This document shows positions 1-64,000 of a stretch of 64,000 bases of DNA, one piece after another. The notes under the pieces are model-generated. The model saw only the letters and a program-made list of their open reading frames with translations, ran no database searches and was not told the origin of the DNA. This DNA is from Selaginella moellendorffii (Eukaryota > Plantae > Lycopodiophyta): the NCBI RefSeq assembly GCF_000143415.4, contig NW_003314261.1:2925266-2989265 (forward strand). Direction: 5' to 3'. The translations under genes were made by a program, and so were the position numbers. How positions within the stretch are numbered: position 1 is the stretch's first letter; the number at the start of each line of letters is the position of its first letter.

Positions 1-1200
1 ACTAATCAAGTCTTGGAGTAACACTTGCAAAGATAGTTCTTGTGAGTAGGACATGAATACAAAAAGATATATTCTAGTGAACTAACACCTCAAAATTAGC
101 CAGGAGGATAAGACCTTACGAGTCATTGAATTATCAAAGTCCAAAAAGCTAGATAATTTGAGTGGAATCAAAAAATGGTCCTAAAGGACTAATGAAAGCA
201 TTTGGACTAAGGTGTGTTATATCTTACAAAGGACAAGGAGGATTATAAAATCTAAGTATGAGAATAGTGGGTATCTCTTTGATGACAGAATGTGCCATAC
301 TAAAGTTATGGTAAAGGTATATGAACACTAAAGTGTAGTGGTAACTGATAATTGGCATGACAAATGGCTACTTTGGTCTTGGCAAATACCTAAACACTAG
401 TGGGAAGTATCATAAGGGTAAACTTGTAAAGCTGATGGTGTGGAAACACCAAATATGCCAAGGTGTGATGCCTTGAGATTAAGTTAGTGGGTTTATGAGA
501 ACCCCTTACCAAAGAAATTCCAATAGAAATGAAAATGGTATAGCTTAAGTTGGAAGGCATGCAATTAGAGTGTGGTGACCCAAATAATGATTGAGGTGTA
601 GAAGCACTAGCAATGAGTTGTAAGACTTTGACAACTATAAATAAACTAAGCAAAATGTGCAAAATAATTGATTGGATTGGTAAAAGCTAACTACCCAAGA
701 CTTTTTATTGAGGTAAGGAGGTTAAATGTACCCTTCAGGGGGATAAATTGCTTATGTTAAGATATAGTAAGTCAATGTCATAAAGAAAAATGTTCATTGT
801 CAAAAAAAGTCATCATTGAGATACCAAAACACTCTAAAATACAAATGAGTGGTATTTGGAATTATAAAGGAATTAGATAAGGCCCAAAGGACTAAGTCCC
901 TAACAAATAATGGATAAAAGGTGTTATCTGACGGAAGAAGTCTGTCTATCTGAATTGGATAAAACCAAAAAGGGATTTTGGCATGGTTAGCAATAGGTAT
1001 AAAGAGGCCCATGCATAGTGACGTTAATCCCAATATATGGGATTACACAGTGAGCATATCCAGATTTAAGAACCACTCCTTAAGTTATTGAGTAGATTCA
1101 TCCCTAATAATACTTACTAAGGCAAGGGAAGGTGTAAGGCCAAAAAGTGAGTAGTAAAGGGATAAAATTGAATTATAAGAATTGAGGGGCATAACCAAAT

Positions 1201-1519
1201 TGTGAGACACAAATCCTAAAGCCTCAAAAGTAGAGCTGAAAGTGTGCCATATGGTAGTGGCTAAAGCGAAAGCTAAACAAGAGTAACACGTTTGGACTAA
1301 AAGCTTTGATTTGAAAAATTGAAAGCGGGAGTGGAACTCCTAATGAAGTGCTCGAGGAACGAGCATAAAGTAAGCAATAAGTGAGTTTCTAGAAAAGGGA
1401 CATAAGAGGACCAACACATGACATGTGGAAATGTCAAGATGGACCCAAGACGGAGTCCGAGATAGACCTGAGATGGAATTCGAGATGGAGCCGAGATGGA
1501 GTCTGAGATGGAGTCCAAG
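1201..1519 (+). mobile_element. Truncated family-A LTR fragment nested in the old element
   Basis: Starts TGTGAGACACAAATCC like the LTR at 7122 and runs into the gagatggagtcc repeats. Cut at 1520 by a Cassandra insertion. Confidence 0.8.
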
Positions 1520-1860
1520 TGTAAGCAACCAAAGGGAATGACTCGAAATACGATCCATAGGGTTTAAATATAAAGGGAAAGGGCCCATTTACAAGAGTGC
1601 ACCCCCTTTTCCAATTGATTAAGGGTTTTGGGATATTTAGGGTTAAGCGTCTTTGGGTTTGAATAGTATTGGGTTGGGTGACCTCTGGGAAGTCCAAACT
1701 TAGGAGCTTACATTTGGTATCGGAGCGGTCTTGGATCCGACTCTATTGGTTGGCTAAAAGAATGGCACCACATATGTTGATTGACATCTAACAGGTCCAA
1801 TTTGCTCCCGCTGGGCTCAACCTGAGGGGTAGGGTGAAGAGAGCAAAAACTCTAAGTGGA
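1520..1860 (+). mobile_element. Cassandra-type TRIM, 5' LTR (1520-1712) plus truncated internal domain
   Basis: The 193-bp LTR runs TGTAAGC...GCTTACA. PBS tggtatcggagc at 1715-1726 (initiator tRNA-Met type). Bases 1642-1695 match the 5S rRNA internal control region. Confidence 0.85.
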
Positions 1861-2606
1861 TATATGCAATGTAAGAAAATTGATTTGAAAAATAAATATT
1901 ATAATTCTAAAGTATGATAATTATGTTGATGGAGGCTAAGATTACTCCAGAATAAATAGTAAGATTGAGATAAAGAAGGTGTCTTTAATGGGTTTAGTGA
2001 AAACTAAACAAACAAAGGGAGAGAATCATCATATGTGATCTAATAAAACTTTAAGTTAGAGAGACTATGTTCTTTAGAGGATGGGAAAGGCATGGTAAGG
2101 CTCTAATGTTAAATATTAACTTGGTGCTAAAGAAAATAGTAATCCATGATAGAGCTACTTTATGAAATTGTTTATCACTCAATGAGGACATTGAACTTCA
2201 TCTATGGGTGGTGGATTTGTGAGACACAAATCCCTAAGCCCCAAAGTGGAGCCAAAAGGGTGCCATATAGTAGAAGATAAATAAGCATAATACATTTGGA
2301 CTAAAATCTCTAATTTGAAAAGTTGAGAGAAGAAGTGGAATTCCCAATGAAGTGCTCGAGGAATGAGCACGAAATGATCAATAAGTGAGCTTCTAGAAAA
2401 GGAACACAAGAGGACCAATATATAACATGTATATGTCAAAATCAAGTCTGAGATGGAGCTAAAATGGACTTAAGATGGAGTCTGAGAAAGAGTCCGAGAT
2501 GGACTCTAAAGTTAAAGTCTGAGAAGGAGTCTAAGATAAATGCAAAATGGAGTCCAAGAAGGAGTTCAAGATAAAGTCCAATTAGAGTTTAAAAGGAGTC
2601 TAAGAT

Positions 2607-3524
2607 TGTCACAAATATGACTTCGAATATCGAAAGATATTTGTTGGGTAGTCCTTATGGACACTCTTTCTTTACTGCCATGACGGTAGGAGGTTGGTAT
2701 TGCTGGTTCTTTTTATAGTCTCCACTCAAGCTAGTTGAGAAACTGGTCATTGCGTGTGCACTTGACTAGATGAGCATAAGGATGGAATTCCTAAATGCTA
2801 TTAGTCAAGTATACTTGACTTGATTAGAGAAACTCACTCGTTAACTTGCACTTGCTAGTGTTGGGAACCCCCAAGATATTAATATTAGTCCCTCAATATT
2901 GTTACATGGTAACTTACCATGTCCACCAAACACCCTTGCTATTATGTCTTATATGTTGATTTCGTTCCGAATCCATATGTTATTTATGGTAAATGTTTAA
3001 ATCTGTCCAAGAGGCATATCTACAAAATATAGAGTGTTCTAAGCCCTATGGTGTTGTTCCTGCATTCAGATTTGCAATCTAGCACCATTCCATATTTAGT
3101 AAGTTTCACACTTGTCTTAGAGACTAACTCCTGATACTAAGGGAGGCTAAGGGTGAAAGCCCAAAGCGTGTGTCCTCAACGGTACGGGGGTTATGGGGGT
3201 TTTAAATGTATAGTAGGGATAATGGTTGGAATGCAAGTCTGACCACATGAGACATTAGTTTGGCTCTCATTGGGTTGTGTCGCCCCTTGTTCTGCATCCA
3301 GCTTGGGTCTAAGCCCAAACTCCACACTGCTCTAGTTGGTGGGGTACCCTCCTCCTCGCGTTAGGCCACCGGTGTGCCAAAATCATGCTAAACACTGTTT
3401 AACACCATTTAGCATGTAGGTGCTAAATATGGGGAGCTAGTGGTCGTGGGATTGTGAGTGTATTGAACCCTTATTTCGTAACACAACAGGCTTGGAGTTC
3501 GGCTCCAAATTCAAGTGCGCTATA
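2607..3524 (+). mobile_element. Solo LTR, diverged family-B variant
   Basis: Starts TGTCAC and ends gtgcgctata; similar to LTR 44352-45495 except at the 3' end. Flanked by near-TSD aagat/gagat. Confidence 0.75.
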
Positions 3525-3792
3525 GAGATGGAGTCCGAGATGGAGCCCAAAGTTAAGTCCGAGATGGAAACCAATACTGGGTCCAAGATTGATACTAAGA
3601 CCCAGACCAAACCGAGCCTAAGGCCAAGAATGAGTCCAAATTTAAGACCGAGACTGAGACCAAGACTGAGTCCGAGTCCAAGGGTGAAAGCCCAAAGTGA
3701 TCATCTCCCAGACCCTAGGGGGTTTGATGAGCTCCAAAAAGATAATAAGGGGAGGACTCTAGTGGAATCAATTTGGCTAAGAATAGCTAGTG

Positions 3793-4937
3793 TGTAGTGC
3801 ACGTGGTTTTGACCCTTCATCCTATGGTGATTTACCATAGGATAACACCACGAAGCGGAACCTAAACCCTCTTTATGCCACGTGTCATATACCACGTGTC
3901 CAAAGAACAATGGTGCGGAACCCGAGGTTTAGGGCCTTGGGCCACTGAACGAAGGAACGGTGCCAAACTCCCAAGTATAGAGCCAAGGAGTGATGGAACC
4001 GGACCACGGAGCAACTCTCGAGCATATAGCCCAAGGAGCGAAGGGACAGGAGCCCGGAGCGACTTGGAATAGTCCTAGAGCAACCAACATCCTAATGCCA
4101 AGACTAGCACGTAAAACGCAGCCAAACAGAGTTTGGCACTATTTCAGCATACCAGTGGCATAACATGAGGATATAGGTACTCCACCAACTAGCATGGTGT
4201 GGAGCTTGGGCTTAGACCCAAGCCGGACACAGAACAAAGATAGGCACGCAAGCGGGAGCTAAACTATGCCTCAGGTTGGTCAGCCATGCCCAACCTACCC
4301 ACTATCCCTACTATACATTTGGAACCCCCCATATCCCCCCCCCCCCCCCCTCCCCCCCTTGAGGAACACACGCTTTGGGCTTTCACCCCAAGCCTCCCTT
4401 AGTATCAGGAGTTAGTCTCTGGGACAAGCTCAAAACTTACTAAATATGGAATGGCGCTAGATTGCGAATTTGGACACGGGATGAACACCATTGTGTTCAG
4501 GCCAATCTCTACATTCCATAGATATGCCAAATGAGCGAATCTAGACACTTTCCATAAATAGCATTTGGGACCGAAATGAGACTAACACAAAAGGCATGAT
4601 AGCGAGGGTGTTTGGCAGACACGGTAAGCTATCATCTAGTGATATTGAGGGACTAGTCTCAATACGCGAGGGTTCTTGTCAAGCTAGTGCAAGACAGAGC
4701 AAAAGAGAACTAAAAAGCCAGGCTAAGTATGCTTGGCTAAATAGACACTTAGAAATTCTGTCCTTATGCTCATCCGGCCAAGTACAGATGCAAAATCCAG
4801 TTTACTAACACTTGAATAAGAGGGGCTGATAAAGGGTCCAACAATACCGACCTCCTGCCATCATGGCAGTAAGGTAAGAGTGTCCGTAAGGACTAGCTGA
4901 TAGGTAACTTTCGATACCCGAAGTCACATTCGCGACA
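3793..4937 (-). mobile_element. Solo LTR, family B
   Basis: Reverse complement of LTR 44352-45495 with TG...CA ends and a perfect 5-bp TSD TAGTG (3788-3792 / 4938-4942). Confidence 0.92.
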
Positions 4938-4985
4938 TAGTGTGACCAAGGAAGGTTATACCCACAGAGTGGGTGATGATATAAT

Positions 4986-6340
4986 TGTGAGACACAAAAT
5001 CCCTAGGCCCCAAAGTGGAGCCGGAAGGGTGCCATGTGGTAGTGGCCAAAGCGAAAACCAAACAAACGTAACACGTTTGGACTAAAAGCTCCAACTTGAA
5101 AGATCAAGAGCAGGAGTGGAACTCCTAACAAAGTGCTCAAGGAACAAGCACAGAGCATGCAATAAGTGAGTCTCTAGAAAAGGGACACAAGAGGACCAAC
5201 ACATGACACATGGAAGTGTTCGAGATGGAACCAAGATGGACCCAAGATGGACTCGAGATGGAGTCCGAGATGGAGTCCGAGATGAACCCAAGATGGACCC
5301 GAGATGGACCCGAGATGGACCCGAGATGGAGTCCGAGATGGATCTGAGATGGACCCGAAATGGAGCCGAGATGGAGTCCGAGATGGAGTCCAAGATGGAG
5401 TTCGAGATGGACCTGAGATGGAGTCTGAGATGGACCCGAGATGGACCCAACATGGACCCAACATGGACCCGACATGGACCCGACATGGAGTTTGAGATGG
5501 ATCTGAGATGGACCTGAGATGGAGTCCAAGATAGAGTCCGAGATGGACCCGAGATGGAGTCCGAGAAAGACCCGAGATGGAGTCCAAAGTCGAGATCGAG
5601 ACTGGGACCGGGACTGAGACTGCGACCGGGACTGAGACTGAGACTAAGGCCGAGGCCAAGACCGAGCCCAAGCCTGAGTCCGAGTCCGAGTCCAAGTTCG
5701 AGCCTGAGAGGGTGAAAGCCCAAAGCATTTGTCTCCCAGACCCTTGGGGGTTTGGTGAGCTCCAAAAGTATAGTGAGGGGGAGGACTGCAATGGAGCCAG
5801 TTTAGCCAGGAAAGGCCAGTTTGGCCTAGGAAGGCTGTACTCAGGTGTTAGGTGATGAGCTGACCACTGGGCTGTAGGCCTTGACCCAATGGTAGTGTTG
5901 GCAAACACGGCCATGGACAGAAAGGGATTTGGTGGGGACTGGAAAAGAGATACTAGGGAAGGCTATTCCCTATGTCGGTGGGTATCCTAAGGATGCTAAA
6001 GAGTGGATCTGGGATGATCACTCATGGACGGATGGCCTAGTCTTTGAGAGACGGGATTGCAATGCAGGTGGTGTTGGACCACCAGCATGACCTAGGTAAA
6101 TGGGCATGGCCTTAGCGTAACGGGTTGAGAGGTCGGTGGTACCTTGGGGTGTCGGTCATGAGATCGAACACGTAGAGCACTTGGACCAAGTGCAAAAGTT
6201 GAGTGGCATGGATGCCATTCTTGGGGCTAGCAAGCCCCAAGTCGTAACTGGGACTTATGGAGGTTGTGAATGAGACTCCTCCAAGTGGTCGGAGGTGCGG
6301 TTAAGTGACTAAAGTAGAATGGAAAAATTAGTCGCTTACA
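4986..6340 (+). mobile_element. Solo LTR, family A (internally deleted)
   Basis: TGTGAGAC...GCTTACA with perfect TSD ATAAT (4981-4985 / 6341-6345). Lacks the segment equivalent to ~8020-8385 of the full LTR. Confidence 0.92.
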
Positions 6341-7121
6341 ATAATCATTGAGGAGTCCAAGGCTAAAGTGAATGCAAATAAACAAGTGGGGTAATTTGGT
6401 GAAGTGTTCAAGAACCATCTTTAGCTCCCCCAGGAAATTGAATGGTCAATGGTCCCAATCCAAGTGTGGGTGGCACTACATACTTGGATATCTAGCGTGG
6501 CTCATCAAAACCTTGCTATAGCCATATGGCTAGGGCACCCAAAGGTAGAAGGTGGGGAGAGTACCCACGAGGCTCACGTAAAGCCATGGTGTTTCGAAAT
6601 GTCATCCCAAAGTCCCAGACTGTGGAAAGAAAGAAGAGTGGACCTTTTGTGTAGTGATCAAGGGCATAGTCACGTGATGAGGAAGTCCTAGAGGTCAATG
6701 GGACTTGGTGGTAGGGCCTTTGGGCCCTACTCAGTGGCAGAGTTGGTGAACACTACTGAGGACGAAGTGGGATTTAGTAGGGACCAATGGAGGGATATTG
6801 GAGAAGGGTGTTCCTCGTGTTTCTAGGCATCATAAGGGTGTTAAAGTGTGGTCAAGGGATGACTACTTATGGATGGATGGCCTGATCTTTGGGAGATGGG
6901 TCTATAGTATGGGTGGTCTTGGACTACCAATGAGACAAAAGTGAATGGATATAATCTTAGTATAACAAGTTGATATGTCAATGGTATCTTTGGGTGTCTA
7001 TAGTGGGATTGGACACATGAAGCACTTAGACCAAGTGCAAATGTTGAGTGGCATAGATGCCATTCATAAGACTAGTATATCCCTAAGTCATGAATAAGAC
7101 TTATGGAGGTGGTGAGTGAAA

Positions 7122-10100
7122 TGTGAGACACAAAATCCCTAGGCCCCAAAGTGGAGCCGGAAGGGCGCCACATGGTAGTGGCTGAAGCGAGAGCCAAACG
7201 AGCGTAACACGTTTGGACCAAAAGCTCCGACTTGAGAAGTCAAGAGCGGGAGTGGAACTCCCAACGAAATGCTCGAGGAACGAGCACGAAGCGAGCAAAA
7301 GGCGAGGCTCCAAAAAGGGACCCAAAAGGACCAACACATGACATGTGGGAGTGTCCGAGATGGAGTCCGAAGTGGAGTCCGAGGTGGACCCGAGATGGAC
7401 CCGAGTTGGAGTCCGAAGTGGAGTCCGAGATGGAGTCCGAAGTGGAGTCCGAGGTGGACCCGAGATGGACCCGAGTTGGAGTCCAAAGTGGAGTCCGAGA
7501 TGGAGTCTGAGGTGGACCCGAGATGGACCCGAGCTGGAGTCCGAAGTGGAGTCCGAGATGGACCCGAGATGGAGTCCGAGATGGAGTCCGAGATGGAGTC
7601 CGAGGTGGACCCGAGATGGACCCAAAATGGAGTCCGAGATGGAGTCCGAGATGGACCCGAGATGGAGTCCGAGATGGAGTCTGAGATGGAGTCCGAGGTG
7701 GAGTCCGAGATGGAGTCCGAAGTCGAGACCGAGACCGGGACCGAGACCGAGACCGAGATCGGGACCGAGACCGAGACCGAGGCCGAGGCCGAGACCGAGC
7801 CCGAGCCCGAGTCGAGTCCGAACCCGAGTCCAAGTCCGAGTCCGAGTCCGAGTCCGGAGCCTGAGAGGGTGAAAGCCCAAAGCGTTCGTCTCCCAGACCC
7901 TGGGGGGTTTGGTGAGCTCCAAAAGTATAGTAGGGGGAGGACTGCAGTGGAGCCAGTTTGGCCAGGAAAGGCCAGTTTGGCCCAGGAAGGCCGGACCCAG
8001 TGTTGGGTGATGAGCTGCCCACTAGGAAGTCCAAGACTAGAGTGAACACGGACCGACAAGCGGGGTAGCTTGGTGAAGTGTTCAAGAGCCGGCTCTAGTT
8101 CCCCCGGGAGATCGACTGGCCGATGCTCCCAGTCCAAGTGTGGGTGGCACTACCTACTTGGATACCAGGCGTGGCTCAACGGAACCTCGCTCTAAGCCCA
8201 TGGCTAGAGCACCTAAAGGCGATAGGTGGGGAGAGTACCCAGGTGGCTCGCGTAAGGCCACGGTGTTCCGAAATGTCGTCCCAAAGGCCCAGACTGTGGG
8301 AAGGAAGAGGAGCAGTCCTCTGGGGTAGTGACCAAGGACACAGTCGTGTGGTGAGGAAGTCCCAGAGGACCGTGGGACTTAGTGGTCGGGCCTGTGGGCC
8401 TCGATCCAGTGGCAGTGTTGTCAAACACGGCCAGGGGCAGAAAGGGACTTGGTAGGAACTGACAAAGGGACTTTGGGGAAGGCGATTCCCCAGGTCTGTG
8501 GGCATCCTAAGGATGCTAAGGAGTGGATCTAGGATGACCTCTCATGGATAGGTGGTGCAGTCTTGGAGAGACGGGACGGTGATGCCAGTGGTATTGGACC
8601 ACTAGTGCAGCAGAGGTGAATGGGCATGGCCTTAGCAGAACGGGCCGAGATGTCAGTGGTACCTTTGGGTGTCGGTCGTGGGATCGGACACGTGGAGCAC
8701 TTGGACCAAGTGCAAAAGTTGAGTGGCATGGATGCCATTCTCGGGGCTAGCAAGCCCCAAGTCCTGAATGGGACTTATGGAGGTTGTGAATGAGACTCCT
8801 CCAAGTGGTCGGAGGTGTGGTTAAGTGACTAAAGTAGAATGGAAAAATTAGTCGCTTACAATTTGGTATCGGAGCTGTTCCTTAGTCCGACTTTTATTGG
8901 TGCTCAAGTATATCACCACTAGTGTTGGCATCGGAAGGTCCGAGGAGTGGGCCTATCCTTGAGGAGTAGCAAGTCGGGAAGACATGGCTCTCCATTACAG
9001 TTCATGTGTGAACTTGTAAACGAGGTGGTGGATAGAAAAGGGCCAATAATGGAACGACTTTGGGATCTTGGGAACAGTGCAAGGTTTTCCTCATTGAGTT
9101 GAGGATGTGATCCAGATGAGCGTTTGACTTAGCAAACTGGCTAATGTAGTTGTGGTAAACAACTACAGTTGGGATCACGGGAAAGATAAAGACTCCAAAG
9201 CAATAAAGGAGTCACAAGATTTTCCTCATATAGTTGAGGTTGGTGCTCATGAATGTGAGACCAGAAGTAATGACCGTGGGAGGTCAAATACGGAAGAGGA
9301 CTCAAGTCCTTGAAAAGGTAGCCAGGGCTACCTCTAATAAATGCTGGAACAACCCCAGGAGTTGGGGGTATATTAAGTGGATGAGTTAGTGTTCTCATCA
9401 CATGGACAAGTAGTCCTAAGGGGCAAAGGTTGCCCCCAGAGAACAAAATCAAGTGTCGGAGTAACACTTGTGAAAATAGTCCTTTTGAGTAGGACAGGAA
9501 TGCAAGAAGTGTATTCCAGTGAGCTAGTGCCTCACAAGTAGGACCTTACGGGTCTGTGGATTAACCAAGTCCAAAACTGCTGGATGACTCAAGTAGAGTC
9601 AACGGATGGTCCTAAAAGGACTGACGGAAGCATTTGGACTGAGGTGTGTTGTACCCCACAAAGGATGGGGGGGGATCATAGGATCCAAGGATGAGAACAA
9701 AGGGTATCTCATCGATGACAAAATATGCCATGCTAAAGTTATGGGAAAGGTGTTCCTAGAAGAAAACAACTTTGACATAAAGTTGTGTGTGACCTCTATG
9801 GGGCAGTGCTAACGGATGGTTGGCATGAGAAACAGCGGTGTTGGTCTTGGCAAAGACTTAGACACGAAGGGGAAATGTCATAGAGGTAGGCTCATGGAGC
9901 CGATGGTGTGGAGACACCAAATGTGCCAAGGTGTGATACTTTGAGGCTATGTTGGTGGGTTCATGAGAACCCCTTGCCAAAGGAATCCCAATGGAAATGG
10001 GAATGGCATAGCCTAAGCTGCAGAGCATGCAGTTGGAGTGTGGTGACCCAGATAATGATGGAGGTGTGAAAGCACCAAGCAATGAGTTGTAGGACTTGAC

Positions 10101-13100
10101 AACTATAAGGCAACTAAGCAAGAGGTGCAAAATAACTGGTTAAACGGGTAGAAGGTAGCTACCCAAGACTTCTTAATAGCATAAGGAAGTTGGATATACC
10201 CTTACGGGGGATAAGTTGCTTGTGTTGCGATATAGTAAGTCAATGTCATAAAAGAAAATACTCATTGTCAAGAAAGCCATCATTGGGACACTCAGACACT
10301 CTAGAACACCAGAAGGTGGTGTTTGATGTCACGAGGGCAATGGATAAAGCCCAAGGGACTAAATCCCTAGCGAATGATGGATAGAAGGTGCTATCCAAAT
10401 GTCCAAGGTTGCGGAGACAGGAGAGGACTGTCTACCCGAGTTGGACAAAGCCAAAAATGGAATTTTGGTAAGGCTAGTGATGGGCATGTAAAGGCCCGTA
10501 AGCAACAATGTAATCCCAGTGTGTGGGATTATAAGGTGAGCATACCCGGATTGAGGAACCACTCCCTAGGCTATTGGGTAGGTTCATCCCTAAGAATACT
10601 TGCTAAAGCGTGATAGAAAGTGCAAAGCTATCCTCCTGGTCTGGAGGAGAATGACCAAAGGAAAGGTGTGAAGCCAAAAAAGCAAGAAGTAAGGGGATAG
10701 AACCGAACCGTAGGAATCAAAGGGCATAACCAAGGTTGGTTATGCCAGCTGGGAGTGGAGAATCAAGTGGGGCTCAAGGGGGTTGTCGCTAGCAACCGTG
10801 ATGCCATGGAGAGTCTAAAATATGGAATTGTCCATGTTAGACTATGTGGCATTTGGAAGGCTTGCAAAAAGGGAGGCCTTAGCAAGCTGAGGGACAGAGT
10901 TCCTTCAAGGGTCCCAAAGACGATTCTAGGTAACTTAGTACCTAGAAAGGCCAAGTGTAAATGGTTCATGGAACGCGCGAAATCAGAGTGGCGCAGCAGA
11001 AGCGTGGTCTTGAAGCTTGCCATGAGGCAAGGCTATCAAGGTTAGGGAAGTAGTTCCCGAGTGTTCAAAGAGAGGGCTTTGAACGAAAGTCGATGGTCAA
11101 GGACTTTCACGCTTATGCAGGAACCATGTTACAGTGGTCGGAGGACTTGCCAAGCGAGATTGGCACGTCGGGGGAACAAGTACCCTAGTTGAAGGTGATA
11201 ACTTCAAAAAGGGTGGGCCATGGGGCCGAGCATGGAGGAGTCCGTGCATGATCACAGACATGTCAAGTGAGAGGACTTGGCAGTGTGGAGGAACTAGGTT
11301 CCTAAGCTGTGATCTGTAGCGCGCTTTAAAAATAAGTTGGTGCACCGGCGTGGGGAGTCACGCCAGGCATCTAGTGTGATGCCGTTCGTAGATGCATATA
11401 CAGAGGTTGGGTTCGAGTCCCGACCCTCTAGTGCTTGGGTTCGAGTCCCAAATCACTAGGGCGTGGTGATGGTTTGGAATATGAGGACACTCATATTTCG
11501 GTGGTCATGGACTCTCAGTGGGGAGACTGGTTTGGGCACACCGCCAAGCGAGGGATGCCTCGGAGTCGTGATGCACGATTAGATTGCTTAGTGTGAAAGC
11601 TCAGCATATCTAACTTGAACGCTTTGGTGCAAGTGGCACCAAGGTCGTGGTGAGTGAGATGGGGACACCTAATCTCAGTTGCTATGAACCCTTGGCCGTA
11701 AGGGCTGGCTTGGGTGCACCGCCAAGTGTGGGGGATGCCCCCGGGGTTATAATCAACAACTTGGAGGTCTAGAAGACCAAGTACCTCTTGGCAACTCTAT
11801 TAAGGTGCCAAGGTGAGATCACTAGGTGATCTTATGGCCAGATAAGGACAAGGTCCTTGGTTGGCTAAGGAATGAAGTTCCTGGTTCAAAATGTTGAAAT
11901 TGAACTATTTAAGGTGGTGTGGCTTGGTCGTGATAACCAAGTGGGAAGAGCACCTAAGGGAAATAAACTATGTCCGTGAGATGGCATAGTGAGTCCGAGG
12001 AAAGTAGTCTCCATAAAAGACCCATGGGAGGGTCACGAAGTTGGGCCGTGGATAGAGCCCATAGTAGAAGATGCTAAAGAGACGTACTAGGGGTGAACAT
12101 CCTCCGGACTTGGCAAAGAAGAATCTTTACTATGGAACCGAAACAATACCTCAAGGAGGGAGGTAGAGATTCAATGTTGCTTGGTGCAACAATCAACGGA
12201 TAGGAGCAAAAGATGAGTGGCCAAGATAGGGCCGTGGAATCCCTTGGGAGGAATCCAAGTGACAAAGTTAGGCGAGGAACACTAATGTGTTGGACGCTAA
12301 CAAGTTGCGGGAAAGGAAGTGTGTTTCCAAGGAGGGATTCCGAATTGCTCTGATTTGGCGAAAGTGGAAGCTCCAAGGGAGGGAGTGGTAAGATAGCCAA
12401 ATGATAGGGCGATGGACAACCCTAGCACAAAGTGTGATAAATGGAACTTAGTGCCCAAGGTGGCACGAAATAGAAGAGAGGATGATGGTGCCCTCAAGTA
12501 ATGAACTTCCTAGGATAGGGAAGTGGAGTTGCACAATCTGTGCAATGCAAGGTGTTGGAGACACCTAGGAAATTGACTTCCAAAAAGTCAAAAGAGTAAA
12601 AGTTCCAAGGTGCAAACATTCAATAGATGGAAATTGAGACTAATCAAGAAGGAGTAGTGGGATTGACTTAGAGAAGGGTCTCTAAGAGGTTTAGCGAGAA
12701 CTAAACCAATAAAAGGGGAGAACCATTACATGTGGTCCAATCAGTCTCTAAGTTGGAGAGACTACGCTCCTTAAAGGATGGACAAGGCATGGTGAGCCTT
12801 TGATGTCAAACCATAGACAAAGATTGGCTAGGTGCCAAGGATGGAAATGGTAACACGTGTGGGTGTTACTTTATGAAACGGTTTACCGTTCGATGAGGAC
12901 ATCGAACTTCGTCTATGGGTGGTGGAGTTGTGAGACACAAAATCCCTAGGCCCCAAAGTGGAGCCGGAAGGGCGCCACATGGTAGTGGCTGAAGCGAGAG
13001 CCAAACGAGCGTAACACGTTTGGACCAAAAGCTCCGACTTGAGAAGTCAAGAGCGGGAGTGGAACTCCCAACGAAGTGCTCGAGGAACGAGCACGAAGCG

Positions 13101-14667
13101 AGCAAAAGGCGAGGCTCCAAAAAGGGACCCAAAAGGACCAACACATGACATGTGGGAGTGTCCGAGATGGAGTCCGAAGTGGAGTCCGAGGTGGACCCGA
13201 GATGGACCCGAGTTGGAGTCCGAAGTGGAGTCCGAGATGGAGTCCGAAGTGGAGTCCGAGGTGGACCCGAGATGGACCCGAGTTGGAGTCCAAAGTGGAG
13301 TCCGAGATGGAGTCTGAGGTGGACCCGAGATGGACCCGAGCTGGAGTCCGAAGTGGAGTCCGAGATGGACCCGAGATGGAGTCCGAGATGGAGTCCGAGA
13401 TGGAGTCCGAGGTGGACCCGAGATGGACCCAAAATGGAGTCCGAGATGGAGTCCGAGATGGACCCGAGATGGAGTCCGAGATGGAGTCTGAGATGGAGTC
13501 CGAGGTGGAGTCCGAGATGGAGTCCGAAGTCGAGACCGAGACCGGGACCGAGACCGAGACCGAGATCGGGACCGAGACCGAGACCGAGGCCGAGGCCGAG
13601 ACCGAGCCCGAGCCCGAGTCGAGTCCGAACCCGAGTCCAAGTCCGAGTCCGAGTCCGAGTCCGGAGCCTGAGAGGGTGAAAGCCCAAAGCGTTCGTCTCC
13701 CAGACCCTGGGGGGTTTGGTGAGCTCCAAAAGTATAGTAGGGGGAGGACTGCAGTGGAGCCAGTTTGGCCAGGAAAGGCCAGTTTGGCCCAGGAAGGCCG
13801 GACCCAGTGTTGGGTGATGAGCTGCCCACTAGGAAGTCCAAGACTAGAGTGAACACGGACTGACAAGCGGGGTAGCTTGGTGAAGTGTTCAAGAGCCGGC
13901 TCTAGTTCCCCCGGGAGATCGACTGGCCGATGCTCCCAGTCCAAGTGTGGGTGGCACTACCTACTTGGATACCAGGCGTGGCTCAACGGAACCTCGCTCT
14001 AAGCCCATGGCTAGAGCACCTAAAGGCGATAGGTGGGGAGAGTACCCAGGTGGCTCGCGTAAGGCCACGGTGTTCCGAAATGTCGTCCCAAAGGCCCAGA
14101 CTGTGGGAAGGAAGAGGAGCAGTCCTCTGGGGTAGTGACCAAGGACACAGTCGTGTGGTGAGGAAGTCCCAGAGGACCGTGGGACTTAGTGGTCGGGCCT
14201 GTGGGCCTCGATCCAGTGGCAGTGTTGTCAAACACGGCCAGGGGCAGAAAGGGACTTGGTAGGAACTGACAAAGGGACTTTGGGGAAGGCGATTCCCCAG
14301 GTCTGTGGGCATCCTAAGGATGCTAAGGAGTGGATCTAGGATGACCTCTCATGGATAGGTGGTGCAGTCTTGGAGAGACGGGACGGTGATGCCAGTGGTA
14401 TTGGACCACTAGTGCAGCAGAGGTGAATGGGCATGGCCTTAGCAGAACGGGCCGAGATGTCAGTGGTACCTTTGGGTGTTGGTCGTGGGATCGGACACGT
14501 GGAGCACTTGGACCAAGTGCAAAAGTTGAGTGGCATGGATGCCATTCTCGGGGCTAGCAAGCCCCAAGTCCTGAATGGGACTTATGGAGGTTGTGAATGA
14601 GACTCCTCCAAGTGGTCGGAGGTGTGGTTAAGTGACTAAAGTAGAATGGAAAAATTAGTCGCTTACA
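7122..14667 (+). mobile_element. Young, complete non-autonomous (LARD-like) LTR retrotransposon, family A
   Basis: LTRs 7122-8860 and 12929-14667 are 1739 bp each; I found only 3 substitutions between them. TSD TGAAA on both sides, PBS tggtatcggagc at 8864-8875, PPT-like gggtggtggag at ~12917-12927. The 4.07 kb internal region has no ORF over ~110 aa. Confidence 0.95.
7352..7862. repeat. GC-rich minisatellite inside the family-A LTR (12-bp gagatgga(gt/cc)cc units followed by 6-bp gag(a/c/t)cc units)
   Basis: Directly visible tandem units. Also present at 13159-13669, 5221-5705, 2445-2606/3525-3680 and 1435-1519. Confidence 0.95.
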
Positions 14668-14737
14668 TGAAACTCCTCCAAGTAGTCAAATGTGTGGTTA
14701 AGTGACTAAAATAAAATGGAAAATTTAGTCACTTACA

Positions 14738-16046
14738 GTATGTCATAAGAGTGCAAAGTTTTATTAGTGCTTCACCATATAAACTCCTATATAGTCATGA
14801 TCCAATACTATTAATAGAGTTGAGTTTACCTTCATGATTGCCAAAAGCTGTTAATACTATGTCTTAGGATTAGTATTTGATAAACATTCTTCCACTTATC
14901 TAAGCAGAGTTTGCCAAAAACCTAGGCTATGTACAAGTGGGACAACAATAATGCTACAACTCCCATCATCATCCACCTGCAGAATACAAAATGGATAACT
15001 TGGTGTTATTCTGTTTTCCCAATTTTATGGTATATGGTTTATCTAAAGGGCTTATTGTTTAATAGAAGGGACCATATCAGGTGCTACTGTAAGCAACCAA
15101 AAGGAACAACTCAAAATATGATTCATAGGGGTTCAAATATAGAAGGAAAAGGCCCATGAACAAATGTGTACCCCTTTGTTCAATCGATTAAGAGTTTTGG
15201 GATACTTGAGGTTAAATGTCTTTGGGTTTGAATAGTATTGGGTTAGTGAAATCTCAAGAAGTCTAAATCAAAGAGTTTATATTTGGTATTAGAGGGGTCT
15301 TAAGTTTGACTTTATTAGTTGACTTAGAGGAATTGCACCACATGTTGATTGATATCTGGTAAGTTTATTTTGCTCTGGCTAGGCTCGACCCAAGGGGTAG
15401 GGTGTCAAGAGAGCATGGCTCTTGGGAAAGTTGCAGTTCTCAACTTTCATTCACAAAGGTGTGAACTTGCAAGAAAGTGTGATGGATTATAAACAACTAA
15501 AAGAAACGACTCAAGAGATGATCCATAGGGGTTTAAATATAAAAGAAAAGAGCCCATGAATAAAGGTGCACCCCATTTTCTAATCAGTTAAGGGCCTTGG
15601 GATACTTGGGATTAAGTGTCATTGGGTTTGAATAATATTGGGTTAGGTGACCTCTTAGGAAGTCCAAATCGAGGAGCTTACAGTTATGGTAAATTAGACC
15701 ACAAATTTATGAGGTTTGGCATGATATCCAACAAATAAATCCTCCAGAAATTATACATGTGTAATGGCTGAAATGCTTTGTACAAAGGGATCATGAACAA
15801 TTGGCACCACTTACAAATCCATTGATACCTCCTCCTAATGTTCCTCTAGATCCTGACCCATCCACTATAAAAGGTCCAAGCATACAATTATAATGCCATA
15901 TACTAATATTAGTATAGTGGGATTTTAATAAATGTCAGATTGGTTTCAATCCAAACCACTTGCTTCTGTATATAAAGAGCAAGTGATAGTTTAGGCTAAT
16001 TGATATGCACATTTCTGTATTCCATTTCCATATTCCATGCACTCAT
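14738..16046 (+). mobile_element. Old Ty3/gypsy family-D remnant (integrase 3' end plus 3' LTR ~15866-16046), interrupted by a TRIM
   Basis: 14738-15087 and 15683-16046 are collinear with 62530-63277 of the family-D element. Confidence 0.8.
15088..15682 (+). mobile_element. Complete, aged Cassandra-type TRIM
   Basis: LTRs 15088-15281 and 15488-15682 (~194 bp) each carry a decayed 5S rRNA-like segment. Internal domain ~206 bp with PBS tggtattagag. Degenerate TSD gctac/gttat. Confidence 0.85.
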
Positions 16047-16753
16047 TAATAGAAAAATTGCTTAAATATGATGTTATAACTTTATTTAAGAACTAGAAAT
16101 TGCTAAGCAAATGTTAGTTAGTTGACAAAGTTTATTATTCAACATATGTTTCCTCTTCTCAATGTCTACCTTTTTCAATTTTCCTCACTTTATACAATAG
16201 TGCCATCTTGACTTCAACTAAGGATATAGAAGAAAAAGCTTTGCAAAAAAACTTTACAATTTGCTCCAATTCTCTTGTAGGACCCTACACCATTTTTTTT
16301 ATATAAAAAGATTCTAGTCATAGAAAGAGACAGGAAGAGTTTCTCACTAGAAACTACTTGGCTGCATAGGTGTTTACACAAAATCAAGAGCTCAAAGTCA
16401 TCCACTATTGGTAAAACAAACACCTTCAAATCTAAAGGTTTAGAGAAAAATTTGAAATTCAATCCTCTTAGATTCTAGTGTGTTACAAAATATACATTAT
16501 ATCATGTTATAGCAAAGTATCAAAAAGCCCTTTTCAACTAAAAGACCATGGATTTGTAATGTATAATTTAGAACACAGCCAAAATAGAGTTTCAAAATTC
16601 CATGGTACTTTCTTTCTAATTTTCAAATTCCTTGAGTGACATAGTATTATTTGAAAGAATTCATTCCGGATAGGAATGCTAGAATACTACTCAATTGAGG
16701 AGGAAGTATCTAAAAATAATTGTAGATACATTAGCAAGAGCTTCGTATCATAC

Positions 16754-17010
16754 TATTACTAATATAAGCTAAATATTAATATTATATTATTACCAATATA
16801 AGCTAAATATTATATTATAACTGAGTCAAGTAGTTAGAGGTAATAAAGACATACTTATTGCCAACAGGCCCCATCAAATCAAACACCACCAACTCAAATG
16901 GATAGGAAACTATAATTAATTTTAACCATCCTTTTGCAACATCAGGGGAATAATTATGAGCTATAATTTAATATTTAGCTTATATTAGTAATAATATAAT
17001 ATCAATATTT
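16754..17010. repeat. AT-rich inverted repeat (MITE/fold-back-like)
   Basis: 16754-16779 is the exact reverse complement of 16968-16993. 16771-16812 matches the reverse complement of 16969-17010 at 40/42. Confidence 0.6.
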
Positions 17011-17219
17011 AAAAATAATAATTTGAAAGAAAAAACTTAACCTTATTATAATCAATGTGCTCCTTGCAGCTTCTAAGGACAGACGATACCCCATTTGTGC
17101 TCAAGATATTCACCGAGGACAAAGTTCTCAGGGCCACTAGCATAGTTGAAGAGCATCCACCCACAGATTACAATCCAGAAGATTAACATATGGCATTTTT
17201 TGAGTTCAAAGAGTACACC

Positions 17220-19339
17220 TTACTTCAACAGGAAAAAGTCAAGTGTACCATTTCGTTGTCTTTTCTTGCGTGGAGGCGTAATGGCATCGAGCCATCGATT
17301 CTCGGACTTCTGCAGCTGTAAAGCCAAGTGAAAATCCAAATGTTGCTGCTTCGTTCGCTCGTCTAGAAATTCCACGCCACACTGGGAGCAGCAGCTATTA
17401 TTTTCCAGTCCAATCCTTCTCGATTCGGGCCCTGGAACTTGAAAAGGATATTTAAAGCTGTCCGCTGAGACGTCTTCCGCATCCTCTTCAAATTCGGTTG
17501 GACTGGAAGAGCTCGCAGGAATACACACTGAAACTTTGCTGATGTGTGTCGATTCTTCTCTCTCGATTCTTGCCTGTCTCTTCCCAAGAACTTGGGTTGG
17601 TGAAACGCCCGACTGTGTGTTGCATGGTCTCGCCATGAAGGAGCGTATATCTGCCGAGCTTGGAGAGCCATCTTTTATAAAGTTTGTTGCACCAATGTTA
17701 AGGACGCAAAACTCACGACCCTGGAGGCTTTGAGAAAGGAGTCTCAAGCCTGTCTCGACCAGCACTTGCGTTCTTCTTCCCAAAGGCACGGTCGCCAATA
17801 GCAGCTCTGCAGGCATCCCAGCTGATGTGCTCGTGAATTTCCTGCAGTTCCAAGTTATGATAAAAGACCAGAAGGAGTAGAACACTCGCTCACCAGACCC
17901 CTCGAGACTTCCATTTCACTGTAAAAGTTTTCGGTGTACGTTCCGTCTCGGCTTTGTCTTCGTCGAGCCTCGCAATCAAATCCGGAGCAAGACAGCTTAG
18001 AATCTCCTGAAGGCAAACAGAGGTTACACGTATGCAGCTCGAGTTAAGTCTTACTTTTGCTTTGTCCAGAGAAGAGCATGGTTTGAAGGAATCCTCAACC
18101 GAGAGAGACTTTGAAAAGCCCTTGTCTTGAACACGACTGTAGTCGTGGCCACGGCATGCATCAAACAGCTGGTTTCCAAATCGATCCCCAAACCTACATT
18201 CAGCAATGTAAAAATTTAAGCTTTTCACAGCATGCATTTTACGTACTTGGAAGACAATTGCGCCAGAGTAAGACTTTGCATATCTCCCATGGTTTCCACT
18301 CCCATTTCTTTTAGAGTTGCCTCTGTCTGCCTTCCAACTCCCGGGATCTGAAAGCTTTTCCTTTAAACATAAAAAGCACTCCATAAGAATGTTTAAGATC
18401 ACCTTACAAACTGGTAAAGGAACAATGAAATCGTTTACAGCTGACTGAGTAATACAGGTCTGCTTATTTGGCTTGTTTAGCGAGCAAGCCATTTTCGCCA
18501 GCATTTTCTGCACAAATGTAAAAGAATGACAAAGATGATACTCATGACGCAGGCACTTACATTGTGAGAAATGCCGCAGGAGCACTGATAGCCAGTTTCT
18601 TTTTCAACCGCGCAGCGAATTTCAGCAGCTAACTGAGTTCCCACCATCAACAACAGGTCTCCCTGGGTAGCTTGCGTAGTTAAATCACCGCCGAGTACAT
18701 GGCCGACAAACGAAGTTGGATTGGCACTTGCAACGCGTTTGAGAACTTCTTCAGTGACATCCACCGCACACTCGTCCAGACCTCTCCTGAAATATTCGTT
18801 TAGAAGCAAATACATAAGCAAAGTTAAAGCACATACTTCTCAACCGTCCCGAATCTCTTGATGACTTCCATGATCAGCTTGCTTGCATACCGATAAGGCG
18901 TGAGGTCCTCTCCATTGATCAGCACCAAGTCCGAGCAACTGCAAAATGATTCTATGTTTGTCTAACAGTAAAAAGACCAGCACTGAAAGCATACCATCTC
19001 TTGGCTTCGTCAACAGGAACCATTTTCGGGACTCCAAGCTGCCTAGCTACATAGTTGGAAGTAACAACAAGGAACTTCTGCAAGATATATCATTCCAACA
19101 AAAGAATTAGAACAGAAAAATGGGAAGACAACAAAAAAAGAAAGGACACCTGAGTGACACCGACTGGTCGATCTCGAAGCCAAGGACGTCGCAAGATCTC
19201 AGATTGAGCATAGAAGCAATCGACATCCTGTTAAGAAGAAAATCAAAACAGGGATAAACAGGAAGAGATACTAGATCGAAAGAAAAAGAACCGAGTTTAC
19301 CAGATGGATCACGACCCGATCGGTCGCTTTGGAGCTCAT
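17220..19339 (-). CDS. POLI: Y-family translesion DNA polymerase, iota-like (multi-exon)
   Basis: Manual GT-AG splicing gives MSSKATDRVVIHL/DVDCFYAQSEILRRPWLRDRPVGVTQ/KFLVVTSNYVARQLGV...VLINGEDLTPYR...RGLDECAVDVT, then CSCGISHN/KMLAKMACSLNKPNKQT and little-finger KSLSVEDSF. The C-terminus has a UBZ-like CxxC...HxDxH and a PIP-like TLDFF. Confidence 0.88.
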
Positions 19340-19352
19340 CCTACAAAAACTA

Positions 19353-19694
19353 CTACTGTAGCTGCTCAAACGGTCTCTTGCTCAAACTCTTCCCCTTCGC
19401 TTTCCTCCTCCACATTGTCGACTTCCTCCTCCTCCCCATCTTGATCGTACTCCTCCGGATCGTTCTCTGCCGTCGTCTTGCCCAGGATAATCCCCTCGTT
19501 CGCAGTCTTGATCTCGTTCCACTGGAAATCCCTCCAAATGAAACCCTGATGCTGCAGCTGTCAAGAAATGCGCTCACCTTCTCCTCGAGCTCGGCCTCCT
19601 CCTGAGCTAGCAGCGCCTCCTCGTTCGCAGCGATCGACCACTCCCAGGGATTCTCCACGCTGATCGGCTCGATGCTAGGGAACCAAGTAGACAT
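19353..19694 (-). CDS. Small hypothetical protein (~113 aa; acidic helical N-half, Arg/Lys-rich C-half) or uORF of the polymerase gene
   Basis: GC-rich, coding-like ORF from ATG 19694 (MSTWFPSIEP...). Its stop lies 13 bp upstream of the polymerase ATG. No family recognised. Confidence 0.35.
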   Translation of the reverse strand: MSTWFPSIEPISVENPWEWSIAANEEALLAQEEAELEEKVSAFLDSCSIRVSFGGISSGTRSRLRTRGLSWARRRQRTIRRSTIKMGRRRKSTMWRRKAKGKSLSKRPFEQLQ

Positions 19695-19702
19695 TCTAGA
19701 CA

Positions 19703-20210
19703 ATAAATGGGAAATCTAGGGTTCTTCATTAAAGGAAATTAGATAGCTTGTGTTTGTAGATATGTGTCTCGGCTATGTTCTATCCCCAAATATGCCTTCG
19801 TCTCGGTCTGACAGACTACAAATAAGACTCTTCGATGCAAGCACACGTCCACCAGACTCTTGCTCGGATCATACTCGCATATATCTTTCCATATAAGTCT
19901 AGAACACTACTTGCTAGCCTTCAGAGATTGGTTTCACAGCGATTACAACTAGAAACTCAACAAGAAGATCGTAGATGAGATGTTTGAGAGAATTTTCCGC
20001 AAGAGACTGGGAGAGTGAAGCCGAGCTGATTGGCATCTCTCGGAGAAGCGTTAATGTTCGTCCCACCGAATTCTTCTTCATAAAGTGCTGACAGACTTCA
20101 CGCGAGGTTTTGCAGCACTACCTACATCCACGCATCAGATTCTTTTGAGTCAACACAGCTTTGCTTTGTGAGGGTGAATTGTAGAAATTTGTATTGATTT
20201 CATTTTTCAG
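19703..20210 (+). pseudogene. Heavily deleted duplicate of the NUDX9-like gene
   Basis: Short blocks collinear with 21070-22380 (e.g. tatgccttcgtctcgg.ctgacagactaca; gagctgattggcatctctcg; gattcttttgagtcaac) are separated by many deletions. No start exon. Confidence 0.85.
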
Positions 20211-20430
20211 GAAATAAAAATGACTCTATGACTTAATTATTTAATATTCATAATAATTAGGGAAAATTACGATTGTACCAATATAAATGCCAAGATTTCA
20301 AGCAATAATTTGTAGACTTCAAAATGTCTACAATCTATTATTTGTGTAAGCTGACGGCTTGACTATGCTTGACACCCTTGTCGTTTTATTATGATCATAA
20401 ACATCTCTTTAGCCACAACAAATAGGCAAA

Positions 20431-20814
20431 ATGTTTTTTAAGATCGTCCCACTTTTATTATTTCTCATTTCAAAATCTTATTCAGACCCGATTGTTAGAT
20501 GCTTCGCTCGCAGAACACCAAATACTGATCCCCTGTCCATGTGTAGAGCACAGGGTATGTGCTGGAGACAATTAGTAGGCAACAATTTTCAGACTGGAAG
20601 TTACGTGGGTCTAGACGGCACTGCGTATGTACGGATCGGAATGTTTCGACATAGAGGCTACTACGTAACCTTGGACGATTTTAATAATGCTATGGCCCAA
20701 ATTTACAATACGTGCATTGCTCACGGTTACATGGGAGGCTATGCGCGTTTCTATAACCATACATGCTTGTCGAATTTAGAAGCCCAGCAATGCCTACTAC
20801 TTTCAACCAGGTGA
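20431..20814 (+). CDS. Small secreted Cys-containing protein, copy 1 (C-terminal frameshift; possibly a pseudogene)
   Basis: Signal-peptide-like N-terminus; clear paralog of 22615-23040. A 10-bp deletion (gaaggagtac) at ~20755 shifts the frame, and the ancestral tail continues in another frame to ~20846. Confidence 0.7.
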   Translation: MFFKIVPLLLFLISKSYSDPIVRCFARRTPNTDPLSMCRAQGMCWRQLVGNNFQTGSYVGLDGTAYVRIGMFRHRGYYVTLDDFNNAMAQIYNTCIAHGYMGGYARFYNHTCLSNLEAQQCLLLSTR

Positions 20815-21099
20815 AAATCAATGGACCGATTTGTGATTTAGCTTGAGTGAGAGGAAAAATAATAATCTAAAGTTTCAATCTCTCTCCTATCCTTTCTCCT
20901 CATAAGTTTCCTTCTCTTCACACCATGTTTCTTGCTTGACCTTTGTTATACGTACTTTTGATTAGTTCTTCGTGACTGTGATGTTCTATATTTGCACAGG
21001 ACAGCGCATGGAAGACGGTCACCGCGTTGAATTCTCTAGTCAACCTGGAGGCATCTCGTGCGATGCAACATAAATGGGGAATTTAGGGTTCTTCATTCC

Positions 21100-22274
21100 A
21101 TGGGCAAGGCATACCAAGTGCTACTCCAGTGCCCATCGCCGCTACGCCGCTCTCAGGTAAGAAATGGCGACCGCTCTCTAGAAATGCCGATCGCGTCTCT
21201 TGCCCAGCTTTGCGTGGATTTCTCGCCGCTCTACGATCGAGAGCCACATCCAGATGCTAGCTTGGAAGCCAGCATTGACGACGTAAAATCAAAATTACAA
21301 TGCATTCTGTAATCGTTTGTTTCATCTTTTGCTGTTTAGATATGGGATCAACGTCGCTCTGCGAATCCATCTCTCTTCAATGCCACCAAATTCAGAGTAA
21401 TATCTCGAAGAAAACTCCCCTTTTTTCTCCTTTTGTAGTGATTTTGTTCTCTCTTTTTCTTTGTTGAACTGTGCAGTATGGCGGCTATGATCTATCCCCC
21501 GATTGTCAACAAATATGCCTTCGTCTCGGCCTGACAGACTACAAGTAAGCGTCTGAGATCGATCGTTTTCTTTTTTCGATAGATCTAAACTCTTCTTAAC
21601 TAGAACTTTTGTTGGGACGAACTTGTCACCGAAGTGGGAGAAATTCTTGTCGCCAAGTACTGGTAAGACTCGAGATTGTTATCCATTTAATACGGGATTC
21701 CCTCCCAGATGATGTTCTTCGATGCAAGCACACGTCCAGCCCCCTGGGAAATGGTGCAATTGTGGAAACACTAGACTCTCAGATCATTCTACTGCAGCGC
21801 AGCTCAAACGTAGGCGAATATCCTGGGCATTTGGTCTTTCCTGGTGGCCATTCAGAGGTACACATTATATTTTTTATGTATTCCCAAAGTTTAGAACGCT
21901 GCTTGCTAGCCTTCAGAGATTGGTATCCTTGGCCACTCGGATCACAGCAAAAAACTGAACAACAAGATCGCAGATGAGATGTTTGAGGGTATTGTCCGTG
22001 AAGTTTGTGAAGAGACTGGGATTCCTGCGTCGTCCCTGGTAGGAACAAACGGGATTACGTTTTTTTGTTCTCGAGTTCATATCTTTCGGGCGTGTTTTTG
22101 TGTGAAGAGCGAGGCGGAGCTGATTGGCATCTCTCGCAGGAGCGTGAATGTTCGTCCCACCGCATTCTTCTTCATGAAGTGCCGATTGACTTCAAGCGTA
22201 ATTTCAGAACATTACACCCGCGCAGCGGATTCTTTTGAGTCAACAAAGCTTTGCTTCGTGAACAGAGTGAGTAA

Positions 22275-22339
<65 letters not shown>

Positions 22340-22465
22340 ATGCTTGTCATTTTCTTATTAATCGTTCTAAACTTTCAGGAAGAACTCATCGACAAATCAA
22401 ATGAAATGCCTGGGTGTCATGAAGGTGGCGCAGTCATATTTACAAAGATTGATAATATGGTTTAA
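21100..22465 (+). CDS. NUDX9: Nudix hydrolase 9-like (NUDT22 family), multi-exon
   Basis: Spliced motifs SLFNATKFR, LRLGLTDYK, SSPLGNGAIVET, FPGGHSEP, Nudix-box REVCEETGIP and C-terminal MPGCHEGG. Confidence 0.9.
22279..22337. repeat. (TC)n microsatellite in the last NUDX9 intron
   Basis: About 29 TC units, directly visible. Confidence 0.97.
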
Positions 22466-22614
22466 CACAAATCATTTAATATTCATCCCATAATAATTTG
22501 AATATGCCAAGATTTCAAGCAATCATTCAGCTTCAATTATTTGGAATGTCAAAACTTTTTTCGTCGTATTATTATGCTCATAAAAATCGCTTTGGCAATG
22601 GCTGTACAGGCAAA

Positions 22615-23040
22615 ATGTTTCTTAGACTTGTCTTACTCTTATTTCTTGTTTCTAGATCTTATTCAGAGATCCCGTTCGTTAGCTGCTTCGCTCGAAGAAC
22701 ACCAAATACTGATCCTCGTAGCATGTGTAGAGCACAGGGACTTTGCTGGAGACAATTAGTAAGTAGCAATTTCCAGCGTGGACATTACCAGGGTCTAGAC
22801 GGTACCGCATACGTAGCAATCGAAATGTATCAAGCTAGAGGCTACCGTGTGACCTTGGACGATTTTAACAATGCTATCACCCAAATTTACAATATCTGCA
22901 TTGCTTACGGCTTCATGGGAGGCTATGCGCGTTTCTACGAAGGAGTACAACCATACATGCGTGTAGAATTTAGAAGTCCATTGGGAACTATTACTTTAAA
23001 CCAGGTGAAAATCAATGCACCTGTTTGTGATTTTACTTAG
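22615..23040 (+). CDS. Small secreted Cys-containing protein, copy 2 (141 aa, intronless)
   Basis: Hydrophobic signal peptide MFLRLVLLLFLVSRSYS and 5 Cys in the mature part. Coding conservation with copy 1. Confidence 0.8.
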   Translation: MFLRLVLLLFLVSRSYSEIPFVSCFARRTPNTDPRSMCRAQGLCWRQLVSSNFQRGHYQGLDGTAYVAIEMYQARGYRVTLDDFNNAITQIYNICIAYGFMGGYARFYEGVQPYMRVEFRSPLGTITLNQVKINAPVCDFT

Positions 23041-23395
23041 ATAGTAAGAATAATAAGAACATCAGGAATATTTTCTTCTCAAGATTACCTGATGAAGCGA
23101 TTATACAGGTAACTTTCTTTACCAGACACGTGGCGTTGGATTGAACCTCCAGCGCGGCCTGGTATATTCATGCCCGGAGAATATTCCTTGCCTGGGACAT
23201 AGATATTCGTGTCCAAAGCTATGTGTAGCCGTGTCGCAGTGGAGCGCCGCCGCAGCCACAGGAGAATTCAACACACAGGTGCTGGAAACGAGTTCCCATT
23301 CCATTGGGTCTTCTCGCAGCTCGAATTTTAGGACATTTGTTTCCGCCACCGCTGGAAAAATTGAAGCTTTTTTGCTCGATCTGCTCGATCTCGTC

Positions 23396-23844
23396 ATGGC
23401 GATGTCAATGAAGCGGCCAATGCTCGGCAATCGATCGGTAAGACCCAATTCCAGGGAAACAATGATTCTCATAGCGAATCTTTCCAGACCAAGCTCGTCC
23501 AACCGGTTTGCAAGCGGCGAGACAGAGCCGATACGAACTCTCACCACTACAGGGTCACTCTTGTCACTCCACCTCCCAAAAACTTGGGAATACACTGCCT
23601 TCCATCGGTAAGCAAGAAAGCACAAAGCTTCCACTTAAGAAAAAAAACGATTTTTTCCTCCCAGAACACCCAATGTGGTGAGACAGTCACAGTTAGTGGA
23701 GAGTCCTACATTGTCTCGGGCGTCGTCTACCAATACCAGCTCAAGAAAGGAAGGTATGCTCCAAGCGCGAAGAAGCTCGAAGTTCAGCCGACTGGACGAT
23801 ACATTCTCAACATGTATCTCGACAGTCTTCTCCCGGATTCCTGA
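23396..23844 (+). CDS. Conserved small green-lineage protein of unknown function, probably plastid-targeted (3 exons)
   Basis: Two short GT-AG introns give MAMSMKRPMLGNRS/TKLVQPVCKRR...VTPPPKNLGIHCLPS/NTQCGETV...YQYQLKKGRY...GRYILNMYLDSLL. Confidence 0.7.
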
Positions 23845-23986
23845 AAAAAAAAACAGTGGACCACTGCCAAGAACAGTTTTGGTTTCCTTGAATCGGATCG
23901 TTTCAACGCTTTGAATCCCCTGGAAACAAAGATTAAAGAACTCCTATCCTATCTAGCGCTGAGAGAAAACAAAGATAAACTTACGC

Positions 23987-25463
23987 TTATTCATCGTCTT
24001 CGTCTTCGTCATCTTGATCGTCGTCCTCATCTTCGTCTTCCTCATCTTCGTCAATCCTCTCGTCCTCGTTCTCCTCGTCCTTGTCATCGCTTGGCTCGCT
24101 CTGCGCGTCCCTCTCTTCGCTCAGTGTGATCTCCACCTGTTTCATCGTCCTCTGGAGCTTGAGCAGGCCGTCGGCAAACTTCCATCCCTTGGACTTGTCC
24201 TTGACGCAAATCGACAGCTTTTCCAGCAACGCACATCTCCTGACCAGATTGTTGAGTACTTCCAGGCTCTTCTCGTCCACCCACGGCATATGAATAACAA
24301 TTCTCTTTAGTGGAAGCTCCGGCAGCTCCTCCATTCTACAGCACCTCAAACACTGCATAATCACAAAGAAAACACTGTAAAAAACAAGCTTTTGTAAAAG
24401 AAAGACATGGAAGAACCTTGAAGAGATCTCCGCCAATCTCAAGCCCACTCCAGTTGGCCATGCAGCCGAAAAACTTTAACGGAGCAACCTTCTCGATCTT
24501 GTTCAATGCAGCAGGAATAGCGACCGACTTGATCGCAGTTTTCTCGAGGCCACCAATCGCAGCAGCCACGTCCGGCAGCGTCCATTCCCCCTCCTCGCTT
24601 GATTCTAGCACCAGCTTCTCTAAACTAGATCCCCTTGGAAGCCCAATCACGCAGGGAGACCGCACTACAATCTTCCCCACTCCACTGGCCTTGACGACGA
24701 GCTTCGTCACCCACTTGACGCAGATCACCTCCACCTTGGGATCCTTCTCCCCTCTCGCAGACAGCGTGAAGACGGTGAGCGCCTCCTGGAAGCTGAGAAA
24801 GATGGTGGTGAGCTCCGTGTGCCTAATGTAAGGCGACCCGAGCCCCGTGCAGTCGCAAATGTCGAGATAATTTAGAACCGGGCAGAGCTCCATGATGCCT
24901 TCGAGTGCCTCGTCTGTGATACACACGTCGTTGAGGGTGAAAGACGTGAGTCTCTTGAGCGGCGTGGCTTCGCCAGGCACGCGATCGATATGGTAGTATG
25001 AGAGAGATACCTCCTTGAGAAGCTGGCACTTGAAGATCTCGAGAAGCTTGTTGCCCATCTGCACGAATCCCTCCCCGTCCTCCTCGAGAGTGAGGCACTC
25101 GAGCGTGGAATTCACCGCTCGCAGCCACATGCACACCGCCCCGACCCCAAACTCGGGCCCTGTGATGTGGAGATCCTGGACTCCACACGTCGTGGCGCCG
25201 ATCGTCCGCCCTATGAAGGATTCCAGCAGCGGCACGCGCTTGGCGTCCTTCTTTACCTTCTTCACCAGATCGGCGCAGGAGAAATCCAGGTAGTCGACGC
25301 CCCGGAAGAGCATCCGCCAGCGGCGACAGACGAGGCGGCAGGGCGCGATCTTGTGGAGCGGCCCGATCTCGCCGAAAATGCGGCAGACGAGCGCGTCGGG
25401 GAGAGCTTGGAAGTAGTCCTTTGCGGGCGCCATCACGGCCTCCCTGCTCGCGTTCCCTCTCAT
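23987..25463 (-). CDS. F-box/LRR-repeat protein with an acidic C-terminal tail (2 exons)
   Basis: F-box motif LPDALVCRIF...CRLVCRRWR and LRR-like repeats (ITDEALEGIMELCPVLNYLDICDC). Intron at ~24339-24416; D/E-rich end. Confidence 0.88.
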
Positions 25464-25615
25464 ACCCTAGGAGGCATCAAAAAAGCCCTAGTCGAGAGAG
25501 GAGAGAGAAGAAATGGTGTTACTGACTGACTGACGGAACAAAGCTCATCACGCGAATTAGGATTCTGCTAGGTCTACTGCCAGAATATCCGTCGTTAAAA
25601 GCATATTCGTCGTCT

Positions 25616-26470
25616 TCATTCTTTCACTTTGTTGGAGGCCCACACAGCGACTTGCTCGTCACTCCTATACAGCACCAAATTCCTATCGTTTTGGAGCACT
25701 AGGACCGACGAGACCAGCTCGCCCGAGACGACCCCGCTATCGATAGTCCACAAACACACGCTCTCGTTCTCAAACACCACTCTTCCATCTACCCTCACTC
25801 GCAAGTAGCAATTTCGATTGGCGCCAATCGAGATTAGAGGCCTCCACACCACGATGTTCCCTTCCATGAGCTCTTTGCAATCAAAGCCCAGCACCAATAG
25901 CCCATTGCGAGAGACGAGATAGGATCCCGGCGTGAGCCTGGAGTAGCTCCTCGCCTTTGGGCCGCTCTGGATCATGTTCGAGTAGGGATAGCATGCCTGG
26001 CCGCCATGGACGATCACTGGAGCCCCCTCTCTTGCCACCTCTAACTCCTCGTTGGCCTCCTTGAGAGCGTACTCCATTCCAAATCTCCCATCGATTGCGG
26101 TGATGTAGCTGTAGCCCCATTCGATCAAAGCGTCGGAGACAACGTCGTGGAGATCATGGAAGGCGCGGACGAGCTCGAATCCCTGCATTGCGTCGGCGTC
26201 AGGGTTACCAGCCGTGGCATCGCAGCCGGCAGTGAAGAACCAGAGGCGGAGGAAGCACTCCTGGCCGTTTACTATCACGGTGTCCGAGAAGGACCGGGGC
26301 ATATGGCGGCCAAGGTTGATTGTGTTGACGAGCGTAGCCAGGCCACTCACAACAACGATGCGAAAGCTGGGAACGATTCTGCGAGGGATGCCCTTGTCGA
26401 AGATGTCCACGGCTTTGCTCCTCGTAGAAAGATAAATGGTGATGGCTGTCATCAGCACAAATCGATCCAT
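25616..26470 (-). CDS. Secreted protein: unknown N-terminal domain plus bulb-type (B/GNA) lectin domain, copy 1
   Basis: Signal-like N-terminus. The C-terminal B-lectin has YLVSRNG and an intact QxDxNxVxY motif (QNDRNLVLY), then VWASN. Small in-frame deletions relative to copy 2. Confidence 0.82.
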   Translation of the reverse strand: MDRFVLMTAITIYLSTRSKAVDIFDKGIPRRIVPSFRIVVVSGLATLVNTINLGRHMPRSFSDTVIVNGQECFLRLWFFTAGCDATAGNPDADAMQGFELVRAFHDLHDVVSDALIEWGYSYITAIDGRFGMEYALKEANEELEVAREGAPVIVHGGQACYPYSNMIQSGPKARSYSRLTPGSYLVSRNGLLVLGFDCKELMEGNIVVWRPLISIGANRNCYLRVRVDGRVVFENESVCLWTIDSGVVSGELVSSVLVLQNDRNLVLYRSDEQVAVWASNKVKE

Positions 26471-26714
26471 TAGGGAATTCAATGGTCGAGCTTTCCTATG
26501 CAAATTCTTTCTTATATTGCATTCTGACGCGTCAATCTTCTAGAACAGACAAATCAAGGGCCAGAAGGTCATTCTAAGGACAAATTTCTAGTGGAAATTT
26601 TGCCACTAATAATATAGATTTGCTTTGTGCCCTTACAATACTGCATTGTTCACCTCACTAACTTCTAATCTTCATTTCTTCATTGGTAGCCGCTGTAAAG
26701 CTGTGACCAATGGA

Positions 26715-27250
26715 ATAGAAAAATCAGCATTCGCAAGCAAAGTCTGTCCACATCCAGGAGGCCCAAAGAACAAAGACTCCTGTGGACGGCGACATCCCGA
26801 ACTTCTCAAACTTCTCAACTGGAAATTGCACAGTGGCACAAATTCCAGCCCAACGGCGTCCAGCTACTAACAAACACTCAACTCTTGAAGCTCCCTCTTG
26901 ACGTTCTCAAGGCCATCAATGTAACAATAGGCACTTCAGCCACCTAAAAGGAAAACATTATTTCAAGTCAAGTGCAGAAGGGTTGCTCGTTCCCAAAGCT
27001 GTCTGCTCGTTCGTTATAGCCATCGAGCTGAGAACTTCGGCATCCATAGTCTCGTCTCAAGGTCAATCACGTCCATCTTTTCGTATCGACTTGGTGCATA
27101 GGGCAGCAAGGCCCGGGCCAAACGAAGCCGTGCGTATTTTCTCCAAATCCACCTGCAGAAGCAAATGCGAGTTCAGTAGCTAATACATTTCATACATCTT
27201 CCGCGAGCTTCATGAGCCCTCAGCCTCGACTAGGGTTACTTCCAGACCGC
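26715..27250 (-). pseudogene. CDC48: CDC48/p97 AAA-ATPase gene fragment
   Basis: The minus strand gives broken but recognisable peptides MKLAEDV, VDLEKI, EKMDVIDLE, MDAEVLSSMAITNE, TALGTSNPSAL, GLENVKRELQE, EKFEKFGMSPS and FFGPPGCGQTLLA. Frameshifts are present and introns are retained. Confidence 0.85.
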
Positions 27251-27366
27251 TTTTTCGGAGAGATCGCTCCACAAGATCATCCGAACAAAATTACCGTAAA
27301 CTTGAAGATCCATCCAGAGACCTAGATCGCGCATAATTACCGTAAATTTGAAGATTATCAGAAGCC

Positions 27367-28239
27367 TTAGATTTTCCATTCTTTCACTGTGTTGGATGCC
27401 CACACAGCGACTTGCTCGTCACTCCTATACAGCACCAAATTCCTATCGTTTTGGAGCACTAGGACCGACGAGACCAGCTCGCCCGAGACGACCCCGCTAT
27501 CGATGGTCCACAAACACACGCTCTCGTTCTCAAACACCACTCTTCCATCTAGCCTCACTCGCAAGTAGCAATTTCGATTGGCGCCAATCGAGATTAGAGG
27601 CCTCCACACCACGATGTTCCCTTCCATGAGCTCCAGGTTGCAATCAAAGCCCAGCACCAGCATGTATAGCCCATTGCGAGAGACGAGATAGGATCCCGGC
27701 GTGAGCCTGGAGTAGCGCCTCGCCTTTGGGCCGCTCTGGATCATGTTCGAGTAGGGATAGCATGCCTGGCCGCCATGGACGATCACTGGAGCCCCCTCCC
27801 CTGCCACCTCCAACTCCTCGTTGGCCTCCTTGAGAGCGTACTCCATTCCAAATCGCCCATCGATTGCGGTGATGTAGCTGTAGCCCCACTGGATCACAGC
27901 GTCGCCCACAACATCGTGGAGATCACGGAAGGCGCTGATAAGCTGGAATCCCTGCATTGCGTCGGCGTTGGGGTTACCAGGCGTGGCATCGCAGCCGGCG
28001 GTGAAGAACCAGAGGCGGAGGAAGCACTCCTGGCCGTCTACTGTCACGGTGTCCGAGAAGGATCGGGGCATATGGAGGCCATGGCTGATTGTGTTGACGA
28101 GCGTGGCCAGGCCGCTAAGAACAACAGTGCGAAAGTTGGGACCGATTTTGCGAGGGATGCCCTTGTCGAAGATGTCCACGGCTTTGCCCCTCGTAGAAAG
28201 ATAAATGGTGATGGTTGTCATCAGCAAAAGCCGATCCAT
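27367..28239 (-). CDS. Secreted protein: unknown N-terminal domain plus B-lectin domain, copy 2
   Basis: Intronless 290-aa ORF, tandem paralog of 25616-26470, with the same lectin motifs. Confidence 0.85.
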   Translation of the reverse strand: MDRLLLMTTITIYLSTRGKAVDIFDKGIPRKIGPNFRTVVLSGLATLVNTISHGLHMPRSFSDTVTVDGQECFLRLWFFTAGCDATPGNPNADAMQGFQLISAFRDLHDVVGDAVIQWGYSYITAIDGRFGMEYALKEANEELEVAGEGAPVIVHGGQACYPYSNMIQSGPKARRYSRLTPGSYLVSRNGLYMLVLGFDCNLELMEGNIVVWRPLISIGANRNCYLRVRLDGRVVFENESVCLWTIDSGVVSGELVSSVLVLQNDRNLVLYRSDEQVAVWASNTVKEWKI

Positions 28240-28733
28240 TATAGATTCACGGCCTTGGGCTTTTCTACGCCATTATATTGCATTCTGATATGCGTAACTC
28301 TTCTATATGAGACAAGCCCAGGTCCAGAAAGTCATCCTATGACAAAGTTTTGTAGAACTTTTCCAATATGCAAGACAACTATAGATTGTTTTTGTAAATT
28401 ACATTACACTTTAATTTCCACAAAATGAAACGTACTTTGGGTGATCTATAAATATTTAGACATGCAAACTAGTTTTCCCACCAGCTTCTAGTAAGATTCT
28501 TGCCCCAATAAGATTCCAGTAAAGATAAAGATAAGCTCACTTCAAGCATAGCTTTGTGGCAAACAGACCACCTTTCTTCTTTGTCTATCACTATGGCTGT
28601 GGAAAAGGTTAGAGCCTGGGAAGACGACAGGAGTGCAAACTTGTCAATAGATTTGTCTTTGCATCGTCCGCCAAACCTTTCAGATAAAAAACCATACCAA
28701 TCCATTTAACGAGTCAATATGCTTGGAAGCGCC

Positions 28734-29431
28734 ATGACGAGTTTAATTGCCACCATTTTCTTCGTCGCAGGGACTGTCCACCCCTAATCGACACCGGACT
28801 TCTTAACTGGGTGATCGCGGGCCTGGCCACCCTGATCAACAGCATCCCACTCACCACCTTTTCACCTCGATCATTCTCCTCCACCATTACCGTCGGTTCA
28901 ATACTGAATGCGATCCTGACCCCGACGAAGACCAGGCTTCATGCTCATCCAAGCCTTTGAAGCTCTCACCGAGTACGTCAAGCACGCCTTGCACCAGTCC
29001 CGCTTCAGCTGCTACACCATCGTCGACGGGCGATTTGGAGTCGAGTACATGCTGAGCGCTGGGCCTGCTGTGGACTCTGCTGGCGATCGTTACGGGAAGG
29101 TCGGGTTCCTCAAGGTCCATGCGCTACTCCAAACTCATGCCGGTCATCTCTCGCTTCTCGCAATGGGCTCTACAAGCTGGAGCTGGGAGATGCCTGTGAT
29201 CTGAAGCTCCGGGAGGGGAGTCTTCGTTGGTGACGCCAAAGGTTGCTACTTGTTGATGCAGTTGGACGGAAATGCGGTGTTGGAGAACGAGAGCTTCCGT
29301 GTGTGGGCGACCAATACAGCAGTGCCGGGAAAGCAGGTTTCATCGATTCTAGTTCTCCAAAATGATAGGAATCTGGTGATGTATAGGAGCGACCAACAGA
29401 TCGCTGTGTGGGCCTCAACACTGTAAAATGA
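28734..29431 (+). pseudogene. Third, inverted and frameshifted paralog of the B-lectin fusion gene
   Basis: LIQAFEALTEYVKHAL...YTIVDGRFGVEYML aligns with LISAFRDLHDVVGDAV...ITAIDGRFGMEYAL. The 3' end encodes LVLQNDRNLVMYRSDQQIAVWAS. Stops and frameshifts are present. Confidence 0.8.
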
Positions 29432-29466
29432 TGAGAATAAAAGATTTTAGTCCATGTAAGTGATCG

Positions 29467-31068
29467 ATGCAAGCACGAACCAAGTTGCTGTTCTTCGTCA
29501 AAGTTCCAGTCCGGTGGTATACGGCGAAGCACGTCGATCACGCTTTGGAAACAGCTCTAAATTCAGTGTTGGAGCACACCAAAGAAGCTTATCTTCCTCT
29601 GCTGCGCGCCTGTGACAAACTCTCGAGCCTGAGGAAGATCCACCAGCAGATGATCCAGAAGAAAGTCTTGGTTGACAAGCTGCTCAAGAACGTCCTGATT
29701 GACATGTATGGCAAGTGTGGCGGCTTGGACGAGTCCCGAGCAGTGTTCCAGTCGATACAAGACCGCGACGGACCCAACGTTTTCTCGTGGACAGTGTTGA
29801 TCTCAGCTTATGCCCGGAACGGGCATAACAACGTAGCTCTAGATCTCTTCCACCGCATGGAGCTGGCTGGAGTTCGAGCGAGCGAAGCCACTCTAGTCAT
29901 CGCTGTCGGAATTTGCAGCAAGCTTGGAGCTCCTCACGGCCTACGAATCGGGAAGAGACTCCACCAGCGAATCGAGGCCCAAGTCTCGATGAACTTGATG
30001 ACTGCTCTCCTTGATATGTACTCGAAGTGTGGGTGTCAGGGAGAAGCCAGAGAAATCTTCCAGAGTTTCCAGACTACCGACAGTGTGTGGTGGACTGCGA
30101 TGATGGATGCGTTGGTTCGATGCGGTGATCCCAGTGGGGCGCTAAACTTGCGACGTCGAATGGCCATCGAAGGCATTCCAGCAAACACTGTCACCTTTGT
30201 TGTCGCACTCACTGCCTGTTCTTGCTGTTCTTGCGGCTCCTTGTCCCGAAAGGTGGCGAGCCAGATCCACGACGAAATCTCTTCCCGGGGCCTGGACTCC
30301 AATCCCGTGCTGGCCTCTGCACTCGTCAGCGTCTATGGCAAGCATGACAACTTCCAAAAGTCTTGGAAAGTTTTCCAGGATATTGGGAGCTCGAGAAGGA
30401 GCTTGTCATGCTGGAACTCGATGGTGCTCACTTGCGCTCGGCATGGCTTCCACGAGAGAGTTCTCGATCTGTACTCCCAGATGTCGGTGGAGGGATCGGT
30501 CGTCCCAGACGAGATAACTTTCAGCATCGTCTTGAGCTGCTGCCAGAGAATCGAAGATGGCGAAAAGATCCTCTCGGAGGCCGCGGCTGCCGCTTGCGAC
30601 CAATTCGATCAAGTGAGGAGCGCTGCCATCGATTTCTATGCCCGCATTGGCGATTTGGGGAGCTCCAAGCATGTATTCGAGAAAGACTCCCACTGTCGGA
30701 GCCTGAGCTGCTGGAATGCCCTGATTGGGGCATACTCACATCACGGCTATGGCCGCCAATCCCTCGATCTCGTGCTGAGGATGAAAATCGAGGGAGTCAT
30801 GCCGGATCAACTGACCTTCATGTCGGCAATGTTTGCCTCGAGCCACACGGGACTGGTGGAACGAGGCCTGGAATGCTTCCTGGAGATGGAGGCCGAGCAT
30901 GGGATTGTCCCAAGCCCCGAGCACTGCCGCTGCTTGATTGATCTCCTGGGCCGCGCCGGCCAGATCGAGGGGGCGGAAGCGATGCTTGAGGAGGATCCGT
31001 GTGAGATGGAGTGGAGTATTCTCGTGGGCGCCCGCAAGAACCTGGCCGACGAAGAAGCCCTAACCTAG
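29467..31068 (+). CDS. PLS-class pentatricopeptide repeat protein (no DYW domain)
   Basis: Repeated LIDMYGKCG / SWTVLISAYARNG / WNALIGAYSHHG motifs and terminal HCRCLIDLLGRAG; intronless. Confidence 0.93.
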   Translation: MQARTKLLFFVKVPVRWYTAKHVDHALETALNSVLEHTKEAYLPLLRACDKLSSLRKIHQQMIQKKVLVDKLLKNVLIDMYGKCGGLDESRAVFQSIQDRDGPNVFSWTVLISAYARNGHNNVALDLFHRMELAGVRASEATLVIAVGICSKLGAPHGLRIGKRLHQRIEAQVSMNLMTALLDMYSKCGCQGEAREIFQSFQTTDSVWWTAMMDALVRCGDPSGALNLRRRMAIEGIPANTVTFVVALTACSCCSCGSLSRKVASQIHDEISSRGLDSNPVLASALVSVYGKHDNFQKSWKVFQDIGSSRRSLSCWNSMVLTCARHGFHERVLDLYSQMSVEGSVVPDEITFSIVLSCCQRIEDGEKILSEAAAAACDQFDQVRSAAIDFYARIGDLGSSKHVFEKDSHCRSLSCWNALIGAYSHHGYGRQSLDLVLRMKIEGVMPDQLTFMSAMFASSHTGLVERGLECFLEMEAEHGIVPSPEHCRCLIDLLGRAGQIEGAEAMLEEDPCEMEWSILVGARKNLADEEALT

Positions 31069-31128
31069 GTACCCTAAAACGCGGAAAAAAGATACGAATA
31101 TTCACATATGAAAACCTTACAAGGAAAG

Positions 31129-33071
31129 TTATTTGTAGAACTGGTAATGCGAAGCCTTGAGGAGAATGTTTCGAAGCCCACCAGCTGTGGAAGCGATTGT
31201 AAGAAAGAAGCCTACTCCTATGCAAGCCTGAAAAGTTTATAAAATCAAAGGTGGAAAATCTACTTATTCAATTTTACCATGTTCGCTAGCCATGGCAATC
31301 CCAATGTTCTGGGCTTGCGAAGAATTTGCCAGATGATACAAGGTAGCTGCAACCAAGAAGAACATCTCTTTGTAAATAGCAATTTCCTCAAGTTCAAAAG
31401 TACCAGGAATGTTGTTGGGACGAAGGCTATTCCCCCAACAAAAGCGAGCAAATCGTCAAAGAAAGGAAATGTCACAGCAAGAAAGCATGTAAATGCTGCA
31501 AAAAAATATTTTTTTTTAAAAAAAAACCTTCAGATTTGAAGCTAAGAAGAAGTTACTTACCAACGTAAATTGATCGAACAAGTAATCTAAGATTGATCCC
31601 TCCATTAACCTTCCACAGGTTTGTGAGAAGCATTTCCACATTGTCAAACAGCGGCATTGCGAAGATCTGAAAATCCAAAACTATGAAAACCAAGAAGTTC
31701 GATCTTTAAGAAAAGAAATGGCTAACCTGAAAGCCACCACACATATGCGTCACCACCATTGCATTTCCTAGTGCGACGAGCCAAACAGGCTTGTCCAGAA
31801 TCTCAAGGACGTGCATGTCATGGTTCTTTTGATTCCCAAAAACGTAATACCCGACCAGGGCATTTGGGAAATAACACAAGATGGTCATCGTGTAGGCCAG
31901 GAGAGCTCCATTCCAGGCCGAGATCTTGGAGGGTCTCTCAATGGTGGAAGGAATAGTGGCCTGGATCTCAAGAACGATATTGTGTCCCGCAAATGCAAAC
32001 GAGATCTGGCCCAGCGAGCTAAACACCCTGAAAATAACATCCGCAGTAGAAGTTGCTTTTGGAAATTCATAGCTGACTGTGGGGCTTCGTTCACGCATTA
32101 AGGTGGCGACCCAAGCAATTGTGGAGTAGCTGTTCTTGCATGATAAAATCAAAATCAAGAGAAAAGTTGACAAAAAACTTTGAAATCTACGTACCCGAGA
32201 GACATGAAAGCGGCAATAATCGAAACCCAGGTGATGGAGGTGAAATGTGGAAGCTGCGAGAGGAGAAGCTGGACTGATGCAAACGCCATGATGCAATATC
32301 GCAGCTCCCAGTTACATGAAGAGTCTTGAATTGGGCAACCATAGAGAAGGCTGTGGATCTTCCGGATGGATTTTCCAGCGGTGAGGAGGTAGACGGTGTC
32401 GACACCGATCTCGACGAGCATTTGCATGGGTACCACAATCCAGAGCCCGAGCTTCTTTCCGAAAGCCCTCTGGCCCAGCTCATGGTATCTGTCCATGCGT
32501 TTCCCATCGAGCTCGTGGAGCTCGATCATTTGCCACATTGTGCTGAGACTTATGACGCCGATAACGCACAGCACGAAAATCCCTGGAGCCCTGGAAAACC
32601 AAGGAGGTCTTTGTTAAATGGCACTAAATAGTATTCACAAGTAAAAATATGTTACCAGCTTAAGTCGACCATAGCTGCGTGGAGCGAAAGAACTCCAGCT
32701 CCAATCACGGCAGTGATGTTGTGGACCGCCGCATACCACCATTTGGAGGTCCAGGAATCGTTGATCGATAGCCATGACCGCCACACTTCCTGCCACAAAC
32801 CACAGCCAATCTCTCACACAAACTTGGAGAAAAACTAGAACAACAGGCATCTCTAACAAAGACGAAGAACAATCACTTGCCTGGAAACAGGGACGTGAAG
32901 GGCTAACTGGGATCGAGTCCGTGCTAAACCCAACTTCCCTCTGGCATTTGGCATTGAAGACCAGAAGTGAGAAAAACAAGAGAGAAATTTGGGGACAAGG
33001 ACCTTCAAGAGATCGTTGGTGCTACTCCCATTTTCTATTGACAAGGCGGCGCCGTCGAGAGGGTCCTCCAT
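31129..33071 (-). CDS. LHT: Lysine/histidine transporter-like amino acid permease (AAAP family), multi-exon
   Basis: Motifs KWWYAAVHNITAVIGAGVLSL, DRYHELGQRAFG.KLGLWIVVP, AFAGHNIVLEIQATIPST, TFPFFDDLLAFVGG and terminal HYQFYK. Confidence 0.93.
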
Positions 33072-33403
33072 AGCCAAGCGGCAGTGTCGATACTTCCTAG
33101 CGAAGGAAGGGCGGAGACCATTTTCTTTCACCTAGAGTCGGCAAAGAGAAAATTCCACGCTTAAAATCCATATTCTATCATGAAGCCTATTTCTTTCTCC
33201 GGATTCATCGAAAGATTGTTTGACTCCCTCCCGTGAACATCCAGAGTTTTCTTATACGCGGCACATCATCCTTGACTTCCACAGTATTTTGTCGACACTG
33301 CACTATTGCTTATCATTGGTATAGATTCCTTGAAACATAAAAGAAGAAAAAGAAGAAAAATCATTTACCATTTTGTTCCAGGAAACTTTGAAGATCAAGC
33401 AGT

Positions 33404-35377
33404 TCACCACCTTCGCCTGTTGTGATCTCCTTGGTTCCGTCCGGGAGCTTGACGCTTGTTCTCATTCGGGAAGAAACTCTTAGTGGCAATATAACGGGGC
33501 CTTGGATTGTTCCATCCCGGCGGAGGAGGGCAGTTCGGCTCCACTGGTCTTCGCAGCATATAGAGCTCCTCTTTCGAGTAGCGTACCACATGATACCCTT
33601 TCTTCTCGCTTGAGACAATGGCCTGCTTGAGAAGCTTGATCATGTTCCACTTCCATCCAGCGGGATCAACTGGAAACCCAAAGATCCGGAGGAAAACATC
33701 GTATGCCTTGACGCTGTAGATGTCCTTGATGGTCTGGAGAAGCTGCGAGCTCATCTCGCCCGATGGGAACCCGTACCTCTGGTCGAAGTTCGTTGATCTC
33801 GTCATACGGAAGAAGCAAATCTGGAACATCACCAGCCTGAGGCCGTCGGCATTTGCCTCAAACGTGTGCTGGAGACGGACCTCCGAGGGGAAGTTGTCCG
33901 GCTCCACGTACGCGAGGTATGGCTTCTTCTGCAGGGCCCAGAGGGTGTTCCTGGTGAGAATCTCGCCCAAGAACAGCCCGCATACTTTGTCCCACTCCAC
34001 GGCATTGGGAGCTACCAGCAAATACGTTAAGAACTCGCCCAGGTCGGGGACGTGATCCTTGCCGCGACACTCGATATTGGAGATGAACGCGTCAACCTTG
34101 CGCTGAATTTCCCGTCTCAGGTAATGGTGCTCCCGCACCAGCTTGGAGAAGAGGTGGAACAGCAGGCAGTAGCCTTGTAGTGCCTTCTCCGAAGCGTGGA
34201 CAACTGTGTGGTTGCTGAGCTCGCTCTTCTGCCGATCGCAAGACTGGACGAGCGTGAAAACCATGGTGTTCATCAGCGCAGGCAGCGTCTGGAGAACCAC
34301 CGAAATTGGCGCTGCCGAGGCCGTCGGTTTCCTGGGAAAGCTGAGAGCAAGGCTCTTGAGCGAGTCGTCTATCAGCGGTCTGGCACGCTGGAAGTGATCC
34401 TCGTCCAGAACCAGCGGGAGGAAGTAATCAAAATCCTCGCCCGTGATGCCCTTCCTCACGCCATGGCTCTTAAACGCCTCGTATGACAAGAGATCAACCG
34501 CTGCCACAAAGGGCTTTCCACCGCCGGCCGGGCACGACACTCCAATCCCCAGGACCGTGTCGCTCTCCTTGAAAGTCTTGCGCAGAAAGAAGCAAACCAG
34601 CTGCCGGCGCAGCAGCAAGTTCTCCGAGTTGATGAGCTCTTTCACGCCGCTGTAGACCCGAGTCAGCCGTATGGCATCCTGGTCTGAGAGCCTGTCCACG
34701 ATCTCGAGGCAGCAATCAGCGTCCAGCCTCTCGAAAAGGTTGGGACTCTCCACCAGAGAGAGATGATCATCAAACTCACCTTCAATCATAGCCGGACTAG
34801 TGACAGAAGTCGACTCTGGAGCGCTCTTCACACCAGGAAAAGCAACGTTGAATCCACAGTTAGCACACGAGTAGCGCTTCACCCAATCCAATGGATCCAA
34901 GGGGTCAAAGCTATGTTCCCTTTGGGAATAGCTCTCCAGCTCCACTGCCTTGCCACCATAGTCCTGCTGCACAAACTTGCTACTAAAGAAGCTGAGAAGC
35001 TGGAGAAAGAGGTACTTGAGCAAGTAGCCCGGGGTGTAACCGCCATTGTAGATTTGCCAATGACCGCCCTGAGGATTGTAGTCATACCTCGTGGAAACCG
35101 GCTTGAGGATGTCGCAGCAGATGAAGGAGCCGAAGACGTTGGGGTGTCGGACGGGCGTCTGGATGGTAACCTGCGGAGGGCCGTGAGGATAGTCAGCTGG
35201 TATGCGGACGTCGAGGTGGAGGTTGACGCCCGCGTAGGGGCCGCTGAGCGGCGAGAGGACGAGGCACATATGGTCGAGCTGGTCGGCATAGGTGCAAACC
35301 TGGATGCCCTGGAGCGGCTCCTTGGTCAGCTCCGTGAGGTCGCGCTGGACTCGGACTTGCCATGACTTGGTGCTCAT
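33404..35377 (-). CDS. Large intronless protein: ubiquitin-conjugating (E2) domain, F-box-like segment and long uncharacterised C-terminal region
   Basis: UBC motifs RVQRDLTEL, GPYAG, IPADYPHGPPQV, HPNV and active-site region ICCDIL; F-box-like FERLDADCCLEIVDRLSDQDAIRL. First true ATG at 35377, but the frame is open to 35497, so an upstream exon is possible. Confidence 0.85.
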   Translation of the reverse strand: MSTKSWQVRVQRDLTELTKEPLQGIQVCTYADQLDHMCLVLSPLSGPYAGVNLHLDVRIPADYPHGPPQVTIQTPVRHPNVFGSFICCDILKPVSTRYDYNPQGGHWQIYNGGYTPGYLLKYLFLQLLSFFSSKFVQQDYGGKAVELESYSQREHSFDPLDPLDWVKRYSCANCGFNVAFPGVKSAPESTSVTSPAMIEGEFDDHLSLVESPNLFERLDADCCLEIVDRLSDQDAIRLTRVYSGVKELINSENLLLRRQLVCFFLRKTFKESDTVLGIGVSCPAGGGKPFVAAVDLLSYEAFKSHGVRKGITGEDFDYFLPLVLDEDHFQRARPLIDDSLKSLALSFPRKPTASAAPISVVLQTLPALMNTMVFTLVQSCDRQKSELSNHTVVHASEKALQGYCLLFHLFSKLVREHHYLRREIQRKVDAFISNIECRGKDHVPDLGEFLTYLLVAPNAVEWDKVCGLFLGEILTRNTLWALQKKPYLAYVEPDNFPSEVRLQHTFEANADGLRLVMFQICFFRMTRSTNFDQRYGFPSGEMSSQLLQTIKDIYSVKAYDVFLRIFGFPVDPAGWKWNMIKLLKQAIVSSEKKGYHVVRYSKEELYMLRRPVEPNCPPPPGWNNPRPRYIATKSFFPNENKRQAPGRNQGDHNRRRW

Positions 35378-35732
35378 TGAAACCCGGCTACATCCTTGGC
35401 CCCGCCGGCTTAAGTATCCAGGATTTCCCTGTCCTCCAAGGATGCAATGTTCTATCTTTAAGTTAGCACGATCCAATTTGGATTTTAATTGCTGCAAAAA
35501 GTTTTAGAAGAATGACCAGAAGTTGCCCAGCAAGAGAGGAGTTTTGAAAGAAAACAAAAATTATTTGTTCGCTCAAACATAATGCAAGTCAACATAGTCA
35601 ATGCAAAAGTTCAAGACTGTTGACTTAGTACCTTGATGATTCTCATCCGGAATGTGGGAGGGCATTCTGGTCCGGAATGGCGAGCATGTGTGATAGCCGT
35701 GGAGGGCATTCCACCAATCGCTACACACGGGG

Positions 35733-37749
35733 ATGATTTTGAGTTCTTCAGGATTGCCGCCGCCATGGCAGCAGCCGGCGATCTCCTGCCGGCATTGCTC
35801 GATCGTGTGCGGCGCTTCCTCGTCTCTCGCAGGTCCAGGCCCGGAGAAGAAGGAAGTGGTGCTGATTGGAGGGACTGGCCGCGTCGGGAGCTCCACAGCG
35901 CGAGCGCTTGCAAGGGTGTGGCCGGATCTCCAGCTCGTTCTCGCTGGACGAAACAGGTATGGATCGGTGATATTGAGGGGCTAGGAATGTGGATTGCCAA
36001 TGCCAGGGAGAGAGGAGAGGGAATAGCGTCCGAGATTGGGGCTGGAACGAAATTTCGAGCTGTGGATATAGAGGATTTAAACTCGGTGGCACAAGCTATA
36101 GAAGGTGAGAGTTTTTTCTTGTTTTGCTTTTGGTCGTTTGTGTGTTTGTGTGTTTGTGTAATTTTTCTCTGAGCTAAATGACTTTGATCCAGGTGCGAAG
36201 CTGGTGATCCATTCCGCTGGGCCATTTCAACGCAAAAATCGTTGCACAGTATTGGAGGCCGCCATCGAGACAAAGGTAAGAAAGCGTCCATAGAACTTTG
36301 GAGACATATTTACGTGTGTGCTATTATCCAGGTTCCATATATTGATGTCTGCGATGATCTAACTCACGCTCAACTTGCAAAGTCCCTTCACAACAAGGCA
36401 GTAGAAGCTGGCGTTCCTGCGATTATCACCACGGGGCTATATCCTGGAGTGAGCAACAGTTCGTTCAGAGAATCTCACATTCCATATGCAAGCATCTAAT
36501 TGTCTCGCTAAGTTTGGATTTACTGCAGTTATGGCCGCTGAGCTTGTTCGGCTTGCTAGAGAGAGTTCGGCTGGAAGCAGACCTCGAGAGCTAAGGTAAA
36601 AAGCTTGGCTCAAAACATTAGAATAAGATAATGCTGCTGAGTTACACTGAACTAAAAACAGGCTGCCAGGTTCTCTTACTTCACCGCGGGATCTGGTGGT
36701 GTTGGTCCTACGATTCTTGCAACAAGTTTCTTACTGCTCAGCGAGCAAGTCTTAACGTATAGCAAAGGTTATGTTCTCGTACTGTTGCTTCCAGCATCTC
36801 AAAGTTGTCTTTGAATGCACAGGAAAAGTTGTAAAGCTGGACCCGTTTAGTGGGGAGAGGATAGTAGATTTTGGGAAAGCGGTCGGCAAACGTTCCGTAT
36901 TCTTGATGTAAGTCCATGCAAACAACTTGTGCTTTTGACAGCTTTGTTTTTGCTAGCCAGAAACCTTCCTGAAGTCGTGACAGCGTTTGAGAATTTGAAA
37001 GTTCCTACCATAACTGCTCGCTTCGGTACCGCTCCCTTCTTCTGGAACTGGATTATGGGCGCGATTGCAGGACGGGTATTGAGAACTTAATGTATGGCCT
37101 TTCTTTTAGTTCTACTGAGAAAGTATGCAGGATTTTCTGAAAGATGATTCCAAAGTACAATCCCTGGCTAAGATTTCAGCTTTTGCAGTACGAATAATTG
37201 ATCGTTTAGTTGGAGCAAAAGTCTCAATGCGGGTAAAGTTCTAACTTCCCGGACATTATCCTGTAAGTTTGACGGCAAGACATGCAGGTAGACTTGAGCT
37301 GCACGGATGGGAAACGAGCTGTTGGACTGTATACTCATCGCAATCTATCCGTGTAAGCAACATTTCCCTCTCCTTACTTTTCTCTCAATTCCATGCTGTT
37401 TCATTTTCAGATGCGTTGGTTCGGCTACTGCAGCCTTCGCAGCACCAGTTTTACAAGGCAAAACTCGACCTGGAGTCTGGTTCCCTGAACAGGCAATATC
37501 CTTTGCTCATTTCTCTTTTGTATTCTATCACTAGACAGCTTTTCATTCAGGACGAGGCCATTCCTTTTCAGTATCGAGGACAACTCCTCCAGCAGGCGTC
37601 AAAAGGAACATCGAGTTTCGTGATGAACAGGTAAGCTATCAGAACGAGAAAATGAGCTTTCTCGTGCTGATGTTACATCGCTGTGCAGGTCACCTTGGAT
37701 GGTGGAGGGAGATCCTAAAGAGATAGGCTTCGGCATATATCTCGAATGA
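35733..37749 (+). CDS. Saccharopine dehydrogenase-like NAD(P)-binding oxidoreductase, copy 1 (probably plastid-targeted)
   Basis: Rossmann motif VVLIGGTGRVG, HSAGPFQ, YIDVCDD, GLYPGVSN, FGTAPFFWNW, PGVWFPE and C-terminal KEIGFGIY; many short introns. Confidence 0.9.
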
Positions 37750-37883
37750 GACGTCTGAATCTCGTGTTACACATTATTCGGCTCCACAAAGCATTTCAGC
37801 TCACAATTGTTGTTCGAAGATAGTGACGTTGATGTCTCACTCCTTACATGAGGAGCCCCGGGACTTCGTGTTAGCAAAGGAAA

Positions 37884-39760
37884 ATGGCAGCTTTTCAGCG
37901 ACAAGTTTCTCGGTTTGGATTGCCAACGATTTCATCGACAATCTCGAAAAGTTCTGCCCAACTTACAGACACTAAGAGCAAGAGAGTGGTGTTGATAGGA
38001 GGCACCGGGCGTGTTGGGAGCTCCATTGCTCGCTCGCTGGCCAAGACTTCTCCGAAACTCAGCCTTGTCCTTGCTGGAAGGAACAGGTACGTGTCTAAAA
38101 TTGAAGCTCGAGCGAGCTCGTTGAAAAATGAACTTTCAGGGAGAAGGGCGAAGGACTAGCGTCCGAGATTGGAGTTGGAACAACGTTTCAGAGTGTGGAC
38201 ATCGATGATTTCGAGTCGATAACAAGCGCTCTTGATGGTAGTACTATGGTGCACTTTTCGTGTGTGTTTCACGTCGTTCAGGTGCTGATCTGGTAATTCA
38301 TTCGGCTGGCCCCTTCCAATCCCGGAAGCGCTGCACTGTTTTAGAAGCTGCAATCGAGAAGAAGGTGAGGCAAGTGGAACAAACTCTTGAGCTCATTTTG
38401 TGTTGCGCAGATTTCATATATTGATATCTGCGATGATTTATCCCACGCTCGGCTCGCCAAATCCTTTCACGACAAAGCAGTCGAAGCTGGTGTTTCGGCA
38501 ATCGTCATGTCTGGACTTTGTCCGGGAGTGAGCAATAGTACACTGCAAGTTTTTCTCAGATGGTTGCTCACATGCTCCTCTTGCAGTAATGGCAGCAGAG
38601 CTTGTTCGGATGGCTCAAGAAAATGCGAGCAAACCAGAAGAACTGAAGTATGTTCATTTTGTTTCTTCTTCCTTGACTTCGATCACGTGCAGATTTTCTT
38701 ACTTTATTGCAGGGTCCGGCGGCGCGGGTCCGACTGTTTTAGCCACAAGTCTTCTGCTTTTAAACCAAAATGTGTCAGTTTACAGTCAAGGTAGTCAACC
38801 TGCTTGATTTTCAGACTGCAAAACATTTTTAAGCAGGAAAGCTGTTGAAGCTAAAGCCATACACTGATGAGACAAAAGTGGATTTTGGAGATGGAGTTGG
38901 CAAACGTTCTGTATTTTGCATGTAAGTCTGCATCTCTATCGTGCAAAACTTTCTGAAGAAGAACGAATTTCTACTTTTTTTATTTCTTCTCAGAAATCTT
39001 CCCGAAGTTACTACGGCTCATGAGATTCTAAACATTCCAAACGTAACAGCGAAATTTGGTACCGCTCCCTTCTTCTGGAACTGGCTAATGAGCCAAATTG
39101 CGGGAATGGTGAGCACTCTTTCTTCACGAATATGTTATTTCTTTTTTACCAGGAATTTCTCGAAGACTACTCCAAAGTGGAGAGCTTTGCAAGATTGTCC
39201 GATCCAGCAGTCAGAGCCATTGATGTTCTTGTGGGAGGAAAGGTTTCGATGCGAGTAAGAAAGACGTGGCTGCTTTTATTCATTATATCTTGGATCTCAA
39301 GCTTGCTTCTTTGGTCTACCCGTCACAGGTGGACTTGGATTGCAAAGACGGCACGAGATCTACTGGACTATACACGCATCCAGATCTTTCAGTGTTAAGT
39401 AACGTTCCGCATTTGCGCGATCTAAGAACTCATTTAAGCTTCTGGAAAATCTCCAGGTGCGCAGGAGCAGCAACGGCAGCGTTTGTAGTTCCCATCTTGC
39501 AAGGCAAAACACTGCCTGGAGTCTGGTTTCCCGAGCAAGTAAGTAGGGGTGTGCTTGCACAGTGAAAAGCTCAAGAAAAGTTTGTCTGGCAGAGAGAAGG
39601 GATCCCCATAGAATGCAGGGAAGGCCTTTTGGAGAAGGCATCCACAGGGACGTCAAGATATGCAATGATAGTAAGCTATTATCATTTACATTGAAGGTTT
39701 CGTGATTCTAAAAGGCTAATCAAAGCGATACACCATAGCAAAGAGTGGATGGAAATTTAA
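37884..39760 (+). CDS. Saccharopine dehydrogenase-like oxidoreductase, tandem copy 2
   Basis: Same exon series and motifs as copy 1. The last exon is divergent, so the 3' coordinate is approximate. Confidence 0.82.
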
Positions 39761-39821
39761 CATCAATCACATTCAACATCTATCATTGAATGGACGCTTT
39801 TGCAAAGTAGGCAATCTCAAG

Positions 39822-41865
39822 CTAAGTTGTGGAGGTCGTAGCTCCGTCCTTGGGATCTGGACTGAGCCTCTTGAATTCCTCCATAGCTTCCTGATACTTT
39901 AGCTTCTCAACGCCTGCTTGATTGACGTAAGGCTGCTTCTCCTCGGCGCCCATCTCCTGCCACAATCAAAGAAGTGAGTTCTTGCCTGAATGAATTCAAA
40001 GCTCTTTTCCAACTTACGTTCCATTTGCTCGCAACGAGCGCAGTGAGCTCTGCGAACTTCGCTGTTGGCATCTCGGCCTGTAACTTCTTCCGGTATTCCA
40101 TTCTAAATGTGAAGGTTTGAGACGTGGAACTACAACACAAAATTCTCTTACCCAAACAGGATGTAAGCCGTCGCCGCCTTCTTCGGTTTTCCTGGCTCGG
40201 CTGTCTTGGCTTTAGCTTTGCGTGGTGCTTTCTCCGCTTTCATTGCCTGCAGAGATTACTTAACTATATCAACACGCAGAGAGGAAGAGAAACAGAACCT
40301 TCTTAACTTCGTCTTCCTTCTCTTTCTGCTTCAGCAGCTCCAAACCACAGACCTTGTCTCTTTTCGCCTTCTCTTTCAGAGCTTGCTCTGCGACAACTTC
40401 CTCCTGGAGTCAAAGGAGGTTCAAGTTCTAGAAAGCATGAGCAAAACGTGCCTTACCTGGGCTTTTTTCTTATTGTAAGCCTCCATTTCAGTGAGGTATG
40501 TAGCCTTTGCGTCAGTAGCAATCTAGAGAAAAACACAGGAAGGTTTAACTGGAATGGTGAAAGCGAAGTACCTTCTCATAAGGTGCACGTGCTTTTTCAT
40601 CCATGCTTCGCCATTCTTCGCCAAGTATTTTTCCTATCTGTGAAACATGATAATAAATCGACAAGACCAGCAGAACAAAAAATGTGCTGACCTGTGGGAC
40701 CTTGAGATTCTCATTCATCAAAGCGGGCCTTCGTTCCTCTGAGTAAGCCATGTAGCCAGTCGTGGGCCTTTTTGGCTTTTCCGGGTCCTTCTCCTTCCTG
40801 AAAGAGCAGTATAAGAGCGAATTTTGTGCATCGAACTAAGACAAGTTACTTTTTTGGTTTCGCCTGGGCTTGGATTTCCTGAAACAATCAAGAACAAACA
40901 ATGTTATCCATCAGCTAAAGAACAAACCACTAGATATCAAACCTTTTTATATTCCATAAATTGGTCCAGAATTTCCTTCGAAAGCTTTCTGTTTTTCTCG
41001 TCTTGTAGAAGCTTAAGTGCCTCGGCTTCTCTCTTCTCCTTGCCGACAAGCTGCTTATAGAAAGTACTGGTTAGAATCTAAGACTTGGATTAAGATATAC
41101 CACCTTCAGGTACTCTTCTTTGTTCTTCTGGTAAATCTCTTCGTATGGCTTCTTCTCCTCCTCCGAAACAGATTTCCAGAGCTCGCCAAAAATGGAGCTC
41201 AGCTCTTTAATACCAGCGTTGGGATTTTGCGCGCGCACCTGAGACCAAAGCATCAGCGGATGGAATTTCACCCGAAAATATTGCTTCCAAACCTTCTCAC
41301 GCTGATCGTTACACCAAAGAAAGTACGAACTAAGAGGCTTTTTAATTCTCTCGGGGTCATTTTTCTTCTTCTTTCCCTTCGAATCGTCGGAGGACTCGTC
41401 TGGCAAAGGGATGCTCTACAAAAGCGACGGGGCTGAAGTTAGAACGATGGCAAAAAAGAATCAAACGGAAAAAAAAAAAAAAAAAAAGCAAACCAAACTT
41501 ACAAGATTTGGCTGGAACTCCTTGACCTTCTCGAGCTTCCTAATCTTCTCCTGGAGCTTCTCATGCTCCTTGCTTTGCATCGCGATGCGATCGTGCTGCT
41601 CCTTGATCTTGGCGCCCTGCTCCAGGACGAGTTTCTGGACTTCCTCCTTCTCAAGCCTCATCTTGTTGAGCTTCTGGGTCATCGTCTCCAGCTCCTCCTC
41701 CCAGTTCCTGGCACTCTTAAGCCCCTTTCCAGCCGCCCTCATGGGCGGAGACACCGGCACTGGAGCCCCAGCTCCCTCGGCCACATTTTCCTTGTTGGAC
41801 TCCATCGCCGGAGCTGGAGCTTGGGCGGCTGCCGCTGCTGCCGCGGCTTTCCTGCGGGTAGGCAT
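39822..41865 (-). CDS. 3xHMG-box protein (plant-specific chromosome-associated HMG protein)
   Basis: N-terminal coiled coil ending KEFQPNL, then three HMG boxes (KKPLSSYFLW; PKRPTTGYMAY; PKKAATAYILF) across short introns. Confidence 0.9.
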
Positions 41866-41945
41866 CTCTCCTGCGCGGCACAGGCACAGATTTTTACACC
41901 GATGTGAAAATGGGAAAGGGAACACCTGGGAGAACTATCGGGCAG

Positions 41946-42050
41946 AACGGTCCTTACCTAAGATCAAACGCCGCAAGAATGGATCCCGCCGCTCGCACGC
42001 CGCTTTCTTCCACCAAGGGTTTTATGGTTCTTTGGGCTGGATATAAACGG
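41946..42050. promoter_or_regulatory. Two AACGG cores, candidate MSA (G2/M, MYB3R) elements upstream of the 3xHMG-box gene
   Basis: AACGGTC at 41946 and 42046. The motif is short; it is supported only by the known mitotic expression of this gene family. Confidence 0.3.
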
Positions 42051-43164
42051 TCAGATCCTTTTCCCGGTAAAACCGAGCATTTCAAAAACAGTATAGTTTA
42101 CTTTATAGTTTGGGCGGTAAATTTGAACTACAGCCAAGAATTTTTCTGCCAAAGCCTTCTTACTTAAACTCTTAAACTCTTTCAGGAATAAAATTTTTCA
42201 TTCATCACACAAGATTTACTGATAGAGATTTGTTGATGAAATTTTTGTGTTTACCACCAAAAATTGCAAGTGGTGACATGACTATTTAACAAAACTAATG
42301 TGTCCAACTTCAAATGTCTGTCCAAAATTAGCAAATTCACTAAAATGACTTATCTTTTTCTATGTACTAAATGTGAAGAAGTGGTTCAATTTAATGTTAT
42401 ATAATAACCCTTAGTATATTGTAAGTTTCTCTTATTGTTTATGATGCAAATTTCTCATATTATTCAGAATAAATTACTACACCTAAACATGTTTATAGAT
42501 TATAAATACAAGATTAATCTAAATGAATAACAACCGTTAGATAGTATAATATTTTAAGTATATCCATTGCTTAAGCAAACTAACTAAATACAACTTACCA
42601 TCATGAAACCAATGACATTGATAAAAAATAAAGTTTAATTAGTTCAGTATAACTTTGTAGATAACTTCTAGAGCTTAGCCTACTTATTAGAACTTCAAAC
42701 AAAAATTTCTATCTATCTATCTATTTTTTAGTAGTCTTGTGATGCTTAACAACAAATATAAAACTTTAAATAAGTTTGGAAGTTTATTGTGAGGGTCTTC
42801 TAATTCCCTCAATTATATATCTTGGCTTATCTAATAAAAGCCCTTGGAATGAATGTGAACTAAGATAAAATATTCAACATGTAATAGATGTCGAATTGTA
42901 GAAAATGCAATACACTAAAGAATTCCAATTTGTGTAAGAAAAGCGTACCTAAATAGGATAACCCAAATAACAGAGAATCCTAATATAAACTTCTCTAACT
43001 AAAATCATTATCACTTCTGCAAATACCAATTTCTCATAAAGAAAAAAAGAAATTTAAACAAAAGGGAAAAAACACAAGAAGTTATGAAAATCACTTGGAA
43101 GGATTTGGATATAAGATGTCATTTATAAATAATGGGAATAAGAAAAGAAAATAAACTTTAAACT

Positions 43165-44270
43165 TGTAGTACATGTGGTTTTACCATTTATCTTATGGTA
43201 ATTTACTATATGATAATCATGAAATAGAACCTAACCCTTCATGTGCCACATGTTATATGCCACATGCCATATGCCATATATCCAAAGGATAATGATGCAG
43301 AATAAGTTTCAAAGCCTTGGGCCACTTAACGAAAGAATAGAGCCAAACTCCTAAATATGTAGCCAAAGAGTGAAGGAACTAAAACATAGAGTGACTCCTA
43401 AATGTTTAACCCAAGGAACGAAAGGACAAAAGTATGGAGCAACTTAGAACAGTCCTAGAGTATCCAACATCTCAATGCTAGGATCAACACGTAAAAGGAG
43501 CCAAATGGAGTTTGGCACTATTTTAGTATACCAATGGCATAATATGAGGATATGGGTATTCCACCAACTAATATGGTATGAAACTGAAGCATGAATATGG
43601 GTATATGGGTATTTTGCATCCAACCTGAGTTCGAGATGGAGCCCGAGTCTGACTCTGACATGGTGCATACGGGGAGGAGCCCAGCAGCCCGCACATGCAC
43701 TAGAACTCCAGCTAGGGATGTGGAGCCGAGCACCCAAGGTAGACCCAAGTTGGATGCAGAGCAAAGACAGACATGCAAGTCGAAACTAGATTATGCCTCA
43801 GATTGGTCAACCATGCTCAACATTCCCACTATCTCTATTATACATTTGGAACCCCCCATATCCCCCCCCCCCTTAAAGAACACATGCTTTGGGCTTTCAC
43901 CCCAAGCCTCCTTTAATACCAAGAGTTAGTCTTTGAAACAAGTTTGAAATTTATTAAATATGGAATGTTCCTAAATTGTAAATTTGGACATTTGGAATTA
44001 TATTCAAGATAATCTCTACATTCCATAAATATGCCAAATGAGCAAATCTAAACACTTTTTATAAATACAATTAGAAATATATAGGAGTTTCTACCTTATA
44101 TCCATTTATCTAAGTATAGGTGCTAAGTCTAATTTACTAACATTTGAATAAGAAGGGCTAATAACTGGAACTAGCAATACTGAACTCTTGTTGTTGTGGC
44201 AGTAAAGAAAGAATATCCAAAAGGACTAACCAACAAGTAATTTTCGATACCCGAAGTCACATTTATGACA
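43165..44270 (-). mobile_element. Old solo LTR, family B
   Basis: Diverged reverse complement of the family-B LTR with TG...CA ends and near-TSD aaact/aaacc. Confidence 0.85.
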
Positions 44271-44351
44271 AAACCTCAAAATCTCTCAAAATGAATATAT
44301 TTTGATAAAAATCTTTTAAATTTGGCCACCAATTTAAATGTGGATAGACTC

Positions 44352-47300
44352 TGTCGCGCATGTGACTTCGGGTATCGAAAGTTACCTGTCGGCTAGTCCT
44401 TACGGACACTCTTACCTTACTGCCACGATGGCAGGAGGTTGGTATTGCTGGACCCGTTATCAGTTCCCACTTGAACTAGTTGAGAAACTGGTCAATGAAC
44501 ATGCACTTAGATTGGATAAACATAAGGTAGGAACCCTATGTGTTTCTTGCTGAGCATACTCGGCCTGGTTTGAGAAACTTGTGTCATTGGCTTGCACTTG
44601 CTAGTATCAAGAACCCCCGCGATATTGAGATTGGTCCCTCAACATCGCTAGATGATAACTTACCGTGTCTGCCAAACACCCTCGCTATCATGCCCTTTGT
44701 GTTAGTCTTAATTCGTCCCAAATGCTATTTATGGAAAGTGTCCAGATTTGCTCATTTGGCATATCTACGGAATGTAGAGATCGTCCTAAACACAATGGTG
44801 TTCGTCCTGTGTCCAAATTCGCAATCTAGGGACATTCCATAATTAGTAAGTTTCGAGCTTGTCCCAGAGACTAACTCCTGATACTAAGGGAGGCTTGGGG
44901 TGAAAGCCCAAAGCGTGTGTTCCTCAAGGGGGGGGGGGTTATGGGGGGTTCCAAATGTATAGTAGGGATAGTGGGTAGGTCGGGCATGGCCGACCAACCT
45001 GAGGCATAGTCTAGCTCCCGCTTGCGTGCCTGTCCTTGTTCTGCGTCCGGCTTGGGTCTAAGCCCAAGTTCCATTCCATGCTAGTTGGTGGAGTACCCAT
45101 ATCCTCGCGTTAGGCCACCGGTATGCCGAAATAGCGCCAGACTCCGTTTGGCTCCGTTTTGCGTGCTGGTCCTGGCATTGGGATGCTGGTTGCTCTAGGA
45201 CTGTTCCAAGTCGCTCCGGGCCCCTGTCCCTTCGCTCCTTGGGCTATATGCTCGGGAGTTGCTCCGTGGTTCGGTTCCATCACTCCTTGGCTCCACGCTT
45301 AGGAGTTTGGCACCGTTCGTTCGTTCAGTGGCCCAAAGCCCTGAACCTCAAGTTCCTATGGACACGTGGCATGGACACGTGGCATGTGACACGTGGCATC
45401 TGTCACGTGGCACAAAGAGGGTTTAGGTTCCGCTTCGTGGTGTTATCCTATGGTAAATCACCATAGGATAAAGGGTCAAAACCACGTGCGCTACATTTGG
45501 TATCAGAGGATGAGTCTCAGCGAGTACTATTCAATGAGATTGGGCAACTAGTCTTGTTGCATACGCAGAGATGAAAACGATGATCCGAGTGGGTACACGT
45601 TTGGGTGCAAAGGCTTCGCAATTGGTTCCTTGGGTATGGATATTGTTACCTTGTTGTACCTTATGATGTGAGCTTGCGCTTGGGCTCATAGGATGGTTTG
45701 GAGATGTTCTGTTTGCACGAGTTTGAGCTTGAGCTCGTGAGTGAGGCACATTAGCAACTCGAGGTTACACTTTGAGTTGGCAGGATTAATGTTAGCCTAT
45801 CGTTGGTTCCATAAGTTGTTCTAGTGGTTCCGTGAGTTGTTCCTTGTACCATAGGTGAAAAGCAAACCTCCCTGGGTTTGCTGTGAGTGGCAAATAGGCT
45901 GGTCCATAGCTGTTTAGCACGGCACTAGTGGATCCTTCCTAGGCATGATTATAAGTGGATCAATCAAGACTGTAGGGAATAGTCTATTGGTTCAAGTAAT
46001 CATTGCCGTGCTCTCTCATAAACTTTTCTTGGATTGAATTGAAGGCAGTGCGAAAGCAAGCTTGAGGTTTGGTCAAAGATGAGACCGAAAAGAGAGTCAT
46101 CGGGGACGGAGGATCAAATACGTAAATCATTTTCTCTTCTTGGAGAGATGATTTGCAACGAGGTGTTAACTCATTGCTTGTATTCACATCATGCAATCAA
46201 GAGTCCCTATCTTGATGCATGTTGGAGATGGTGGTCTTACAATGGTGGGTTGTGGGATGGATAGTGGTGAAGTGCTATACCATTTTGTCTAAGCTTGCTA
46301 TTGGAAGACTTGGGTTGCGATGCTTAATTCTTTTCCGGGGAACCTTGCTATTGCTCCTTGAGTAGTTTGGTGTTGGATTAGTTTTGAGATTGGTCGGAAA
46401 GAGAGTGGCATGAGCTTGTCCGTGTTGTGAACAAAAGTTAGTGGTGTTGGGTGTCGTAAACCTCTATTGGTGGAGTGTGGCATTTATGTTGCATTTTGTC
46501 GAATCGAGTTGGCATTTGATATTCACATGAACGTTTGAAGTAATGACATAAGCCTTGCTCATTGCGTTACTCAATTGATGATCAAGTCATTGTGATTTAT
46601 ATCATATCCATGTGATAATGAGCAATGTGTTTACGAAGTTACTTGGGTAAATGATGATCAACCCCAAAGTGGTTGATGGAGAAGCTAGTCTACTTGCACG
46701 AAGTAGCATTGTAGTAGCTTTGACTGGATTCTCAATGGTGGTCCATTATGCTAAGCTTAAGTTGGTACCTTGTTTCCTTGAGGGTTTGCCCATAAGGTAT
46801 TGGGAATGGGTTGTAGCATTCATTTGCTATAGCTCATCTATTGATCCGTTAGCACTTGGAGTAGATTATTGGATGGAGAAGGTGTGAGGTTGATGCATTG
46901 ACATCGCTAGCACTTGTGTTAGTGGAAGTGGCATTGTTGATTCGAGTGATGAGGAATTTTCCTTAGAGCTTGATTTTCCATGTCATTTTTCTTGTTAGTG
47001 TTTTGACTTCACATTGAATCTTGAAGGTGATTGAAGAAGAGTGTTAGTGCAATGTGGATATCCAAAGATGTGGTCTTCGTGATCAAGTTTTAGATATTTA
47101 TTTAGCACTTTGCGGATGTCGGTGTTGGATATCGGTTAAATAGGCAAAGATGTTCGATGCTTAAGCATATTGTTGGATCACGAGAATTTGTGTTGAGGTG
47201 AGCCTATGTGAAGTTGTTGGTAGGAGGAAGTTGGTGAAGTCTTGAAAGTTTGCAATCCTGGACTGAGAGTCATTCTTTATCTAGGATGGGAAATTTTCCA

Positions 47301-50300
47301 CAAATTTTCTTAGACTTTTCCAATGGCTAATCTATTGATCATTTTGTCCGAAAACCATTCCGTTTTCGTAGGCCAGTACAAACTAGTGAAGAGGTTGGAG
47401 TTGACTTCGGTTAGCTTAGACCTTGGTAGGTAGTTTGTATGATGCAACCCGAAAGGGATGCTGACTTTTGGGGCTAAGGCAATTGAGTTGGATAGAGTCT
47501 GGAGTTGGTGTAGAAAAGTGGCCGTTGCGCTTTTCTAAGAAAGGTGACCCTTGTGCCTGTCTTCTATAGTGTTCTGCTTGGTGGTAGGTTGCACCTTGCA
47601 TTTCATTAGACTCTATGAGAGTAGTGAGCTCTCACTGATCTTGACTTGGTCTTGGTGGCCTTGCGCCTTGGCTGAGGATGGTGATGTCCAACTTAGTTGT
47701 TTGAGTTTGAAATGTTGGTACCCGTACTATAGCTTTGTCTATAAGGAGGTTGTGTACCGATATGAGTCCATCTCATGGTCTTCACTTTAGTTTCGACTGA
47801 GTGTTGATCACATAGCTAGCCTCTTCAAGGCATGCTCAGAGCTATTGACTAAATGCATTAGTGGGCTTATTGCGGTTGAGTTGGATTCGAGTGGTCATTT
47901 AGTTTGTGCTTGTCTATGAACTTTTATCTCATACTTGGGGTATTACGTTCATATTGGATGAGTATGTGACTCGATGATTTGAGTTGGTGTTCGGGTCTTG
48001 TGAAGGCAAGTTGAAGGGCGATTGTTAGTTGCTTTGCGACTAGTGATTACTTGTAGACTTTGTCAAAATGACCGTTGACACTTGCTTTGCTCGATGATGA
48101 TTTAGCAGTGGTGGACTTGCTTGACCGGATGGTATTGCGGAGGATCGTGTTGTTGGACTTGCATGGTTTTCCATGTTGGCATGTCGACTTTACCTCTGTT
48201 GATATCATTTGGTTACATTTAGTCCGTAGTGTTGGATTTCATTGAGTCTTGGACGTGGTGAATCACTCCTTGATGATGTGTTATCTGTAACTGAGTATTG
48301 TTAGAGGATTGGTCTCGGATACTAAGTATAGTATCTTCGACTTTGGTTAGCTTGGTTGCTGGAAAGCTCCAAGTGGTGATTCACTCTTGCTTTCTTCTAG
48401 CTTTGTCCTGGTGTTGATGCCATTAAAGTGATGCCTTGTCATTGATATTGTTGATATTGAGATCTGAGTGAAATGAGATATCCTTCCAAGGATTGATATT
48501 GAGTTTCATTAGTCTTGATGAATATAGTGTTGATGATTTGGCTATAGCTTTGTGTTGTTGGCATTCATGCATTTGCTAGTTAGCAACTGTGTTGACGTTC
48601 AAACGAACTGAGTGGCAAGTTGAGTTAGTTGTGTTCTAGACGAGATTATTTAGTAGAGGGTTGAGCTTTAGCTTTTCCTTGAAAAGTGATTTAGTCGTGG
48701 ACTATGCTAACTCTACGAGAAGAAGAGTTAATGATCGATATTAGAATGTTGAGTCCTTGCTGGATTTGAGTTCGGAATATAGCAATCATTAATGATTCTT
48801 TTTGAGCTTGTTATGAAGTGAGTTACGTCTTGCTATAGATGGATTCATGGGGGATCGTTTGATGATCACTTGTTAAGCATAGCTTCGTTATGCTTAGCTT
48901 TTGGATTGATGCAGAAATGCTCTTCATTAGCTTTGGCATTATGCAGTTTGGCTTATGGATGTGTTGAGGAAGATATTGTGGGTTGCACCATGATTTCTTC
49001 TTTAGCATTGAAGTTTGCTTCTATGAGACTCGTGATCATTATTAGGCAAGACTTAGTTATAGGCTTCTTCGAGCTTTTGGTTCTTGAGTTTTGTGCTCAT
49101 TGTTCCATTTGTTAGAAGTTGTTGGGGAAGGCATTTTGGCTCATTAGCTTCGATGTTGAAGTTGGCTTTTGCATCTAGCAATCATTGGTGATGATTGACT
49201 ATCATCTAGGAAAGTTGATTATCCTTGTCGAAGGTTTTGCTTGATTATCGTTGATCTAAAAAGATTTGCCATTGTTCCGGATGGTGGATTCTTTCTTCAA
49301 TGACGATTATGCATCTCTTTATTGATGGAATGATTGACGATCTTTCATGATAGTTGGTTGTTCTCTTTGATGGCTTTTGGCTTTTCGCAATACCACATGT
49401 TCTTTGTGGTTTGCTCTGGATTGGTCTCTTGAGCTTGAGACATCCATAGGATGTTGCTAACACTTGCTTAGGCAACTTGAGTTCCTTGATATTGTTGGCT
49501 GGGATCTATTTAAATTGGCTTTTGTGATAGTTGGCAGGCATGAGTGTTTGTTGGTCTTACCACATTCATTCTCTTCTGTTGATTGTTGCTCGAGTTAGTT
49601 TTGATAGATTTGGATGTTATTTCCTTCGGGTGATACATTCGCGAGCATTGTGCTTGTTAGTCAATGATACTTTGTGTTCTTTGAGTTGTGTTTTGTGAGT
49701 TGTTTGGCATGCTATCTGCAATCTTTAATAGTTAAATTTTATCATTGAGTTTACTTAATGATATACTTGCTATTGAATTTTGTTTAATGGTGATTCCTAT
49801 GTTTACCAATTATAATGATCTTGGTGGTTCCTATACTATAATACTAGTTTATCGGGTGATAACTTGTTTAGAATACTTTTGTGTTCTACTCTAATATATA
49901 ATCACTAGTAATTAAGCTTCTCAGATATCATTGTCTCTGACTTTGATATTGTCCATCCATTGATCTTTGAGTTTGGGCCAGTATAGGCAGACTGGCTTCG
50001 GCACTTCGTGTGCCTGTTGAAATCTCTAGTCATGGGGTAGCTACTGTAGACTGGTCACATAACCCGCCTCTCTGTCGATGTTCCTTGTTCCGTTGAAAGG
50101 GCGTGACCGTGTAAACAACTCTAAACTGCTTGTTTACAGTAGTCTATCTAAACCTTACTGACGGGTTTGGTTTCTTTGCTTAGGAGGGTTGGGGCCTCTG
50201 GCTTCTCTCTCTATGTTCCTGCGGGCAGGGGCATATCACACTTTTGTAAGCTGGGTGACTCCCAGAGCAGCAAGGGTGGCTGACTCCGTTGGTCATTTCC

Positions 50301-51642
50301 TTGTCGGCGACGGCCGGAAGGTGTCTGAGCTGGTAGCGCATCCGCGTTAGACAAAGAGGTTACCCCCTAACTCATTTAAGTTGGTGCATTTCTCACATAG
50401 TGTGAGTACCGTGAACTTTTTATGGAGTTGTTTCCTTGGCGGTATTCTAGACTCGAGTATGCATCGACGAGGACGTCGATCTTCCCAAGGGGGGGAGAGT
50501 GTCGCGCATGTGACTTCGGGTATCGAAAGTTACCTGTCGGCTAGTCCTTACGGACACTCTTACCTTACTGCCACGATGGCAGGAGGTCGGTATTGCTGGA
50601 CCCGTTATCAGTTCCCACTTGAACTAGTTGAGAAACTGGTCAATGAACATGCACTTAGATTGGATAAACATAAGGTAGGAACCCTATGTGTTTCTTGCTG
50701 AGCATACTCGGCCTGGTTTGAGAAACTTGTGTCATTGGCTTGCACTTGCTAGTATCAAGAACCCCCGCGATATTGAGATTGGTCCCTCAACATCGCTAGA
50801 TGATAGCTTACCGTGTCTGCCAAACACCCTCGCTATCATGCCCTTTGTGTTAGTCTTAATTCGTCCCAAATGCTATTTATGGAAAGTGTCCAGATTTGCT
50901 CATTTGGCATATCTACGGAATGTAGAGATCGTCCTGAACACAATGGTGTTCGTCCCGTGTCCAAATTCGCAATCTAGGGACATTCCATAATTAGTAAGTT
51001 TCGAGCTTGTCCCAGAGACTAACTCCTGATACTAAGGGAGGCTTGGGGTGAAAGCCCAAAGCGTGTGTTCCTCAAGGGGGGGGGGCTATGGGGGGTTCCA
51101 AATGTATAGTAGGGATAGTGGGTAGGTCGGGCATGGCCGACCAACCTGAGGCATAGTCTAGCTCCCGCTTGCGTGCCTGTCCTTGTTCTGCGTCCGGCTT
51201 GGGTCTAAGCCCAAGTTCCATTCCATGCTAGTTGGTGGAGTACCCATATCCTCGCGTTAGGCCACCGGTATGCCGAAATAGTGCCAGACTCCGTTTGGCT
51301 CCGTTTTGCGTGCTGGTCCTGGCATTGGGATGCTGGTTGCTCTAGGACTGTTCCAAGTCGCTCCGGGCCCTTGTCCCTTCGCTCCTTGGGCTATATGCTC
51401 GGGAGTTGCTCCGTGGTTCGGTTCCATCACTCCTTGGCTCCACGCTTAGGAGTTTGGCACCGTTCGTTCGTTCAGTGGCCCAAAGCCCTGAACCTCAGGT
51501 TCCTATGGACACGTGGCATGGACACGTGGCATGTGACACATGGCATCTGTCACGTGGCACAAAGAGGGTTTAGGTTCCGCTTCGTGGTGTTATCCTATGG
51601 TAAATCACCATAGGATAAAGGGTCAAAACCACGTGCGCTACA
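44352..51642 (+). mobile_element. Young, complete non-autonomous LTR retrotransposon, family B (Ty3/gypsy-derived)
   Basis: LTRs 44352-45495 and 50500-51642 differ by about 9 substitutions plus poly-G length. Perfect TSD GACTC, PBS tggtatcagag at 45498-45508, PPT aagggggggagag ending at 50499. The 5.0 kb internal region has no long ORF. Confidence 0.95.
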
Positions 51643-54348
51643 GACTCATTGGAAATCTTAAACTTAAACTAAAAGAATAAGACCAAAATCACAAAGTAAG
51701 ATGCCAAAATGCTTTAAAAACATTGATGTAAACATTAAATTCTAGACAAAAAGGAAAAAGAAAAAAAAAAGTGCTCCGTAGTATATGAAACATTCACTTT
51801 TAACATGGGGAAGATAATAGTATGACTATGATAATTTGGATGTGAATAATGTCTTTAATTCTCCTACTAGAAAGTTATAAATTTAAGTTATCAAGCACAA
51901 TGAGAAAAAAATCAAGAGTAAATTGGTTGTGAAAAAAAGATTACTGAGAAGCTTGTCTCTAAATCTACATGCCCCAAAAAAAAAAGATTCTTAAATTAGT
52001 TCCAAAATCATGAGGTTAGAGCATTGGAAATTTGGCATAAAAATAAAGGAGTGTGATATCCAAAATTTCTTATATATGACTGAATTTTCCACAAAATAAA
52101 GTGTTTTTTAGCTTTTTTGAAAAAGGATATTAATATGTGTCAACCCAAACAAAAAACAACTAAACTCAATGTTTTAATCATGAAAAATTGTTAGAAACCG
52201 AACATAAAAAACTAGTGCAAGAACATAAAAATCTTTAAGTTTGTGCTTTAGGTTTCTAAAAGTAAAAACTTTTATCTATCCTAGGTTTTTAAGGATATAA
52301 ATTTAGTCGTTAAAACTTGAGATTCCACTAAACATTGTTTGCACTTAACATTGTTTCTCTTGTTCCACCATGATTCTTTGATAATGTATTCGTAAAAGTG
52401 GATTGTTAAACTGGTTGTTAAGTGTCTTGAGCTTCCTTTGCAATCTTTAATAAATTTTTTACATGTTTGAGCAATGTAGTTGTGAAAATTATTAGGTCTT
52501 CAATTTTGGCAAGGTGATCAACCATAATATTTGCACAACATAAAGAAAAGTAGTTTTCAATATTTTTTTGTACAAATAATTCATATACCTTTTACTATAA
52601 ATAAAAACATTGTAAAAGAAAATAAAAACTAAAAATCAATCCTTAAAATATAAGGATCCTTAAAATATAAAGAATTAATTTTAGATTTGTTTTTCTTGGA
52701 TCAATATGTAATCATGATCATGCTATGCATTAAACCTTGCCTACTTTGAAAAAATGAAATCTCTCTCCTTAGAAAAAAAAAAGAAAAGAAAAGAAAACGG
52801 TCTATTTCATCCTCCTCCTTTGAAATTCACTTAAGTGCAACTTAAACTATAATTTAGTGTCAAATATGGCTATTTATATATTACATGAAAACATTTACCT
52901 CCAACAAAAATTATGAATAATGCATCATGGCTCATCATAAAAAAAACCCAATAATAACTTGATCTAGCTACTACTACCTTAGCACTATGAAGATGGGGAG
53001 CATAAAATAGCTTCTCTTTGCAAAACATATATGGTAGAAAACTAAGAATGGATTAAACCCTACAAAAAACTTTAGACTTGTTTTTGAGAGAAACTTCTAA
53101 AACACACTTGAAGTTTCTTGATGGGTAAATCTTTCCCATTAGGAAAAAGAAATGGCAAATTTTCCCATCGGGAGGCATATATTCTTGTTGGGAAGTATAA
53201 AGTAAATATTTCCTGTTGAGAACCTATCAAGAACATTTATCTCCCGTTGGGAAATTCATCTCTTGGGAAAATGTGTATCCATTAGAGTATTCATATGATC
53301 CTATTGGGATATCACTTTATCTGTTAGATAGTTACATATCTAGTATATGGTTAGGTATAATAAATGTTGATTATTAGTTCCTTAATGATTGGCCATTCAT
53401 TTTTAGCATTATATATAACTTGCCATAGAATTGCAAATTAGTGTTCTTTCTCATTTTTTTCTTGGGTAGGATGCTTAGCTTGTAACAACCAAGATGGCAA
53501 CTAACAACCTTCAATGTGTAAGGTATAAGGATGTTTCTTATGTTTTCTCAAGAACTAAATTACCAGACTACTCTTTTTAGTGAGGTGGATTCATCATTCA
53601 CCACAAATACTAAGTCAATAAGTTTGCCACCCATGGCTCTTTTTATGCAAATCCATATTTTACAACTAGGCACCGACTTGGCATACTTTTTTGGTAATGG
53701 TGACATCTTTACAAGACACATATCACTCACTTTGAGCAATATTGCGCATCAAATGACATTGTTGAGGATGATCACAAGCTCCATGACTCCTCAAAAATGC
53801 TCCCTAGCCAAATAATAGTGTGGGCAAAGACTATTTTAGAGGTAAACATGGCCAACTACTCCATGTTCAAGGCATCTTTCCAAAGTCACTTCGATCAGTA
53901 ATGACTAACAAATAGCTTACTTATAGACTTGCTCACTTTTTGGCAAGGAGCATGCAAATTTATGCTAGAGTATGTGATGTGGTCAGGTCTTACTGGAATG
54001 AGTGTATTTAGCACACGGTCATCACCAATGAAGCTCATGGCATCACTGCATTAATCTCTATTTAAACAAGAGTTTTAGATGTGTCATAAGGCATTCACTA
54101 CCACTAAAACTCTATATATGACCCTCTCCAAAAGCTCAAAATTCCAAGGTAAAGGAGGCTTTTCCATAGAGAGATCATGCACTACCATGGCTCATCCCCT
54201 TCTAGTCCCACCTAGCAATGATAGGGTTCCTCTAACAATTGAGGAAGCATCACCTTCTATTCCATTTTAGGATTTAAGGATTTGTGTTTTACATTACTAA
54301 CATAGAAATGAAGCTGAACTATTATGTCATATATGGTGTTGAGTTGGA

Positions 54349-54448
54349 NNNNNNNNNNNNNNNNNNNNNNNNNNNNNNNNNNNNNNNNNNNNNNNNNNNN
54401 NNNNNNNNNNNNNNNNNNNNNNNNNNNNNNNNNNNNNNNNNNNNNNNN
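54349..54448. other. Assembly gap (100 N)
   Basis: Run of N. Confidence 1.
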
Positions 54449-55050
54449 AAAGTTTCATATCACAAATTTTTTTTCATATTTTACCTAAAAATATGCTTAT
54501 TTCTCCAAACCCTGCAATACCCATGGGAGTAATTATTAACTCATATGTTAGAACTTGCTTTTCTAGTCTTTTAAGCTTGTAAGCAATATGGTCTTATAAT
54601 CTCTCTTTCTTCAATTCAATGTTTTTTTGTTCATTTAGTCTACTGTGGATAGGTTTTAAGAGCATTGAGCATTTGCAGGAGCCACTTGTGCAAAGAACAC
54701 CTACAAAAGAGCTCTAAAAGATCTCACATGTTACTGTTATCTCTTTGGTAAGAGGTCACCTAAGAAACAACAAGATGATGGATGATGGATCTAATGCCAT
54801 TTCAGATCCTTACTCTCATTTGCATGAGTAGCTAGCTCGCAATCTTAGCTTTCACTCACCAAATGCTCAAAATTGGAAACTTTATTGCGGAACATTTCTG
54901 GTTGAGTCTCAGGGTCAACCCCTGGATATGTTTCTCGACTCCACTGAAAAGGTCAGATTGACTATTCAACTGCAGAAGAATTCAAAGGAAGAAAGCTCAT
55001 AGCAACTCTTATTTCAGTTCTCTTGTATAATCAGAATATATTCACTTCGA

Positions 55051-55947
55051 TCATCTTCTGGTAAGAATGGGAAGAAGAATGACGAGGAGGATGATAATGA
55101 GAATGATTATCCCGATGCATGTCCACTTTCGGCTTCTCCTCTGCGATCGCTTGGCCTTGACCAGCTGCTGTGTTCCTCGATCCACAAAAGACGCTGCCTT
55201 GTTGACATGTTCCTCGATTGTATTAAGCTGCGCGCCCTGTGCGTCCACCAGTGTTGCCAGATCCTGGAAGATCTGCTGCAGCTCCCGCAAATTTTTCTCC
55301 ACTTCCATCATGGCATCGTGTCGCTCCTGAATCTCCTGGATTGTGTCGAGAATCTGCCTCCTCCCCTGCTCCTGGATGGCCTTTCGTAAGAAATTTTCGC
55401 TCTCCCCGGTCTGGATCATCCGCTCGATCACCTCCTGGCTCGCCTGTTCGCCCGTGACGGTGAAGTAACGGCGCTCGATCGTCCCGCGGTACTCGCTGCT
55501 CATCCTCTCCCGCAAGTTTGCGAAATCGGCCATGAGGTCGCGAAGCTTGATCCGGAGGCTGTTGGTGATGGACATCCTGGTTCGATCGGTGGACGAGCCC
55601 TCCTCGCAGCCCTTCACCTTCCTGTTGGCTAGATTGCTCGCATCCAGCGCCTCGAGCTTGGATTTGATGGAGCGCCCGTTCTTGAGCACGAGGGAGACGT
55701 GTTCGTCCATGCGCAACCGGAGCTCTCTCATGGCTCCCGGCCTGTGAATGCCCTTGGTCGACTCATTGTCCTCATTGAGCTTGAGGAGGAGCTCCTGGAT
55801 CGCGTCCATGCCGTCCTTAATCTTGCTCACCTCTTCGAAAAAACCCACCAGGCTCTTCTCCGAGTTGTGGACCGCCATCTCCACGTCCAGGGGGCTGGCC
55901 TCCATGTCGGATCCCCGAGGGAAGGAACTCGATAGCAAATTATTCAT
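55051..55947 (-). CDS. Qa-SNARE syntaxin, SYP12 group (intronless)
   Basis: Habc region with GSSTDRTR and ERRYFTVTGE, SNARE motif (EIQERHD...LVDAQGAQLNTIE) and a C-terminal transmembrane helix. Confidence 0.95.
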   Translation of the reverse strand: MNNLLSSSFPRGSDMEASPLDVEMAVHNSEKSLVGFFEEVSKIKDGMDAIQELLLKLNEDNESTKGIHRPGAMRELRLRMDEHVSLVLKNGRSIKSKLEALDASNLANRKVKGCEEGSSTDRTRMSITNSLRIKLRDLMADFANLRERMSSEYRGTIERRYFTVTGEQASQEVIERMIQTGESENFLRKAIQEQGRRQILDTIQEIQERHDAMMEVEKNLRELQQIFQDLATLVDAQGAQLNTIEEHVNKAASFVDRGTQQLVKAKRSQRRSRKWTCIGIIILIIILLVILLPILTRR

Positions 55948-56680
55948 CCTTTTAATCTACCAGTCGGCCAATCGATCGAATGAAACCTCTTAGCCCTTCC
56001 TTTCTCCTCCCTCAAAGAGCTTGCCAGGTTTGACCACGCGTGCACGCGGAGAAGAGAAAGAACTTTTCCAAGTGGAGACAAGAGAATATTCATCTTCTGG
56101 ACTGCATTAAAGTGTCTCAATTACCTTGTCTCCTTTTTCCTTGGAACGATCTTCTGTCTGGATGAACAAAAAAGGATCTATATGCTACATTTTACTCCAT
56201 TAATGCCACTTGGTATGAAGCACAACTAAGAACTTATGTTAACAAATTTGGGGACTAAATTATTTAGGAATGTTTAAGTTTCTCTCTGAGTCTAATGACA
56301 GTGTCAACGATGGTGTTAAATGTGAGATTAGAAGTGATCAGAAAAATAAAAAAGAAGATCATAAAATAAAAAAATAGTATAGTGTTATATGAAAACAAAT
56401 AATAGTAATGCTTTTTTTATTATGATGTATTTTTCTTTAGTATATAATACCATTATTTTGAAGTTTAAAAAAAATCAAAAGTATCCTTATTATTCTCTGA
56501 TTTCAGAAAAAGTAAATTCTACAATTTGATTCTAAAAATAATATTTTTCCATTTGAAGAGTGTCAAGAAAAAAAATTATTTTTAAATCCAGCATTTAAAG
56601 CTGCCAAATATTTATTTTTGATAAGTGGTTTTTATATGATATAAAAAGTAAGAAATTTTTCAAAAATAAAAAATCAAATC

Positions 56681-58224
56681 TATGAGTGCATGGAATATGG
56701 AAAAGGAATACAAAAATGTGCATATCAATTAGCCCAAAAACCCTAGCTTATATAGAGCGAGTGCTCCAGATTGAAACCAATCCGATGGCTACTAAAATCA
56801 CACTACGCTAATATTAGTATATGGCATTGTAGCCGTACACTTGGCCCTTACATCATCCCCTCCCCTCGGAATAATGGAAGGCCGTCAGGGTTCTCTTGTA
56901 GACGGGCCGAGATCTGGAGGAACGTCAGGAGGAGGCATCGATGGGTCTGTAGATGGTATTAATTGCTCATGATCCCTTTGTATGAAGCATTTCAACTGCT
57001 GCACATACACAATCTCCAGAAGATTAGCCTACTAAACGTCATGTTGAACCTCATAAACTTGTGGTCCAACTTGCCGCAACACCCGATACGGTCCTTTCCA
57101 CTGCACAAAGAGCCCCTTAGATAAACCACGTACCGTAAGATGGAGAAAACGGACTAACACCAAATCATCCACTTTGTACTCTGCAAGTGGATGATGATGG
57201 GAGTTGTAGCACTGTTGTTGTCCCACTTGTACGCGGCCTAAGTGTTTGGCAAACTCTGTTCGGACAAGTGGAAGAATGCTTGTCAAATATTAATCCCATA
57301 ACTTAGCATCGGGTGCTTATGGCAATCGCGAAGGTAAACCCAGCTCCGTTGATAATATTGGATCATGACCATATATAAGTTTATACGGTGAAGCACCAAC
57401 AGAACTCTACACCCCTGTGACATAGGCATACTGAAAAGACGGCAAATAACCATCCCAATCCAAATGCTGAAAGTTCACATACTTCACAATCATCCCTTTA
57501 AATGTCCGAACGAGCTGTTCCACCAAACCATCTGATTGTGGATGATAAGCATTCGTGAAAGTGTGGCGTATCTCCAACCGAGACATCAAAACATGAAATG
57601 TCTCAGCCATAAATGCAGGACCATTATCCAAAAGAATCCGCTCCGGACAAGAATGCTAAAACACCACTCGATTGAGGAGGAAATATCCAACAGCAGTTGT
57701 AAAGGCGCTAGCAAGAGCACTAACTTCCACCCAATGAGTTAAGTAGTCAGAAGCAATAATAACATACTCATTGCCAACAGTTGACTGTGGAAAAGGTCCC
57801 ATAAGATCAAACGCTACCAACTCAAACAGACAGGAAATTGCAATTGACTCCAACCGTCCTTCTGCAGCACAAGGGGGAGTATTATGAGATTGGCACCAAA
57901 TGCAGCTACACACATACCGAATAACATCATGTCGCATCTCCGGCCAATAGAAAGACCTGCGTAGCTTCTCGGTCACACGACGATGTCCCATATGCCCATC
58001 TAGAACAGGAGAATCATGGTAGGCATGGAGAAACTGCGGAATAAAGATAGAAGGCACCACTAGCTGTAAATGATCATTAGGATCCGTCCTCACAAAATAA
58101 AAAAGGCCATCTTCAAGGCAATATTGAGAATATAAATGCCGGAAAGGCAAATCATCAACAAGTGATGCAGGATCCTCAAATGCATCTTGAAGCCTTTAAA
58201 TCCACGACTCAATCTTTTGAGCCT
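56681..58224 (-). mobile_element. Truncated family-D Ty3/gypsy copy (3' LTR 56681-56852 plus integrase)
   Basis: Reverse complement of ~61731-63277. Integrase HHCC (GHMGH...CIWC), DDE core and GPY motif in broken ORFs. Confidence 0.92.
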
Positions 58225-58267
58225 CCAAATTTTAAAATGAATATACATATCAATTTAAAATTTGATT

Positions 58268-61200
58268 TGTGAGGGCCAAGTGTACAGCTACGATGCCATA
58301 TACTAATATTAGCGTAGTGGGATTTTAGTAGCCGTCGAATTAGTTTCAATCTGGACCAATCGCTCTTGTATATAAGCTAGGGTTTTTTGGCTAATTGATA
58401 TGCACATTTCTATATTCCCTTTCCATATTCCATGCACTCACATTGGTGGAGATGAGGGGCACCTTTGATTGTCCCTGAAGAGTGTTTGGATTTGGGATTT
58501 TGGTTTAGATCTAGCTTTTGCATCGTCTAGATCTAGTTTTTTCCATTTCCTTTCTTTTGTTCTTCCCTTTCAGGATTTTGGTTTAGATCTAACTTTTTGC
58601 ATTGTTTAAATCTACCATTTCCTTCTAGCTTTTTGTCATTTCTATTCTTTTGCTCTTTCTTTTTTCGTTCATCTTCATGGTGGATCAGCAATCTCCTTCT
58701 TTGACTCTAGAGCAGTAGTTGGTTCAATTGCTTAATGCTATGCGCTTGCAATTGAACAACCAATCTCAATTGATGGTGGCATTCATGGCACGTGGTCCAA
58801 CTCTTCCTGCTCTTGGTGCCAATCCTTGCGTTCGTCCAGAGTTCTTTCGTGGGAATCTTGGGGATGATGTGTACCATTGGTTCGATCACTTCATGGTGAT
58901 TGCCATATATCATTCTTGGGATGATGCTCGATGTTTGTGTGAGTTTCCCACGTGTCTCCAAGGGATGGCATTGCAGTGGTACAATGGATTGAGCGCGGCC
59001 ACATGTGGGGATTGGAGTGTTCTTCCAGATGTCTTCAAACGTGCTTTAAGGCATGCTGACAATTGTGATGATGCCTTCCAACAATTGCATCGTCTTCGCC
59101 AAGAGCCATCTGAGTCGGTGATGCAATTTGGCATTCATTTCCGAAGTCTTTTGCTTCGTGCGCAGCCCAATATGTCGGAGCGGATCAAGCTAGGAATGTT
59201 GTGGCTAGTACTTCGTCCAGATCTTATTGGACTTGTGCATGCATTTGCTCTTACCACCCTTAACGATGCTCTTTGCTTGGCACAATGTTATGAAACGTCG
59301 CCTCTTCCACTTCTCACTACATGTCCTTTAGCTCCACTTCCTATGAGTGATGGTCCTATTCCAATGGAGGTTGATGCTGCTGCTACTCGAGTCCAAAGAC
59401 AAGGGCGAGGACGTGGTCGTGGCCATGATATTCATTACTAAGTGTGTGATGAAGTTGGTGATACTTATCGGCGTTATCAGCGCTTTCCGGATTGGCAACC
59501 TCCATTTCCTAGGTGGAGACCTTGGCGTCAGCAACATCCTGTTGGTGCTGCTGCAATGGAAGGTTTGGACACTGCGGTACATCTAGGAAACGAGGAGTCG
59601 CGCGAGTAACGGAGGGACCTTGCGCGAATAAGTGAGTGACCCCTCCATCTTTCTTTCGGGAGTATCATCAAGGGGTTCACTCGGCACCGGTTCATTCAGT
59701 GTTTACTTTCCAAGCTCGTTTTTATAAGAGGTCTCCTATTATTCTCTCTGTGTTGGTTGATACAGGTTCGAGTTTATCTTCTATTGCTCAACCTGTTGCC
59801 ACACGTTGTCGTCTACACTTGCATCGTGCAACGGACCCAGTTTTCATTCTTTATGGCAATGGCCGTACACATGCATGTGCACAAGATGAGGTGGATTTGG
59901 TTGTGCATGTGGGCGATCTTGAGCTTGAGCTGCAGTTGTTGCGGGTGGTGCCGAGTCAAACTTTTGACCTCATTCTTGGTATGGATTGGTTGCAACGCAA
60001 TCATGCTAAGTGTGACTTTGAAGCTTCTCCCCCTTGTCTCATACTTCCTTATGTTTTATCCATTCCTCTCACTTCTATACCTCTTCATCCCTCTACCTTT
60101 ACCTCTGTTTCCATTACTTTTGTTCCCCCACTATTTCCTCCTATGTTTCCATTTTGTTTTATTCTTCCCTTTTCCAATCCCTTCGATGATCTTTGTGTTG
60201 CAACTGGTGACTAGCTTATGAAGGAGTATTCTGATCTCTTTGAATTTGACCTATCGTCTGGGGCCAAAATTGCCACATGTCATCCCATTCCAACCGGGGA
60301 TGCTCGTCCAATCAAGGTTCTGGTTCGTCGTCAGTCACCCAAGGAGATCAAGATTTTACGTGCAAATGTCAAGGAGATGTTGGAAAAGGGTGTTATTCGG
60401 AAGTTGCGGAGTCCTTGGGCATGTGAACCTCATCTTGTGATGAAACCTGATGGGAGTATTCATTTCTGCATTGACTATCATTTGTTAAATGAAGTGACGA
60501 ACCTGAATGTGTACCCTCTTCTTCACACTACTGATCACTTGGATCGTCTGGGGCGAAGTTGTCGGTTCACCAAGCTAGATCTTGCTTCTGGGTATTGACA
60601 AGTACCGATGGCTAAAGAAGATATTCCTAAGATTGCTTTTCGTACACCATTTGGTTTGTACGAGTTCTTAGTGATGCCGTTTGGTTTAAACAATGCTCCA
60701 GCAACTTTCTAGCGGATGATGGATGAGGTTCTTTGTGATATGCCTGAAGTGACTGCTGACTTCATTGATGATATCTTGATTCACTCGGAGGGGACGTGGG
60801 AGAAGCACATTCGTGATGTGTGTAAAGTGTTGGATTGGCTACAGGATGTTGGTTTAAAGCTGAAGCGGTCAAAATGCATGTTTGGGTCCAAGGACACAAC
60901 TTATCTTGGGTACCGTATTTCTCATGAGGGTTTGCAAGTTGATCATGACAAACTTGTAGCCGTTTTAAAGTTCCCTACTCCGAAGTGTGTGAATGATGTG
61001 CAATGCTTCCTGGGCAAGGTGCAGTATCTTGGTCGTTTTGTGGATCATCTTTTTGATCGCACTGCACCATTGTGAGCGTTGCTGAAGTCATCAACGTCAT
61101 CTTTCATCTGGTCTTCAAATTGTGAGTGGGTGTTTATGGATCTCAAAGTGTTGTTGATGACTCCTCCGGTTTTGGCATATCCTAACTACACTCGACCTTT

Positions 61201-63277
61201 TATTTTGCGCGTAGATGCTTCTAATATTGGTCTTGGAGGTGTGTTAATGCAAGAAAGCCCGGGTGTGTCTGGTCAATGTCATCCCATTGCATATATAAGC
61301 CATATGTTACAACTAGCAGAGGTGAACTACTTCACGATAGAGAAGGAGTGTTTAGTGGCAGTTTGGGGTTTCGAGAAACTTCATGCATATCTACATGGTT
61401 CTCGGACGTTACTTGAAGATGACCATGCTGCTGTTATTTCATTATTGAAGCGGAAGAACCTGGTTGGTCATACTACTTGGTGGGCTTTGAAGCTTCAGAT
61501 ATATGATTTTGATGTTGTTCATCACCCAAGGAGTTTTATGGCTGATACTGATGCCCTCTCTCGAGCTCCTTTTCCTTCTCCACTCTCTTCTCATGTTTCT
61601 GATGAGTCTATTGTTCTAACATCTGTGGATTTTCTAGATGAGGATTTTGTGCCATCGACGGTTCTTGTACTTGACGTTCAGTGTCCACAAAGTGCAAAGC
61701 AAGATTTATCTTCTCTTGATGAGGTTTGCGAGGCTCAAAAGATTGAGCTATGGATTTGAAGGCTTCGAGATGCATTTGAGGATCCTACATCACTTGCTAA
61801 TGACCTGCCTTTCTGGCATTTATATTCTCAATATTGCCTTGAAGATGGCCTTTTTTATTTTGTGAGGACGGATCCTAATGATCATTTGCGGCTAATAGTG
61901 CCTTCTATCTTTATTCCGCGGTTTCTCCATGCCTACCATGATTCTCCTGTTCTAGGTGGGCATATGGGACATCATCGTGTGACCGAGAAGCTACGTAGGT
62001 CTTTCTATTGGCCGGAGATGCGATGTGATATTATCTGATATGTGCGTAGCTGCATTTGGTGCCAAGCTCGTAATACTCCCCCTTGTGCTACAAAAAAACA
62101 GTTGGAGTCAATTGCAGTTTCCTGTCCGTTTGAGTTGGTGGTGTTTGATTTTATGGGACTTTTTCCACAGTCGACTGCTGGCAATGAATATGTTATTATT
62201 GCTTCTGATTACTTGACTCATTGGGTGGAAGTTGGTGCTCTTGCTAGCGCCTCTACAACTGCTGTTGGATACTTCCTCCTCAATCGAGTGGTGTTCCAGC
62301 ATTCTTGTCCAGAGCGGATTCTTTTGGATAATGATCCTGCATTTATGGCTGAGGCATTTCATGTTTTGAAGTCTCGGTTGGGGATATGCCACACTTTCAC
62401 GAGTGCTTATCATCCACAATTAGACGGTCTAGTGGAACGGCTCGTTCGGACATTCAAAGGGATGATTGTGAAGTATATGAACTTTCAGCATTTGGATTGG
62501 GATGGTTATTTGTCGTTTCTTCGGTATGCCTATATCACAGGGGTGTAGAGTTTTGTTGGTGCTTCACCGTATAAACTTCTATATGGTCATAATCTAATAT
62601 TATCAATGGAGCTGAGTTTACCTTCGCAATTGCCACAAGCACCCGATGCTAAGTCATGGGATTAATATTTGATGAGCATTCTTCCACTTGTCCGAACAGA
62701 GTTTGCCAAACACTTAGGCCGCGTACAAGTGGGACAACAACGGCGCTACAACTCCCATCATCATCCACTTGCAGAGTACAAAGTGGATGATTTAGTGTTT
62801 ATCTAGTTTCCCTATCTTACGGTACGTGGTTTATCTAAGAGGCTCCTTGCGCAGTGGAAAGGACCGTATCGGGTGTTGTGGCAAGTTGAACCACAAGTTT
62901 ATGAGGTTCGGCATGATGTCCAATAGGCCGATCCTTTGGAGATTATGCATGTGCAGCGGTTAAAACGCTTCATACAAAGGGATCAGGAGCAGTTCATACC
63001 ATCTATAGACCCGCCGATGCCTCCTCCTGACGTTCCTCCAGATCCCGGTCTGTCTACAAGAGAACCCTGATGGCCTTCCATTATTTCGAGAGGAGGGGAT
63101 GATGTGAGGGCCAAGTGTACGGCTACGATGCCGTATACTAATATTAGCGTAGTGGGATTTTAGTAGCTGTCGGATTGTTTTCAATCTGGACCACTCGCTT
63201 CTGTATATAAGCTAGGGTTTTTGGGCTAATTGATAGGCACATTTTTGTATTCCCTTTCCATATTCCATCCACTCACA
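58268..63277 (+). mobile_element. Full-length decayed Ty3/gypsy retrotransposon, family D
   Basis: 175-bp LTRs at 58268-58442 and 63103-63277; PBS tggtggagatgagggg (tRNA-Ala-like); PPT gagaggaggggatga. Domain order: gag (from ATG 58677), protease (LVDTGS, DLILG), RT (FIDD), RNase H (VDAS), integrase. Many premature stops. Confidence 0.95.
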
Positions 63278-63310
63278 GACTTAATTGATAGCAATATTTA
63301 TAATATATAT

Positions 63311-63768
63311 GTAAACTTTTGAATTTGGACTTTCTGAGGTTACTCAACCCAATATGTCGTAAGACCTTTAACGAAAGTTAAGAGTTTTAACTTTATTGAC
63401 ACCCTACCCCTAACTAATTGAAAATTCTTAAAAGGTCACTCAATCTAGTATATCCTAAGACCTTTAATGAAAATTAAGAGTTATAGCTCTCTTGACACCC
63501 CTCAAGTCAAGCCCAATTAGAGAAAATTAGACCATCAAATATTAATTTTAACATACAGTGTAATTCTTTTAACCAACTAACAAAATTGATTCCCTTAACC
63601 AACCAACAAAATCAAACTCAAGACCCCTCTGATACCAAATATAAACTCTTGAATTTAAACTTTTCAGAAAGTCACCCAATTTAGTATTATTTAAACCAAA
63701 GACATTTAACCCTAACTATCCCAAAACCTTTAACCAATTAAACAAATGGATGCACTCTTATTCATAGG
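63311..63768 (-). mobile_element. Degenerate Cassandra-type TRIM remnants
   Basis: Reverse-complement PBS ctctgatacca at ~63627-63637, flanked by a decayed LTR with the 5S-like block and the internal domain. A second LTR end lies at ~63311. Confidence 0.7.
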
Positions 63769-64000
63769 TGTAGCACACCTGAATTTGGAGCTGAACTCCA
63801 AACCCATTGCATTGCATAATAAGGGTCTAATATAATCCTATGAGCACCGACTCCCCATATGTAGCACTTACATGCAAAATGGTATCAGATGATGTCTGGA
63901 ACAATTTTGGTATATCGGTGGCTTAACATGAGGAGAAGGGTACCCTGCATTCCAACCATTATCCCTACTATACATTTGAAACCCCCCATAATTTCTATAT
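63769..64000 (-). mobile_element. Family-B-variant LTR, cut by the window end
   Basis: Starts TGTAGCAC...gaatttggagctgaactcc (matching the end of 2607-3524) and contains the shared ccctactatacattt module. Confidence 0.7.

Follow-up and report, generated by a model that had tools for sequence, protein, structure and literature searches.

Which element supplies the proteins for Cassandra, the TRIMs that carry 5S sequence (Kalendar 2008, cited by PMC10886601 and PMC10853983)? The literature searched names no helper (PMC10886601), in agreement with the initial annotation of the locus described here, which had stated that the mobilising partner is not established. The question is raised by a 64-kb stretch of DNA from the spikemoss Selaginella moellendorffii (64,000 nt, analysed as a whole and hereafter called the window) that holds both Cassandra-like TRIMs and a much larger LTR element, family A, with a Cassandra-like leader. 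Family A had been proposed as the parent or partner of the TRIM.

Family A (7122–14667) is a young, non-coding LARD of 7546 bp with 1.74-kb LTRs, delimited by the following features.

7117–7121, no strand: left copy of the TSD, TGAAA, read from the sequence.
7122–8860, plus strand: 5' LTR of 1739 nt, TGTGAG...GCTTACA, 99.83% identical by blastn to 12929–14667.
8864–8875, plus strand: PBS TGGTATCGGAGC, tRNA-iMet type with G at position 8, an exact match to the PBS of TRIM copy C1.
9034–12889, plus strand: internal body, non-coding by ORFs, stops, Pfam and tblastx.
12929–14667, plus strand: 3' LTR, from blastn against the 5' LTR.
14668–14672, no strand: right copy of the TSD, the same 5 nt (TGAAA) after the 3' LTR.

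Paired LTRs, a PBS starting 3 nt past the LTR, a PPT module adjoining the 3' LTR and a TSD are all present, and the element is a bona fide retrotransposed unit; 12-nt tandem repeats (repeat families D1 and D2) lie inside the 5' LTR at about 7330–7880. The 4.07-kb interior has 74–81 stops per frame and no ORF longer than 114 codons. Ten of its ORFs gave no Pfam match at E up to 1, and tblastx of the body against the gag-pol element of the window or against a second LARD, family B, found nothing better than E 0.15. Over 4 kb in size (the size criterion for LARDs quoted in PMC13570524) and without gag/pol coding capacity, the element is also like other LARDs in its long LTRs, conserved non-coding interior and high copy number, and the Cassandra-like leader is the sole difference among the features compared. 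The idea that family A is a helper, or a partner supplying proteins, does not survive these results: it has none of the Gag, RT, RNase H and integrase that the larger partner encodes in a helper pair, and because it encodes nothing it cannot be the helper.

Three Cassandra-like copies are found in the window.

15088–15682, plus strand: C2, a complete Cassandra-like TRIM of 595 bp, recognised from paired LTRs, PBS and PPT; LTRs at 15088–15281 and 15488–15682, PBS at 15284–15295, interior at 15296–15487 and pre-PPT hairpin at 15450–15465.
1520–1856 (end approximate), plus strand: C1, a truncated copy with 78% identity to C2 over 331 nt; LTR at 1520–1712, PBS at 1715–1726 and interior to about 1856.
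63300–63833, minus strand: C3, a decayed copy with its PBS at 63637–63626, matching a Cassandra interior profile with an nhmmer E of 1.6e-29.

C2 has the layout of a TRIM: it is shorter than 1 kb, its LTRs are direct repeats at the termini (194 and 195 nt, 81% identical to each other), its short interior (206 nt including the PBS) runs from the PBS to the PPT and, as described in the initial annotation, the PPT block adjoins the 3' LTR. An unoccupied paralogous site, with a decayed 5-nt duplication, lies at about 62875. The small size, LTRs of about 194 nt, tRNA-iMet-type PBS, lack of coding sequence and 5-bp duplication are all Cassandra-like, as a putative 5S rRNA-like stretch in the LTR would be. 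This stretch is suggested by a match of the C1 LTR to Rfam 5S_rRNA (RF00001; 24.6 bits, E 0.0073 in 451 nt), which lies below the gathering score of 38, has an internal deletion and lacks 32 model positions. The C2 LTRs gave no Rfam 5S match at E up to 1, yet they are 78–81% identical to the C1 LTR; at gathering thresholds Rfam had no match anywhere in the window, and no tRNA genes were found there. There are also differences from Cassandra. The PPT of the spikemoss TRIM is G/T-rich and not purine-only, and the host is a lycophyte, whereas the literature searched gives monocots, dicots and ferns (PMC10853983) and has no Cassandra name for spikemoss TRIMs.

Copy C1 is physically joined to A-type sequence. 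A reverse-transcription chimera was considered for this junction and rejected: the LTR types at its two ends differ and the locus has undergone heavy rearrangement, which makes a deletion at least as likely.

The initial annotation held that the whole Cassandra internal domain is collinear with the leader of family A. The short sequence blocks behind this claim are present in both elements, following an exact PBS (1715–1726 and 8864–8875). On alignment statistics the claim is nevertheless overstated: both ends of the Cassandra interior are homologous to the A leader, whereas the order-matching middle of about 70 nt is at chance level. The leader is accordingly divided as follows, its last part being described below with the PPT.

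8876–8930, plus strand: segment following the PBS, homologous with the first part of the Cassandra-like interior (score reached by 0/4918 controls for C1 and 22/4918 for C2).
8931–8998, plus strand: leader middle, with blocks in Cassandra order, not beyond chance by itself.

We aligned the sequence of family A after the PBS (8876–9034, 159 nt) with the Cassandra interiors, locally and semi-globally under three scoring schemes, using as controls 3058 real segments of equal length from both strands of the window; the sample consists of a single A leader and three old Cassandra interiors. The score against C1 was reached by 0/3058 controls in all three schemes, and that against C2 by 0/3058 in two schemes and 10/3058 in the third, while the decayed C3 was not significant against these window segments. 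With C2 alone as the nhmmer query, the A leader was the best non-Cassandra match, in the same order over query positions 12–188, at an E of only 0.39 for the whole window. It was not reported with an interior-plus-LTR query or with a three-copy Cassandra profile, whose PPT columns drop out, since neither C1 nor C3 has them. The signal is limited to the first ~55 nt after the PBS and the last ~35 nt, which hold a hairpin and the GGTGGTGGA tract. Over the first ~52 nt, gapped identity between A and C1 is 72%, equal to that between C1 and C2 (72%), and none of 4934 controls reached the score of 9001–9034 against C2; 8931–9000, with the blocks aggtcc, tgggc..gagg.gtag and catggctct, is at chance alone (928/4914 controls for C2, 1107/4914 for C1). 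The spacing of the shared ends is similar, 159 nt in A and 192 nt in C2.

Other LTR families in the window provide a comparison, and one of them was used as an in-window control.

44352–51643, plus strand: family B, a young non-coding LARD with TSD GACTC and PBS TGGTATCAGAGG.
50464–50479, plus strand: pre-PPT hairpin of family B, whose PPT is purine-rich.

Against the Cassandra interior, three further LTR families of the window (B, E and G) have leaders that score no better than the controls, and these unrelated families lack the leader match. What family A and the TRIM share beyond the PBS is the post-PBS segment and a module of hairpin plus PPT, of which A carries two versions.

8999–9033, plus strand: internal PPT-like module, consisting of the hairpin AGTTCA-TGTG-TGAACT (8999–9014), a spacer and GGTGGTGGA-T (9024–9033).
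12890–12928, plus strand: true PPT module, consisting of the hairpin TCGATG-AGGA-CATCGA (12890–12905), a spacer and GGTGGTGGA-GT, which adjoins the 3' LTR.

The 9-mer at 9024–9032 is identical to that at 12918–12926 and is thus an internal copy of the true-PPT core, which bears out the resemblance pointed out in the initial annotation. The window contains this 9-mer three times, on each occasion at an A-type PPT or PPT-like position, and the true PPT module is 90% identical to an old A-type module at 2179–2217. Blocks of 60 nt were compared with 4908 controls. The score of the A-internal block was reached by 0/4908 controls against the C2 PPT block and by 1–5/4908 against the true PPT block of A, and that of the true PPT block against the family-B PPT block by 0–4/4908. 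C2 against the true PPT block of A was not significant (2294/4908), and against the PPT block of the older A copy its score was reached by 40–45/4908 (about 1%). Across aligned positions, the internal module matches the PPT module of A itself at 87% and that of C2 at 82%.

The pre-PPT hairpin, with compensatory changes, is common to A (twice), Cassandra and family B. Some 93% of cells are paired, versus 18–36% with slid partners; four of the six pairs change on both sides, and the covariation score is reached by 1/500 shuffles. Several of the changes are transversions between young copies, and CpG decay is therefore no explanation for them. Thermodynamic folding of single modules gave weak z-scores (-0.15 to -2.7), and so we relied on pair counts instead. 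At the PBS, RNAalifold gave a second candidate hairpin.

8869–8890, plus strand: candidate PBS hairpin, pairing TCGGA (8869–8873, the 3' half of the PBS) with TCCGA (8886–8890).

This candidate is 100% paired in 4/4 sequences, versus at most 60% in slid controls, and only one of its pairs changes on both sides. Both changes are at CpG sites and could be decay, and the shuffle control (75/500) is accordingly not significant. An extension of complementarity from the PBS-proximal block to the tRNA T-arm was rejected when the sequence was read against that of plant tRNA-iMet.

Convergence offers one account of these likenesses: the shared primer tRNA would force the PBS and a self-complementary block, RT/RNase H preference would force a G/T-rich PPT and a hairpin, and the rest of the leader would match by chance without common descent. 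It would accommodate the chance-level middle 70 nt, the whole-window nhmmer E of 0.39, the weakly similar or unrelated U5 and U3 ends of the A and Cassandra LTRs, and the hairpin architecture of family B, whose leader is unrelated to Cassandra. However, over the first 55 nt past the PBS the match to C1 exceeds all 4918 real controls, in stretches that include some outside the hairpin (tattggt, caccac..tgttg); GTGTGAACTTG is identical in the A-internal module and C2; and family B, with a PBS of the same tRNA-iMet type (A, not G, at position 8), has no leader match at all. We consider this account distinctly improbable.

The internal PPT-like module could alternatively be the relic of a donor, with family A a chimera that captured a Cassandra-type or mini-TRIM interior behind the 5' LTR of an A-type element, as could happen if reverse transcriptase, copying co-packaged RNAs, switched templates at the shared PBS. 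The order and similar spacing of both TRIM-interior ends fit this, as do the end of the internal module, exactly where the 3' LTR of a TRIM would start, and the junction of C1 with A-type sequence. Set against them are the lack of any Cassandra LTR trace after 9033, a leader middle that is not demonstrably Cassandra-like, and the internal module itself, which is at least as close to the PPT of A as to that of C2 and could equally be an internal duplication of A's own PPT module. A chimeric origin therefore appears unlikely to us.

A third possibility, put forward in the initial annotation, is that the TRIM arose from an A-like element by a plus-strand start at the internal PPT; a deletion between the PPT modules is a variant of it. 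The internal tract does have the 9-nt core and upstream hairpin of the true PPT, and origin of a rice TRIM by deletion between duplicated internal sequences is documented (PMC4717578). The LTRs, however, speak against descent by either route. Both LTR types end in GCTTACA, as had been noted, and are otherwise unrelated: the U5-end similarity is weak (score reached by 80–111/5506 controls), the U3 starts are unrelated, and no LTR similarity beyond the terminal GCTTACA is significant, nor is any between A past 9034 and the Cassandra LTR. At 194 nt (C2) and 1739 nt (A), they are not the homologous LTRs of similar size seen between a parent and its deletion derivative. Priming at the internal PPT would make LTRs that start at about 9034 and end with the LTR of A, and deletion would retain A-type LTRs; those of the TRIM are putatively 5S-type and unrelated to those of A. 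Among the read and contig joints listed, none runs from about 9033 to an LTR start and none marks a mini-element with A LTRs, which tells only weakly against this route. The Cassandra copies here are also far older than this copy of A (LTR pair at 81% identity), although the ages of the families may differ. We regard derivation of the TRIM from an A-like element as very improbable.

A TRIM interior that corresponds to the 5' and 3' ends of a larger interior is an accepted sign of a trans relationship, as in the pairs Helenus LTR-1_PTrit/Copia-9_PGr, SMART/FRetro64 and OsajRetroS10/OsajLTRA10, and the LTRs are unrelated in the first two (PMC10886601, PMC4717578). In these known pairs the larger element, a candidate helper, encodes gag-pol, whereas family A is itself non-coding. 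A further difference is that both TRIM ends map to the 5' leader of A: the 5' end matches, and the clear 3' match is the internal module and not the true PPT. The same kind of relation as that of A to the TRIM is found in Carduoideae, where Cassandra-related non-autonomous elements without the 5S promoter have part of the canonical Cassandra interior in common and differ in the sequence and length of their LTRs (Maiwald et al. 2024, PMC10853983). Those elements are TRIM-sized, whereas A is a 7.5-kb LARD with 1.74-kb LTRs, and has its shared parts in the first 170 nt together with a second PPT-like module.

We therefore favour, as the fairly probable explanation, that two non-autonomous spikemoss LTR families carry related cis-acting replication modules and are mobilised in trans by the same or related helpers. 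One module is the tRNA-iMet-type PBS with the ~55 homologous nt that follow it, and the other a putative plus-strand-priming module made of a hairpin (6 bp, 4-nt loop) and, 20–23 nt on, a G/T-rich tract (GGTGGTGGA or GTGATGGA). In the TRIM these modules stand at either end of the ~200-nt interior, while in A they fall within the first 170 nt of the interior, with a second, related PPT module at the real 3' end. Such modules presumably serve as recognition signals for the Gag, RT/RNase H and integrase of an autonomous element, in which case A, the TRIM and, in part, family B would owe their mobility to one helper or to closely related ones. Shared descent may account for the common modules, or recombination may have taken place among RNAs that were copied together. 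The TRIM and A probably depend on the same helper, and we infer that A is a fellow parasite, neither helper nor, by a simple route, parent of the TRIM. TRIM, LARD and helper would then make up the multi-tier parasite system that the initial annotation envisaged.

The one gag-pol element of the window, family G (58269–63277), has another PBS, a purine-rich PPT and other LTR ends, and no helper carrying the A/Cassandra signals was found within the 64 kb. A metagenome scan for the PBS followed by 9–10 nt and TCCGAC returned 84 contigs, mostly gut or environmental, none alike beyond the pattern, and these were taken for chance matches.

A stronger version of the shared-helper explanation can be formulated. 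HIV-1 and yeast Ty1 have a central or second PPT, mid-genome and inside pol, that has been shown to prime plus strands. Family A resembles them in its internal copy of the 3' PPT core and differs in that its putative second PPT is placed only 160 nt away from the PBS, in an element without coding sequence. In the stronger version, the opening 170 nt of the interior of A might be a complete working Cassandra-type cassette (PBS, post-PBS segment, pre-PPT hairpin and PPT), with the internal PPT firing as a second plus-strand origin, and the TRIM, LARD A and, via the hairpin, LARD B might all depend on a single autonomous element, probably a chromovirus. As a whole, we consider this version speculative and rather unlikely. 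If it is true, a lycophyte would harbour a layered parasite network, and the signal set would identify the helper of Cassandra.

The locus does not itself name the helper; it defines a compact, searchable signature, common to two otherwise unrelated non-coding families: the PBS variant, the ~55-nt post-PBS segment, the pre-PPT hairpin, the GGTGGTGGA-type PPT and the GCTTACA LTR end. This makes the Cassandra-helper question directly testable among spikemoss gag-pol elements. A LARD and a TRIM with shared replication signals and unrelated LTRs also support the idea that trans-mobilisation does not require homologous LTRs.

Exact look-up, or a word search using its ORF products, found no further copies of family A. 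The family reaches a very high copy number in the DNA runs from Selaginella moellendorffii, one of the contigs listed is ~85% alike to family A and covers 8881–9038, and reads of the organism include weak sense-strand RNA over the U5 and leader of the element.

LTR elements nested in one another occupy positions 1-16 kb of the window. Self-comparison defined a young family-A element there, inserted within an older A-type LTR and bounded at either end by TGAAA, a 5-nt duplication:

7122-14667, young family-A element
7122-8860 and 12929-14667, its LTRs, 99.83% identical to each other

The 4.07-kb interior holds 74-81 stops per frame and a largest ORF of at most 114 codons. A Pfam search of its ORFs gave no match, and translated comparison found no similarity to G, the sole gag-pol element of the window; on these grounds family A is a LARD-type, non-autonomous element. 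The organism's DNA contains the family in great abundance (contigs and reads, four sequencing runs), and among the matches listed at least one contig, about 85% alike, spans 8881-9038, over the leader. Weak sense-strand RNA covers U5 and the leader in the sequencing runs. The LTRs contain 12-nt tandem repeat arrays (7330-7880 and 13140-13690); an RNA read pile-up is confined to these arrays, with loose ends running into unrelated G+C-rich sequence, and related repeats seem to be present at another, expressed locus.

Three TRIM copies are labeled Cassandra-like rather than Cassandra because the C1 LTR matches Rfam 5S_rRNA below threshold (24.6 bits, E 0.0073; gathering score 38):

15088-15682, complete copy (C2), LTR pair 81% identical
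1520 to about 1856, truncated copy (C1)
63833-63300, minus strand, decayed copy (C3)

The sequence hosting C2 (14739-15853) has an uninterrupted paralogue within G (62531-63045), with the empty site near 62875. GTTGT occurs once at that site, where C2 has GCTAC on one side and GTTAT on the other; this is a clean trace of insertion with a 5-bp duplication. Upstream of C1 lie the initial ~320 nt of an A-type LTR (1200-1519); downstream it directly adjoins the final ~350 nt of an A-type interior, hairpin and PPT included, and then comes a new A-type LTR from 2218. The stretch 1200-2565 is a Cassandra/LARD composite whose two ends differ in LTR type, and either deletion or reverse transcription could have produced it.

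The initial annotation described the whole Cassandra interior as collinear with the A leader (8876-9034, directly after the PBS) and proposed family A as parent or partner of the TRIM. All sequence blocks that it named are present at the positions it gave. We compared single copies (one A leader, three old TRIM copies), not family consensus sequences, and took as chance controls equal-length real segments from both strands of the window, excluding the elements under comparison. Against C1, none of 3058 controls reached the leader's score in any of three scoring schemes; against the C2 interior the counts were 0/3058 in two schemes and 10/3058 in the third, and the score against decayed C3 was not significant. 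The alignment also held up against dinucleotide shuffles (z 4 to 6). In an nhmmer search of the whole window with C2, the leader was the top non-Cassandra match, in the same order and nearly full length, at an E-value of only 0.39. Collinearity stands for two parts of the leader, 8876-8930 (0/4918 controls against C1, 22/4918 against C2) and 9001-9034 (0/4934 against C2); for 8931-9000 the match to the Cassandra interiors is what chance would give. Across the initial ~52 nt, A and C1 are 72% identical, as are C1 and C2, gaps counted. No continuation of the similarity into the Cassandra LTR was found, and the common LTR end GCTTACA is real, though weak evidence; the U3 starts are unrelated. Scored against the Cassandra interior, the leaders of B, E, and G, three further LTR families of the window, did not rise above background, so the leader similarity does not recur in these unrelated families.

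The second shared part belongs to a set of modules of one common build:

8999-9033, PPT-like module inside the A leader
12890-12928, true PPT module adjoining the A 3' LTR
2179-2217, module of an old A copy
15450-15487, module of C2

Each has a 6-bp stem with a 4-nt loop and, 20-23 nt on, GGTGGTGGA (GTGATGGA in C2); in the true PPT modules the LTR directly follows the tract. The window has three occurrences of GGTGGTGGA, every one at an A-type PPT or PPT-like site. With 60-nt blocks, the internal module's score was reached by 0/4908 controls against C2 and by 1-5/4908 against the true PPT of A, confirming the annotated resemblance between A's two tracts. C2 against the true A module was not significant; about 1% of controls reached its score against the old A copy. 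A related hairpin occurs in family B:

44352-51643, family B, second young non-coding LARD; TSD GACTC, PBS TGGTATCAGAGG, purine-rich PPT
2603-3522, plus strand, and 3789-4941, minus strand, older B-type LTR copies

The family-B LTRs (~1145 nt) are 99-100% identical over the 300-nt segments compared, and no ORF of at least 100 aa lies entirely inside the interior. Its hairpin, TCGACG-AGGA-CGTCGA, nearly equals that of the true A module; its PPT is a normal purine-rich one. Across the five-module alignment 93% of hairpin cells are paired, against 18-36% with partners slid. Covariation of the RNA fold, raised by the annotation, is found in this pre-PPT hairpin: of its six pairs, four have changes in both partners, and a covariation score as high came up in 1/500 shuffles. 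Between the two A copies, some of the changes are transitions at CpG, possibly decay. The true A module, B, and C2 differ partly by transversions and by changes between young copies, and thus the stem looks maintained. RNAalifold also pairs the 3' half of the PBS with the first of the shared blocks: in A and C1, TCGGA with TCCGA; in C3 and C2, TCAGA or TTAGA with TTTGA. Every cell of this predicted hairpin pairs in A, C1, C2, and C3; the single double change falls at two CpG sites, shuffles reach the score too often for significance (75/500), and we regard the hairpin only as a lead.

Having no coding capacity, family A cannot act as the helper. Element G is Ty3-gypsy-like:

58269-58442 and 63104-63277, LTRs of G, ~175 nt
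58719-59438, gag ORF
61079-61756, RNase H ORF

Its PBS, PPT, and LTR ends all differ, and G is no candidate for the helper. A 1.56-kb inverted duplication (56672-58229 and 61725-63286, 91% identical) takes in its 3' part.

The proposed origin of the TRIM from A by priming at the internal PPT predicts LTRs that are A-type or start near 9034, and the read joints listed include no such joint. Deletion between A's two PPT modules would likewise give LTRs of those kinds. Since neither route would yield 194-nt 5S-type LTRs, the parent model fails. The suggested common priming signal fares better: the comparisons support primer-binding and plus-strand-priming modules common to the TRIM and LARD A, with the hairpin also common to LARD B. 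In TRIM biology, the established view takes module sharing as a sign of reliance on identical or related machinery (PMC10886601; PMC4717578), and the TRIM and LARD A, with B via the hairpin, may have such a dependence. As to how the sharing arose, A could have captured a TRIM-type cassette or made a second copy of its own PPT module, or a single autonomous lineage could have passed the modules to both lines; the single leader and three old TRIM copies do not separate these.

Kojima (2024) reported no indication of an autonomous family behind Cassandra, and described a Helenus TRIM whose whole interior corresponds to the 5' 198 bp of a Copia interior joined to its 3' 12 bp, the LTRs being unrelated (PMC10886601); like the TRIM and A, that pair shares interior sequence under unrelated LTRs. 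Maiwald (2024) described Cassandra-related elements lacking 5S, with partly common interiors and different LTRs, and listed monocots, dicots, and ferns as Cassandra hosts (PMC10853983). Gao (2016) found eight spikemoss TRIM subfamilies, none called Cassandra among those named in the supplement, and one Ty3-gypsy partner for another TRIM (PMC4717578). Given these precedents this kind of relation is already known, and the novelty lies in the host lineage, the LARD as partner, and the PPT module internal to A.

At 25617-28000, ~600-nt direct repeats spaced 1760-1770 nt apart are each followed by a PBS-like TGGCATCGCAGC (26215 and 27984), an arrangement that may represent a short LTR element repeated in tandem (LTR-interior-LTR-interior). 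Between the repeat nests are host genes and an assembly gap (17220-55947):

24339-25463, minus strand, F-box/LRR ORF
29467-31065, PPR protein
33407-35497, minus strand, ubiquitin-conjugating-type ORF
54349-54448, assembly gap, 100 N
55054-55947, minus strand, syntaxin
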